Part shown: one piece after another, positions 1 to 64,000 of the stretch
Numbering within the stretch: position 1 is the first letter of the stretch
How the letters are laid out: every line of letters starts with the position of its first letter
DNA from: Macrostomum lignano
Lineage: Eukaryota
Direction of reading: 5' to 3'
NCBI GenBank assembly: GCA_002269645.1
Contig: NIVC01002475.1
Coordinates: 1-64,000 of the forward strand
DNA length: 64,000 bases
Position numbers and translations under genes: made by a program
Notes under the pieces: model-generated
Told to the model about the DNA's origin: nothing
Databases searched by the model: none
The model's input: the letters and a program-made list of their open reading frames with translations, nothing else

Positions 1-399
1 AAATTCTTAGCAGATAGCCAGTATGTTTACTAAACACACTGAGTAGTAGGTATTGATTTCCGTTGATGCCGTTTAGAGCCAATAATGGAAACCATCTTTT
101 TTTAACAAAAGCATCCGGTAAGCAACAAAAAGAGGCAACCGCATACTCTTGAGACATCTAAGCTTGCTTAAATTATTTTGGAACTCTGCGCAGGACGGCC
201 GGAGAGGTCGGCGTCAACGCTTCCGACAGCATGGGATCTGGCTATTCAATACGGGATTCGGTGGCAGCAACGGACAGCCGGGCTCCAACGATCCAAGCAG
301 CACTTCCAGCTACACCAACCACGGCGGCTGCGGCGCCGGCTGGCTTGGCAGGGCCGTCAACCCGAGGCGCAGCTCCAATGATGGCGAGCGAGGCAGCGG

Positions 400-679
400 T
401 CTGGCCGAAGGCTTCGTCGCGGCAGCGCCGGTGGTGGCAGCGCCTGCGACGGCGGCTTCGGCGGAGGGCGGCGGAGGCGGCTGCAAGTGCGGCGGCAAAT
501 ACGGAGCTCCGGGAGCTGGCGGCGGCTTCAGCGGCGGCGGAGCCGGGATCGCTACGGCACAGAGGCGGCGGCGGCGGCTCCTTCTGCCTGGGCGGCTGCG
601 TCTCCGGAACCGTCTCGACTGTCGATCAGGGCTTCGCGTCTATCCAGTTGGAGTCCGTGTCCGTGTTGGAGTTATTCAT
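400..679 (-). pseudogene. Proline-rich coding-like fragment, copy 1 (diverged direct repeat of ~3950-4158)
   Basis: Minus strand reads MNNSNTDTDSNWIDAKP*STVETVPETQPPRQKEPPPPP with an in-frame TGA at 626-628 and later frameshifts. The copy at 3950-4158 reads MDAKPWSTVETVLETQPPKQKEPPPPPPP. Confidence 0.45.
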
Positions 680-728
680 TTATTTGTAGATTGTGCCTCG
701 ACTAAATTAAAACATTTTTTATTATTCA

Positions 729-3700
729 TTCGTTGAAGGGAACGTTCTCGCCAATTCTAGAAAAATATAGTGCAACGAAATTTTTGACAGTTCTAGAACC
801 TTCCATTGCTGGATTATAAAGAAGGATAGGTGGGCATCATGTCATAGTCATTGCCTTCTATTTTTTCAGAATAGCGCCTGAAAAATGGAAATTTCAAAAC
901 TCTATAGTCGTGAATGTTTGCTCTACGACTTTAAATCTGGACTTAATGCCCGGGACTGGTTCACTCGTTTCCGCAATGGAAACTTTGAACTCGAAGACCA
1001 GCCCCGATCAGGTCGACCATCGGGGTGGATGACGAGCAGCTGCGCCAGCTCGTAGAAGCCGATCCCCGCGGAACCCAGTGATGAGGACGCACTTTTTTTC
1101 AAATTTCACGCTCGCACATGGGTTCCAAACTTGCTAGCCTACTAACAGCAGGCTATGGGCGTTTTTCTACTTTTTTTGTAATTTTTCTAGAATTCATGCT
1201 AGTAGGACTTCTGTAGCTATTAATCTGCCATACTTGTAGTTATAATAACATAGGCGCGGTTTTTTGCTGCTTTTGGGTCATAAATCATTGCGTCTGAGCT
1301 GGCCTGACAGCCACCTGCGCCTCACTCAATGCGGAGGCTGGCGCCAGGTGGTCTGAGAGGATGCGGGCGGTAGCTTTTTTCTCATCATTTTGACAGGCCA
1401 TCAAAATTTATGAGGTCAGGGCCTATTGTTCGTGTTCACTCAAGCGTGTGACAGCTTTGACAGCTATGCGTTTTACCCCTAAAAGTACTTTGGGATTAGT
1501 GATTAGCGATTTCTCTTCACCATCTTCACTTTCTACTTAATAAGAGCTTTCTAATGTATATTTTTTCATTAGTTTTTGTCAATTCTACGCGAAAAGTCAT
1601 AAATCATTTTTTTGCGATTTTGATTGATTCATGGCCGCACCTTTCATATTTTTACGACCCCGAGGGAAGTGATAGGATCTCCTGGTCACGTGACTTTGGG
1701 TGGCAACAAGCGCAGCCAATCAGAAAATTCGACGCTCATTTTAACAAATCGGCTTAGCCAATCAGAATCGACGTGTTCCATTATAACAAACTGCGGTCCA
1801 GTTGGCGGCTATTTAAACCGGTGTTTTTGGGCCGCTCGCAAAACACCCTTTCTGGTGACCGCCAGGAACTTGCTCTCTCTCTGGCCTGACCGTCGTTTCT
1901 TGATCCCCGGATTGCAACTCCCCCCATCATCATCAAGGACGAATTCCCCCGGTCATCAGTAGTGAACATCAAAGTCAAGAGCATCACCTCCTAGCTATCT
2001 ACGAAGGTTGTGACATCAGCATCATCCCGGGTCTACAGCTGCAAAGCACTAAGCCGATTCGGTCACTGTGGATTACCTGGTCTCCGGCTGTTGAGTTTCT
2101 GATTGGTTGGGTGAGAGGCTACCTAGACTTGCTTGATTGGGTGATTCCCTATCTGTCCCCTGTTTCAGTAGCTGGATTAGGCGCACACTTTTGCTTATTT
2201 TGTTCAGTAGTGCTGTTACTGAGGCAGAAATCATTCAATAATACTGTTAGTAGTCTGAAGCTCCAATTTAATCTGAGTTGTGAAGTGATTTAAGAAGGTT
2301 AAATCTAACAGTCATTTGTATCGGTTTTATTTCTTTGTCCGCCGATGGCTCAGATGAGTAGCTAAGCTAGTAGGCGCCGGTCGCAGTGGACCAATGGCAA
2401 GGCAGTTCTCAGTCGATCAACCTATCAAACCAGTGAGCAAAACAGCCAGTAGTGCAGAATCGGCGCCAGAGATGTACTCTGTGCACTCTAGGTTCGCCAA
2501 GCGGCTCGGGTAATGAATCATGAGGTCTCCGATGTTCGAGTTAGCCTATCATCAGCGCTAGAAGAGGCTAGTTGGCGCGTTGAAGGCCAAAAGTACAATT
2601 CCTCCTATTTAGCAATGTAATAGTACATGTAGCTACCCCATAGCCTCGCCACTGCAAGAATCCCCTGCACAAGTCCCCTCTGTACCTGCATGGCCAATGC
2701 GATCGAGTCCCAGCAGTGTCCCTTATCATCGGCTATGACTTCGAGATTGACAGCAAAAAGACACTAGTTGGCACGTAAGTGCTAAGCCCCCTCTAGTCGG
2801 AAGCCCGATTTCGAAAGTTCCGGTTGGGTGGGCCAGAACGCACGGGCTGGTGGCAGCGGGTTAGTTAATCTGCGGATTGGCTGATCTCTACCTTCAAAAT
2901 TCTCCCTGCTTGTCTCTCGCTGTCCCTCTCTTAGCTATAGGACCTAGACTGCTCGCCACACGATCAAGCTACCATGGGGCTGACCATCTGACAGGAGTGG
3001 GGGCCAGGACTCTAATTGATTTATTTCTGAGGCCTGAGGCCCGAAGGCTTCCCCACAAGGGGGCCGAAAGGTCGAAACCCATCACTAGCATGAAATGGCA
3101 GATGTCCTCGGGGTACACCAGACCATCATCACCGATCACCTGCGCCAGCTGGGTAAGGTGTACAAGTTGGCATAATGGGTACCCCACGACCTTACCGAGT
3201 TCGACCGTCGGCGTTGCGCTGATGCTGCCATCCATAGTGACGGGTGACGAAAAGTGTTGTTTATACACCAACGTGAAACGCCGTGCTTTGTGGGTGGACG
3301 AAAATGAAGTGCCAAAACCACAGCCGAAAGCACCACTGCACCCTTGATGATTTGGCAGCAAAGATCAAAGAAAAGCGCCCGAATCATGGTCCGGTCCGTT
3401 TTCTTCACGACAATGCGCGGCCGCACACGGCAAAGGCTGCTTGATCTGGGCTGGGAGGTTTTACCCCACCCACCTTATTCACCGGACCTTGCACCATCTG
3501 ATTACCACTTGTTCCTATCCCTGTCCAGCGCCATGGCCGAGAAATCGTTTGATGAAGAGCATGAACTCAACGTCTGGCTGGACAACTTCTTCGCCTCAAA
3601 ACCAGCTAAGTTCTATAAGGACGGCATCATGAGTCTGCCCAAACGACGGCAGAAAGGCCTCGAATATGATGGCGATTACTTCACTTTGTGAAGTTGCTTC

Positions 3701-3766
3701 AGTTCTATAAAAACTCAGTACGATTTAAGTTCTTAAAATCGGCAAGAAATTTACCCTTCAAACGAA
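729..3766 (+). mobile_element. Decayed mariner (Tc1/mariner DDD) transposon split by a ~2-kb insertion
   Basis: N-terminal HTH at 884-1075 (MEISKLYSRECLLYDFKSG..WFTRFRNGNFELEDQPRSGRP..ADPR). It resumes near 3090 with LGVHQTIITDHLRQLGK, WVPHDL, IVTGDEK, HDNARPH and YSPDLAPSDYHLF, with stops and frameshifts. Degenerate ~30-bp TIRs at ~728-757 and ~3736-3766; TA at 3767-3768. Confidence 0.9.
1076..3087. mobile_element. Non-coding insertion inside the mariner ORF, short inverted ends (hAT-like?)
   Basis: Interrupts the transposase between ADPRGT and HEMADVLG. Ends are CAGTGATG and CATCACTA. No matching 8-bp TSD was found. Confidence 0.45.
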
Positions 3767-3949
3767 TAGCAAGGCACAATTTATGAACTATTTCGGCTAA
3801 TCGCCGCAAGTCGTTAAGTAAAATCCTATTCGTAAAAAACTGACTTTAGTATTACTGATCGCACCAATGGGTATTGCTCTATGAAAGTATGAAATTGCTG
3901 CTAAACTGCTGGAGGCATTGCTAAATGCTGTGCTGTGCGAAGTTGCTGC

Positions 3950-4158
3950 TTCGTCGGCTTCGTCGAAGGCTTCGGCGGAGCGGCGGAGGCGGCTGCAAAT
4001 TCGGCAGCAAAAATGGAGCTCCAGGCGTAGGGGTCGGCTACGGGCACATCGGCGGCGGCGGCGGCGGCGGCTCCTTCTGCTTGGGCGGCTGCGTCTCAAG
4101 AACCGTCTCGACTGTCGACCAGGGCTTCGCGTCCATCCGGCTGGAGTCGGTGTCTTGA
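3950..4158 (-). pseudogene. Proline-rich coding-like fragment, copy 2
   Basis: Clear nucleotide similarity to 400-679 (for example ggcggctccttctgc..gggcggctgcgtctc..gaaccgtctcgactgtcga..cagggcttcgcgtc); in-frame TAG present. Confidence 0.45.
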
Positions 4159-4329
4159 TTTCTGACTCTGCGTAGGTGCATTGAAACACTTCAGCACAAT
4201 CAGCAGAATCCGAAATCAGCCAGGCTGGTGCCGTTCCGCGAGTCCAAACTCACCCAGTTGATACAGCCGTACTTCAGCGGCAGCGGCAGGGCCACTATGA
4301 TTGTGAAACCTCACTTGTGAGACCTTGTG

Positions 4330-4600
4330 AGACCTCACTAGTCTCACTATGAGTGAGACCTGAAGGATATCTAAGAGTGAGGCCTGAAGGATATCTAAGA
4401 GTGAGACCTGAAGGATACCTGAAGGTGAAGCCTGAATGATATCCAAGGGTGAGGCCTGAAGGATATCTAAGGGTGAGGCCTAAAGGATATCTAAGGGTGA
4501 GGCCTGAAGGATATCTAAGGGTGAGGCCTGAAGGGTATCGAAGGATGATGTGATGTCTAAGATCTAAGAGTGAGGCCTGAAGGATATCTAAGGGTAAGGC
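4330..4600. repeat. 24-bp minisatellite (GTGAGGCCTGAAGGATATCTAAGG)
   Basis: About 10 degenerate units with period 24 (4447, 4471). Confidence 0.9.
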
Positions 4601-4944
4601 TACATAGAAGAACTATTGATTTCTCGTCTAGATAGCTGGATTAATGTAGAGGCTTCAATAAATAGATCTAGTGACTTCAATATCTAAATTAAACGATAAT
4701 CCAATCCTAAAACTACTGCAGGAGATGCTGAAGCTCATTGGAGACCTGCGCCAAACTGTGCAGCAGCAAGAGGAGGAGATGGAGGAGCGGGAGATGCGCA
4801 TTAGACGCGAGCTCATTGCCGAACGGGACCGGCTGATGAGCGAGGTGGAGGAGCGATTTGAGCAGCAGCTTCAGGAGCAGAAGGAGCTGCAAGAGGTACG
4901 TTGTGATATAACTGAGCAATGCTATTCCAAGATTCTTCAATTAT

Positions 4945-5378
4945 TTTGTAGTTTCAAAATCTGCCATTTTGTAGTTTCAGAATCTGCCATTTTGTAGTTT
5001 CAGAATCTGCCATTTTGTAGATTCAGAATCTGCCATTTTGTAGTTTCAGAATCTGCCATTTTGTAGTTTCAGAATCTGTCATTTTGTAGTTTCGAAATCT
5101 GCCATTTTGTAGATTCAGAATCTGCCATTTTGTAGTTTCAGAATCTGCCATTTTTTAGATTCAGAATCTGCCATTTTGTAGATTCAGAATCTGCCATTTT
5201 GTAGTTTCAGAATCTGCCATTTTGTAGTTTCAGAATCTGCCATTTTGTAGTTTCAGAATCTGCCATTTTGTAGTTTCGAAATCTGCCATTTTGTAGATTC
5301 AGAATCTGCCATTTTGTAGTTTCAGAATCTGCCATTTTTTAGATTCAGAATCTGCCATTTTGTAGATTCAGAATCTAA
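4945..5378. repeat. 23-bp intronic minisatellite (TTCAGAATCTGCCATTTTGTAGT)
   Basis: About 18 units with period 23 (4981, 5004). Confidence 0.95.
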
Positions 5379-6119
5379 TCTAGTCAAAATCTGCCAGTTC
5401 TATTCCTAGAATCTACCAATCCTGTTGCTTCTTGCAGGAGCGCCACGACACCCGCCTGCGCGAGTACCTGGACACTTCCCAGCGGATCAGCGACAACCTG
5501 AAGAAGCGCATGGTTGAGGCTCACAAACGCAAGCTGGCCGAACTGCAAGCAAAAATCGATAGATTAGAAGAGCAACTTGGCGAGGCCAGGTCGGAGGCTG
5601 AGCAGCAAGATGAGCAGTTGGAAAATTTGAATAATAAAGTTGAGAAATTGGAGATGGAGCTGGCCGCTGCTCAGAGCGTCTCCACTAAAGAGGCCATCGA
5701 AGCCGAAGTAAACATTCGAGTCAGGAGAATCGGCGATATGCACAGGCGGCTAGCGGAGTCTGCCGATATCAGCACCCTGGCCAGGTCGCACCCGCCTCCG
5801 CCCACCAATCAGCACCGGTCTGCAATGCGGGCCACTCTGCTTAAGAACGACTCGTTTCTGGTTCACGAGCTGGAGGCTGAACTGGTTGAAGAGCAGGAGA
5901 ACCGGGAGCGACAGGTAGGCGCCATGACTGCCACGCTGGCCTGCTCACAGGAGATGCTGGATGGACTCAGGATGGAGCGAGAATTGCTGGCTGAGGAGTT
6001 GAAGACTGCACGGCTGACTGTTGAGGAGCAGGTGAGAGGAACTGGCTTGAGAATAGAGTTGTACAGGGGATTTAGTACGAGATTAGATAGTGGATATATG
6101 AATGCAGAGAACGGATAGG

Positions 6120-6598
6120 GAGATAGGAGAGGAAAGAAGATATGGAAGATATAGAAGGGGATGCGAGAGCGATTTGGGGCGAAGGGAGATATGAGAAGGG
6201 AGATAGGAGAGGGGAGAAGGGAGATAGAAGAGGGGAGAAGGGAGATAGGAGAGGGGAGAGGGGAGATAAGAGAGGGGCGAAGGGAGACAGGAGAAGGGAG
6301 ATAGAAGAGGGGAGAAGGGAGATAGGAGAGGGGAGAGAGGAGATAAGAGAGGGGCGAAGGGAGATAGGAGAAGGGAGATAGAAGAGGGGAGAAGGGAGAT
6401 AGGAGAGGGGAGAGGGGAGATAAGAGAGGGGAGAAGGGAGATAGGAGTGGGGAGAAGGGAGATAGGAGAGGGGAGAAGGGAGATAGGAGAGGGGAGAAGG
6501 GAGATAGGAGAGGGGAGAAGGGAGATAAGAGAGGGGAGAAGGGAGATAGGAGAGGGGAGAAGGGAGATAAGAGAGGGGAGAAGAGAAGTGAGATAGGA
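6120..6598. repeat. 21-bp purine-rich intronic minisatellite (GAGAGGGGAGAAGGGAGATAG)
   Basis: Period 21 (6481, 6502); plus strand is almost all purine. Confidence 0.95.
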
Positions 6599-7964
6599 GG
6601 CTTAATCTATTAAGTCTAATAAATTCGGTGTAACAGCCAAAACCTGAATCAACCTCTCTCAATTTGCACCCAGGCGGAAACTATTAGAGAGTTAATGAGT
6701 CGCATCGAAGGTTTCGAAGCCCTCAGACATGCCTAACAAGGATGAGATGCTAAATGTTCGTCCTAAATCTGCTGAGGCCATAGACAATGAAGGCAATACT
6801 ACTGAGAACATTGAATCTAATCAAAGCTGCCGCCAAATGGCTAACGAAGAAGACGAGTCTTCGATAGAGGCGGCTGAGGCTTATTACACTGCTGAAATTA
6901 ATTGACAGACTTTTCTTGACGCTGCAGCTGTTTTCTCTGAAGTCGGACAGTTTTTTAGTCCAGTGTATAAAATCCCTCACAAGTTTTACGTGCGGCCGCT
7001 TATCTCCTTTGCGGTTGAATTGCTTTTATAAACTAAGAATCAGCAGTTATGACCATAGACTAAGCTTCTGCTGATCTCAAGCATTAGAACTCAAAGAAAA
7101 GCACTTGAAAATGATTTAGAATCCGACTGACACAGGACTTCGTTTCACAACAGCAGCAGCAGCAGCAGCAGCTAGTGTCTATGGCCCAAACCTCAGGGTA
7201 AATATATACATGTACATTAGCGATTGCTGGAGTGACAAATTGCTTTTATAAACTTTATAGGTTATATCGAATCTTGTGTACATTGTCACAATTGCAATAC
7301 ATGATTGCCACACGTTCGATGAGTTGATTTTTTAGTATACGTCTATGAGAATATTTATTACATGTAGTACAAGCGTATAATTTATGTACATGTGTAAAAG
7401 ATATAGAATTATATCCGATTTTTCTTTGCACAACAGCAAAAGCTTGATGTTATGGCTTTTACCCTCCTAATACGATTTTTTATTCGAGCAACTTTCTTTT
7501 TGGTTCTTAATTTATGTAGCTGCGCGAGGACTCAATATCTTTGCGGGTCTTACTCATGCAGCTATTATTATATATATAATCTAATGATTAGCATTGTACA
7601 TCCATGGAACGCGTATCTGAAGAATGGTGTGGTACACCATTTTACCTCCTATGTTCAAAAGAAACAAGCCAGAACTTCCATTCAAACACTTTAAGAAATA
7701 ACAGCCCTTGCGGAAATTCAATTCAAACAAAGTCCCTTTCTATTGAAACAGAAGAACTTCAATTCAGACTGTCTGGCCAAAACTGTCCCGAGTGACGCGC
7801 ATAGCATGCGCAAACTTGAAATTCAAAAGAAACAAAGTCACATTCTATTTCGACAGAGATTTTTGCACATAGGTACAACTTAAACAAGTACATTTTTAGT
7901 ACATTAATCTAACTGTTTTCCCTGTACTGCATAACTGTACAATCGTTGCGCAACAAGAAACGAT

Positions 7965-8235
7965 ATGAATGCTGAAGATCAGATTGAAGAAGACGATGAA
8001 TTGCTGGAAGAAGATGGAATCGATGAATTTGAAGCAGAATTCGATGAAGATATCATGGAACAGCAGCATTGGCAGTGCGCTATTGTTTAAGCAACAGTGA
8101 CAAAGACCGTATCATCAGGGCTGCTGATCGTGGGGATTACTTTGTGGAACTGGCGCGCCAACTTGGAGTCAAGGGGTCAACAGCGAACACGATTGTGAGG
8201 TCAGGGAGAGCGGAAAAGCAGCCTACGAGATTCCG
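7965..8235 (+). mobile_element. Fragment of an IS630/Tc1-like transposase N-terminal HTH
   Basis: Acidic leader MNAEDQIEEDD.., then a frameshift to RYCLSNSDKDRIIRAADRGDYFVELARQLGVKGSTANTIVRSGR, an HTH-like pattern. No catalytic domain follows. Confidence 0.5.
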
Positions 8236-8525
8236 GACACCATTCAGGTCAAGCCACTACGGAGCTATTGAATCTGAGAATATATATTTGCCCAAATTGT
8301 CAGTCCTATTTTGACAAGGTCAACTTCCCGGCCCAATTATAGTTACAGCAGGATCCATTTGTCGATAAATTCGCTGTACTATTTTTGTCAACATGCATAC
8401 AGTGAAACAGAGAATGGATGAGGGAAAATCCGAGAGCAAAATTGTTTGAGCGTGGTAGTATGCTTGCAAAATGGTGGTACGTGTGTATACATGTACAATT
8501 GGTTAAGTGCCCTTTTTAGTGCGAA

Positions 8526-11258
8526 GCGCGGAGCGCGCACCAGCGAGTTGAGCGCCGACGCGAGCGAAACCGGCGAGACCGGCAACGTGGCGGTCCATCT
8601 GGGTCTTCCGGGCGGCGCCGGAGACCGTGAGGCTCACCACTACCGAGCCCCAGCTGTACCACAGGGCACACTCCGAGTAGGGACGCTGAACTGCCGCACT
8701 CTCAAGCTGGCCGCCTGGCGGAGAGGGTTGCTGGCGAAGTTAGCGCTCGACCTCAGCTGTGATGTCATCGCACTTCAGGTGTCTATCAGAGCCGAGCCTG
8801 GACTTCACTGTGAGGACCTGGGCTCCAGTTGGACACTCTGGTACACCTCAGCGGATCAACGAGACCGTGGAGGAGTTGGAGCACTGATCGGCCAAGACTG
8901 CAGCAGAGCTATCGCTGCTCTTCCCTGTCCCCCCGGATACTTCGGGTAGACGTCCGGCTTTGCGGCTGGAACGCTCGCCTGTTCTGCGTGTACGCGCCAC
9001 CTGCCACCCGCCCAGATGGGGCTCAGGACTTCTTCGAGCAGCTCTCTGCGCGCGTGGAGGAGACTGCGCAGCGCGACACGGTGGTCGTACTCGCAAACCT
9101 AAACGCAGTTCCGCGTAGGTCCGAGCGGTCGCTGTTTGTGACGCCCCGCGAGAACGGCAACACGCAGGCGCTGGAGGACTTCCTGGAGAGGCAGGATATG
9201 GTGTCGGCCAACACCCGCTTCTGCAAGCCAGCAGGCTCGCGACTTTCGTGGGCTGCAAACGGAGGCGGCGGAACGCGCGCGGCCGGTTTGCTACTCGGAG
9301 GCTAGCACAGATCGACCACGCGCTTTTGCGCTCCCGTGAGCGCCGCCGCGTTGTCAACTGCCGCACCATTACGCCGCTGGCCCTGCGGTCCGATCATCGG
9401 CTTCTGATCTGCGACCTCGAGCTACGCGATCCGCTCTACCGTCCGCTGAAGCGGGCACCGCGGCGCTACTACCGCGCTCTCAAAGACGCCGGAACGCACT
9501 GCCGCTTTGCTAGCGCCTTCATCACTGCGCTCGGCGGCAGGCGTGGAGGTGCCGAGTACGCGGATGTGAGCACCGCAGTACGAGCCGCCGCGGAAGAAGG
9601 GGGTCCCGTTGATGCGACCGGCCCAGCGTGGGCAGCCGGTCTGGCAGGACGACCCCGCGATTCAGTAAGCGATGGCATATCTGGAGAAGCTCCATCTGAG
9701 CAGGCGACCTACTCGCGAGGCGGAGGAGGCTCTGGAGACTGTCTATCTGCAGCGGCAGCAGGCCGCAGTTGATGAAGTTGTCCAGGCCGTCTTTGCCGCT
9801 GTACCCGACGCCAGAGGGCGCGTGGCCTGGTCCGCCATCAATGCTCTGACAGGACGGAAGCGGCGCATCCAACTGAATCTGGCAGGCGACACTGCGGATG
9901 AGCGCAGGAACGAGCTGCGCGAGTTCTTCGCCGCCATCGTCAACGCACCGCCACCCCCGCTGCCCAACATCCTGACGCTGCCGCCAGAGACGCCGTTGCC
10001 GTCAGAGGACAGGTTTAACGTTGCAACAGTCACCATGGCTGAAGTCGTAATGCTCGCCCAGAAGACGCCGGGCGGCAAGGCGCTGGGTCCGGACGAGGTG
10101 CCCATCGAGGCGCTGCGCATCCGCTGTGTGGCCAGTGAGGTCGCCCGTGTGATGAACCGCGTGCTCTCCGGTGAAATGGCACCCACAGAGTGGACAATGG
10201 CGCACATCATCGCCATTCCAAAGAAGCCGGGCACTACACGGCATGACGAGCACCGAGGCATCTGCCTGCAATTCTGTGCTGCGAAGTTGTTCAACCGGAT
10301 GCTGCTATCGCGGTTGCAACCCGTGCTGGATCCCTACCTGCGACCTGAGCAGAACGGGTTTCAGCCCTGGGTGATACGAACTGCTCGTCCTACCGACAAA
10401 GACGGCTTCCTACTGCGGCGACGCGTGGGTCGACGTCAACCGGAGAAACGGCTCAGCGTGCTTGGCTACGCCGATGACCTCGCCCTGCTGTCCTCGACCG
10501 TAGAGGGCGCCCAGCGCCAGCTGGACAAGCTGGTTAGCGCTGCAGCGAGCGTCGGCCTGGTGGTCAACACGAAGAAGACCGTTGTGCTCTGCGTGCCGGG
10601 CGACATCGAGGCCGCAATTTTCTGCCGAGGCGCTGACGGGCAGGTAACGGAGCTTCCGCGCTGTCAGCAGTTCGTCTACCTCGGCGGTCTGGTGCCTGAC
10701 GTCCGCGAAGATCTGCGGCGTCGCCGCGGGCTCGCTTGGGCTGCCTTTTGTTCTGTGATGGCGGTCCTGCAGTCCGAGGCCCTACCTGATCGCCAGAGAG
10801 CGGCGCTGTTCTAGGCGGTGGTCGAGACCGTCCTTTTGTACAACGCCGAGACCTGGACGCTGACGGATTCGCTCGAACAGCAAGTCAACGCGGCGCACGC
10901 TGGCCTTTTGCACGCCGCCTTTGAAGATCAGCGATGAGCGGATCACTAACGCGGCACTCTATCGCCGCGCCGGCCTGGCCCGTCCAAGTGAACTGCTGCG
11001 ACTTCAGCGACTCCAGCTGGCAGGCCACATCATTCGCGCCGAGTCCTACTGCCCGCGCAGCCGGTGCAGGAGGTGCTGCTGCTAACGCTGCAGGCACCCT
11101 TACCGGCGGCCAGGCCCAAACTCGGCGTTTCGTCGACTGCCTGCTCGCCGACGCTGGCGCCCCAGACTCTGCCGTCGGTGGGGCCTTTGTTCGCCCCCAG
11201 ACTCTGAAGCGTGCGCTGTGACGCAGCATTTTTCCACCTGACCGCGTATTTTGTTGTT
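8526..11258 (+). mobile_element. RTE-like non-LTR retrotransposon (APE endonuclease + RT), frameshifted and internally deleted
   Basis: APE motifs GTLNCRTL, DVIALQ, VYAP, QIDH and SDH. RT motifs GKALGPDEVP, IPKKP, RGICL, EQNGF and YADDL; the segment between QNGF and YADD is missing. Tail is (GTT)n. TSD GTGCGAA at 8519-8525 and 11259-11265. Confidence 0.92.
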
Positions 11259-12350
11259 GTGCGAAATTTAAAATTTTGATGCTGTCAAAAAGCTTTGAAA
11301 GTCATTGAGAGTAAACTCGTGTATACATGTAGTGTAGGCAGTTCAATAAAGACAATATTGATATCTAAACACTAGCTCTTGGCGAGTGACCTCGCCTTTA
11401 GTCAAGACTTATCAGTCATATAGAATACCGGCTGCCGGATGGTGTCGAAAAGTTTAGGCAGATAAATTATAGAAAATGATAATGGAAACAAAATAAATGA
11501 CTTGAATAGGTTGCCCTCGTTTTATTATATTAGAAATTGGTGCAGTATAGACCATGATTTAACTTTAACGTCACAGTAAAATTGTTGTTTTACTTTGTCA
11601 AATGACAAATGAATTTTCGGAGAAATGGCATTTCTATTTTAAGAAACAGTACTACTCACCACAAGATGGTGGATCAGAGGCCTGTTCTGTCTATACAGTC
11701 GATTCCGTTTCGTTCCGACCCATGCCATAACTAACTAGGAAAAATATGCAAAAACTGAACCCAGCCTTGCCTTGGCATTTGGAGGATGCAGTGTGAATAG
11801 GAAATTCATTTTTTAAACATACAAATGTTCCTACGAGGACTTTAGAATTAGAATTTAGCATCGAGCAATTTTTTAACCACGATGCATGTATTGTCACAGG
11901 AAAATCTCTGATCAAGTGGTGAAAGTTTGAAAAAAATGTTTTTTTCTGAAATCAATTGCATATGGACAGACGTCACAGACTTAAAGATTAAACCTTAGAC
12001 CTAGGCGGCTAGGCCTAGGCCTAGGTGTTAGGCCTATTTAGAGATTTAGTATATTGTGGAGATTTAGTATAGTAAAGTTGGATTGGATTTAGATGTATTA
12101 TATCATACCTATATTATACATGTAATCTTGGTAAAAACCAATGTTATAATGTTTATAGTGGGAGTGGGGTGGCTGCAAATTAGATGACAAAATCATGACT
12201 TATGTAGTGGCTGAGGCTTACCAAGGGCCAAGGCAAAGGGGTGAGAGAAGAGGGATAAGTGAGTCATCATGTGTGCATTTTAACATTAGTTTTAACATCT
12301 GTAAAAACTGATTGGCCAAAGTTAGGCCTATTTTCATGGATTCTACATTC

Positions 12351-13041
12351 TAGAGCTGTCAAAATTAGAGATTTTATTCGAGACGAGATTCAAGATGAGA
12401 AGGGTTATAAGCCAAGAATTTCGAGACAAGACAAGACAAAGTAAATCTAAAAAAATATATTTCAGAATTGCATCTTGTTTTGCTCTTATCTTGTCTTATC
12501 TTGTCTTAAATTTCTTGATAAGATATAATTCTAAAATAAATTTTTTAGATTTTCTAGAATACTTTCTTAATTCTAGTTTTAATTCTTTGCTATTTATTCA
12601 AAAGCATTTATGCTTGTAGCATATAGGCCCTTGGCCCTACTATGTCTATTACTAATTCTTCAAAAGACCTATGTAGATTGTCTTCAAGTCTGCTGTGATA
12701 CACATTGCTGCAGAACTGAAATGATAACTAAAAGAGTGCATATGCAATGCAAACTCGTATATAATGACATTCATTAAATAACTAAAACTGCTTGACATTG
12801 GCTAGATTTTACCATTTGAAAATTGCCCTATCAAGTGTGTTACAACAAACAGTTGTATTTATATGAAAATTTGCTCCCCTTTTTATATCTTATCATTTAA
12901 AAACTTTTGAAAAAAAGGTATCAAAAAAATTCTTGAATCTCGTCTCAAATTTCTTGACAAAATTCGAGATTTCTCGAGATAAGAAAAAATGTCAAGATCT
13001 TGTCTTGAATCTTGTCTTGTTGAGATCTTGTTACAGCTCTA
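12351..13041. mobile_element. hAT-type MITE
   Basis: TIR TAGAGCTGT/ACAGCTCTA; 8-bp TSD CTACATTC (12343-12350) and CTATATTC (13042-13049); GAGACAAGAC/GTCTTG subterminal motifs in inverted orientation. Confidence 0.85.
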
Positions 13042-13719
13042 CTATATTCTACAGTTGATTCTGCAACTTTACTTATTATTCTGCATTTTACTGTGCTATT
13101 CTATTTTAATTCTGCTGTGGATTCCATGTTTTACTAGGTACCCTATGCTATGGCTATATATGCTATGATCTGATCTTGGATTTGGAATATCAATATTGAT
13201 ATTGTTTTTGGGATTTGTTTCCTATCCTAATTTTTATTGGTATTCAAGATCCTATGGCTATGATTTTAGTCTTCAATATTAAGATTAGCAACCTAACTAA
13301 CCTATCTGGCTATCTAACCTATCCTGATGGTTTTAGAGTTCAAGATATGATACTGAATTGAAATATGAAAAAGATCAGTTGCACTCGTTTTTTTGGTCCT
13401 AAAATAGCAAATCTATAGGGGGCCTATCATAGTTTATTGAAAAAATTTTGAAACTAGTTTTATTTAAAAGCAAATGGGTTATATTTTAGTAAGTATGATA
13501 GTTGTTGCTTCAGAAACATGCCTTTATAGAGACAATAAATTTGCTTCTGAATTCCTATGAGTTTTGATTGCCTAATTATCTAAAGTTGTTTTTTCTAAAA
13601 GATAACATGTATACTTAATGTATTGGTTTCCTGACAGACATTCAGAAATCATTCAGTAAATGTTTAACAAAATTGTCTATTTAGTATGCAAGACAGTGCA
13701 ATTTTTCATATATTTTTAT

Positions 13720-15866
13720 GCTTGTTTCTGCTTTGAAAAGATACATCAGACACACACAAAGACACTTTACAAGCTGAGATATCCCCTAGCAACAGTTGTT
13801 ACGACATTTCCCAATAGTCCAAATACTGTATATAGTTGTTTTTGAGGAGCCACTACATTGTTGCACTTTGCTCTTTTTGGCCAGGTCAGCCAATGGCCAA
13901 TGTTCTTTAAACATTCAGCTGCTATGTGTGGTTAAAAATCATCTTAATATCTATCTCCAAATAGGTAGCATCAAACTTAAAATCAGCCTTCAAAAATTTT
14001 TATATAGTTTATGAGTGCCGGGTCCTTCTTTAATAATTGTCCTTGTATGTATAATAGGTTGCAATGTAATTTGGAGTATTAAATTATGGCTTACTACTGT
14101 TGACTTATTTCCCAGATTGACGATGCCATCTCTTAGGCAAGAAAGGCACACTCCATTCCTAAAGATTACCAAAATTGAGATCCTATTTTCTCATTTTTAG
14201 CTTGCAACTGGGAATTAGAAATAACTTGAGAAATTGTATGACTATGTGGAATTGGCTTTGGAAAGCCAAATCTATATGTAGCACCCAGTGTTCACCTGTG
14301 CAACCTCCTCATGAAGATGAGTCTTGTTTCCAATAGAACAGCAATTCATTTAGACCTCATAGCTCCACTGAATACCAGCCAACCAGTGGCCAGGCTAAAG
14401 CCCAGCCAGCCACTGGCCAGGCGACCAAGAATGAAAGAGCCGGAAGTCCTAAAGGGACTCCTGAAGGGACTCCTGAAGGGACTCCTAAAGGGACTCCTGA
14501 AGGGACTCCTGAAGGGACTCCTAAAGGGACTCCTGAAGGGACTCCTGAAGGGACTCTTGAAAGGCAACTTGTTATGGACTGCTCCTCAATGAATGAAGTG
14601 ACAGCAACAATGACAATATCAATTAAAGCTATAAGGAAGATTCATTTAGGAATTAATAATTCCAAATATGTTTTTTTCGAAGCTAGCACTAAATGAAGCT
14701 CTTTGCAAATCATTGAGATCTATATCGTCTTGTTGCTTGCGCATGAGGGAGTATTGTCATGTTAGTGCAATTGAATCTAGAAAAAAATGTACAAATTTTT
14801 TGACAATAAGGGCTGAGTGCAAGATGCAAGGGTGCAAGAAACTTACTTTTGTAATGAAAGAAAAACCCCTATTGCAAGATGCTGGGAGTGGCACGTCATC
14901 GGACAAGGTCTCTTTGACCACTCGAAAGCCAAATCATCAACTTTTAGAAGAATAACAGAGGATGAGGAAGAAAATTTCACAAAACTTGTTGCAGAGGAAA
15001 TTTTCTTTGCCATTTTGAAAGTCATGTCTTACTTTCTTCTAGCAGTTGTTCAACAACTTTGCTGTCTCGATGACTTGTGACAATCTGATCAGGTATAGTT
15101 GACACTCTAGATGGGTGTGGAATCTCAAAAAGTTACATTTACTTGTGATTTCTTTTAGGGCTGTTTTTGTTGCTTCCTTGTGTTGCTTTTTTGCTACATT
15201 TAAATTATCCAACATTTCTTACATTTTCTCTCAATAATCTTAACTTAATAATAATAGTAGTAGTACAGTATATAATCATAGTAATATTAATAATAATAAC
15301 AGTACAGTAATGTTAATAGTAATAACATTATTATAAGTAGTACAAATATTATTAAAAAGTAATATTAATAATAATAGCATTCGGTGTACTAAGTATTTAG
15401 AAAACATTGTAACAACCATTGCTAAAGAATATCTCAGCTTGTGAAGCATCTTTGTTGGTCTTTAATGTGTCTTTTTACAGCAAGGCATGCATAAAGTAGC
15501 AGTGCAATTTTCATCCAGAATGAGCACAGCTTCTAAAAAAATGGTTATACAATTCAAACAGCAACATCAAACAGCATTCGGTATATCTAGAAAATATGGT
15601 AACAACCATTGCTAGGGAATATCTTAGCTTGTGAAGTGTCTTTGTGTGTGTCTAATGTGTCTTTTTAAAGTAGAGACATGTGTAAAGCAGCTGTGTAATT
15701 TTCATTCAGAAAGAACAAAGTGCAATGATATAGCGGCTCCTCAAAAACAACTATATACAGTATTTGGTATATTGGGAAACATTGTAACAACCATTACTAA
15801 AGAATATCTCAGCTTGTGAAGCATTTTTTGTGTGTATCTGATGTGTCTTTTTAAAGCAGAGACATT
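13720..15866. mobile_element. Old foldback-like element: ~155-bp inverted repeats flanking decayed ORF pieces
   Basis: 13720-13875 is the reverse complement of 15710-15866, and two more tandem copies lie at ~15380-15690. The interior has frameshifted Cys/His-containing ORF pieces (14668-15080). Confidence 0.5.
14447..14565. repeat. 12-bp tandem repeat (AAGGGACTCCTG)
   Basis: About 10 units. Confidence 0.9.
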
Positions 15867-17068
15867 AACTGTGATGGTCTCAGTGTGGTAGACCAATCAA
15901 AATAATATACAGCAAGTCTAAAAAATACAAGTGTAAATAGTTGTTGATGTAGGGTAAGACTTGGATAGAAAAACAAGACCTTCATTAATTATAGTGTTTT
16001 GTATTTCACCATTTTAATCTTTAACATATTTTAGCCCCTTTTGACCTAGCTTTTTTGTTTTATTAGTTTATTGGTTTATTTTTATTTTTTAATTATCTTT
16101 CTTTTTATTTGCATTTTGCCTTAATTAATTTGTTTTGCTTATTGGCTTATTTAGGTCCTATTGTCAGGAAGGTGTCAAGTGTTTTTAGGTGAAAGAGTTT
16201 TTTAGGCAAACGTTTTGGTGTATGCCAAGTATGCTAAGACTCTCCAACCCCTAATTATAAAGTTTTAACCTTTTAATCTTGACATTGTTTGCTCAATTTT
16301 GTTCAACTCTATATGGATTTACAAACTACAATACACTAAAAGACTTGAACCCAATTCTTAAATTCCAATCCCAATCCTGAGAAAAAAATTATTCCTGATC
16401 CCAATCCCACCCAATGATTTCAGTCAATTCTGTCCAACCTCTAATATACTGTTTAAAAATATATGTTTTGAAAAGAATAAATTAACAAAAAAGCTCACAG
16501 AATGAAAATTTTAGATATAAAAGTTACAATTGTTCAAATAAAGGGTTGCATGTTGATACATTGAACAAACTTTTGAGTGCAGTGAAGCTCCTAGCCTGCA
16601 GTTTTGTTTTATCTTCTTGTTCAGATTAAGGATTTTGGATGCAGTTGAAATTAAGTAACCATCTTTGCTGGTTACTGGGCACCCTCTATCCTTATTGCTT
16701 GTTAAATGCAGTTGATTTGCCATAGCCTCTGTTTCTAGTATGTTTATTTTTGCTATTAAGTCTCAGATTTCTAGATTTGATCAGATTGCAAAAACCAATA
16801 TTAAGTTCTATATTGTGTGTTATTTATATTATTTCTTTCATTTGAAGTAATTTGATGTTTTTAGCAATAGCAATAAAGGGTAAAGTACTTAGCAACCCAG
16901 GGCACTAGCAATTCCTATTCATGCCCTCCAAGGCTCCAATCCAGGAGTAGAGATATTGATATTTTATTGAATTTTAGGCATAGGTCTAAAAGTGCAGATT
17001 ATAATTTTTTTATGGCTAAAAGTAAAGCCTATTACAATAATCAATGGAGTTTAATACCACAACATTGC

Positions 17069-17431
17069 ATGTTGTTCTATAGCTTCTTCAAGACCCTCGT
17101 GGGTAAAGACGTGGTGGTGGAGCTCAAAAATGATTTGAGCATCTGCGGCACCCTGCAATCTGTTGACCAATATCTCAACATTAATTTGAACGATATTAGC
17201 GTCACAGATCCAAACAAATATCCGCACATGATGTCAATGAAAAATTGTTTCATCCGTGGATCTGTGGTGCGCTATGTACAGCTGCCGGCTGACGAGTGCG
17301 ACACTGTTGAGTTGCAGAATGCTGCTAGAAAGGAGGCGATGCAAAGCAAATCAGTTGCTGCGGCTGCCTCTGCTGCTGCTGCAGGAGGAGGAGGAGGCGG
17401 CGGCACTGGAGGACACGGCGGAGCACATTAG
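17069..17431 (+). CDS. LSM2: U6 snRNA-associated Sm-like protein LSm2 (120 aa, intronless, Ala/Gly-rich C-terminal tail)
   Basis: MLFYSFFKTLVGKDVVVELKNDLSICGTLQSVDQYLNI..PHMMSMKNCFIRGSVVRYVQLP is near-identical to LSm2. True ATG at 17069; AATAAA at 17546-17551. Confidence 0.97.
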   Translation: MLFYSFFKTLVGKDVVVELKNDLSICGTLQSVDQYLNINLNDISVTDPNKYPHMMSMKNCFIRGSVVRYVQLPADECDTVELQNAARKEAMQSKSVAAAASAAAAGGGGGGGTGGHGGAH

Positions 17432-17948
17432 ATAAGTCATTTCCTGGAACTGAGCCTGCTCTAAAAAGGGCCGTTTTTTTCTCATCTATATGTCAAAATA
17501 TTTGTTTTTGTATTCACGTTAAAGTAATTTTATAAGGGTGTTCAAAATAAAGATAAATTGTCATTATAAAATTTTTTAAGTCTTAGTGTTGCCATAATTG
17601 TACTATGTAAGCAACCATTTTCATAATTTTCTAGCATTTAACTATATTATAATCTGTCTGCTTTGAAATCTTAGCTGTCTTTTGTGTTGAATATCTAAAA
17701 AGTTGAAGTAATATAAATATAATAGTGAAGTTTTGCCTGGACTTTAAAGTCCCATGCTTTTTACTTTGGAAATCTTTTTTGTCTTAAAATTATTTTTTTA
17801 AGAGTACGCCTATAATTATTTATTTTAATAGCAAAATAATTCTGTAGTAATTATATACGACAATTTTTGTTGCATGAATTATCTCTCGTATTTTACTCGT
17901 CATACGCTAAACTGAACTACTTCAAGTAGTTGAAATCTGTATAGAAAA

Positions 17949-18494
17949 ATGAGCCAACAACAACAGCAGAACCAGGCGGAGTCAACAGGCTCTCAGACTG
18001 TTACAGTTGAGCCTCAGCCGCAAGAGGAGACTGTCACTCTTCATTTGATTGATAACTCGACTCAAGATAGTAGGCAGGTAAGAAATCGTCTTAATCTTTG
18101 TGCATACCATCGAGTAGCTGTAAAATGGGTGCCAGCATTAGCTGGGGTAATTGAGGGTGTGTGTGGCGACCCCCCCAGTCCTTGGACTGAACATCCGTTA
18201 GGGCAGGTGTAATCAACTATTATTGTTATATTATTAAAGGTTTCCCCTGACAGCCTTTATTTAAACATGACGCTTTCTAAGAAACCGCCCCTTTAACTGC
18301 AGGTGCAATTCGCCCAGGACACTGTAGACAATGAGCATCTTGGCAAAAAGAAATCCAAATGCTGTTGCGTCTACAAGAAGCCAAGAAAATTTGATCCCGA
18401 CAATCCTGACAAATCAGATAGCGAGGATGAAGATGGACACTCTTGCACTATGCACTGTCAAGGTCATACGCAGAAGTCCTATCATAAAGATTAA
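17949..18494 (+). CDS. PPP1R11: Protein phosphatase 1 inhibitor-3 (exons 17949-18077 and 18303-18494; 106 aa)
   Basis: A GT-AG phase-0 intron joins RQ|VQF (RVxF PP1-docking motif), followed by the hallmark DTVDNEHLGKKKSKCCCVYKKP. Confidence 0.93.
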
Positions 18495-18904
18495 AAACTT
18501 TTACATTGTTTATTTATTATGTAAAGAGCTTTTTTAACTACGATAAAGTAGATTTTGAGATAGATTTAACTGCTATAATCTGTCTGCAACTGCAACATAA
18601 TTCTAAGAACGATGTATGTAAATGTATGTTGGCAATAACAAAAAATAGTTTTTAGCAGTTGAAATTTATAACACAGAATTTGTACTATATAATACCAATT
18701 GTTGGTTGTAAGAACGCAACGCAAATATCAATTCCCAGCTCGTGAAAAGGAATGCAAGAATGTGCGTAATAATAAATTGACAAGCTTAAATCTGAAGTTT
18801 TGTAGTAAAAACAAACGAAAGTAACTCTTTATTTGCTTCATTTAGTAGTGCCAATAGTTATTACATTGTTATTAAGAATAAGTCTTTGTTACACACCTAA
18901 TGGT

Positions 18905-19690
18905 TAAGAATTAGCCTTAGTTACACACCTCTACTAATTAGGAATTAGCCTTAGCTCGTAGTTACACACCTCTACTAATTAGGAATTAGCCTTAGTTACA
19001 CACATCTACTAATTAGGAACTAGCCTTAGTTACACACCTCTACTAATTAGGAACTAGCCTTAGTTACACACCTCTACTAATTAGGAATTAGCCTTAGTTA
19101 CACACCTCTACTAATTAGGAATTAGCCTTAGTTACACACATCTACTAATTAGGAACTAGCCTTAGTTACACACCTCTATTCACTAGGAATTAGCCTTAGT
19201 TACACACCTCTACTAATTAGGAATTAGCCTTAATTACACACCTCTATTAATTAGGAAGCAGCCTTAGTTACACACCTCTACTAATTAGGAACTAGCCTTA
19301 GTTACACACCTCTACTAATTAGGAATTAGCATTAGTTACACACCTCTATTCACTAGGAATTAGCCTTAGTTACACACCTCTACTAATTAGGAATTAGCCT
19401 TAATTACACACCTCTATTAATTAGGAAGCAGCCTTAGTTACACACCTCTACTAATTAGGAATTAGCCTTAGTTACACACCTCTACTAATTAGGAATTAGC
19501 ATTAGTTACACACCTCTACTAATTAGGAACTAGCCTTAGTTACACACCTCTATTAATTAGGAAGCAGCCTTAGTTACACACCTCTACTAATTAGGAATTA
19601 GCCTTAGTTACACACCTCTACTAATTAGGAATTAGCCTTCGTTACACACCTCTATTAATTAGGAAGCAGCCTTAGTTACACACCTCTATT
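18905..19690. repeat. 34-bp minisatellite (TTACACACCTCTACTAATTAGGAATTAGCCTTAG)
   Basis: Period 34 (18962, 18996); about 23 units between PPP1R11 and POLR2H. Confidence 0.95.
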
Positions 19691-19889
19691 GATGCTTAAT
19701 ATTCCCTTGTACTACAAAAAGGAATTAAAATTCTCACAGCCTACTCATGTTGTGAAATTTCTCAGTAGTACGAATTGAATTAATGAGAATGACGTTAGAT
19801 TGACAGCCGTGCTAAGAATCGCCTTCAGTTACTAGTTCAACAATTATCAAAACTTTGCAGCAACTAACCCGGTCAATTGTAACTCCAAA

Positions 19890-20351
19890 ATGGCCGGCAC
19901 AATATTCGAAGACATATTCGACGTTAAAAATGTTGAGAAACGTTTCGATCGAGTTTCACGCCTATTCTGCGAATCGGAATCGTTTAAAATGGATTTAATT
20001 CTAGACGTTAATACTATGGTTTATCCTGTGCAGCTGGGCGAAAAGTTCCGCTTAGTGATTGCGTCCAGCTTGCGAGAGGATGGCCTAGTTGATGACGGAG
20101 AGTTCGACCCGCTGATGTGGCAGGACGGCAGCGGTGGAGGCGGTGGCAGTCGTAGCAGAGCTGATCAGTTTGAATACGTGATGTACGGCAAAGTTTATCG
20201 ACTAGAAGGTGAAGGCTCCAGTGATAGTCGTCTGGCCGCCTACGTGAGCTATGGCGGCCTGCTGATGCGACTGATGGGCGAGGCCAGCAATTTGAATAGT
20301 TTTCAAATGGACTCGCATGTCTATTTGTTAATGAAGAAGTTGGCCTTTTGA
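19890..20351 (+). CDS. POLR2H: RNA polymerase I/II/III subunit RPABC3 (RPB8), 153 aa, intronless
   Basis: [72 protein letters not shown]. Confidence 0.98.
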
Positions 20352-20549
20352 GTGTACTTTTATTTTGTGTTATAATTGCCCAGAATTTAACAGTTAGATA
20401 GAATCGAGTACTTTGCGACCATAGACTAATTAAATCATAAGCCTTGTACATCTAAATTGGTTGGGTAGCTTGGATTTAAGGGTCATTCCACAGATAATAG
20501 AATAACTGGATACTATCTACTCTTCTTTGCCCACTTGTGTCTGACTTTA

Positions 20550-20797
20550 CTTTTCTCTCATTGGCTGAGCTTGATTGGGCCTACCCCCCTAGGCTGAGAG
20601 TTTCGTCCGCCTGACTATGACCTCTCTCTTTACTGCTCTCTCATTGGCTGAGCTTGATTGGGCCTACCCCCTAGGCTGAGAGTTTCGTCCGCCTGACTTT
20701 GACCTCTCTCCTTACTGCTCTCTCATTGGCTGAGCTTGATTGGGCCTACCCCCCCCCTAGGCTGAGTTTCGTCTGCCTGACTTTGACCTCTCTCCTT
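20550..20797. repeat. 83-bp tandem repeat, left part (continues at 30978-31180)
   Basis: Period 83 (20573, 20656). The unit breaks at CTCTCCTT and resumes as TTACTGCTCTC after the 10.18-kb insertion. Confidence 0.92.
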
Positions 20798-21376
20798 CCC
20801 AGTGGGAAATTCTGGTACGCCCAAGGGTGCGCAGACCGCGGCGCCCGGTGGCCTGTGGCCGGTAGCGGGGCGCACTCTTTGTCCAGTCGGGGCGCCGGCC
20901 TTATACCCGGCGCCCGGTGGACTGCCCAATAAATTAAGGCAAGAATTGGTTTACTCTACTAACAGTAGTATGCAGGGCTTTTACTGATATATTTTGCTCT
21001 GGCAGCAGCCTAGCTTTCTGGTTGTTTCAAAATTGAATTTATTTCCAAATAATTTTCAGAGCTATCTGATTTTTTTAAGCAATTGTCTCTTCCATTATAA
21101 ATTTAAACAACCTTGCTGCTACCTGCTTACGAAGTTTGCCTTTTGTAAATTTTTTTGCAGTTCTTTAGAAAATTAGTTTGAGTCTATGAATGAAATCGAA
21201 TAAGAAACTTAAATGTAATGAAATTTGAATTTATTTAGCGAAGTTAAATGGAACTGATATTAAAACACAATATTAGAACGAAAAATAGTTAAGTTTTTGG
21301 CAACAAAGGTGTTGAAAGAATGTCAGTTTTAAAATCATTTTGACAGCATTTACTCGTAAAATACGTGCTCTCATAA

Positions 21377-24335
21377 TTAGAAGATTTTAAATTGTCCATC
21401 ATCCAGCTCTCGCTGATCTTCGGACCAGTTTGATCCACTTGATTCGGTTTCGTCATCAGATTCGAGAGAGCAGTCAGTGCGGTAGTTGGTTTTTGACTTT
21501 GCTGAACGGGGGCGATGGTTGTTCCGCTTTCGAGGCTGAGAATCCAACTGAATACTCGCTCGCTTTCTGGATTGGGAGCTCGGCTTTGCTGTCGCCGCTG
21601 GCGGCACTTCTCCCGCTGATAGTCGCGATGGTGTCTGTGACATTGGAAAGAAAACAAAAAATTACTGCATGCACATTTTATCTTACTGATAGTAGTATTT
21701 AATGCTTAGCAATCATAGTATTCATCGTTCATTATTCAGTTTAGATACGTTTTTACTCACTAGGGAAAAAGAAGATGAATGGCTGTGTCTTTGCACGGCG
21801 CTGCCAGAAGCGGGACTTTGAGTCGCTGCCACCAAAGACCGTCTTTGCACGGCGCTGCCAGAAGCGGGACTTTGAGTCGCTGCCACCAGAGATCGTCTTT
21901 GCACAGCGCTGCCAGAAGCGGGACTTTGAGTCGCTGCCACCAAAGACCGTCTTTGCACGGCGCTGCCAGAAGCGGGGCTTGGAGTCGCTGCCACCAGAGA
22001 CTGTCTTTGTACGGCGCTGCCAGAAGCGGGGCTTGGAGTCGCTGCCACCAGAGACTGTCTTTGTACGGCGCTGCCAGAAGCGGGACTTTGAGTCGCTGCC
22101 ACCAGAGACTGTCTTTGTACGGCGCTGCCAGAAGCGGGGCTTGGAGTCGCTGCCACCAGAGACTGTCTTTGTACGGCGCTGCCAGAAGCGGGGCTTGGAG
22201 TCGCTGCCACCAGAGACTGTCTTTGTACGGCGCTGCCAGAAGCGGGACTTTGAGTCGCTGCCACCAGAGACTGTCTTTGTACGGCGCTGCCAGAAGCGGG
22301 GCTTGGAGTCGCTGCCACCAGAGACTGTCTTTGTACGGCGCTGTCAGAAGCGGGGCTTTGAGTCTGGACTCCGGAAAGCAGCTGGCTTCCTGTGCGATGC
22401 GACCGCCCCTTTAATCGGTCACCGCCATGCTTTAGCTGCTGTCTGCAAGTATTTCTTACAGATTGTTCAGAGGGCCTGCCGGCTTCAGCGGTCGCGCCAT
22501 AGATGAATGTGATTGCTTCTGTTAGGAAAAAAGTTGAAAGTTACTATGAATAGCATGCACTGTGCTCGACTAATTTCTTGATATTTAGCTCTAAAAGTCT
22601 CATTGAACGTTGATTAAGTAGACTTACTTTGGAAATGGCTGAGCAGAGTGCTCTGAAATCCAAGCTGCGCATCAGTAAGGTTGGTCGCAACTCCAGCAGC
22701 AACAGCTCGGCTTCGCATGTCTGACCCGATTAAATTAATAACCGCCTGCATCTCTTTCGACAAGCTCTCGTTAAGCATTGCCATTAAAGCATCGGACCAC
22801 TTGTCTCGCTTGCATGAACGTAGCAGGCTCTTCTGTTTAGATTTTTACAGGTGAGAATACTTATAGATTATTATTTCAGTGATAGTACTAGTGCGCTTTG
22901 AGTAGTAGTTAGAGCATTTCTTCTAATGAAAAGAAAATAAAAAACTCTGTCATGAACTTACCAAAGTAGAAATATGTTCATTTGGACTGGAAGCGAATTG
23001 CACATATTTTTCCCAGGAGTTGATCGGCCAGAATGAAGGCTCAGAATTATCAGTTGGAATGTCAGCGCCAACAGGTTCCAAAAAGCGTAGCACGCTCTGC
23101 ACTTCAGTGCGCATTGCGGTGATTTGTTTGGTCAAACTATTTTCTAATGCTTTCAATTCATTCTTGCGCATAGTAAGTTCGCGTAGGGCATATAAGGACA
23201 GAAACTTGATGCCTCTTGGACTTTCCAGCTCAAAGCTAACACCGGCTTGGATCTGCTCTTCTAGTTTTCTAAGAAAGCCAGAACCAAAATTAAAAGATGA
23301 AATGGTGGGAGGCGACTTAGGAATCGTCGATCGATCATCTGCTACGAACTCAGCTTCTATTTCAGCTTCCGCCTCAGCTTCCACCTCAGCTCCCATCTCA
23401 GCTTCCACCTCAGCTTCCGCCTCAGCTTCCGCCTCAGCTCCCATCTCAGCTTCCACCTCAGCTCCGATCTCAGCTTCCACCTCATCTTCCGCTTCAGCTT
23501 CCGCCTCAGCTTCCACTTCAGCTTCCGCCTCAGCTTCCACTTCAGCTTCCGCCTCAGCTTCCGCCTCAGCTTCCATATCGGCGTCTACGCCAGCTTCTGC
23601 TTCATCATCACTAATAGGAGGCATTGGCGCTAACTGTGCAATCGTAGGCGGATGTTGTTTAGGCAGCAAAGCTGGAGGTTGCAAACAGCGGCTGCTCTTA
23701 TCTTCGAAGATTGCCTCGGAATCGGTGGCTGAGCCGTCTGACAGATTCTGTTTGGGATGGTTACGGCATGAGAAATTATCAAGTAATGTCAGTTTTAAAG
23801 ATTATTTCACATTTAATTTCTTCCCTTTTCTTAAAAATTAGTTTAAAAGGTAAAACGGAGAAAACAAAGTTCTCGATAAAAATTATATGGGCTGTGCTTA
23901 ATTTTACCTTAGTCTGGTAATGCCTTCGTGCTTTCTTCATGTCACGCTCCTGAAAGACTCTGGGTTGAACCAACTCGAGAATTCGGTTCAGTCGGGTCTT
24001 TTTGGCCACCAATTCACGCACAAAGCGGAAGCTCCCAGGCTCTAGGTTGTTGCTTAGTATTACCTTTAAATTAATGAGAAAATATGAGCGTACAAATATT
24101 AGATCGATTCAAGAATTTTAACATTTCAATCGTTGGGATCGGTTGCTTACCTGAATAATTAGAGCAGAGTAAAAACAGCCTTCATACAAGGCTTCACACT
24201 TCCACTTCTCAGTGGAGTCCCTCTTTTCTAACCATTCCTCTTCCTTAAGGTTTTGAAAGCCTTCAGGAAGCTTCAGTTCGCTTTCCGGACCTCAACAATT
24301 TGACGGTCGTCTTTAAAGATCACTAAAAACTTCAT
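21377..24335 (-). CDS. Multi-exon transposon accessory gene (Tudor/SH3-like N-terminus, Glu-Ala repeat, coiled coil, DUF4806/BEN-like domain, 20-aa repeats); one frameshift
   Basis: ATG at 24335 ([16 protein letters not shown], frameshift, ..[19 protein letters not shown]|gtaagc). Further exons read [16 protein letters not shown]|gt, [67 protein letters not shown] and [19 protein letters not shown], then the 60-bp repeat and SQTPSR..FKIF*. Some splice sites are approximate. Confidence 0.65.
21785..22360 (-). repeat. 60-bp coding tandem repeat ([18 protein letters not shown]-type 20-aa unit)
   Basis: About 9-10 units, in frame with the accessory-gene exon on the minus strand. Confidence 0.9.
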
Positions 24336-24691
24336 TGTAGCATGCAGACTAGACTATGCTAGTGCAAAACTGAGTACCAAATAAAGCAAGAGTTTGGAGC
24401 TCACACTATAGTTTATGCTTATTTAATGATTCAGTGGTTTAGGTTGCTTCTAGAAGCAATTGTCTTCTATAGTTCTTCGAATGAAAAAGGCCGCCCTGGC
24501 TTTTCCAATTTCATTGGCCCTACCGTCCCCGCACCATACCTGTCCAATCAGCGCGCACAAACCCCCAAAGGAATAGTTTTCAATTCTTCCCAGCTTTTGT
24601 TCATATCTTTCTTTAATACGAAATAAGCAATCGTAGTAATTACTTTATTACAACAGTCAACTATCATCAAAGTCTGATTCGGACGAAAACA
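24336..24691. promoter_or_regulatory. Putative bidirectional promoter between accessory gene and transposase
   Basis: 356-bp head-to-head gap with CCAAT/ATTGG boxes (ttcattggcc ~24510, gtccaatcag ~24545). Confidence 0.45.
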
Positions 24692-26718
24692 ATGACAAGG
24701 CAATTGAGGCGACAAGCAAATAAGGATTTGCTGGGCTTGTTCATGGAAGGAGAACAAGAAGCTTTGGAAGACATCGCACTGCAAGAGAAAAAAAGAAAAG
24801 TATTCGAAGCAGATGATTCTGGGAGAGTCGCCGGTTTCATCGCTTCGGAGTCCTCTGTAGCAGAAGTCAATGAAGGTACGGATCCAGATCTTGACAACGA
24901 CAATGGCAGCTATCCTGATTTTGACGAGTTCGCGCGAGTTTGCAGCGATGAAGATGAGGAGATTGACAAGAAAGAGGATGACCGCTCTTTAGAAGATAAA
25001 ATATTCGCCTTGCTGGTAGTCTACTTTTCTTGTTTCAACCTAAGTCGTGGATCTAAAAAATTCCTTGTTGATGGTCTAAGAGACATAGGCTTGCCTGCGC
25101 CGAAGTCTGTCAACTCTATTGAGGCCGTCATCAATGCTGGCGATCCAACGGAAAAATTGGAGCCATGGGAAAAGGCCATTTTCGCTACATTTCGATTCTG
25201 AAAAATCTAGAACTAATGTTTCGCAAAAACCAGCTGCACATGAAGCCAGAATATCTACAACACGATAGTGAAACTGAGAAGGTTTACAAAATTGAAGCCA
25301 TCGTTAATTTTGACGGCTTGCCTTTGTACCGAGCAAGCCACTTCGGTCTTTGGCCCATACTTATGTCTATTCCCAGCATATTCAGCAGACCTTTTCCAGT
25401 AGCCGTATGGGCTGGTTGTGGCAAGCCACCTCTGAATGATTATCTTCGACAATTTTGCGACGAGGCTAAACGTTTTCTTACGGGTCCAATAAAAATTATC
25501 GAAAATTTAAGCATCAGCTTCTCGACTATCCGATTTGTTTGCGATGCGCCTGCTCGAGCCTGGGTCTCAGTAACTCAAGGGCACATGTCGTACGTCGGTT
25601 GCATGTACTGCAGGGCTACTGGACCTTATACCGACAACAGAGTAACATTTTCAACGAGCGTCGGGGAGTCTCGTAGCAGCCAACAATACCGAGAGGGAAA
25701 GGAGTCTAACCAGGAAAATAAAAAAATCGCTCTATCGCCCCTTCTAAATTTGCCTAACATTAGTTTTGTCGATGCTTTTCCCCCTGACTACCAGCATGCC
25801 GTATGCCTTGGAGTCACAAGGAAGCTATTTTACCTATTTTTCGACAAATCTAATGGCAAGAAGTGTCTCGTCTATCCCGGTCCGATGAGCCTATTGGGCG
25901 ACCGAATTACTATGGCTGCCGGTTGGACACCTTCAAACTTTCAACGAAGACCCCGGAAAATCGACTTGGAACTGAAGCACATGAAGGCTACTGAATTCAG
26001 ACAGTACTTGCTGTACCTAGGACCTGTCCTCTTCAAAGGCATTTTAAATGAAGAAAGGTATAACCACTTTCTTTACCTCCATTTCGCCATTTACGCATAC
26101 TCCAACGAAAGGTACTCCAAGTGGTGGACGCAGGCAAAAACTTGCATTGAAGTTTTTGTTGAACGGGCTGCCCACCTTTACGGCCAGAAGTTTATAAGTT
26201 TCAATCTTCACACTATTCTTCATTTGGATGAGTTTGTCCGAAAGCTAGGCAGTTTAAACAACTTTTCGACTTTCCCTTTCGAAAACTTTCTTGGATCTGT
26301 AAAGCGCCGCGTAAAGGTGACAAGGCACATGGCAGCGCATTCAGTTAAGCAGGTGCTCAGAGTTCGCGATCTTCTGTTGAATGAGCAGCGAATTCCACCG
26401 TTGAAATTCAGCACAAAGCGAGGTGATAATTGTTGCATAATCGACAAAGTATGCGTCCTAATCGAAGCTGTAAGTGAAGCTAATCAAGTCACTGGCAGGA
26501 TTTTACACCCAGTTGACAACATCTACGCCAACCCATATCCATCTTTGCGTCTGGGAATCGGCTTGTACAGGATGACATCTGGTGTTCTAACTGGCACACC
26601 TGAGCGAAAGTGCTGGATTTTGCCTGCGAATCTGCTTGCCAATCTTGCTGGAGCGGACAGGGATCCAGCAAGCCATTTTTTTGTCATTCCTCTGACAGGT
26701 GACTCCGAGGAGGCCTGA
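24692..26718 (+). CDS. EnSpm/CACTA-type DDE transposase split by a single -1 frameshift (~25123-25201)
   Basis: Motifs VNFDGLPL, LWPIL, FVCDAPARA, GHMSYVGCMYC, PPDYQHAVCLGV, KATEFRQYLLY, FNLHTILHL and FSTFPFENFL. ORFs 24692-25201 and 25165-26718 overlap. Confidence 0.9.
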
Positions 26719-28411
26719 TGTAGGACGCGTGAGTCGCAAGTGAGTACTAAAAATATCTTTCTCTGGTTTTTTATATCAATCCGATTTCCTTCTATCTCGA
26801 TTCTCGTATTCCCTGTATTCTGCAATTCTGCAATTTCTTCCTGTATATGTTCTCAGCTTCAACACGCAGACATGATTGTAGATTGTGAGTTAAATATTAG
26901 TATATTACGATGCATACTCGATCGCAACTGCCATTTTATCTTTACTTTTAGGATCCGCAGTTTCACGAGTTTACTACAAGCCTGGCGATCGGTCATTCAT
27001 GAACTGGAGTTATTTTAGAGACTGATTATATTGATTCTATCTTTATTGTTTACATTCTTGAACCCTAGAATTAGGTACAGCTTAAAATTCGGTGTTATAG
27101 AGGCCGGAGGGGTAATTTAGCTCAAAACTGTGTAGGAGGGGTGGAGGGGCCGGAAACTTAGTGGGAGGTGATGCCGCTGTATGTGGCTGAAATGGGGGAT
27201 TTATTTTCTTAAACCCCAGTATACGAGTATGAAATACTAATGGTATTGTATACAGTATTCCTACCTCCAATTCAAGCCAACAGAATTTTTGTAATATTTT
27301 ACTTATCCCATTGATAATAATCAACTAGCTGCACAACTGTAATTTCCATCTGTTACCATCTGGTTTTACTTTTAAGCACATATAAAATGCTATGAATATT
27401 TTCTTTCTTTTGCTGGCACCTATTTTAGGTCAGATCGAATCAATACTTTCCGTATCAAAGTATTTATGTGTTTATGCTAGGTTGTAACTTATAAAATATA
27501 TAAGTTATATTTTATTCCTTGTATATATATAGTTCAGACCTTGTCAAGCCTCGCACGAAATTCGTCTTTGTTCTTCCTTTATCTTTGGTGCAATATGGGA
27601 ATAGAAAAAACTTGATGACCTGCACTGATAAGGAGTCAGGACAGTTTGTTTGTTTCGCATAGGTTCGCTTAAGCAGGCAAGAACGGTACAACGTAGAAAT
27701 TCCCATATCACTTCTCTAGCCTTTCTTCTAACCCCCCCCCACCCAACTGAAATGAATTGGCCAAAATTAGCTGTCACCTCTAGGTTAAAATAATTCCTTG
27801 CATTGCCCTGTCATTACGGGTTATTGCCACTGGCCAGGAAATTCAAAACATTTTTCTAAGAGCAACTCAAAATGAGTAAGCTTTATACAGGCTATAATTG
27901 ATGAGAGATTTCTGTTAATGAGAGATAAAGCCCACACGGGTTTTATTGATGTCGGGTTGTAAAAGACGATCGCAAATAGAGAACAATATAGCGAGAATAT
28001 TCAAGCTGGCGGACGTGCGCCGAGCTATAATTTTCTGTTAACTCGGGGATTCAGTAAGACTAGAATAATTGAGTGGCAAAAACTGTCATGAGAACGCAAA
28101 GGCACTTTGAAACCTTTATGATTCAGTGGATTTATTCATCCGGAAAAATGACAAGGCGGGGGTTAGATTGTTATTTATTCATGACCTGTCCCATTTGAGC
28201 TCTGACCGCCTCTGAATATGAAAACTGAGAAAATATCTATGTCTATGTATCCCTCCTTATCAAAATGTGACTGAGTGACTGTGCCCTACTCGTAATCGGG
28301 GAGATAAATGAAGGGGAGACAGGGGAGACAGTCTCCTATCTCCAATCTCCCATGTCTCTTATTTGCCATTATGCAGTTAACTGGGCCCGTCATGCATAGC
28401 CTACTGCAGGC

Positions 28412-28465
28412 TGCAGGGGTCAGCAAACTCCAGCCCACGGGCCACATGCGGCCCGCAGTCTCTCT
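28412..28465 (+). mobile_element. Truncated hAT-like terminus
   Basis: CAGGGGTCAGCAAACT..GGGCCACATGCGGCCCG is a typical hAT/Charlie-like end motif; the other end was not found. Confidence 0.45.
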
Positions 28466-28615
28466 ATCCAGCCCTCGGGTCCTTTCTAACTTCCCATGCC
28501 AATAACAATCCAGCCCGCTCAAGGTTTGCATCTCTTCTCAGCTTTTTTGCTAATTTCTTCTCCTTTTCTCATCAAAATCTCCCCTCTCTCCTCCTTTCCC
28601 CTCTTTCCTTGCTCC

Positions 28616-28804
28616 CAGTGGCGCAACCAGGGGGGGGGGGGGGGGGGGGGCGGGGCCCCCCCCTTAGGCGGAGACCCAGAAAAAATTGAAGGGGGACCAA
28701 GCGAATTTTCGCCAAAAACAGAGCCTCCCCTCCGCCCCCTCCCTCACGGGACTTTACCTTCCAGAATCCGCCCCCCCCTCAAAAAATTTCTGGTTGCCCT
28801 ACTG
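28616..28804. mobile_element. 189-bp hAT MITE nested in the CMC element
   Basis: TIR CAGTGGCGCAACCAG / CTGGTTGCCCTACTG; perfect 8-bp TSD CTTGCTCC (28608-28615, 28805-28812). Confidence 0.92.
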
Positions 28805-29141
28805 CTTGCTCCCTTCCTCTGACATCTCTCCTTTCGCCTCTCTCCTCTCTCCCTTTATCTCCCTTCTTTCTCTCATCTCGCCTCTCTCCTCTCTTCCCTC
28901 CTCTCACATCTCACATCTCTCCCCTCTCCCCTCCACTCTCCTCCTTCTGGCCCGCAGTCTTGAGCTAGATTCTCTATCTGGCACTTAAAGTAAAATAGTT
29001 AGCCAATCCCTCGCAAGGAATTTCGATCATTACAATGAGCAAAAGTTGACATTAACAAAATTTTGGCGGGCGCGTTGTGCCAAGCCTGAACAGCTTCTAT
29101 AGACAGCACTCTGTGCTCTCCAGAATTACTTGAACTGTTAG

Positions 29142-29256
29142 CAGTGGCGCAAGCAGAATTTCTTATGTGGGGGGGGGCGGATTCTGAAGGGTAAAGACCC
29201 AAGGGGGGCGGAGGGGTGGCTCTGTATTTTGGCAAAAATGCGCTTGGTCCCCCTTT
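29142..29256. mobile_element. Truncated, inverted second copy of the same MITE family
   Basis: Matches the reverse complement of the right half of 28616-28804. Confidence 0.75.
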
Positions 29257-29686
29257 AATACAGCTTGGCAAACCTGATTGATTTTCCGGGATTTCCCCTG
29301 TCCTAGTTGTATTTCTCTAAAATTCTGGAAGATAAATCGAGATTCTAGATAATAGCTGCATCTAAGATTAGTTTGTTTTGCTATCGCATTGTACCGTACA
29401 ATTAATTATTGAAAATTTTAAACCTTTGCTGGCATACGCATATGTTATCTTTGACCTTACCTGTTGTTTAATAGGTAAATTATTACTGTATGGAGGTACA
29501 TGTAGATATAGGCATTTTGACTGTCAACTGTCCACCCCATACAAGCATACGGCTTTCAAATAATTATGCAACCTTGTGCAAGGGTATGCCGCCTACTTAC
29601 ATGTAAAACTTTGAAATGAGTATTTATTTACGCCACTATCCAAGGGGGGGGGGCGCGGCCGCGGGAGACCGACAGCGGAGACCGCC

Positions 29687-30164
29687 ACAATTTGCCCGCC
29701 AGACAATTTGCCCGCCAGACAATTTGCCCGCCAGACAATTTGCCCGCCAGACAATTTGCCCGCCAGACAATTTGCCCGCCAGACAATTTGCCCGCCAGAC
29801 AATTTGCCCGCCAGACAATTTGCCCGCCAGACAATTTGCCCGCCAGACAATTTGCCCGCCAGACAATTTGCCCGCCAGACAATTTGCCCGCCAGACAATT
29901 TGCCCGCCAGACAATTTGCCCGCCAGACAATTTGCCCGCCAGACAATTTGCCCGCCAGACAATTTGCCCGCCAGACAATTTGCCCGCCAGACAATTTGCC
30001 CGCCAGACAATTTGCCCGCCAGACAATTTGCCCGCCAGACAATTTGCCCGCCAGACAATTTGCCCGCCAGACAATTTGCCCGCCAGACAATTTGCCCGCC
30101 AGACAATTTGCCCGCCAGACAATTTGCCCGCCAGACAATTTGCCCGCCAGACAATTTGCCCGCC
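29687..30164. repeat. Perfect 16-bp tandem array (ACAATTTGCCCGCCAG x29 plus a partial unit)
   Basis: No variant units seen. Flanked by a 15-bp inverted repeat: GACCGCCACAATTTG (29680-29694) and CAAATTGTGGCGGTC (30195-30209). Confidence 0.97.
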
Positions 30165-30977
30165 GCCCTATTTCACCTTGAATAGAACGGCGATCAAATT
30201 GTGGCGGTCAAATGTACTCGTAGATGTAGTAGACCCGGCGGCCGCCCCCTTTGCCATGGCTGGACTTGCATATAAGGGGGGTAAATTTTGAGCTTACTTT
30301 GGCTTTTTAGACCAAAACAAAAATTTGGGCAAATCTGCCCCCACTACTTTAAAAATCCTGAATTGACCACCAAATCGGACTCATCTAAATGAAAACTTAA
30401 GAATACAAGCAACATTGTACATGCGCTAGTGCTTAAGTAGTGGAGTATTAAAAAATATATTTTTTGTTGCGTTGATTTCGAAGATCAAAAGGTATTACTT
30501 ATAAGTAGGTAGGCTAAAACGCACACTTTTGCGTTCACATCCAATTTCTGAAGTGTATGAAACTCAGAAAAATTTGCACGAGTCGCCTATACCCCACTTT
30601 GGAGCTTGCAGCAATTTTTCAAAGAGATGGCTGCTCAAAGGGTTAAAAGTTCAAGTTAGCTGTAGTATGAGGATTGGTCAATGCAAATAAATAATGAGCT
30701 CATTATACAAGAAAATAATTAATAAGGATATCAATAGTTCGCCCCACTGTCCACTGCACGTACTGAAAGGCGTACTGTCAGGTTCGAGCACAAAAACACC
30801 CGAAACTAAAAAAATCAACTTTAAAAATTCTGCTCTTTACATAATTTCCTCACAAAAATATTTCATACGTACAAAGAAGAAAACCTACAAACTTTTATCT
30901 TGCGGGATGGGGCGTACCCTTGAGGGCCGCCGGGGCGCCGGCCTAGAGGGTACGCCCCAATTTTTCTAACCACTGGG

Positions 30978-31180
30978 TTACTGCTCTCTCATTGGCTGAG
31001 CTTGATTGGGCCTACCCCCCTAGGCTGAGAGTTTCGTCCGCCTGACTTTGACCTCTCTCCTTACTGCTCTCTCATTGGCTGAGCTAGATTGGGCCTACCC
31101 TCTAGGCTGAGAGTTTCGTCCGCCTGACTTTGACCTCTCTCCTTACTGCTCTCTCATTGGCTGAGCCAGATTGGGCCTGC
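30978..31180. repeat. 83-bp tandem repeat, right part
   Basis: Same unit as 20550-20797; followed by the hAT-like end CTAGCTGCCACTG at ~31200-31212. Confidence 0.9.
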
Positions 31181-31589
31181 CCCCCCCCTAGGAAACTCCT
31201 AGCTGCCACTGCAAAGACAATCTACTGAAAGCACTTTTAATTTTACTTGTAGCTTAATACTAGGTAATGTATATGTTGCATTTCTATGTAAGACGGTAAC
31301 TAGGAGTTAATTTAAGTGCGTAGTATACTTTTAACTCATTTGTAACCGAAAAGAAACGTTTGCTAGTTTTTGTGACATTTTTAAAATTTTTTTTTAACTG
31401 CGCAAGTGCAAACGTTTATGCTAATTTCTGTTAAAGTACATTTTTGCATGCTTAGCTAAGCTGAAAGTAATATACTAACCTTTTTGTGGGGACGTTTTTG
31501 TGTCATTACCACGGGATTTTTCAGCTCTACTTTCTGTCAATTAAAAGCATTGGCCAAATTAAAAATCGTCCTTTAGAATCACTCTTGTA

Positions 31590-31830
31590 ATCTAGTATGA
31601 GAATCACCCTTTACTCTCGTAATCTACCATGAGAATTGCCCCCTATTCTCGTAATCGTCTATTAGAATTGCCCTCTATTCTCGTAATCGTCTATGAGAAT
31701 CGCCCCTTATTCTCGTAATCGTCTATGAGAATCGCCCCCTACTCACGTAATCGTCTATGAGAATCGTTCCCTGCTCACGTAATCTACCATGAGAACCGCT
31801 CCCCTCTATTCTCTTAATCGTATGTGAGCA
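31590..31830. repeat. ~32-bp degenerate minisatellite (TCGTAATCGTCTATGAGAATCGCCCC)
   Basis: Period ~32 (31681, 31713). Confidence 0.8.
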
Positions 31831-32506
31831 TCGCTAATGAGTCATACTTTTAAATCAATATTGTATTGTTATTCTGTTAGCCTACAGTTAGTTTGTTGCA
31901 ATCCGAGTATTTGATGAATTCATTCATGTCGTAAAATAAGCAAATACAAATGCCAAAAATGGCTGACCGCAAGCAGCTTAAGAAAAAGAATTTGTCTTTT
32001 ATGTCTTTGTTTTATTTTAGTTTTATTAGCATTGGTAGCTCAAGGTAATTAAATGTATGAACACAGTGCATTAAATCCAATGGCCCGATTAAACACTTAA
32101 ATGTGTGTCGTTGTGTGTGTCCTCTCTCTGTAAATATTATTATGCATATGGTATAGATAGTATATATTTGGTTAGGTTAGGTCTTGACGGCCAGTAGCTG
32201 AATTCCGAACTGAGCTTTGAAACTTTCTTCCCAGATAGCTACTTTAGAACAGCATAGAACGCTACATGCTACTGCATAGAATTGTCCAAATTTGTACGTA
32301 ACTGCCATTCTATAATGTAGTGAGTTCTCTCACTCAGTGCGTGGCTCTTTCTGTCTTGCATTTCTTTTTTTGGCCTGCGCGCATAGATTTTCATTACAGT
32401 GCACTATACTTCTGTTTTTTATTATTAATTCTCTTCTTTCTCTCTCTCTGTCTTCAGCGAAATCTGCCAAGGCGTCTGCCAAAGACAAGTTCGACGACAA
32501 TTAACC

Positions 32507-35500
32507 ATGCCGGGTTTTCGTTTGAAATTTCAACGCAAACATCGGTATGATATATCTGCTAAAGGCTACTTTATAGTGTCTGTCACTCTACTGGATGGCA
32601 CCACAATTGACCAGACGGTCACGTCGGAGACTTGCGGCAAAGATTGTATTCATTTTGTGGCACAGAAAATTGGCATCCGCGATGTTAATTACTTCGGCCT
32701 GCAGTACCAGTCGCCGAAGGGCCAGCGATGGGTGAATCTGTCCAAACCTGTCAAGAGGCAGCTGGATAAATATGCTGTGGATCATTCTCTGAGATTTGGA
32801 GTCATGTTCTTTGTTGAGGATCCCTATGCTATTGTGGATGATGTGGCTAGGTGAGTAAACTCTCAAAATGCCAGATTTTTCTTTTACTGGGCTACCTTCA
32901 GCCTCCTAGATGCTCAGTTGCTGGGCCACCAGCCTCCCAGATCCTCAGTTGCTGGGCCAGCCTCCCAGATCCTCAGTTGCTGGGCCACCAGCCTCCCAGA
33001 TCCTCAGTTGCTGGGCCAGCCTCCCAGATCCTCAGTTGCTGGGCCAGCCTCCCAGATCCTCAGTTGCTGGGCCACCAGCCTCCCAGATCCTCAGTTGCTG
33101 GGCCAGCCTCCCAGATCCTCAGTTGCAGGGCCACCAGCCTCCCAGATTCTCAGTTGCTGGGCCAGCCTCCCGGATCCTCAGTTGCTGGGCCAGCCTCCCA
33201 GATCCTCAGTTGTTGGGCCAGCCTCCCGGATCCTCAGTTGCTGGGCCAGCCTCCCAGATCCTCAGTTGCTGGGCCAGCCTTTCAGTGTTTCCCATGCCAG
33301 AATCATTAACTCTACTAAAATATTTTTAGAAGCCATTTTTGGTGCTTTTTTGTTACGCTTTTTTTAACTGTACAGAAAGTGAATTTCTCATAAGAGAATT
33401 TTTCCAAAACAACTTCATGTATCGCAACTACCTTTTGCATTTTGAAAAAACAACAAACGCCAAACAGTACTGCGATGTGACACAAGTATTATAGTTTTAA
33501 ACGTTACATGGTAGCCACAATGTATGGGCAGTAGTCTATTTTGACAAGGAGGAAATGTAATAAATTGTTTTTTCAATTACATAATCAATAATGAACGCAA
33601 ATAAGTGACACAATGCACATGAGTTTGTAATAAGCCATTGACGCAGGTATGAGTAAAAAAAATTTATAGATAAAAATTTGGTGCACAACTGACAGGCGCG
33701 ATAAATATTGCACAGTAACAATATGAGTAGCAATAACGGAAGCCAGTACGTTAGAAACATAAAGACTTAGGATAACTTCAATTGAACATGCAATTGAAAA
33801 GTGTCTAGTTGAGAATGCATACTGAAGTAGATATAAAAACAAAATGTTGTAAAAAGCAATATAGCAGGCACATAAGGAAGATTAAATAGCACACACTCAC
33901 ATTTGTATTTTAAGGGAGAAATCATCCTCTGTACTAAATCACAACCTAAAAAGAAACTTACTGAAATGGGAATGCTTAGCAGAGCAAATAAACAAAAGAT
34001 ATAAACTGAGGTCTTCATTGTTAGTTAAAGTATACAAATCGCTTTGCCAGTTAGATGCGCAGTAACAGCGATAGTATGACACCTCACAAAGTAGTCAATA
34101 CCTAGGGAGGAACTGGGTTAGGGATACTTGATACTTGTGACAAAGCGTGTTTGAAAAAAAGGTGTTTAAGTTTTTTGTTCGCCTCTTGAGCACGTTAAGA
34201 TAAGTCTTCAAAGTCTTATTTGCCAGTGAGAAAGTTCTCTTGGTCTATTCTGAAATAAAAGATGAAAATTGTCGCGATGGTCGTGGAAATTCAGAGGGAA
34301 TCTACTTGCTAGGCTACAGGGAAGATCAGAAAGCGACCACGAATCCGAAAGCCTTTCACCAAGCTAAACATCCAGGAAAATACACGGTGAGTAAGGGAAA
34401 GAGATCCTCGACTGGCTGTATGCGATGCAATGCATTGGAAGTAAGCACGAGCAACTGAATGCCACACAGATAAATACGAAATTTCCCAGCTTTCTTGTAC
34501 TCGTATGCTGCATTATCATTCCAACTGACTTCAAAACCATGATCTCATTAATGAGCTTACGGAGAGGCTTTCCAAATCCACGGTATAGCTGTACTGAATA
34601 GACTCAGCTGACGGCCTGCCCGGCTTTGGAGCACTGGACAAAAATTGGCCAAAATTCTGTCCTCACTCTTCCAAAGTGGCAAGCCGTCGATGTTGACTTT
34701 GAAATCCAGAAAATGTCCGCTTCGCTGAGAACTTGACACCCATCAACTTCAAGGCTACGAGTATTTGAATACTTATGCTTATCGAAAGATACGTCAAGTT
34801 TCCTCTTTACATGGCTTCCTTGCCAACAGTTGAGCTAAATTAAATTAAAATTAACAAAACTGGAAGTAGCACAAAATTTAAAAGTGGATCTACTTCCTAA
34901 TCCGATTTTTGCGGTCTTCAGCATCATCTTCCAGTTTGGTACGATAGTTTACTTCCGTTTGCGGGCTTCAAAAATGCTTTCCAGCTTCCCATTCCATCCC
35001 AGGACGCAAGCCTTCGCGAGACTGGTGTCAGGCAGGTGGAGCACGTGCCTCATTCGCTTTCAGTGTGCTACTTCAATTTTATGGCGGATGACTTCCTCTT
35101 CTCGCTCCAGATTTAGTGGTACCTCGTCAACCAAAAGTTGATACAAGCCATCGTTGTCGAAAATAGACTAAAAAATGATTCATGCTCACACACTCACCAC
35201 GAAAACAATCATTAATCACGTCTTCCCCTAGATCCATGGCTACCTCGCTAGTTGCAGCATCAGACGCAGCCAAACCAACGTCTATCCCTGCTAAATGCTT
35301 ATCCGCCTCTCGAAGAACCTTACGTCGAGAAGCCTTAAAAAAATTGGGGATTTATACCTTATACCTCGGGTTGAGAAAGAAGCCTAAAACGAAGAGAAAC
35401 GTTAAATTTTTCTACTAAAATTTTATAAAAAGACAAAATAAAAAAATAATAAACAATAAAACGTTAAAGGAATAGAAAGAACCGCAGTGATATAACTTGT

Positions 35501-38500
35501 CAAAATATATCTGTTAAGCTTAAGCTCAGCTCCATTCAGTCACTCGTGACTGTCTTCCAAATCTTCAGCTTCATAGAGGCCGGAGGCCTCCTTGTCCTTG
35601 CTCACAGAGCTGCCACAATCGCCTCTTCAACAACCTTGACATTCAGGCTGGTCGCTGGTGTCAATGTTGCACTTGCACATATACTCCTTAATGAAGTCCT
35701 CTAGCTTGCCCTTGATTTTTATCTTCCCATCTGTAACATGCCTGTTGCACCTTGCCATAACTTCGTGCATAAACAATGCACACAATAGCTCGTATACGAC
35801 GGACCAGTTCTTTATCAGAGTCTCTAGCTAAGCGATTCAGATACTGTAGGATCCTATGCTTCTTGTCAGGTTGATCAAGCCAGGAAATTAATTCATTAAC
35901 ACCCGCCATTGATGAGACCTGATACATTGAATCTTTAAAAATCAAGACATCCGAATTGCCAACAGCAGACTGCAGAGGATAGCACGCTCACCCATCATTA
36001 TATAATTCAAGCTTTCTCCCCAGAGTGAGAACCTTGCAAATGACAGCGTAGAAAATTATCTGACTCCATTTGTGTTTCGTCTGATTTCATGTCGCTCCAG
36101 TGGCCTGTAGTAGTTAACATTGATCTGTAGTAGACACTTATTGCTTGTGGCCTCTTGGCATGCGTGGCGACTGGTGGTGGTGGCAGTGCACACAGTGATG
36201 ACATTTGTCGCATGGCTACAGGACTAAATCTTGAAGCAGGGAGATTAGCAACTAGTGTGGCAAACTCAGTGGTATGTGAATGCCTTTTGTTTGAAGCACA
36301 CTCCCTGGAGTTATCACTCAATGGCTGGGAACCATTATCAATATGCTGCAAGTTCTCTTGTGTTGCAAGTCTTTCGAACTCTGTGGCACTGCCAGACCGA
36401 TCAGTGCCAAAGCAGTTAAATGTTTTCCAGACAAACCGCTTTGTGGGTTCAGACACGCGGCTGGCGTCGTCCAGATCACGCAGCATTCACTCGATTGGCC
36501 ACTTTTTGTAATTCTTGTGTTCTGTGAAATTATTTAAAACTGGCTGAAGAGATGATTTTGCATGATCTGCCTGCACAACTATTACTGAATGCGGCTTATC
36601 AACGTACTGTGCAGAGGCAACCACAATCTCTGATGACAGTAAAAGAAATCGGTTAAGTTGTTGAATGTTTAAGAAGGTTAAACTAACATTATTGGTCGAG
36701 CCGACGCATCTCGACGAAAGCGGTCATAATCAGGGGCATTAATGAACAATTAATTTTCTAACAATATAAATATGTACGTACATATAGTCCAATAGACGGG
36801 AGACAGTTGATAGGCATTTCGGAGCACAATCTCTGATGAAGCTTTAACATTTTAACAAGTGCCTCGAAGTGACTTAGGCTAATGTCAGTCTGATTGCTAT
36901 GACTGAATCTCAATAGTCTTGTCAGTTGGAAAATACAACAGGAGATTTGAAATGTCTTTAAAAGCCGATATCGGAGGCTGAAAGGGTGAATAAAAAGAAA
37001 TAAATATGTTTAATTCTTATCACATATGAAGAAACGTATGTCAAGAGATCTGGTTGACATAGGATTATTATAATATTACTATATAGTAATGAAATAATGC
37101 TAGGCCAGCCTCCCAGATCCTTGGGCTCTCTTCAGCCCCAGGACGCGTCTAAAACCCTTTAAGCAGCACATGTTGCATGTAGTTTTGATCATTCGCTTGA
37201 TGTATCAAAACCCGCAGAGAATTGTACTACCTGCAGCTGCGCTACAACCTACTGAGCGGGCTCATTCCCTGCTCACTGTCCAGAGCCATCACCTTGGCGG
37301 CCTACGGATTTCAAGTAGACTTTGGCGATTGTAGTCAGGCTAATTTATCGTTCGACTATTTGCTGGACTATCGGCACATTTCTAACGATCTGATGCCTGT
37401 TAACGACTCCGATTATAAGAACATTGTTGAAGAGATACTTAAACAGTATCAGATGCTTGAGGGCACCGACTGCAAGATGGCGCAGTGCATCTACATTGAA
37501 TTGATTCAGAAGAATACGCCGCACTTTGGTGTCGCTTATTTTCCTGCTAAGGTAAGTTTGTTCTGTACTAGATAAAAATGGCGGGGGGGCGTAGCCCAGC
37601 GGGCTAGCGCAGGCTCTGGTGTGCCAGCGACCCAGGCTCGATTCCAAGTGCAGTCACATTAATTTGGGGCTGAATTGGAATCTCGGCTTGGCTCTGCTCG
37701 TGCAATTAACGGCCTTGAGAGCCAACCCCCCAAGGCGCAGTGAAGTGTACATTCCTAACGATAAAATAAAGTTAGGGCCGCTGTACACTCCTGTGTGAGT
37801 GTGTGCCTGTGCGTATGACTGCGTACGTATCCGCGCGCTTGTGTGCCTGCTCAGGGGAGTCGGCGGAATGGGCAGTAATGCCTCTCGCCGGTTGTGTGTT
37901 GATGTCGCTTAAAGTGCGCCAGGGTGCACACAACCCCCCTGCCTCTAATAAAATAAAAAAAGATAAAAATGGCGGTTCATTTTAAACTTACATTTTGAAC
38001 TCTTCATTAGAATCCCCTAAACTGGGATTTTTAATCCTGTCTCTCAGATCCCATTATATTGGGATTCTTAACCATGTCTCTCAGATCCCCTTATATTGTG
38101 ATTCTTAACCCTGTCTCTCAGATCCCATTATATTGGGATTCTTAATCCCTGTCTCTCAGATCCCCTTATATTGTGATTCTTAACCCTGTCTCTCAGATCC
38201 CCTTATATTGGGATTCCTAACCCTATCTCTCAGATCCCCTTATATTGGGATTCTTAATCCTGTCTCTCAGATCCCATTATATTGGGATTCTTAATCCTAT
38301 CTCTCAGATCCCCTTATATTGGGATTCTTAATCCTATCTCCCAGATCCCATTATATTGGGATTCTTAATCCTGTCTCTCAGATCGCATTAGATTTGGATT
38401 CTTAATCCTATCTCTCAGATCCCCTTATATTGGGATTCTTAATCCTATCTCTCAGATCCCATTCTTCATCCTCTGAAATCCCATTAGATTAGGATTCTTA

Positions 38501-41500
38501 ATCCTGTTTTAGATTAGTTCCTTACAGTAACCGCTTTATGATTTGGGTCCAGTCCAACATTGTTCTCAAATTATCGCTAGAAACTGTTAAAATGGTGAAA
38601 ATCCCATTTATAAAACAACTTTCAGACGCGCAAAGGCCAGGACGTGAAGCTGGGATTGTCTCAACGCGGTGTCCGACTGTTCGGCAATGCCGACATGGGC
38701 GAAGTCGACCTTCGCTGGTCAGACATTGCCAGATTTCAGGCCGCCGGTAGGAACTTCTCCATCGCCAGGAATGGCGGCTCCGGCGGCAGCAACTTGCAGT
38801 TGCGCTTAGACGATCCAAAAACGGCTAAATATGTGCTGCAGTACTGCGCTCAGTTGCACGCCTTCTACATCAACTACTGTGCTAGGGTTGTGACACCTCC
38901 GCAACAGCAGCAGCAGACTGCCGCACCAATAACTCCAACTGGCATTGTAGCCACAGCTGTGCCTGTTGTTGTCACCTCGGCAACTGACGATCAGGCCATT
39001 GCTACTGCAACCGTAGATAGTACTACGCCAACTAATACCTTCGCTAATAGTAATCATAAGCATAATAGTCAGGCTATGACAGTCTCTAATGGCAACAATC
39101 ATAGCGATTATAATACTTCGTCTTGGCAACAACAGCAGCAGCAGCAGCAACAGCAACAGCAGAAGCCGATGCATATACGTTTGCCATCGTATCGTAAAGC
39201 TGCAGACTATGCAGCTTTGATTCGTCAGCGGGAGCAGCAGCAGCAGCAGCAGCAGCAGCCCGTCGTAGCCACAGCAGATCTGGAGCCGCCGCCAAAATAT
39301 CCGGTGTCGATTGCTGCAGCCAATGCCGCTGTTGCCGCGGCAACCGGAGGCGGCTCAACAACAACGCCAGGGGCCGATTTAGATTTGGAATGTCCGGCTA
39401 GTAAAACTGTTAGAAACTATCTTCACTCGCTTGAAAGCGACGGACTGTTGTTGGATAAGCCGCAGCCTCCTCAGCAGCAGCAGAATCTTGCAAATATGCT
39501 GCTTTCAAAGCAACAACAACAGCAGCAGCAACAGATTATGACCGAATCTGGTGATTATGATCAGCCGCAATTCTTGATTACTCAACAGCATCATCAACAG
39601 CCAGCCTTTCCTTTGTCAACTATTAAAGCTGATGATTGTTACGACGAACGGGATTATTATCCTCAGCAGCAGCGGCATCATCATCTTTATCAGCATCATA
39701 TTTATGATAATTTGCCGCAACCGGATCTGCTTCTTGCTAGCGGTGTTGGCGCTCCAATTGGCGTTGGCGCTGTTAATAAAAATGTCACCTGCAGTACCCC
39801 GAATCTGCATCATCTGCTTAGCGTGTTGGATAAGGTAACTTACAAAGGGCCCGCGATAAAAAAATTTAACGTTTTGGATCGCTTAGGATGACCTTGACCT
39901 AACGGGTCATTTAATGCCACGTTGAATAGGTCATTTAAGATCATCTTGACACCTTGATCTAGTCGGTCATTTAAGATTGCATTGATCTAGCGTGTCATTT
40001 AAGGTCAATTTGGTAATTTAAGTCGCAATGATCTATGGAGTCATTGAAGGTCACATTGATTTATGGGGTCATTGAAGGTCACATTGATCTAGCGTGTCAT
40101 TTAAGGTCAATTTGGTAATTTAAAGTCGCAATGATCTATGGGGTCATTGAAGGTCACATTGATCTAGTGGATCATTGAAGGTCACATTAATCTATTGGGT
40201 CATTGAAAGTCACATTGATCTAGTGGATCATTGAAGGTCACATTGATCTAGTGGGTCATTGAAGGTCACATTGATCTAGTGTGTCATTGAAGGTTACAGT
40301 GATCTAGTAAGTCACATAAAAAATTAAATTCATCTAGTAAGTCATTTAAGGTCGCATTGGTCTAATTGGTCATTTATGCTCGCAATAATCTAGTGTAGTG
40401 GGTCATTTAAGGTCAAATTGATATAGTGGGTCATTGAAGGTCACCTTGATCTGTCGGGTCAACTGACGTCACTTTGTGCTTCTGGTCATCAGAGATCAAC
40501 ATCCTCTTAGTGTATTGGGTCATTTGATGTCACTGATCTAGATAGGGGTCAAGGTCACAGTAGGCTATTTTAATGTTAAATGACGTCACCTTATAAGCAA
40601 CTCCCCCCCCCGATTCCCAGGGCGAGACCCAGCTGGCTCATCGTCTGGTCCGCGACTTCCAGCAGACCTCGGCAGCAGCCGCTGCGGCCGCCAACGCCTC
40701 GTCGTCAACTGGCGTTGCCGTGCCAACCAGCCTCAGTCATCATCACAGCACGCCGAATCTGCACAGCCCAACATCCGCTCCAATCAATGCTAAACTGCCC
40801 CTGATAGCGGTGGAGGCTGCCGCTGTTAGAGAGCCGCCAGCTCCGGCCTACTCAGCCAGCCGTTGCTACGAGAATCTGAGACCTCGACCGTCGTCAAATC
40901 GACTACCGGCTAAGCCGCCAGCCGCTCTGGCTTTGACCAGTTCGAATAGTTTGAATAATGGCCGGCAGCAGTTGAATGACTCTGCTGGCTATAAAACTCT
41001 TCACCAAGCTCAGCCGATCCCTGCGTCGCGTTCCCGCTCCTTGTCTTGCTCGTCAGAATCTTCTGCCTCATCATCGAGCTCTTCATCTTCCTCTGCATCG
41101 TCGGCTGTGATTGACATCGCCTCCGCTGCCGCCATTGAAGCTGACGCCGCTGAAGGCTCCATCGGTACGGAATCCTTTCAAAGCGACGATGTACACGAAC
41201 AGCAGCAGTATCTGGACGAGTTGGACAATGATATTGCTGTCCAGGGTGGCGGAGGATATTCAAGAACTTCATCATCTGATGGGGCTTGTTCGGTTGGCGA
41301 GGTGCCCGTTAATAGCTCTGTGAGTGGCAGGTTTTTGGCTGGGTTCAATAACTATTGCTTGATCCATGTCAATTCGTGTCATCTTATTTTGAATCTATGT
41401 CATGAAAACTTCAAATTATCCCAGTTTTTAATCCAATTAATCCCCATCATCAGATCCCAACTTCCCATCATTATCAGATTCCAATTCCCATCATCAAATC

Positions 41501-44500
41501 CCAACTTCCCATCATTATCAAATCCCAAATCCCCATCATCATCAGATCCAAATTCCCATCATCATTAGATCCCAAATCCCCATCATTATCAGATCCCCAA
41601 TCCCCAACATCAAATCCCCAATATCCATCACCAGATCCCGAATCCCTATCACCAGATCCCTAATCACCATCACCAGATCCCTAATCCCCATCATCGGATC
41701 CCGAATCCCCATCATCGGATCCCGGATCCTCATCACCAGATCCCGAATCCCCATCATCGGGGATCCCAAACCCCATCAACGGATCCCGAATCCCCATCAT
41801 CGGGGATCCCAAACCCCATCATCGGATCCCGAGTCCTCATCATCGGATCCCGGATCCCATCATCGGATCCTGAATTCGCTCCACCTGTTTAGTTCTCAAA
41901 AGTTTCTCATTTGTTTTATCCACAATATAATCGCCACTCTTTTCTTGACAGCTCAACGTGAAACCATCTCTGACCGTGAGCACAGCCAATCTGCTCTGGG
42001 AACAAAGCGAACTGTCAATCAACTATATGCCTCGAGACGAAAGGGTATGCTAATTGCATTTTTAACCTATTATATTGCTAAAGTTTTTAATTTTTCTAAA
42101 GCTATAAAATTATTGTATTTAAATCACTAATCCGAATCAGCCCTAATCCCAATTTTTACCGTCCTTAATCCCAAATCCCTATCATTGCAGTCCTTAATCC
42201 CAAATCTCAATCATTCCAATCCCTTAATCCCAAATCTCAATCATTCCAGTCCCTTAATCCCAAATCCCCATCATTGCAACCCTTAATCCCAAATCCTGAT
42301 TATTACAGTCATTGATCTCAAATCCTGATTATTACAGTCATTGATCCCAAATCCTGATTATTACAGTCATTAATCCCAAATCCCAATCATCCCAGTCCCT
42401 AATCCCAAATCCCTATTATTCCAGTCCCTAATCCCAAATCCCTATCATTCCAGTCCCTAATCCCAAATCCCTATCATTCCAATCCTTTATCATAAATCCC
42501 TATTATTCCAGTCCCTAATCCCAAATCCCTATCACTCCAGTCCCTAATCCCAAATCCCTATCATTCCAATCCTTAATCATAAATCCCTATCATTCCAATA
42601 CTTAATCCCAAATCCCAATCGTTGCAGTCCTTAATCCCAAATCCCAATAACCGAATTCTCAATCCTTATGTTCTATCCGTAATCCCTAGTTTAAATCCCC
42701 AATTAAAAATCCCGCAGCGCCAGCAGCTGGAGGAGCACCGATCAACCGTAGACTTGGCTGCAGAATTCCACCAGATCGAGACCCGCTCCAGCCGAGCCCA
42801 ATGCCTGGTTGCTAAGCGACCACACAACGCCGTTCGCAACCGTTGCCAAGACGCTGTACCGTACGATCACAACCGGTTCGCGCTGTCAGGCACTGCCGAT
42901 AACCCGGATGGTTACTACAACGCTTCCCAGGTGGAAGTGGCCTCCAACATTATCGGAGCGGATGCGCCATTATTCATAGCCGCCGAATCGCCGCGTCAGG
43001 ATACGCGCGCCGATTTCTGGCGCCTAGCCTGGGAATCCGGCGCCAGAATCGTGGCCCAACTGTGCGGCCAAAGTGAAACCGCTCGCTATCATCCCGGCAT
43101 TGAGAAGCCGACGCCTGGCGAAAAGCTGATCTGCGATGGAGCCTACGAAGTTCAATTAGTGAATTCCACTACATCTCCGGACACGGACTATTCTATTGCC
43201 ACTCTGGCGGTTAGGGAGCTGGCCACTGGTCGGGCCCGAACCATCTGGCTGTTTGTCTATCCTATTTGGACGCCTTGCCTGGTGCCGGCCAGCGCTTCAC
43301 AGTTTCTTAGTGAGTTTCCCAGTGATGGGAATTCTCCCTTGAGATTCCGATATCAATGATGGGAATTCCCCACTTGAGATTCCTCTATCAATTATGGGAA
43401 TTCCACACTTGAGATTCCTCTATCAATGATAAGAATTCCCCACTTGAGATTCCTCTATCAATTATGGGAATTCCACACTTGAGATTCCTCTATCAATTAT
43501 GGGAATTCCACACTTGAGATTCCGCTATCAATGTTGGGAATTCCGTTCTTAAAATTCCTCTATCAGTTATGGGAATTCCACACTTGAGATTCCTCTATTA
43601 ATTATGGGAATTCCACACTTAAGATTCCTCTATTAATTATGGGAATTCCACACTTAAGATTCCTCTATTAATTATGGGAATTCCACACTTGAGATTCCTC
43701 TATTAATTATGGGAATTCCACACTTAAGATTCCTCTATTAATTATGGGAATTCCACACTTGAGATTCCTCTATTAATTATGGGAATTCCACACTTAAGAT
43801 TCCTCTATTAATTATGGGAATTCCACACTTAAGATTCCTTTATTAATTATGGGAATTCCACACTTGAGATTCCTCTATTAATTATGGGAATTCCACAATT
43901 AAGATTCCTCTATTAATTATTGGAATTCCACACTTGAGATTCCTCTATTAATTATGGGAATTCCACACTTAAGATTCCTCTATTAATTATGGGAATTCCA
44001 CACTTAAGATTCCTCTATTAATTATGGGAATTCCACACTTGAGATTCCTCTATTAATTATGGGAATTCCACACTTAAGATTCCTCTATTAATTATGGGAA
44101 TTCCACACTTGAGATTCCTCTATTAATTATGGGAATTCCACACTTGAGATTCCTCTATTAATTATGGGAATTCCACACTTGAGATTCCTCTATAAATTAT
44201 GGGAATTCCACACTTGAGATTCCTCTATTAATTATGGGAATTCCACACTTGAGATTCCTCTATTAATTATGGGAATTCCACACTTGAGATTCCTCTATTA
44301 ATTATGGGAATTCCACACTTGAGATTCCTCTATCAATGATGGGAATTCCACACTTAAGATTCCTCTATTAATTATGGGAATTCCACACTTAAGATTCCTC
44401 TATTAATTATGGGAATTCCACACTTGAGATTCCTCTATTAATTATGGGAATTCCACACTTGAGATTCCTCTATCAATGATGGGAATTCCACACTTAAGAT

Positions 44501-45684
44501 TCCTCTATTAATTATGGGAATTCCACACTTAAGATTCCTCTATTAATTATGGGAATTCCACACTTGAGATTCCACTGTCAATGATGGGAATTCCACACTT
44601 AAGATTCCTCTATTAATTATGGGAATTCCACACTTGAGATTCCTCTATCAATGATGGGAATTCCACACTTAAGATTCCTCTATTAATTATGGGAATTCCA
44701 CACTTGAGATTCCACTGTCAATGATGGGAATTCCACACTTGAGATTCCTCTATCAATGATGGGAATTCCACACTTAAGATTCCTCTATTAATTATGGGAA
44801 TTCCACACTTGAGATTCCACTGTCAATGATGGGAATTCCACACTTGAGATTCCTCTATCAATGATGGGAATTCCACACTTGAGATTCCTCTATCAATGAT
44901 GGGAATTCCACACTTGAGATTCCTCTATCAATTATGGGAATTCCACACTTGAGATTCCTCTATTAATTATGGGAATTCCACACTTGAGATTCCTCTATCA
45001 ATTATGGGAATTCCACACTTGAGATTCCTCTATCAATGATGGGAATTCTCCACTTGAGATTTCGCTATTAATGATGAGAATTCCCTGTGCTTATTCCGCT
45101 ATAAATCATGGGAATTCCCTTTTGAGATTCTGCTATCAATGACGGGAATTCCCTCTTCGCTATCAATGACGGGAATTTTCCCTTTAAATCCCGCTATCAA
45201 TGATGGGAATTCCCCGTTGAGATCTGGCTAGTAATATGGGAATTCCCCCTTAATAGTAATTATGGGAATCCTCGCTCTGAGATTTTGCTATCGATGATGG
45301 GAATTTGTAGAAATTCTCTCTGCGAGTTGGATAGGAATTCGATTTCCCTCATGAGATCGCGATAAATCGGTAACTAAAATTCCACTTTTTCTATTTGCAG
45401 TGTTCCTCGACGAGGTGGACTCGCTCCGCCGCCTACTCCAATCCGAGGACTCCGGCAGTCGGCAGACGGTGCTGCTGCACTGCCCAGACGGTTCAGGACG
45501 CACAGGCCTGGCCATCTGTCTGCTGGTGTACAAGGCCTGTCTGCAGCACAACCAGTCTGTCAGTCTGTCAACCGTGCTCTGCTCGTTGCGCGGCCAGCGA
45601 ATGAGTCTGGTGCAATCCTTGCAACAATACGAGTTCGTCTACGACGCCCTGATTCGCTCGTTGGATTCTACGCGACTTATTTAA
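32507..45684 (+). CDS. PTPN14: FERM-domain non-receptor protein tyrosine phosphatase, PTPN14/PTPN21 (Pez) type; exons 32507-32850, 37218-37551, 38626-39834, 40621-41319, 42718-43309, 45401-45684 (1153 aa)
   Basis: N-terminus MPGFRLKFQRKHRYDI..LLDG..YFGLQY..RWV.L.KP..FGVMFFV matches PTPN14/21. Linker has LPSYRKAADY, PPKY and STPNL. PTP domain ends QYEFVY..STRLI*. All introns are GT-AG with consistent phases and the exons sum to 3462 nt. PTPN14 and PTPN21 cannot be distinguished (likely co-ortholog). Confidence 0.93.
32900..33280. repeat. 28/31-bp minisatellite in PTP intron 1 (AGCCTCCCAGATCCTCAGTTGCTGGGCC)
   Basis: Period 28, with CCA-extended variants. Confidence 0.95.
34240..36540 (-). mobile_element. 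Decayed EnSpm/CACTA-type element in PTP intron 1
   Basis: Transposase relics KVNIDGLPLWKS (34557-34739) and ARAYFQCIASHT (~34400), an N-terminus RRKVLREADKHLAG (~35340), and a DUF4806-like relic LQYLNRLARDSDKELVRRI (35688-35945). Many stops and frameshifts; ends not located. Confidence 0.7.
37585..37960 (+). mobile_element. tRNA-derived SINE (376 bp)
   Basis: A box TAGCCCAGCGG (37592-37602), B box GGCTCGATTCC (37635-37645), A-rich tail, and 15-bp TSD AGATAAAAATGGCGG (37570-37584, 37961-37975). Confidence 0.88.
38010..38500. repeat. 37-bp minisatellite in PTP intron 2
   Basis: Period 37 (38041, 38078, 38115). Confidence 0.92.
39900..40440. repeat. 28-bp degenerate minisatellite in PTP intron 3 (TCATTGAAGGTCACATTGATCTAGTGGG)
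   Basis: Period 28 (40201, 40229). Confidence 0.88.
41440..42690. repeat. Two minisatellites in PTP intron 4 (~20-bp CCCATCATCGGATCCCGAAT at 41440-41870; 29-bp AATCCCAAATCCCTATCATTCCAGTCCCT at 42130-42690)
   Basis: Visible periodicity; the second array has period 29 (42421, 42450). Confidence 0.88.
43325..45300. repeat. 35-bp minisatellite filling PTP intron 5 (GGGAATTCCACACTTGAGATTCCTCTATTAATTAT)
   Basis: Period 35 (43641, 43676); about 48 conserved units plus degenerate edges. Confidence 0.97.
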
Positions 45685-46569
45685 ACATTTCCTTTATTTA
45701 AAACTACTGTTTGATAGTTGCGTAATCAGTAGTATCAAAAGAATGTATCGTTGCCTTAATAAGTATGCCATTGATTGTCACTTTAATCCGCTTTAGTCTT
45801 TCTCTTATTGTTGTCGGTTTCACTTTATTATAACAATTTTTATTGCTCGTTTGTTTGTTTGTTTATTCTGTCACTGACAATCTGGCTGGACCAAATTTGA
45901 GATGCGTTTTATTTAAACTTGTCACGCAAAGATGTTTTTCGATACATATCGGTTAGTCTACAAAAATTTCAAAAATATTGTAGCGCCTTCGCTCAGTAAT
46001 ATATCAAAGCTATTTTTTATTAATAATTAATAATCTGTTCTATTTTTTACTTAGCGATCTCGAACCTATCTGTACCATCTCATTCGCTCTCTATAAATAT
46101 CCCTTCAATATATATTATTTATAACAAATTTTATATATCATTAAGTCCCCCCGTCACTCACTTTTGCTATTTGAAATTGGCATTTATGAATGCGTATCAT
46201 TGTATGCTGTAAAATTTCTAATTTAGATAGTTTCAGTTGGGTTGCCCATATGCAATTGTGCAGATACTGACAGTAAGTAGACTATATAAGTAGTGTATTA
46301 GAATATTGTCGTTAAAATTTGTTATATTCGTTTATTATTCTCTACTAACAAGCCGCTGCTAGTACTTAAATTTTTTAATGCGGCTCTTTATTTGCCTTCT
46401 CTTGTCACTGTTGCTCCCTTTTACTTACTGTTTTTTTCTTTGAATGCGGTGGCTTTTCCTTGCTTAAAACAGTTAAGTTGTCCTCAATTTAGGACAAGTC
46501 TCCCTTGTCAAACAGATTTGTTTCTTTAATATCTTTCTGTCTGCCTCTTTCTAAAGCACCGTTTCTTTT

Positions 46570-47507
46570 GTGGCGCCTCCCCTGACTCACCTGAGGTGCC
46601 TCCCCTGACTCACCTGAGGCGCCTCCCCTGATTCACCTGTGGCGCCTCCCCTGACTCACCTGAGGCGCCTCCCCTGACTCACCTGAGGCGCCTCCCCTGA
46701 CTCACCTGAGGCGCCTCCCCTGACTCACCTGAGGCGCCTCCCCTGGCTCACCTGGGGCGCCTCCCCTGACTCACCTGAGGTGCCTCCCATGACTCACCTG
46801 AGGTGCCTCCCCTGACTCACCTGTGGCGCCTCCCCTGACTCACATTTTGCGCCTCCTTTGACTCACCTGTGGCGCCTCCCCTGACTCACCTCTGGCGCCT
46901 CCCCTTGACTCACCTGTGGCGCTTCCCCTGACTCACCTGAGGCGCCTCCCCTGACTCACCTGAGGCGCCTCCCCTGACTCACCTGTGGCGCCTCCCCTGA
47001 CTCACCTGTGGCGCCTCCCCTGACTCACATTTTGCGCCTCCTTTGACTCACCTGTGGCGCCTCCCCTGACTCACCTCTGGCGCCTCCCCTTGACTCACCT
47101 GTGGCGCCTCCCCTGACTCACCTGTGGCGCCTCCCCTGACTCACCTGAGGCGCCTCCCCTGACTCACCTGAGGCGCCTCCCCTGACTCACCTGAGGCGCC
47201 TCCCCTGACTCACCTGGGGCGCCTCCCCTGACTCACCTGAGGTGCCTCCCATGACTCACCTGAGGTGCCTCCCCTGGCTCACCTGTGGCGCCTCCCCTGA
47301 CTCACATTTTGCGCCTCCTTTGACTCACCTGTGGCGCCTCCCCTGACTCACCTCTGGCGCCTCCCCTTGACTCACCTGTGGCGCTTCCCCTGACTCACCT
47401 GAGGCGCCTCCCCTGACTCACCTGAGGCGCCTCCCCTGACTCACCTGTGGCGCCTCCCCTGACTCACATTTTGCGCCTCCCTTGACTCACCTGTGGCGCC
47501 TCCCTGA
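46570..47507. repeat. 23-bp minisatellite (GAGGCGCCTCCCCTGACTCACCT)
   Basis: Period 23 (46685, 46708); about 40 units. Confidence 0.96.
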
Positions 47508-48139
47508 GCGTCTAATCCCATTTTAACCTCTGAGCTCCCACCAAAAGGTATCTATGTATTCTAAACTGGGTTTCAATAATCCAAAAGCTATCCTAGTTGT
47601 CTTTTAGTTTTCCCTACTTGACTCCTCAAGCTGTCTATCAGACTGAAAGTTTTAATTGGTTAAGAAGCTTCTTCTTTAATCAATCATCACAAAAACTTGT
47701 TCTATTGCTCTGCAATTTGAAAACTATTTCTCACCTCTATAAGAATCTGCGCGTTTTATTTTTTAATTTTAACTGCGGAGTTCGCCTGTAAATGACATGT
47801 GTTTTGCTAAGTGTACCACTTTGAAAACTGTGTTCCCTTTTATGTACTCGATGTATTGTTTATTATTCAATAAAATTTATTCGCTTTAATTCTAATGGAG
47901 ACTGTATTATACAGCACATATTAAATAGAGGCTCTCTCACTATTGCAATCTACTTGTGAACATGAAAATGCTTTTCAAATATTGCTTTTCAGTCTTTCTT
48001 CTAACGGCTTCTCGATCGGAACATGGCATGATCCCATTTCATGACGTATTTATGACCGCTTTAATACATCCATGACCAATTTGGGGGGGGGGCGGGCACG
48101 TCACCACTTCAATTTTAACCGTTTTGCCAAATCGATGAC

Positions 48140-49180
48140 CACTTCGGTGCACATAAGTGATAAATTTGAGACACATGAATGACCACTTTAAGACACATGT
48201 ATGACCACTTTAAGACACATGAATGACCACTTTAAGACAAGTATGACCACTTAGAAACACAAGTATGACCACTTTGGGACACATAAATGACCACTTTGAG
48301 ACACATGAATGACCACTTTACGACGGATTAATGACCACTTTAGGACGCATTAATGACCACTTTAGGACACATTAATGACCACTTTAGGACACATTAATGA
48401 CCACTTTAGGACACGTGAATGACCACTTTAAGACACGTGAATGACCACTTTAAGACACGCGAATGAACACTTTAAGACACATGCATGACCGCTTTAAGAC
48501 ACATTAATGACCACTTTTAGACAAGTATGACCACTTAAAAACACAAGTGTGACCACTTTGGGACACAAATGACCACTTTGAGACACATGAATGACCACTT
48601 TACGACGGATTAATGACCACTTTAGGACGCATTAATGACCACTTTAGGACACATTAATGACCACTTTAGAACACGTGAATGACCACTTTAAGACACGTGA
48701 ATGAACACTTTAAGACACGCGAATGAACACTTTAAGACACATGCATGACCGCTTTAAGACACATTAATGACTACTTTTAGACAAGTATGACCACTTAAAA
48801 CACAAGTATGACCACTTTGGGACACAAATGACCACTTTGAGACACATGAATGACCACTTTACGACGGATTAAAATGACCACTTTAGGACGCATTAATGAC
48901 CACTTTAGGACAGATTAATGACCACTTTAGGACACATTAATGACCACTTTAGGACACGTGAATGACCACTTTAAGACACGTGAATGACCACTTTAGGACA
49001 CATTAATGACCACTTTAGGACACGTGAATGACCACTTTAAGACACGTGAATGACCACTTTAAGACACGCGAATGAACACTTTAAGACACATGCATGCCCG
49101 CTTTAAGACACATTAATGACCACTTTTAGACACATTAATGACCACTTCAGTACACATTAATGACCACTTTAAGACACAGT
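48140..49180. repeat. 22-bp minisatellite (ATGACCACTTTAGGACACATTA) with higher-order blocks
   Basis: Period 22 (48361, 48383); a variant block recurs near 48236, 48519 and 48779. Confidence 0.93.
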
Positions 49181-49795
49181 AATAACGTCCTAACACGTAA
49201 GTCGCACAAATGACTTTCGGACATGAGTGACTTTTCGGTCATGAGTCACATGTACTATTTACAGATACATAAATTAAAGTCCTTACTTGGCATTTGACTC
49301 AATGCTCAATCCTATGCAGGACACATTGGCGGCTAATGCAGCTATAGATGATAATTTAACGGCCGCAGGAAAGGAAGTTTATTTTGCCAGTCGGACGGAC
49401 AATGGGATCTGGCAAAGTGTACATATCCATCCACCGCAGGGCAATTGTTTTGTTTTGTAAGTCTCGTTGTTAGGCACCCAATATAGTTCACTCCTTTCTA
49501 CCTCCCCCACCTCTCCCTCTCATGGCCTTCAATTGTATCAGTTATTCTGCAAGAGGCACATACATGTACATTTTGTGTGCATTTTTGTGTCTGAACCTCC
49601 ATTTAGGTTGGAAAGGATAGAATTCCTTTTAGAGCTGCTTTTGCACAGGCCTCACCTGCCAGTCCCTGCCACCCCAGTCCTCAAGTCGATGATCATTAAA
49701 ATGCATAAAAGCAAACAGTTTTGCAGATTAGTTTTAAAGGCTGCAATATCATCATTTTATTGAAAAAAAACAATACATATGCAAAGCCGCTCAAA

Positions 49796-51139
49796 ATGCA
49801 GGCCTCGTTAATTCTGCAGTTTCTGTGCTGCTGCATCGCCTTCCGCTTCTCGCTGGGCGCAGAATTCGGTCTGATTGGCTGTTTCAAGGACAACGAAACT
49901 CGAGACCTCTCCGGTTTAGTTGGCAAGCCCAATATCGGGCCCTACTCTGTGGTGGATTCTGATCGTGTCGTATTTGGCTCATTGACTTTGGAGCAGTGCA
50001 GCGAAGTCTGCGCCTACGAAAATTTTGAGTACTTCGGCGTCCAGTTTGAAACTCAATGCTATTGTGGAAACTCATATGGTCGCTTCGGAGCTGGCACTGG
50101 CTGCAACAAGACTTGCGCGGGCAATGCTGCCCAGATCTGCGGAGGGCTTTGGCAGAATTCTGTGTACCGGCAGGTCTACCTTCGTCCAGGTGGGATTAAC
50201 GGAATTTAGAATGTTCCTGTCTGCGTGTTCTGCGTACTCTAGGTACATATCTAAAACAGGACTAAATTCATGCATTTCCATTATTTTAAGAATCGTATTG
50301 TCAGCGCTCATTTTCGCGCCGCAGGCACTCATTTTAGCGCCACAGGCACTCATTTTGGCGCCGTAGGCACTCATTTTAGCGCCGCAGGCACTCATTTTAG
50401 CGCCACAGGCACTCATTTTAGCGCCACAGGCACTCATTTTGGCGCCATAGGCAATCCTTTTAGTGCCACAGGCACTCATTTTAGCGCCACAGGCACTCAT
50501 TTTGGCGCCATAGGCACTCATTTTGGCGCCGTGAGCGCTACATTTTGGCGCCCGAAGAAAAATTATTGATTACCACGAGTCACAAGGTGTGGTGGAGGGA
50601 CAAAGCATTGGCATGTCCCCCCATAGCTTTTACTGGGTGGGAGACATGTCCCCCCTGTCCCCCACCCCCCAGTGGCAACGCGCCTGCCTAAAGATCATAA
50701 AAATGCATGGCACTGCTCGACTCATGGTTTCTTGAGTCCATTTTAACATAGAACCCAAATTTACTAAACGAAAAGCTTAATGAATATCAATAGAGCTACG
50801 CTCGTATAAGATCAAAATCAAAATCAACATCAAAATTGAACACTTCCTTTCTCCGTAGTGTCTCCTAAAATTTTCCATGGCTAACTATACTCTTGACCTT
50901 TTTTAGTCAGCAGCAAGAATTTCATACGGACAGACCGAATCTACCTGAACGTGACCTCCACCAGCGGGCCCTTCTATAGCACGGTGCAGCCCGTCAAAAG
51001 CCTAGCCGAGTGCCTGGTTCGCTGTGGCGCTGACTGTCAGGCCGTGCTGCTGCATCTGAACGCCTGCCACCTGCTGAGATTCCCCGTCCTGCCGCACGAG
51101 CTCGAGGCCGAAACTGGCGAATTTATCGTTCGCGTGTGA
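49796..51139 (+). CDS. Secreted WSC-domain protein with C-terminal PAN/apple-like Cys module (exons 49796-50189 and 50907-51139; 208 aa)
   Basis: Hydrophobic signal peptide, then WSC motifs IGCFKD, LTLEQCSEVC, YFGVQFETQCYCG and CNKTCAGNAAQICGG..NSVY. A phase-1 GT-AG intron joins to SLAECLVRCGADCQAV..ACHL. Confidence 0.85.
50290..50550. repeat. 21-bp intronic minisatellite (GGCACTCATTTTAGCGCCACA)
   Basis: Period 21 (50345, 50366). Confidence 0.92.
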
Positions 51140-51179
51140 CCTGCGAAATTTAAGCGTTTGAAGTACCGAAAATGTTAAT

Positions 51180-52219
51180 TAAACACCTTAAACACCATCT
51201 TATTGAAAAATATGGTAACCAAATTGTTTAACTCTGTGATTAAACACCATCTTATTGAAAACTCTTGTGAACCTTGTTTAACTCTGTGATTAAACACCAT
51301 CTTATTGAAAACTCTTGTGAACCTTGTTTAACTCTGTGATTAAACACCATCTTATTGAAAACTCTGGTGAACCTTGTTTAACTGTGTGATTAAACACCAT
51401 CTTATTGAAAACTCTGGTGAACCTTGTTTAACTGTGTGATTAAACACCATCTTATTGAAAACTCTGGTGAACCTTGTTTAACTGTGTGATTAAACACCAT
51501 CTTATTGAAAACTCTGGTGAACCTTGTTTAACTGTGTGATTAAACACCATCTTATTGAAAACTCTGGTGAACCTTGTTTAACTGTGTGATTAAACACCAT
51601 CTTATTGAAAACTCTGGTGAACCTTGTTTAACTGTGTGATTAAACACCATCTTATTGAAAACTCTGGTGAACCTTGTTTAACTGTGTGATTAAACACCAT
51701 CTTATTGAAAACTCTGGTGAACCTTGTTTAACTGTGTGATTAAACACCATCTTATTGAAAACTCTGGTGAACCTTGTTTAACTGTGTGATTTAACACCAT
51801 CTTATTGAAAACTCTTGTGAACCTTGTTTAATTCCGTGATTTTAAACACAATCTTATTGAAAACTCTGGTAAAACGTGTTTAATTCCGTGATTTTAAACA
51901 CCATAAAAAACACTGCCGGTGGCGGACACTTTTTACACTGCGGACACTGCCGGACACTGCCGGTGGCGCGGCCTTTGTTCGCGCCCAAGCCATGAAGCGC
52001 GCCCTGTGACGCTGACTTTTACCATCATGACAGCGTATTTTGTTGTTGTTGTTGTTGTTGTTAAACACCATCTTATGGAAAACTCTGGTAAAGCTTGTTT
52101 AATTCCGTGATTTTAAACACCATCTTATGGAAAACTCTGGTAAAGCTTGTTTAATTCCGTGATTTTAAACACCATCTTATTGAAAACTCTGGTAAAGCTT
52201 GTTTAATTCTGTTATTTTA
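51180..52219. repeat. 50-bp satellite (TAAACACCATCTTATTGAAAACTCTGGTGAACCTTGTTTAACTGTGTGAT)
   Basis: Period 50 (51301, 51351). Interrupted by a LINE fragment and truncated by the large CMC element. Confidence 0.96.
51905..52060 (+). mobile_element. 156-bp 5'-truncated RTE-like LINE 3' end
   Basis: GGCCTTTGTTCGC..GAAGCG.GC.CTGTGACGC..GCGTATTTTGTTGTT is shared with 11180-11258. (GTT)n tail; TSD TTAAACACCAT (51894-51904, 52061-52071). Confidence 0.9.
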
Positions 52220-52990
52220 CCCGTCGAACGTTTCGCCCGGAATTTTTTCCGGAATTTTTTGCGTTCACCCGGAATTTTTTCCTATTCCAGTAATGCAATC
52301 TGATCCGGGTGGAAATTCCGGATCTGTAACGAAAGTTTACAGAATCCGGGCGAAATTCCCGGATCAAAAAGAAAAATTCCGGAAAATAGACCCGGATCGC
52401 TAAAAAAAATTCGGTGACTGTTCCGGGTGCGATCCGGGCGAGTGGAACGGATCAGCACACGAATCCGGGCTAAATTCCGGGCGAGTGGACCGGATCAGCA
52501 CACAAATCCGGGCTAAATTCCGGGCGAGTGGAACGGATCAGCACACGAATCCGGGCTAAATTCCGGGCGAGTGGACCGGATCAGCACACAAATCCGGGCT
52601 AAATTCCGGGCGAGTGGACCGGATCAGCACACAAATCCGGGCTAAATTCCGGGCGACGAAAACCGGATCAACACACAATTCCGGGCGAGTGGACCGGATC
52701 AGCACACGAATTCGGGCTAAATTCCGGGCGAGTGGACCGGATAGTTACAGAATTCCGGGCGAGTGGACCGGATCAGCACACGAATCCGGGTTAAATTCCG
52801 GGCGAGTGGACCGGATAATTACAGAATTCCGGGCGAGTGGACCGGATCAGCACACAATTCCGGGCTAAATTCCGGGCGAGTGGACCGGATCAACACACAA
52901 TTCCGGGCGAGTGGAACCGGATCAGCACACGAATCCGGGCTAAATTCCGGGCGAGTGGAACCGGATCAGCACACAAATCCGGGCGAATTG
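52220..52990. repeat. Subterminal repeats of the large CMC element (CCGGATCAGCACAC / GAATCCGGGCTAAATTCCGGGCGAGTGGA)
   Basis: Dense direct and inverted CCGG motifs typical of CACTA subterminal regions. Confidence 0.85.
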
Positions 52991-53589
52991 TGGATCTTTA
53001 CCATAAGCCGAATCCTGTGCTTAGCAACGTAACGGAAAAATTAAAAAAAGAATGGGTCACTTCTCTATACATTTTCCACGACTAAGAATTTAATCCTCGA
53101 ACGGAAATATTAAATCCAGTTGAGCACAACTGTAAATCGTATATTTCTATGCACAGTACGTATACGTACTTTCCGAAACATGCTTTTGGCAAAAATGCGG
53201 ACCTTCTGAATGTCACTCAAATGAGCAACTGCACTTCGATTATCATATAACCGTAACCGTACCTTATCGAAACATTGGATACTCTTCAGGGATTCCCATC
53301 GACTACCTATATGAATGGATCTGTTGGGTGTGTCACTCGGCAAACAACTTTTAATTAGCTAGTTAAATCACGTCAGCTGACTTGTCTATTCACTTGCCTT
53401 TTACGGGACCCATCAAGGCTGATATATGTTGGCAGCCAATGTCTCAATAAGCATTTGTAATGAAATGTAATCTAGCGAAATTGCCAGTAACAAAAAGGTA
53501 GAAATTAATTGCAAATAAATGCGGTGGTGGTGTTACGGTGGTGTTCCATCTTGGACCCGAATTTAAATTCAATCATGAATTTAGTGAAT

Positions 53590-55164
53590 TCACTCCTCTA
53601 GTACTTCCTCTCCGTCTGGAGACATAAGCGCATGTCCCGGACTTCCCCGGATATCGGGCACCGGCTCGTGCGAATGTTCACCATGTTCACGAGCTGCGTC
53701 GTGCTGATGTTGTCTTTTGCGCGAACCGGAAGTCGACCCCTCATTTGCAGCAGCACTGGCGATTCGTCGCGCCTTGACCTGGTCTGCCTTCTTTTGCCGC
53801 TCTGCGGCTGGCCGAGCTTGAAAGAGAACCAATTCGCGGCAGCGACTGAACGCTTTCCTCAAATCGTCAAAGCTTACTGGCATGTTCACGTGCTTACAGT
53901 ACGCCTCGACCATCTCCAGCTTAGCCGTGTTTGCTGCACGAACGTGTCCAGTCTGGCCATGTGAGCCGCGACGACCGGAGACGCTGGAGCTTTCAAACTC
54001 CTCAACGGAGAATACAGCTCGTAGAATAGTCCGCACGAACGAAGCCTTCACTCGCTCTACTGTCTTCTTCGCATGCGGGTCCACGGCGTCCCGGTGTTTT
54101 TCAATGACAGAGGTGGCCTTTTCTCCGGCCGCTTCTATGGCCAGCCGGTCGCGCATGCTTACAAGCACGTTCTTGAAAGCGGGATCGGTGTCACAGATAG
54201 CGACTCCGGATCCGCCTTGCCCGCCGCTGGACGAGTGCACATTCAAAACGGATTGCATGCTGCGGTGCAATTCATTGGTTTGGCTAGTGCTGATAGGCCC
54301 TTGAACGAAAAAAGCGGATGATGCGCTTCGGCGTGATTCCGCAGTCTGTCCGGCGATCTCGTCGTCCGAATTCGGACCGTTCTCAGATGCAGGGTGCATT
54401 TCGGAGCCGCCCAGAATACTACACACTTCCCCGATCAGAATAAGCGACTGCTCCTGTCGCTTTGCGACACGACCTAGTGCGTGCACTGCCTGGCTCCTAG
54501 CTACGGTCGTGTCGGATTCCGTCGAGCTCGTAGCAGCGATCGCTTCCAACCGAAGTACTTCAGCTTTCAGCTGACGATTTTCGGCTTGAACATCCGACAG
54601 TTTTTCGCGAACTTCGCTCAATTGATGGCCTATTAAGTACATAGAAATGAGGAGAGTGGCGATCGAGGCAGATGCAAAAATAAAGAATCGACGACACTTA
54701 TCATATACGAGGCTGCTAAGGTATTCCATTATATGCATAAAAAACTTACGCAGTTCGTCCTCCGCTTCGCTTTGGGCCCGAATCTGTTCCATCATTGTGG
54801 TACAAGACGGACATCGTGACGGCTGCGGTTGCTGCGACGGAACACGCGCCAAAGCAGTCGCTTCAGTCGCTTGGGACTTTCTTTCGAAAGGCCCCTTCCA
54901 GATAGTGGCAGAGTACCGGGATCCGGTACTCTTATTTGCAGCCGTGACAACCAGGACACGGCACTTGCGGGTAGGCTCCTCAACCGCATGCGGAATAGCC
55001 ACAATTGAAGCGTCCTGCACAACGCCATACTGTACACTGCCCTGAGAATCTGGGGCGTATTGTACACTCCAATATCGATTAATTGCTCCGGAGTACGCTT
55101 TAAAATCAGCAGGGAGTTCCAGCTGCTTCTTTGAAGCCTTGGAAGTCTTGCTTTTTGATGTCAT
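53590..55164 (-). CDS. Transposon accessory protein with Tudor/SH3-like N-terminus, coiled coil and C-terminal BEN domain; probable 120-nt intron at 54630-54749 (484 aa spliced)
   Basis: BEN-like segment FVRTILRAVFSVEEFESSSVSGR..AANTAKLEMVEAY (~53830-54050). GTAAGT..TAATAG intron in frame; acceptor TTTTCAG 21 nt before the ATG. Confidence 0.78.
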   Translation of the reverse strand: MTSKSKTSKASKKQLELPADFKAYSGAINRYWSVQYAPDSQGSVQYGVVQDASIVAIPHAVEEPTRKCRVLVVTAANKSTGSRYSATIWKGPFERKSQATEATALARVPSQQPQPSRCPSCTTMMEQIRAQSEAEDELRKFFMHIMEYLSSLVYDKCRRFFIFASASIATLLISMYLIGHQLSEVREKLSDVQAENRQLKAEVLRLEAIAATSSTESDTTVARSQAVHALGRVAKRQEQSLILIGEVCSILGGSEMHPASENGPNSDDEIAGQTAESRRSASSAFFVQGPISTSQTNELHRSMQSVLNVHSSSGGQGGSGVAICDTDPAFKNVLVSMRDRLAIEAAGEKATSVIEKHRDAVDPHAKKTVERVKASFVRTILRAVFSVEEFESSSVSGRRGSHGQTGHVRAANTAKLEMVEAYCKHVNMPVSFDDLRKAFSRCRELVLFQARPAAERQKKADQVKARRIASAAANEGSTSGSRKRQHQHDAAREHGEHSHEPVPDIRGSPGHALMSPDGEEVLEE

Positions 55165-55744
55165 TGTCAGACGGAGAGCCTATAGCTGAAAAGGTTTCAG
55201 TGCAGGACACATTATGTTGAAGACATGTGCTTGTTAAATTCCCATACAGCTGCCCAGAACTGCGGGATCACCCAATTAAATAACCCAGTAGCATGCGTCT
55301 GTTAGGTAAGCGTTAGAAAATACAACATTAGGTGCATAAAGGCGCAAACTGTGACACTCAGTTAATTAAATAGATAGTGCTTTGACGCCATCCTGCTACA
55401 CTATACTACTTACAAACGCAACCATCAAATGATACAATGCGCATGGGAAGATATATTACCGAAGTCGAAGTTCATTCAGTTGATTTTCAGTCATGTTTGT
55501 CGTCAGATGAGTCAGCATATTGGTCACGTGGTGTCATTTTTAAGGAACTACACCAAATTAATAGACAGTGGTTAGTATTGTGCAGTATAAATTTACATAG
55601 ATTTATATGAGTTTTAAAACTCATGGAATCACGTGTCAGATAGTGAGGTTACAGTTTTGCACATTGAAAGTACTATTATATAGTAGCCAGGAGTACAGAC
55701 GTCGATTTCGACTTCAAGGCATCAACACCTACTGCAATAGATCG

Positions 55745-56434
55745 CTACTGCTGTTGTCCTTTACGACGCGACTGTCGCCCAAATGTCGGCGACTTTCCGG
55801 TGCATCCGGTGACATCCACATCTGCGGAGCCGTCGGCAACGGGACTAAACGACTGCTGGCGAATGGGTGACCGGTCTCTGAGTTGCACCGACACTGCCTT
55901 CTGTCCATGCAGCTCTTGGTGCCTCCTTTGTAGCCATTCAAGGTCGTCGGCGTCGGAATTGGAGTCACCGGCGACAAGCCAGCCTTCCCTGCGCTCTTTC
56001 GCAGATAATGGCACCGGTTTCAGCTTGCGGATGACGGCATTGGGAGTATGCAGTTGGCGCCTAACCAACTGCACATATGGCCGCGGCTTCGACTGGAATC
56101 GAGTTGAACTGGCGTCCAGCGCAACGAGATTCCGATGGGGGAGGTCACTACGCAGTTGAGCATTTTCGGCCTCAAGGACTTTTAGGTATCCCGTCGCCCA
56201 CTGCACTTTCTCTTCGTCATGACCGTCCCTGACCGCATACGGTGTGGGATTCCGACCGGTGTCGGATGTTACGCTATGCGTAACTGTAAAGCCGAGGCCA
56301 TCTTCGTCCCAGGAAGTGGAAGATGCCGAGACATGACGTCGCAGTCGCCGTATACGGCTATTTTCTTGCAGTAGTGCGTTGATACGATCCACAAGTGGGC
56401 TCAGGTTGTGGGACTTAGAAAATCGACGATACAT
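55745..56434 (-). CDS. Orphan 229-aa ORF inside the CMC element (short coiled-coil segments)
   Basis: Intact ATG-to-stop ORF co-oriented with its neighbours; acceptor ATTCCAG 10 nt before the ATG; no recognised domain. Confidence 0.55.
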   Translation of the reverse strand: MYRRFSKSHNLSPLVDRINALLQENSRIRRLRRHVSASSTSWDEDGLGFTVTHSVTSDTGRNPTPYAVRDGHDEEKVQWATGYLKVLEAENAQLRSDLPHRNLVALDASSTRFQSKPRPYVQLVRRQLHTPNAVIRKLKPVPLSAKERREGWLVAGDSNSDADDLEWLQRRHQELHGQKAVSVQLRDRSPIRQQSFSPVADGSADVDVTGCTGKSPTFGRQSRRKGQQQ

Positions 56435-57042
56435 GCTTGCCGGGCTGGAATTGTTGCGAGAATTGCCTTTGTCTACCTGTCCATCTGTTTACCTGTCTGT
56501 CTACATGTCCGTGTAACAGTCTAGCTACCTGTCTACCTGTCCGTATAACTGACTACCTGTCTGTTTAACTGTCTCTGTTTGTCTGTCCGTCTGTATGTCT
56601 ACCCGGCTGTCGAGTTACTGTTTAAAGTAATCAAAAAGTCTAACACAATAATCGCGCATAAGTAGGAAGTTTATGAATCATAAGCTGGTGAACAAGGTGC
56701 TGTAGTTACATTGCAACAGTCAAAGGAAGCCTTGATACAAGGTATCAAAATTACATTGAGTCATGCGCGAGTGTACAGAGGTTATAAGACAGTCGCAATT
56801 CATACAATGCTGTACAATAGTGTTTCCTCTGGTCTGACGAGATACGTCGCAGCTGATAGTAAGTTGAGTAAGTGAAGTAACAATTACCACTCATCATGTA
56901 ACTGGAACACTTCAAAGTCTAAAAAGCAATGCTCTCGTCAGACTTACACTAACATGGCCAACCTTACATCTGACGAGGCGCCAGGTTCGTCATCACTGTA
57001 TACATTATAGGACATGTGAACCGGACTACAATTTCGCGTCAA

Positions 57043-59727
57043 TCAGCCAATGGCAAGCTGTCCATGGGGCAGCAAAGCGATATGCGTTTCTGACACCGCA
57101 CAGCAGCCAATAATGTCGTCAGCTGGGCGACAGGTCGTAGGACCAGTCGCCTCCAGGTCGAACGGATCACATAGTAGCCGACGAACATGCGAGAATCGAC
57201 AACCCCTCTCGTCTGAGTCATCAAGGACTCCTGACATGGCGTGCATAGGTTCCATGTCGGGAAGTAGCACGGGCAGATTTTGCAGAACCACACTCAGGTT
57301 CGCCGATCCGTCGGCCGTCTCCGTCTGTGTGATCTCCAGCACCCTGTGGAAGTCGAATGTTCTGTCCTGTTCTGCAGTGGCAACAAAGCATGAAACGCGC
57401 CGACGCGATCGCCTGCTGACATTGAATACTTCCACAAACAGACCGCTGTCGAACCACATGGACTTCCAAGACTCGGGTGCCGTTTCCGCGCTGCGGCATG
57501 CTACGACGCGTCCGAATCTTCGAGTTTCATCCAACTCCCGCCGTCGACGATGCTCGACCGGATTTCCGGTCAGGCCTTGTCCAGCGGCAAGTAGACGCTC
57601 AACAACACTGACCAGCTCAACGTCCAGCATTCTTGTGCCATGTAACCGTCTCTTCAGGCGACTATGCATGGACTCCATGGGTCCCGAAGAAAGTCGGTGG
57701 ACTGGGCCAGCCAGGTTGGCATAGTCGACCATGTGCACGCATACTTGGTGAGCGTTGTAGGACTGCAGTCGCACGGAGTACAGACGTTCTATGGCTGCGT
57801 ATAGATACCTCATTGACAGACGCACATGAGGGAGTTCCGACTTTGGACCACCCTCCAGAGTCAACCAGAACATAGAAGCAGACAGCACTTCAATGTAGTG
57901 GAAGTGGTCCTTGAATCTCATGTCGTTCTGTTGGTAGTTCACGAGGAACTTCTCTATACACATGGGAAGGTACGCCAGCAGCCACATCTCGAATTCGTGG
58001 CCGCGGAACTTCTTCACCTCCTTCAGCTTGCGCGGGATGCGATGCACGCTTCTTGGCACCTTGATTTTGGCAACCTCTGTGTCGACTTCGACGATTCGGG
58101 TATGCAGGTCAGGTGTCCTCACTTGCGGATCCGGCTTCTGATGTCGTACTAGAAACAGTTGGCACATCAGGGAGCATACAACGCCAGCACAAAACTGATG
58201 TAAGTAGTCAGGCGGAGAAGCCTGAACATAGTCGAAACCGATCAGGCCAGCAAGAGGAGAAACAGACACAACACCGAGTGTGTCCGCGATCCGTCTTGCG
58301 GGATGGTTCCGTTGCTGTTGCTGCTGCATTTGTTGACGCAAAGCCAACCGACCGGTGTCAAGTTGAGTCCTCACTGTTGGTTCAATAAACCCTTTCGCCC
58401 TTGCACTGTTCAGCAAAGCAGGTGTAACTGTCGATGGATAGTACCTGCCGTACCCCGAGGGCTGCGGACTGGTTTTCAAATAACACTTGTCGCAGCCGTA
58501 TACGGCGTTAAAGCGTTTGAAACCGAGGGCGTCTGCTCGAGCGGGAGCATCAAAAATGGCGAATAAGGGATGCAGGCGAAGGTGCGTGCTTGAACCGTCA
58601 GGTCTCGTTACGTCGAGACCAGCGACGCGGAGAACGTTGAGTTGTTGGATAACTATGGGCAAAAATGACGCAGGACGCACTTTAGCTTTTCCAGCCCAAA
58701 GGCCACATAGAATGGAAAACTTCCACTGCCGTCGCAGCTGGACTTCCGTGATACAGAGATATACGGGGCATACCTCTGTGAAACCCGTGGAGTGCGGGTT
58801 GAAGCCGTCGCTGCACAGTGTGTAGGAAAGATCGGCACGCAAACTGGGATTGATGTGTAACAAGAAGCGTTTGTAGAGTTCGCTGGTGCCGTAGTACAAC
58901 TTCTGGTCGTCAACTTGTCTCCACTCTTCAGGCCAGACAACAGACTGAAGCAGACCGGCGTCTATTCTCTGCTTCAGCTGTTTACCTATGTCGAATGCCC
59001 AGAAATGAGCCAGTCCTTCAACTGAATCGCAGTGACTGCACGGTTGATTGTGGCCAAGCGCAGTTTGACCACATGACAGACAGACAGAATGGCACTGGGA
59101 AGATCCGCATGCGGATTTGTCTCCTAGCTCAGTTGCCATGTGATCGAAAACGCGCTCCGAACGCGGAATACTGCATCCAGGAAGCATGTCGTGAAGAGTC
59201 TTTAGCACCTGTCGTCGTACGGGCGCGGACAAATTGGCTTGTAAGAAAAGCGACTGCAGTGACGAAATAGCAGATCTCAAGGACACGGCATTTCCACTGA
59301 AGAATGACAAATTGAAGTAGTCCTGACCGCTCACGTCTCCCGCACGAGCATTGGATCCGGAATCTGGATCTTCACCAGCATCGCTGGCACCGTCTCCAGC
59401 ATCGTCTTGGTCGTCTACGACCGCATCGCCTACACCATCTCCAGCATCGTCTTGGTCGTCTACGACCGCATCGCCGACACCATCTCCAGCAGCGTCTTGG
59501 TCGTCTACGACCGCATCGCCGACACCATCTCCTTCTCCTTCTCCGGCACCTTCTCCAGCAGCAGTCCCATACAGACGGAGACGTCGCAGTCGCTGAACCC
59601 GCTCAACGACAGATAGTAGTCTGGTGTCAGCTTTTCTTTTAACACCTTTGCGATATTCTCTCATGTATTCTCGCATATACAACTGGCGGTCAGCCTGATT
59701 ATGTTGATCATTTCTGTTCATATCCAT
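57043..59727 (-). CDS. Intact EnSpm/CACTA-type DDE transposase (~894 aa)
   Basis: C4 Zn-finger (CLSC..CSHC), LCSDG (D), CGLWAG, IFDAPARA (D), FNAVYGCDKC, PPDYLHQFCAGV, YNAHQVCVH and SSGPMES (E). Uninterrupted ORF. Likely ATG at 59727, 12 nt after a TTGCAG acceptor. Confidence 0.92.
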   Translation of the reverse strand: MDMNRNDQHNQADRQLYMREYMREYRKGVKRKADTRLLSVVERVQRLRRLRLYGTAAGEGAGEGEGDGVGDAVVDDQDAAGDGVGDAVVDDQDDAGDGVGDAVVDDQDDAGDGASDAGEDPDSGSNARAGDVSGQDYFNLSFFSGNAVSLRSAISSLQSLFLQANLSAPVRRQVLKTLHDMLPGCSIPRSERVFDHMATELGDKSACGSSQCHSVCLSCGQTALGHNQPCSHCDSVEGLAHFWAFDIGKQLKQRIDAGLLQSVVWPEEWRQVDDQKLYYGTSELYKRFLLHINPSLRADLSYTLCSDGFNPHSTGFTEVCPVYLCITEVQLRRQWKFSILCGLWAGKAKVRPASFLPIVIQQLNVLRVAGLDVTRPDGSSTHLRLHPLFAIFDAPARADALGFKRFNAVYGCDKCYLKTSPQPSGYGRYYPSTVTPALLNSARAKGFIEPTVRTQLDTGRLALRQQMQQQQQRNHPARRIADTLGVVSVSPLAGLIGFDYVQASPPDYLHQFCAGVVCSLMCQLFLVRHQKPDPQVRTPDLHTRIVEVDTEVAKIKVPRSVHRIPRKLKEVKKFRGHEFEMWLLAYLPMCIEKFLVNYQQNDMRFKDHFHYIEVLSASMFWLTLEGGPKSELPHVRLSMRYLYAAIERLYSVRLQSYNAHQVCVHMVDYANLAGPVHRLSSGPMESMHSRLKRRLHGTRMLDVELVSVVERLLAAGQGLTGNPVEHRRRRELDETRRFGRVVACRSAETAPESWKSMWFDSGLFVEVFNVSRRSRRRVSCFVATAEQDRTFDFHRVLEITQTETADGSANLSVVLQNLPVLLPDMEPMHAMSGVLDDSDERGCRFSHVRRLLCDPFDLEATGPTTCRPADDIIGCCAVSETHIALLPHGQLAIG

Positions 59728-60804
59728 ACGCGCGACGAACTGCAATGAAGACGGTTGACATACAGACTTTTTGTGCGCTCAATATGAGTACTAATTAATG
59801 ACACCTAAGATTCCGATCCCCTAGTATATCGTCTAGTAAGCATATTTCCTAGTATATGTATAGGAAACACATTGGCACGTCTACATTGACAAGTTGCTAT
59901 CTAAGACATAGAACTCATTCCTCATGGTTACTATTTGTAAAACAACAAAGTACAGATTTACTGGAAAAAAGAGAGGAGGGCGTAATTCCGCCCCAAATAG
60001 AGTAGCAGGTTGTTTGTATTTGACGTCAGGTACACAAGTAGGTACACAAAGAGGTACACAAGACAAAAGCAGTAAATATTAAAGCATATGCATCTGACAG
60101 ATGAAACGACACGGTGAATAAATCTTGACTTCTCTTGTCTTCTCTTCTCTCACCTCTACTCTCCACTCTACTGTGTTCATCATCTCGTCCCTCTCTCCCC
60201 ACTCTCCTTTTATCTTATCTTTTATTTCTGTTCTCATCACATCCTCTCCCCTCCCATTTCTCGTTTTCTACCGCATTTTACTGTCTGGATCCCTTTTCTG
60301 GCCCTTGAGGTAAAATACGTTTGTCGACCTCGAGGTTATAAATTCATACGACATGAGGGCATGAATAGGGTATTTGTCACGCTAACGTGTTACACGCGAA
60401 AAAGTTAAATGCACCAGATAGGTGGAAGACTTATATAAAGGTAGACATAAACGGGTCTGGACGTGAAAAAAAGTACATGAAAGTACATGAAAAAATACAT
60501 GGGAAGAGCCTAATGAGTTAATGAGTATTTGGCCACCTTTGAGCACCTCCGCTAAAAATAAAACTAAGTTACAGTTCCTGGTCTTAAGGCGTTCTGCCTT
60601 CGCTATCCCTGCCCGCGCGGTCTTCCCCCATTTCAAAGAAATGGCAATTAAATCCCGAGTATAATTTATTCATTAATTATTAAAATTAGTAAGACTAATT
60701 TGGATTAGTCACATAAGCCCAATTAACCCCGTACGTACGTGACGATGATTCATCCCATATTAATTCGTCAGGAACTGGACGTTCTTTTCAAACTGTCAAA
60801 TCTG

Positions 60805-62769
60805 TCAAAACTTTTTTCTCTTTAACATTTTATTACGTTGGCTGCCCACGCCCAGGCCGTATCTACGGTAACGAGAGCGTAGATAATACTCGGCCGCGGT
60901 GGCGAGAGTGGTTGCTACTGTCGGCGGAGCCGCGCCGGAATCCGGCTGCGGTTCACCACTGGCCGTACTGCTAGCAACGCCGGCCGCGGTGACGAGAGTG
61001 GTTGCTACTGTCGGCGGAGCCGCGCCGGAATCCGGCTGCGGTTCACCACTGGCCGTACTGCTAGCAACGCCGGCCGCGGTGACGAGAGTGGCTGCTACTG
61101 TCGGCGGAGCCGCGCCGGAATCCGGCTGCGGTTCACCACTGGCCGTACTGCTAGCAACGCCGGCCGCGGTGACGAGAGTGGTTGCTACTGTCGGCGGAGC
61201 CGCGCCGGAATCCGGCTGCGGTTCACCACTGGCCGTACTGCTAGCAACGCCGGCCGCGGTGACGAGAGTGGTTGCTACTGTCGGCGGAGCCGCGCCGGAA
61301 TCCGGCTGCGGTTCACCACTGGCCGTACTGCTAGCAACGCTGGCCGCGGTGTCGGGCATCGGCTCATCAGGATCGAAAACGAGCCCTCTCGATGTAAGGC
61401 CTGTGCTAGGCCGCGCCAGTAGTGCCGGGTCGCGGACCATTAGTTGCGCTGCCTCGCGGCACATCGAAAGCACTACTGACGCACCAAAGCTACAATACCT
61501 TATCTCTACACCCACAATGGCCACGGCGACATTATCTGTCGTGCAGTAGCCACGGGGGATGCCCTCACGCAAAAGCATTTGTAGCAGGAAGCCGACTAGA
61601 TCTTTTTGGCCCTTACTGCGCTGATAGGCCACATCGACTCTCCCTGCCTCCTGACGGAGTAGCGCCAGCAGAGCGTCGGTTCGGTCGGCCAAGGGCTCAG
61701 TGCCCATAATGGCGGGCTTTTCGATTCCAGCTTTATCCCGCGAGCGCAGGCCCATGCCCAACTGCCGAGCCCAAGATCTGAGCAGGTGGAAAAGGCAGTT
61801 AAGGCCACAGCCACGCCGAACGACGTCTCGAATGCCGACTTGAAGGACGACCAGCCGCTCGAGCACAGCAGCCGGTGCCATGCTGACGTCGCATGAGTCG
61901 TTCTCTCCGTCTTCTTCGTCCTGCCACAGAAAGCCCGTGTAAATGTCGGTTGGGCTTTCCACGGCGGTTGTGAGTAGACCCATGACATCGCGAAGCATTG
62001 GCAGGGGCCAGTTCTGCAGAGTGACGATGGCATTGCAGCCGCACTGATTGGAAGCCGCCGCCTCGCGCCTGCTGGTTTCAACAGTCAACTGCGCAGCTGA
62101 GTGTTTTGACTGGTTCGCAGAGACAAACCGCTCTGGTCCAGTGTTAACAGGCGACCGATGCGGTGGCTTTTTCAGTGGCAATGCATTCGAACATGCGATG
62201 TGCCACTGCCACTGCTCCAGGACGGCGTCGACGCTAGCGTCTGGCGTGAGCAACCGGCCGACTTCGGCCACTGTCGGTTGCGTCGCGACGCAGGGACTGG
62301 CACTGGCTGGCAAATTGGGCCGACTGTGTACGCCGACTTCGGCCACTGTTGGCTGTCTCGCGACTCTGGGACTGGCACTGGCTGGCAAATTGGGCCGACT
62401 GTGTACGCCGACTTCGGCCACTGTTGGCTGTCTCGCGACTCCGGGACTGGCACTGGCTGGCAAATTGGGCCGACTGTGTACGCCGAATCCGGGCACGAGA
62501 TTCGCGAGCCACAGCCACGCGCCGTCCGTTCCGATCCTCTGGCTATACCGGTGTACTAGTTCGGCGACGCTGTTGCATCCGAGGTCAGCGAGAGGAACTT
62601 CAGCGCCTAATAGCTGTCGGTAGGAGGTCAACACGGACTCGATGCGCACCCGAGGTGCTGGACGGCCCCGATGTGCGGGGTACAGCAGGATGGCACGGAG
62701 GTTACTAAGCACGTCGGCTAATTTCCGTTTCTTTTCATCGGACAAATCCGAGATTTCGTTGCGATCCAT
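60805..62769 (-). CDS. 654-aa protein with N-terminal LOTUS/OST-HTH domain, 25-aa x3 and 30-aa x5 repeats, and a central unknown domain
   Basis: VLSNLRAILL..VRIESVLTSYRQLLGAEVPLADLGCNSVAELV fits the LOTUS pattern (TDRD5 EY..MVGNHLPLRILGYRSTMELV; TDRD7 LRAVL..EYRSLTGDWIPFKQLGF, both recalled). ATG at 62769 follows a CTTTCAG acceptor; AATAAA on the minus strand at 60665-60670. Repeats: 75-bp period at ~62258-62480 and 90-bp period at ~60890-61345. Confidence 0.8.
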   Translation of the reverse strand: MDRNEISDLSDEKKRKLADVLSNLRAILLYPAHRGRPAPRVRIESVLTSYRQLLGAEVPLADLGCNSVAELVHRYSQRIGTDGAWLWLANLVPGFGVHSRPNLPASASPGVARQPTVAEVGVHSRPNLPASASPRVARQPTVAEVGVHSRPNLPASASPCVATQPTVAEVGRLLTPDASVDAVLEQWQWHIACSNALPLKKPPHRSPVNTGPERFVSANQSKHSAAQLTVETSRREAAASNQCGCNAIVTLQNWPLPMLRDVMGLLTTAVESPTDIYTGFLWQDEEDGENDSCDVSMAPAAVLERLVVLQVGIRDVVRRGCGLNCLFHLLRSWARQLGMGLRSRDKAGIEKPAIMGTEPLADRTDALLALLRQEAGRVDVAYQRSKGQKDLVGFLLQMLLREGIPRGYCTTDNVAVAIVGVEIRYCSFGASVVLSMCREAAQLMVRDPALLARPSTGLTSRGLVFDPDEPMPDTAASVASSTASGEPQPDSGAAPPTVATTLVTAAGVASSTASGEPQPDSGAAPPTVATTLVTAAGVASSTASGEPQPDSGAAPPTVAATLVTAAGVASSTASGEPQPDSGAAPPTVATTLVTAAGVASSTASGEPQPDSGAAPPTVATTLATAAEYYLRSRYRRYGLGVGSQRNKMLKRKKF

Positions 62770-63134
62770 TGTGCTGAAAGGGTGTGACATTCGACTTATG
62801 CAAATAGCATTCAGCTTGAACTGTAGGGGACGTAACTATGGTAGTAATGGCTACTTTGATGCTATCGAGGTATCACTTTTCCTTACTGCACATATGTACA
62901 TAATGATGCGGAAAATGTATCATTCAATCAACTTGGGGTTCCAACTGTACGTTAAGTGAACAGTTTTAAAATTATGCTGCACCCAGTACTCAACAGTTTA
63001 CGAGGTTACCTTCAATACATAAAATTAATAACACGTATTACCCAATACTTTCGAAAACGGAAAAAAAGAAAGACAGAAGTCAGTGCACCAATACTAAAGC
63101 GCATAATTAAATTTTATTTTCAAATCGCATATCA

Positions 63135-63330
63135 GCTTAGCAGCTGCCTTGAGCCACAACAGAAGCGAGGATAGATTATCCATCGCAGGTCAGCATGGAA
63201 GCTGCCTTGAGCCACAACAGAAGCGAGGATTGATTATCCATCGCAGGTCAGCTTATCAGCTGCCTTGAGCCACAACAGAAGCGAGGATTGATTATCCATC
63301 GCAGGTCAGCTTATTAGCTGCCTTGAGCCA
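63135..63330. repeat. 58-bp tandem repeat x~3.3 upstream of the LOTUS ORF
   Basis: GCTGCCTTGAGCCAC at 63143, 63201, 63259 and 63317. Confidence 0.92.
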
Positions 63331-64000
63331 CACGATATGGTTACCGACCATAGTAGTCCGTATAGACTACTCTAGACGTGATCTGCTCACGGCTGGTGCA
63401 ACTGCAAACGCCTTAGACAAACCAATGGAGCATGCACCGACAAAAATCGGATTAGCGTCTATCTTAATAGGAAAGCTGCTTTGCCTACTGGGCCAGTTGG
63501 AGCTATTTGGAACCATGCCACTGTCTCCTTCTAGACACCCAGCTGTGTCAAACAATATGGTTGGCTGATTTTTTATGCTTCTAAGCGTCAAATATGACGA
63601 TAGAATCATTCAGCCCGTTGACACACTAAGCAGCTGTGATAGACTACATGCCAGTGGAAGTCAAACCTCTCGCACACAAACAGGGCGCAACAATTTTTCA
63701 ATTGTCACCTGTACGGAGGATGGGCTCAGCCTCACATTACGGACGCTACAGTGCCGCCGAAAAGCAGATCAATTTACATTGCAATTTCGAGGATTTATTA
63801 CCCCTCGCTTTACAAGAGGAATTAGCGCCGTTGACCAAACGGATGCCAGGGATTGCCTGATGGGATAGCCATTTGCTGGGGTCTGTATTCAGCGGTTTTC
63901 CATCGGAGGCTTCCTCTCAAAATCCCCATGGAACTTATATAATGGATGCCGGATTGATTCCGACTCAAGTCCCGAAATTTTCCCGGATCAGCTTCGCCCG

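Follow-up and report, generated by a model that had tools for sequence, protein, structure and literature searches.

A LOTUS-like gene as a candidate lineage-specific passenger of a large CMC/Transib-clade transposon

We propose, at about an even chance, that the window (the whole 64,000-nt stretch of DNA analysed here) contains most of a large CMC/Transib-clade transposon and that this element carries, as a lineage-specific passenger, a gene for a protein with a minimal-type LOTUS domain and an RNA-binding role. We estimate that the element would span about 12.5 kb, with a left end proposed at 52220 and a right end just past the window. The transposase and a second gene, ORF524, would form the conserved core of the family, and the passenger, which we call the LOTUS ORF, may have been captured from the host or born within the element lineage. 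The main features are listed below.

52220..52252, plus strand: proposed left TIR, CCCGTCGAACGTTTCGCCCGGAATTTTTTCCGG, recognised by similarity to the TIR of a related element
52253..52990, plus strand: left subterminal region, CCGG-rich, including 43-nt array units
53590..55164, minus strand: ORF524, second gene conserved in the transposon family (tblastn and tblastx to the related element), with a coiled-coil-like region
55745..56434, minus strand: ORF229, lineage-specific, flanked by the transposase and ORF524 and without a counterpart in the related element
57043..59745, minus strand: intact transposase ORF, 900 aa, probable start ATG at 59727
60805..62790, minus strand: LOTUS ORF, intact and uninterrupted, 661 aa (654 aa from a second Met at 62769)
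63948..64000, plus strand: inner border of what is presumably the right subterminal region, with CCGGAT, CCGGATCAGC and TCGCCCG, cut by the window end

An earlier note on this DNA had described an intact CMC transposase beside the LOTUS ORF, and our analysis bears this out. The 900-aa protein carries the CMC/Transib signature D-D-CxxC-Hx4H-E at D313, D399, C418xxC421, H666x4H671 and E691, and its catalytic interval contains a single CxxC and a single H(3-4)H. We take the spacings D-19-CxxC and HxxxxH-20-E to be those of RAG1. The window transposase is 40% identical to protein P0001 over 93% of its length. The two proteins share the D, D, CxxC, Hx4H and E positions without exception, and each motif appears just once in the interval. 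These features agree with the CMC/CMCT signature as defined in PMC12730594. The only Pfam match to the transposase was a weak one to DUF4218 (E=0.017-0.04; 14-15 bits vs a cut-off of 27), and P0001 matched no Pfam family.

The only relative of the transposon that we found is a complete element on a Tara Oceans contig, L001. A profile search of the protein database and searches of JGI metagenomes and viral contigs returned no others. An exact 21-nt array probe gave two hits in metagenomes, which we rejected as single chance matches on prokaryote-like contigs of 60-64% GC. From one end of L001 to the other come a TIR, an array, 3.3 kb, the transposase, ORF2, a second array and a second TIR. Its TIRs are 33 nt long and 97% complementary, and its subterminal arrays are CCGG-rich. 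ORF524 matches L001 by tblastn at 7767-8198 (E=1e-18) and 8551-9273 (E=1e-14), and we infer a TnpA-like, accessory role for its product. No DNA or translated similarity links the 5' internal region of L001 to that of the window element.

We compared these elements with the CMC/CMCT group (EnSpm/CACTA, Mirage, Chapaev, Transib, Plavaka, ESTA). The window element resembles this group in its long subterminal repeat arrays, its second conserved ORF and its weak DUF4218 match. It differs, together with L001, in having termini of the form CCCG...CGGG rather than CA...TG: the L001 TIRs begin CCCGCTG and the left end in the window begins CCCGTCG. The group shows 5'-CA...TG-3' termini in most members and a target-site duplication of 2-5 bp; neither was seen in L001, and the left end in the window lacks such a terminus. 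No target-site duplication was recognisable in the L001 flanks (..ACAAT / CCTCA..). With a sole relative that is 40% identical, this family has no description in the databases that we searched. On a conservative reading, the window would thus add an undescribed CMC/Transib-clade family with CCCG termini, present here and in Tara Oceans plankton.

The proposed left TIR borders the array on its outer side and is oriented inward. It is the best match to the L001 TIR on either strand of the window (22/33), with a score that by itself only equals the best shuffle. The reverse complement of 52220-52240 is CCGGGCGAAACGTTCGACGGG. In the adjoining array, CCGGGCGA occurs 16 times within 52346-52986, compared with 0.95 occurrences expected across the whole window. 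The left subterminal array reported previously is therefore real, and so are the matching motifs in the window's final ~50 nt. These include the array's exact 10-mer CCGGATCAGC, at 63983, which is otherwise confined to the left arm across the 64 kb; TCGCCCG comes after it and is cut off by the window end. Apart from coding repeats, we found no CCGG-dense or TIR-like sequence in 53100-63900. The earlier note had named a right end between the transposase and the LOTUS ORF as one of the results that would overturn its proposal, and we found no element end in that interval. Because no terminus or CCGG-dense sequence separates the transposase from the ORF and array motifs resume only from 63948 onward, the LOTUS ORF probably lies inside the element, with the right terminus beyond the window; this placement draws on ~50 nt of shared motifs and the lack of an intervening end. 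A nested element around the LOTUS ORF was ruled out, as no repeats bracket it.

We consider it unlikely that the LOTUS ORF is instead an ordinary host gene, or a newborn orphan gene, beside the transposon. The CCGG motifs at the right edge would then come from a different copy, from a solo end or from a non-autonomous relative. The copy with the transposase would have no recognisable right end near 59.8-60.8 kb, either through loss or because none ever existed there. The right TIR does lie outside the window, leaving ~50 nt of motifs as the sole support for inclusion, but the stretch from the transposase to the LOTUS ORF holds nothing TIR-like or CCGG-dense. L001 lacks the LOTUS gene, as a host gene would predict, yet it has 3.3 kb of internal sequence before its transposase, and the 4.2 kb in the window is in proportion. 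The ORF also seems to be served by a poly(A) signal of its own (AATAAA ~135 nt past its stop codon), adjoins a 1-kb AT-rich spacer and has a somewhat higher GC content than the core genes (GC3 of 0.62 vs 0.54). The higher GC3 fits a recent capture and a host gene equally, and codon usage together with GC3 did not discriminate between an element gene and a host gene. Against a host origin, all four element genes in the window (LOTUS ORF, transposase, ORF229 and ORF524) are on the minus strand, and no database that we searched contained a host-like homologue.

Placement inside the element, which we favour, would make the LOTUS ORF a lineage-specific passenger or accessory gene, since L001 has a transposase and an ORF524 homologue but no LOTUS gene. 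A word-index search of a 5.8 billion-protein database returned no homologue of the LOTUS ORF, and an exact-sequence lookup returned nothing. An exhaustive phmmer search against 1.8 billion representative proteins yielded no genuine homologue; its one match, P0002, is a prokaryotic PKD-repeat protein in which a faint W-x-W motif was summed over nine repeats, and we rejected it as spurious. We found no second copy of the ORF in protein, metagenome and viral collections, and the only relative found does not carry the gene. The window element, too, was seen as a single copy. The earlier suggestion that the element captured a LOTUS module stands in part: a lineage-specific acquisition is plausible given a complete relative without the gene, but the domain call itself is sub-threshold. 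The earlier note had asked whether the ORF always travels with the transposase; L001 has the transposase without it. If the conservative reading is correct, the window offers a clear example of a gene gained by one lineage within a CMC/Transib-clade element.

The intact 654-aa ORF described previously was recovered, at 661 aa when read from the first Met. From N to C terminus, its product would comprise a LOTUS-type domain, two disordered tandem-repeat linkers flanking a 310-aa region, and a very basic tail, encoded as follows.

62491..62745, minus strand: probable minimal LOTUS/OST-HTH winged-helix domain, about residues 16-100, sub-threshold Pfam match
62257..62486, minus strand: 75-nt tandem repeat (x3.1), in frame, 25-aa unit rich in Pro/Ala/Val/Ser
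61306..62235, minus strand: central region of ~310 aa (residues 186-495) without an assigned fold and with no Pfam or NCBIfam match
60891..61351, minus strand: 90-nt tandem repeat (x5.1), in frame, 98% identical, 30-aa acidic unit rich in Ala/Thr/Pro/Ser
60808..60885, minus strand: basic C-terminal tail, 26 aa, net charge +10, last residues KRKKF

The N terminus probably holds a single winged-helix domain of the minimal LOTUS/OST-HTH type, judging from profile and motif matches. The pattern on which the LOTUS call was first made, LRAILL...RVRIESVLTSYRQLLGAEVPLADLGCNSVAELV, falls in residues 20-84. Pfam PF12872 (OST-HTH/LOTUS) is the sole family match of the ORF, aligning these residues to profile positions 5-57 of 71 and leaving the C-terminal 14 positions (the wing) unmatched. 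The whole ORF scored 16.4 bits (E=0.0082). Residues 1-110 alone scored 21.2 bits (E=2.7e-4, already corrected for 24,736 families), which is 2.6 bits under the PF12872 gathering score of 23.8 and therefore short of family membership. The HMM search proposed in the earlier note thus singled out the expected family without reaching its threshold. One reversed and four shuffled controls gave 0/5 Pfam matches at E<=10, and an NCBIfam search of the ORF gave nothing relevant. Among 177,635 PDB sequences, Oskar LOTUS chains were two of the four weak matches (E~1.3, not significant). By direct reading, the ORF contains the turn-helix motif G-x-x-x-[LV]-x-E-L-[LV], which we take to be typical of LOTUS.

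The structure prediction that had been suggested for the N terminus did not confirm the fold. The LOTUS ORF has no homologues, so no alignment was available, and a single-sequence AF2 model of residues 1-115 reached a pLDDT of 51.8 and a pTM of 0.37. Solved LOTUS domains are winged helix-turn-helix folds with the order alpha1-beta1-alpha2-alpha3-beta2-beta3. In this low-confidence model, helices 18-35, 50-61 and 75-98 fall at the expected places of the three-helix core. Foldseek of the model against PDB found nothing under E=2.3. The central region, modelled as residues 186-500 without an alignment, had a pLDDT of 38. Given the failed prediction (pLDDT 52) and the sub-threshold Pfam score, we regard the LOTUS fold as probable, not proven.

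A generic helix-turn-helix or a chance match would also account for a partial, sub-threshold alignment (positions 5-57 of 71), PDB matches at E~1 and a structure prediction that gave no fold confirmation. The ORF would then be an element-specific orphan, for example a DNA-binding factor acting on the subterminal repeats, a role for which a basic tail and a winged-helix-like core are equally suited. We think this improbable, about as much so as the host-gene alternative. The Pfam E-value survives correction for 24,736 families with clean controls, and OST-HTH alone was matched although Pfam has many other winged-helix families. Oskar LOTUS was independently one of the top four hits among 177,635 PDB sequences, and the turn-helix motif is present.

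A probable LOTUS domain raises the question of its type. Vasa binding by LOTUS requires a C-terminal extension, helix alpha5 (PMC5458760). In the LOTUS ORF the 75-nt repeat starts immediately C-terminal of the domain, residues 99-185 are rich in Pro/Ser/Ala/Val, and no alpha5 extension is apparent there at the sequence level. Residues 99-115 have pLDDT <50, and the helix is absent from the AF2 model. Because a Pro-rich repeat directly follows the domain and alpha5 is needed for Vasa binding, the domain would be a minimal rather than an extended LOTUS, in agreement with the earlier view that the Vasa-binding helix is at most partial. Binding of G-rich/G4 RNA is the conserved LOTUS activity (PMC7498356, PMC2848206), and on that basis the protein may be an RNA-binding or RNP-scaffolding protein that does not bind Vasa. 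Neither strand of the element contains a canonical G4 motif; the element thus offers the domain no G4-prone target in cis, and we rejected the idea that it binds G4 RNA of its own element.

Proteins with minimal LOTUS domains (MARF1, bacterial and plant OST-HTH proteins) offer the nearest comparison. Like them, the LOTUS ORF has a probable winged helix-turn-helix that matches PF12872 over alpha1-alpha3, with no alpha5 apparent. Unlike them, it scores below the family threshold, has a single N-terminal copy instead of a tandem array, lacks an NYN nuclease, RRM or Tudor partner domain, and would be a gene within a transposon. We also considered, and rejected, one or two further degenerate LOTUS domains in the central region: similarity between CGLNCLFHLLRSWARQLG and LGCNSVAELVHRYSQRIG is not significant, with 21% of shuffles reaching the Smith-Waterman score, and Pfam searches of central sub-segments gave no match.

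LOTUS domains organise Vasa and RNA in animal germ granules. The earlier note had proposed that the transposon uses its LOTUS protein as a Vasa/nuage decoy or germ-granule targeting signal against piRNA silencing, and our results do not support this; we regard it as very unlikely. The host is probably an animal, judging by its FERM-PTP gene of the PTPN14/21 type. A LOTUS domain with disordered repeats does recall the architecture of scaffold proteins in germ granules, for example MIP-1/2, Oskar and TDRD5/7 (PMC8331183, PMC5458760), but the alpha5 extension that is essential for Vasa binding is not apparent. LOTUS domains also occur in bacteria, plants and fungi and so are not specific to germ granules (PMC7498356, PMC2848206). 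The KRKK basic tail, which resembles a nuclear localisation signal or a tail that binds nucleic acids, would point to nuclear rather than perinuclear localisation. The relative, L001, lacks the gene. Among extended LOTUS scaffolds (Oskar, TDRD5/Tejas, TDRD7/Tapas and C. elegans MIP-1/2), the likeness lies in an N-terminal LOTUS-like domain with long disordered repeats, and among solved structures the Oskar LOTUS comes closest in sequence (E~1.3, not significant). The LOTUS ORF differs from these scaffolds in having no detectable alpha5, Tudor or OSK domain and no sequence homology beyond ~65 residues.

DNA transposons with extra genes that act on host silencing are rare and informative. VANC in Arabidopsis VANDAL elements is an anti-silencing gene, and CACTA and Pack-MULE elements capture genes. 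Fungal KDZ/CMCT elements carry a TET/JBP dioxygenase (PMC12730594). VANC and TET/JBP are precedents, favouring the decoy proposal, for DNA transposons with anti-silencing or epigenetic genes. The window element resembles these systems in having, probably within its boundaries, a third, non-transposase gene that one lineage has and a relative lacks, and it differs in that its passenger encodes a LOTUS-like domain. Our literature search found no report of a LOTUS-type domain within a DNA transposon, and the earlier note likewise knew of no CMC-LOTUS association. A transposon-borne LOTUS, if real, would open a direct and testable way into the conflict of transposons with germ granules. It is a speculation, and a distant one, that an active animal DNA transposon acquired a LOTUS scaffold to blunt its own silencing, with the protein either entering germ granules or acting on the Vasa/piRNA machinery or its RNA substrates. 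If true, this would be the first transposon-encoded antagonist made from a germ-granule domain. An in-frame repeat is also present in the transposase, as a 45-nt unit (x3.4) in its N-terminal region.

The ORF singled out by the earlier note as carrying a LOTUS domain is uninterrupted from 62790 to 60805 (-) and encodes 661 aa from its first ATG; the intact 654-aa version described there starts at the second Met, 62769. This length is far beyond chance for roughly 55-60% GC DNA. GC content in the LOTUS ORF/transposon part of the window is 53-61% for coding segments and 38-44% for spacers, and an AATAAA lies about 135 nt past the stop codon. The predicted product combines a structured-looking N-terminus with disordered repeats and a basic tail.

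Layout of the LOTUS ORF, from N- to C-terminus
About residues 16-100 (-): structured-looking N-terminus
62257-62486 (-): 75-nt DNA repeat encoding three copies of a 25-aa, Pro/Ala/Val/Ser-rich unit
310 aa (-): central region
60891-61351 (-): 90-nt repeat encoding about five copies of an acidic 30-aa, Ala/Thr/Pro/Ser-rich unit
26 aa (-): tail, net charge +10, ending in KRKKF

Copies of the 90-nt repeat differ from each other at 0-1 nt. They contain CCGGAATCCGG, whose likeness to the CCGGAA/CCGGAT motifs of the element termini may be coincidence. Young in-frame minisatellites are found in both this ORF and the neighboring transposase. The LOTUS ORF is an orphan in the protein databases searched.

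OST-HTH/LOTUS (PF12872) was the sole Pfam match, a trivial coiled-coil match aside. The whole ORF matched with E=0.0082 (16.4 bits) and residues 1-110 alone with E=2.7e-4 (21.2 bits). The latter E-value includes the correction for 24,736 families, and its alignment pairs residues 20-84 with profile positions 5-57 of 71. The better score is 2.6 bits under the PF12872 gathering score of 23.8, so the domain is not a formal member of the family. One reversed and four shuffled controls gave no Pfam match at E<=10. A phmmer search against 177,635 distinct PDB sequences returned four weak matches. Two were to Oskar LOTUS (chains 5a49 and 5cd7, E~1.3), and their alignments cover the same residues; an NCBIfam search returned nothing for the ORF. 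Because the ORF lacks homologues, AlphaFold was run in single-sequence mode only. The N-terminal model had low confidence (pLDDT 51.8, pTM 0.37), and Foldseek matched it to nothing in the PDB below E=2.3. Its helices (18-35, 50-61 and 75-98) sit where the three LOTUS helices are expected, which lends weak support to a LOTUS fold. The sole Pfam match and clean controls favor the proposed domain, whereas the sub-threshold score and uninformative structure prediction do not. We consider it probable that the N-terminus is a true, divergent LOTUS/OST-HTH domain. A second LOTUS-like domain was looked for in the central region and rejected.

Vasa binding depends on helix alpha5, which is formed by a C-terminal extension of the domain, and LOTUS domains without this extension (MARF1, bacteria, plants) do not bind Vasa (Jeske et al., PMC5458760). 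The presumed wing of the domain (..GTDGAWLWLANLV) is followed at once by PGFGVHSRPNLPASASP.., which is the opening unit of the Pro-rich tandem repeat, and the AlphaFold model has no helix in this segment (pLDDT below 50). On sequence grounds, the domain would be a minimal LOTUS, in agreement with a suggestion in the earlier note. That note also proposed that the protein may act as a Vasa decoy or a nuage-targeting signal. A Vasa/piRNA system in the host is plausible. We found no positive evidence for the decoy or targeting model, which is disfavored by the lack of an alpha5 extension, and we regard it as very improbable. Binding of G-rich/G4 RNA is the activity conserved family-wide in LOTUS domains (PMC7498356), which are widespread beyond animal germ granules (PMC2848206). 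The window element contains no canonical G4 motif, so a simple model of G4 binding to the element's own RNA is unsupported.

The adjacent 900-aa ORF (57043-59745, -) showed only a weak DUF4218 match in Pfam and has one database relative, P0001, to which it is 40% identical across 93% of its length. In this two-sequence alignment, D313, D399, C418-x2-C421, H666-x4-H671 and E691 are all invariant, and the CxxC and H(3-4)H motifs are each unique within this interval. The second D precedes CxxC by 19 residues and the second H precedes E by 20, spacings equal to those of RAG1 (D708, C727/C730, H937/H942, E962). This motif architecture supports a CMC/Transib-type transposase, in line with the intact CMC transposase that the earlier note placed next to the LOTUS ORF. 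The proposed left terminus of the window element and the termini of its relative L001 begin with CCCG..., in contrast to the CA... of most CMC transposons, and are atypical in this respect. The transposase N-terminal region contains an in-frame 45-nt x3.4 tandem repeat (GDGVGDAVVDDQDDA; 59378-59532, -). An acceptor-like sequence (tcttcattgcag; 59727-59760, -) lies 12 nt upstream of the ATG with the frame open across it; the transcript may thus receive a spliced leader or share a 5' exon as in En/Spm. Elsewhere in the window, part of a 517-aa ORF (25165-26718, +) matches the C-terminal half of the transposase (25726-26364; 26% over 232 aa, E=2e-12). This distantly similar ORF has no Pfam match and no LOTUS-like ORF nearby, and it probably represents part of another, divergent CMC-type element that is now fragmentary.

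P0001 is encoded on L001, a 10.2-kb Tara Oceans marine-metagenome contig that carries a whole element of ~9.95 kb.

Features of the L001 element
97-129 and 10011-10043: terminal inverted repeats (TIRs), 33 nt, 97% complementary, starting CCCGCTGAAAAAATCGTCCGG (CCCGCTG...)
178-656 and 9685-9961: CCGG-rich subterminal arrays
3923-6514: transposase
7509-9342: second gene

The order is TIR, array, a 3.3-kb stretch that lacks long ORFs, transposase, second gene, array, TIR. The flanks (..ACAAT and CCTCA..) contain no recognizable target-site duplication, an unusual condition among cut-and-paste elements. ORF524 of the window element (53590-55164, -) is a homologue of the second gene (tblastn E=1e-18 and 1e-14, and also in a tblastx comparison). 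Since both are also present in L001, the transposase and ORF524 form the conserved core. The 3.3-kb 5' internal region of L001 contains no ORF of at least 100 aa and no Pfam domain in the three frames of the transposase strand, and neither tblastn nor tblastx matched it to the LOTUS ORF or its surroundings. Because it is absent from this complete relative, the LOTUS gene appears to be lineage-specific, through gain in the window's lineage or loss in that of L001. It does not always travel with the transposase, judging from L001 as the sole comparator; no further relatives were found in the protein database, JGI metagenomes or viral contigs. ORF229 (55745-56434, -), located between the transposase and ORF524, has no L001 counterpart and no Pfam or NCBIfam match, making it the element's second lineage-specific ORF.

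We scanned both strands of the whole window with the L001 TIR. The best match (22/33) was at 52220(+), CCCGTCGAACGTTTCGCCCGGAATTTTTTCCGG. It coincides exactly with the outer edge of the left subterminal array and reads inward. Shuffled sequences reach the same score, so the evidence for a left terminus here is its position and orientation. Satellite arrays that occupy 50.3-52.2 kb are not part of the element. From 53100 to 63900 we found no CCGG-dense or TIR-like sequence except the LOTUS ORF's own coding repeat; in particular, none occurs in the 1-kb spacer that separates the LOTUS ORF stop from the transposase start. A right end at this position would have separated the two genes; it was looked for and not found. 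CCGG motifs start again at 63948, bearing out the placement of the ORF between the left array and matching motifs at the window end. The array 10-mer CCGGATCAGC, present eight times in the left arm, occurs once elsewhere in the 64 kb, at 63983, and is followed by TCGCCCG, which inverts the array core CCGGGCGA and is truncated where the window ends. The LOTUS ORF thus stands between the transposase and a presumed 5' subterminal region, which are 4.2 kb apart in the window versus 3.3 kb in L001. All four element ORFs are on the same strand. No repeats bracket the LOTUS ORF, and therefore it is not in a nested element. We conclude that the LOTUS ORF is likely internal to the element, whose right TIR is probably about 0.7-0.8 kb beyond the window.

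The observation in the earlier note is borne out, and its interpretation gains partial support: the domain and its location are probable and its function is speculative. The locus is best regarded as a transposon that carries an additional gene as a passenger or accessory, whose product may bind RNA or act as an RNP scaffold. A literature search found no report of a LOTUS domain within a DNA transposon. VANC in VANDAL is one of the nearest precedents. Fungal KDZ/CMCT elements that carry TET/JBP genes are another (PMC12730594).

The rest of the window contains a host gene with FERM_C exons (38644-39891, +) and tyrosine-phosphatase exons (42622-43359, +). PTPN21 and PTPN14 are among the best solved relatives of the phosphatase domain, which points to a Pez-like FERM-PTP gene, typical of animals. 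Taken with the Tara Oceans origin of L001, this would suggest that the host is a marine animal. The CpG observed/expected ratio is about 0.9-1.25 in every coding segment, whether of the element or the host, so there is no sign of germline-methylation CpG depletion. A reverse-transcriptase (RVT_1) domain occurs in a 380-aa ORF (9672-10814, +) that lies in a 60% GC block and is probably a retroelement fragment. A possible foldback or MITE-like element is marked by inverted repeats at 13715-13879 and 15397-15828. These are 86-122 nt long and 76-84% complementary, and they are spaced about 1.6-1.8 kb from each other where GC content is 32-36%. The window is also unusually rich in minisatellite arrays.

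Minisatellite arrays in the window
18823-19836: period 34 nt
29575-30278: period 16 nt, perfect copies
43222-45000: period 35 nt
46464-47455: period 23 nt
48155-49264: period 22 nt
50303-50552: period 21 nt
51188-52219: period 50-52 nt

The 35-nt satellite (about 49 or more copies) starts in or just after the PTP ORF, from 43222 onward, and the 50-52-nt array adjoins the transposon's left terminus at 52220.
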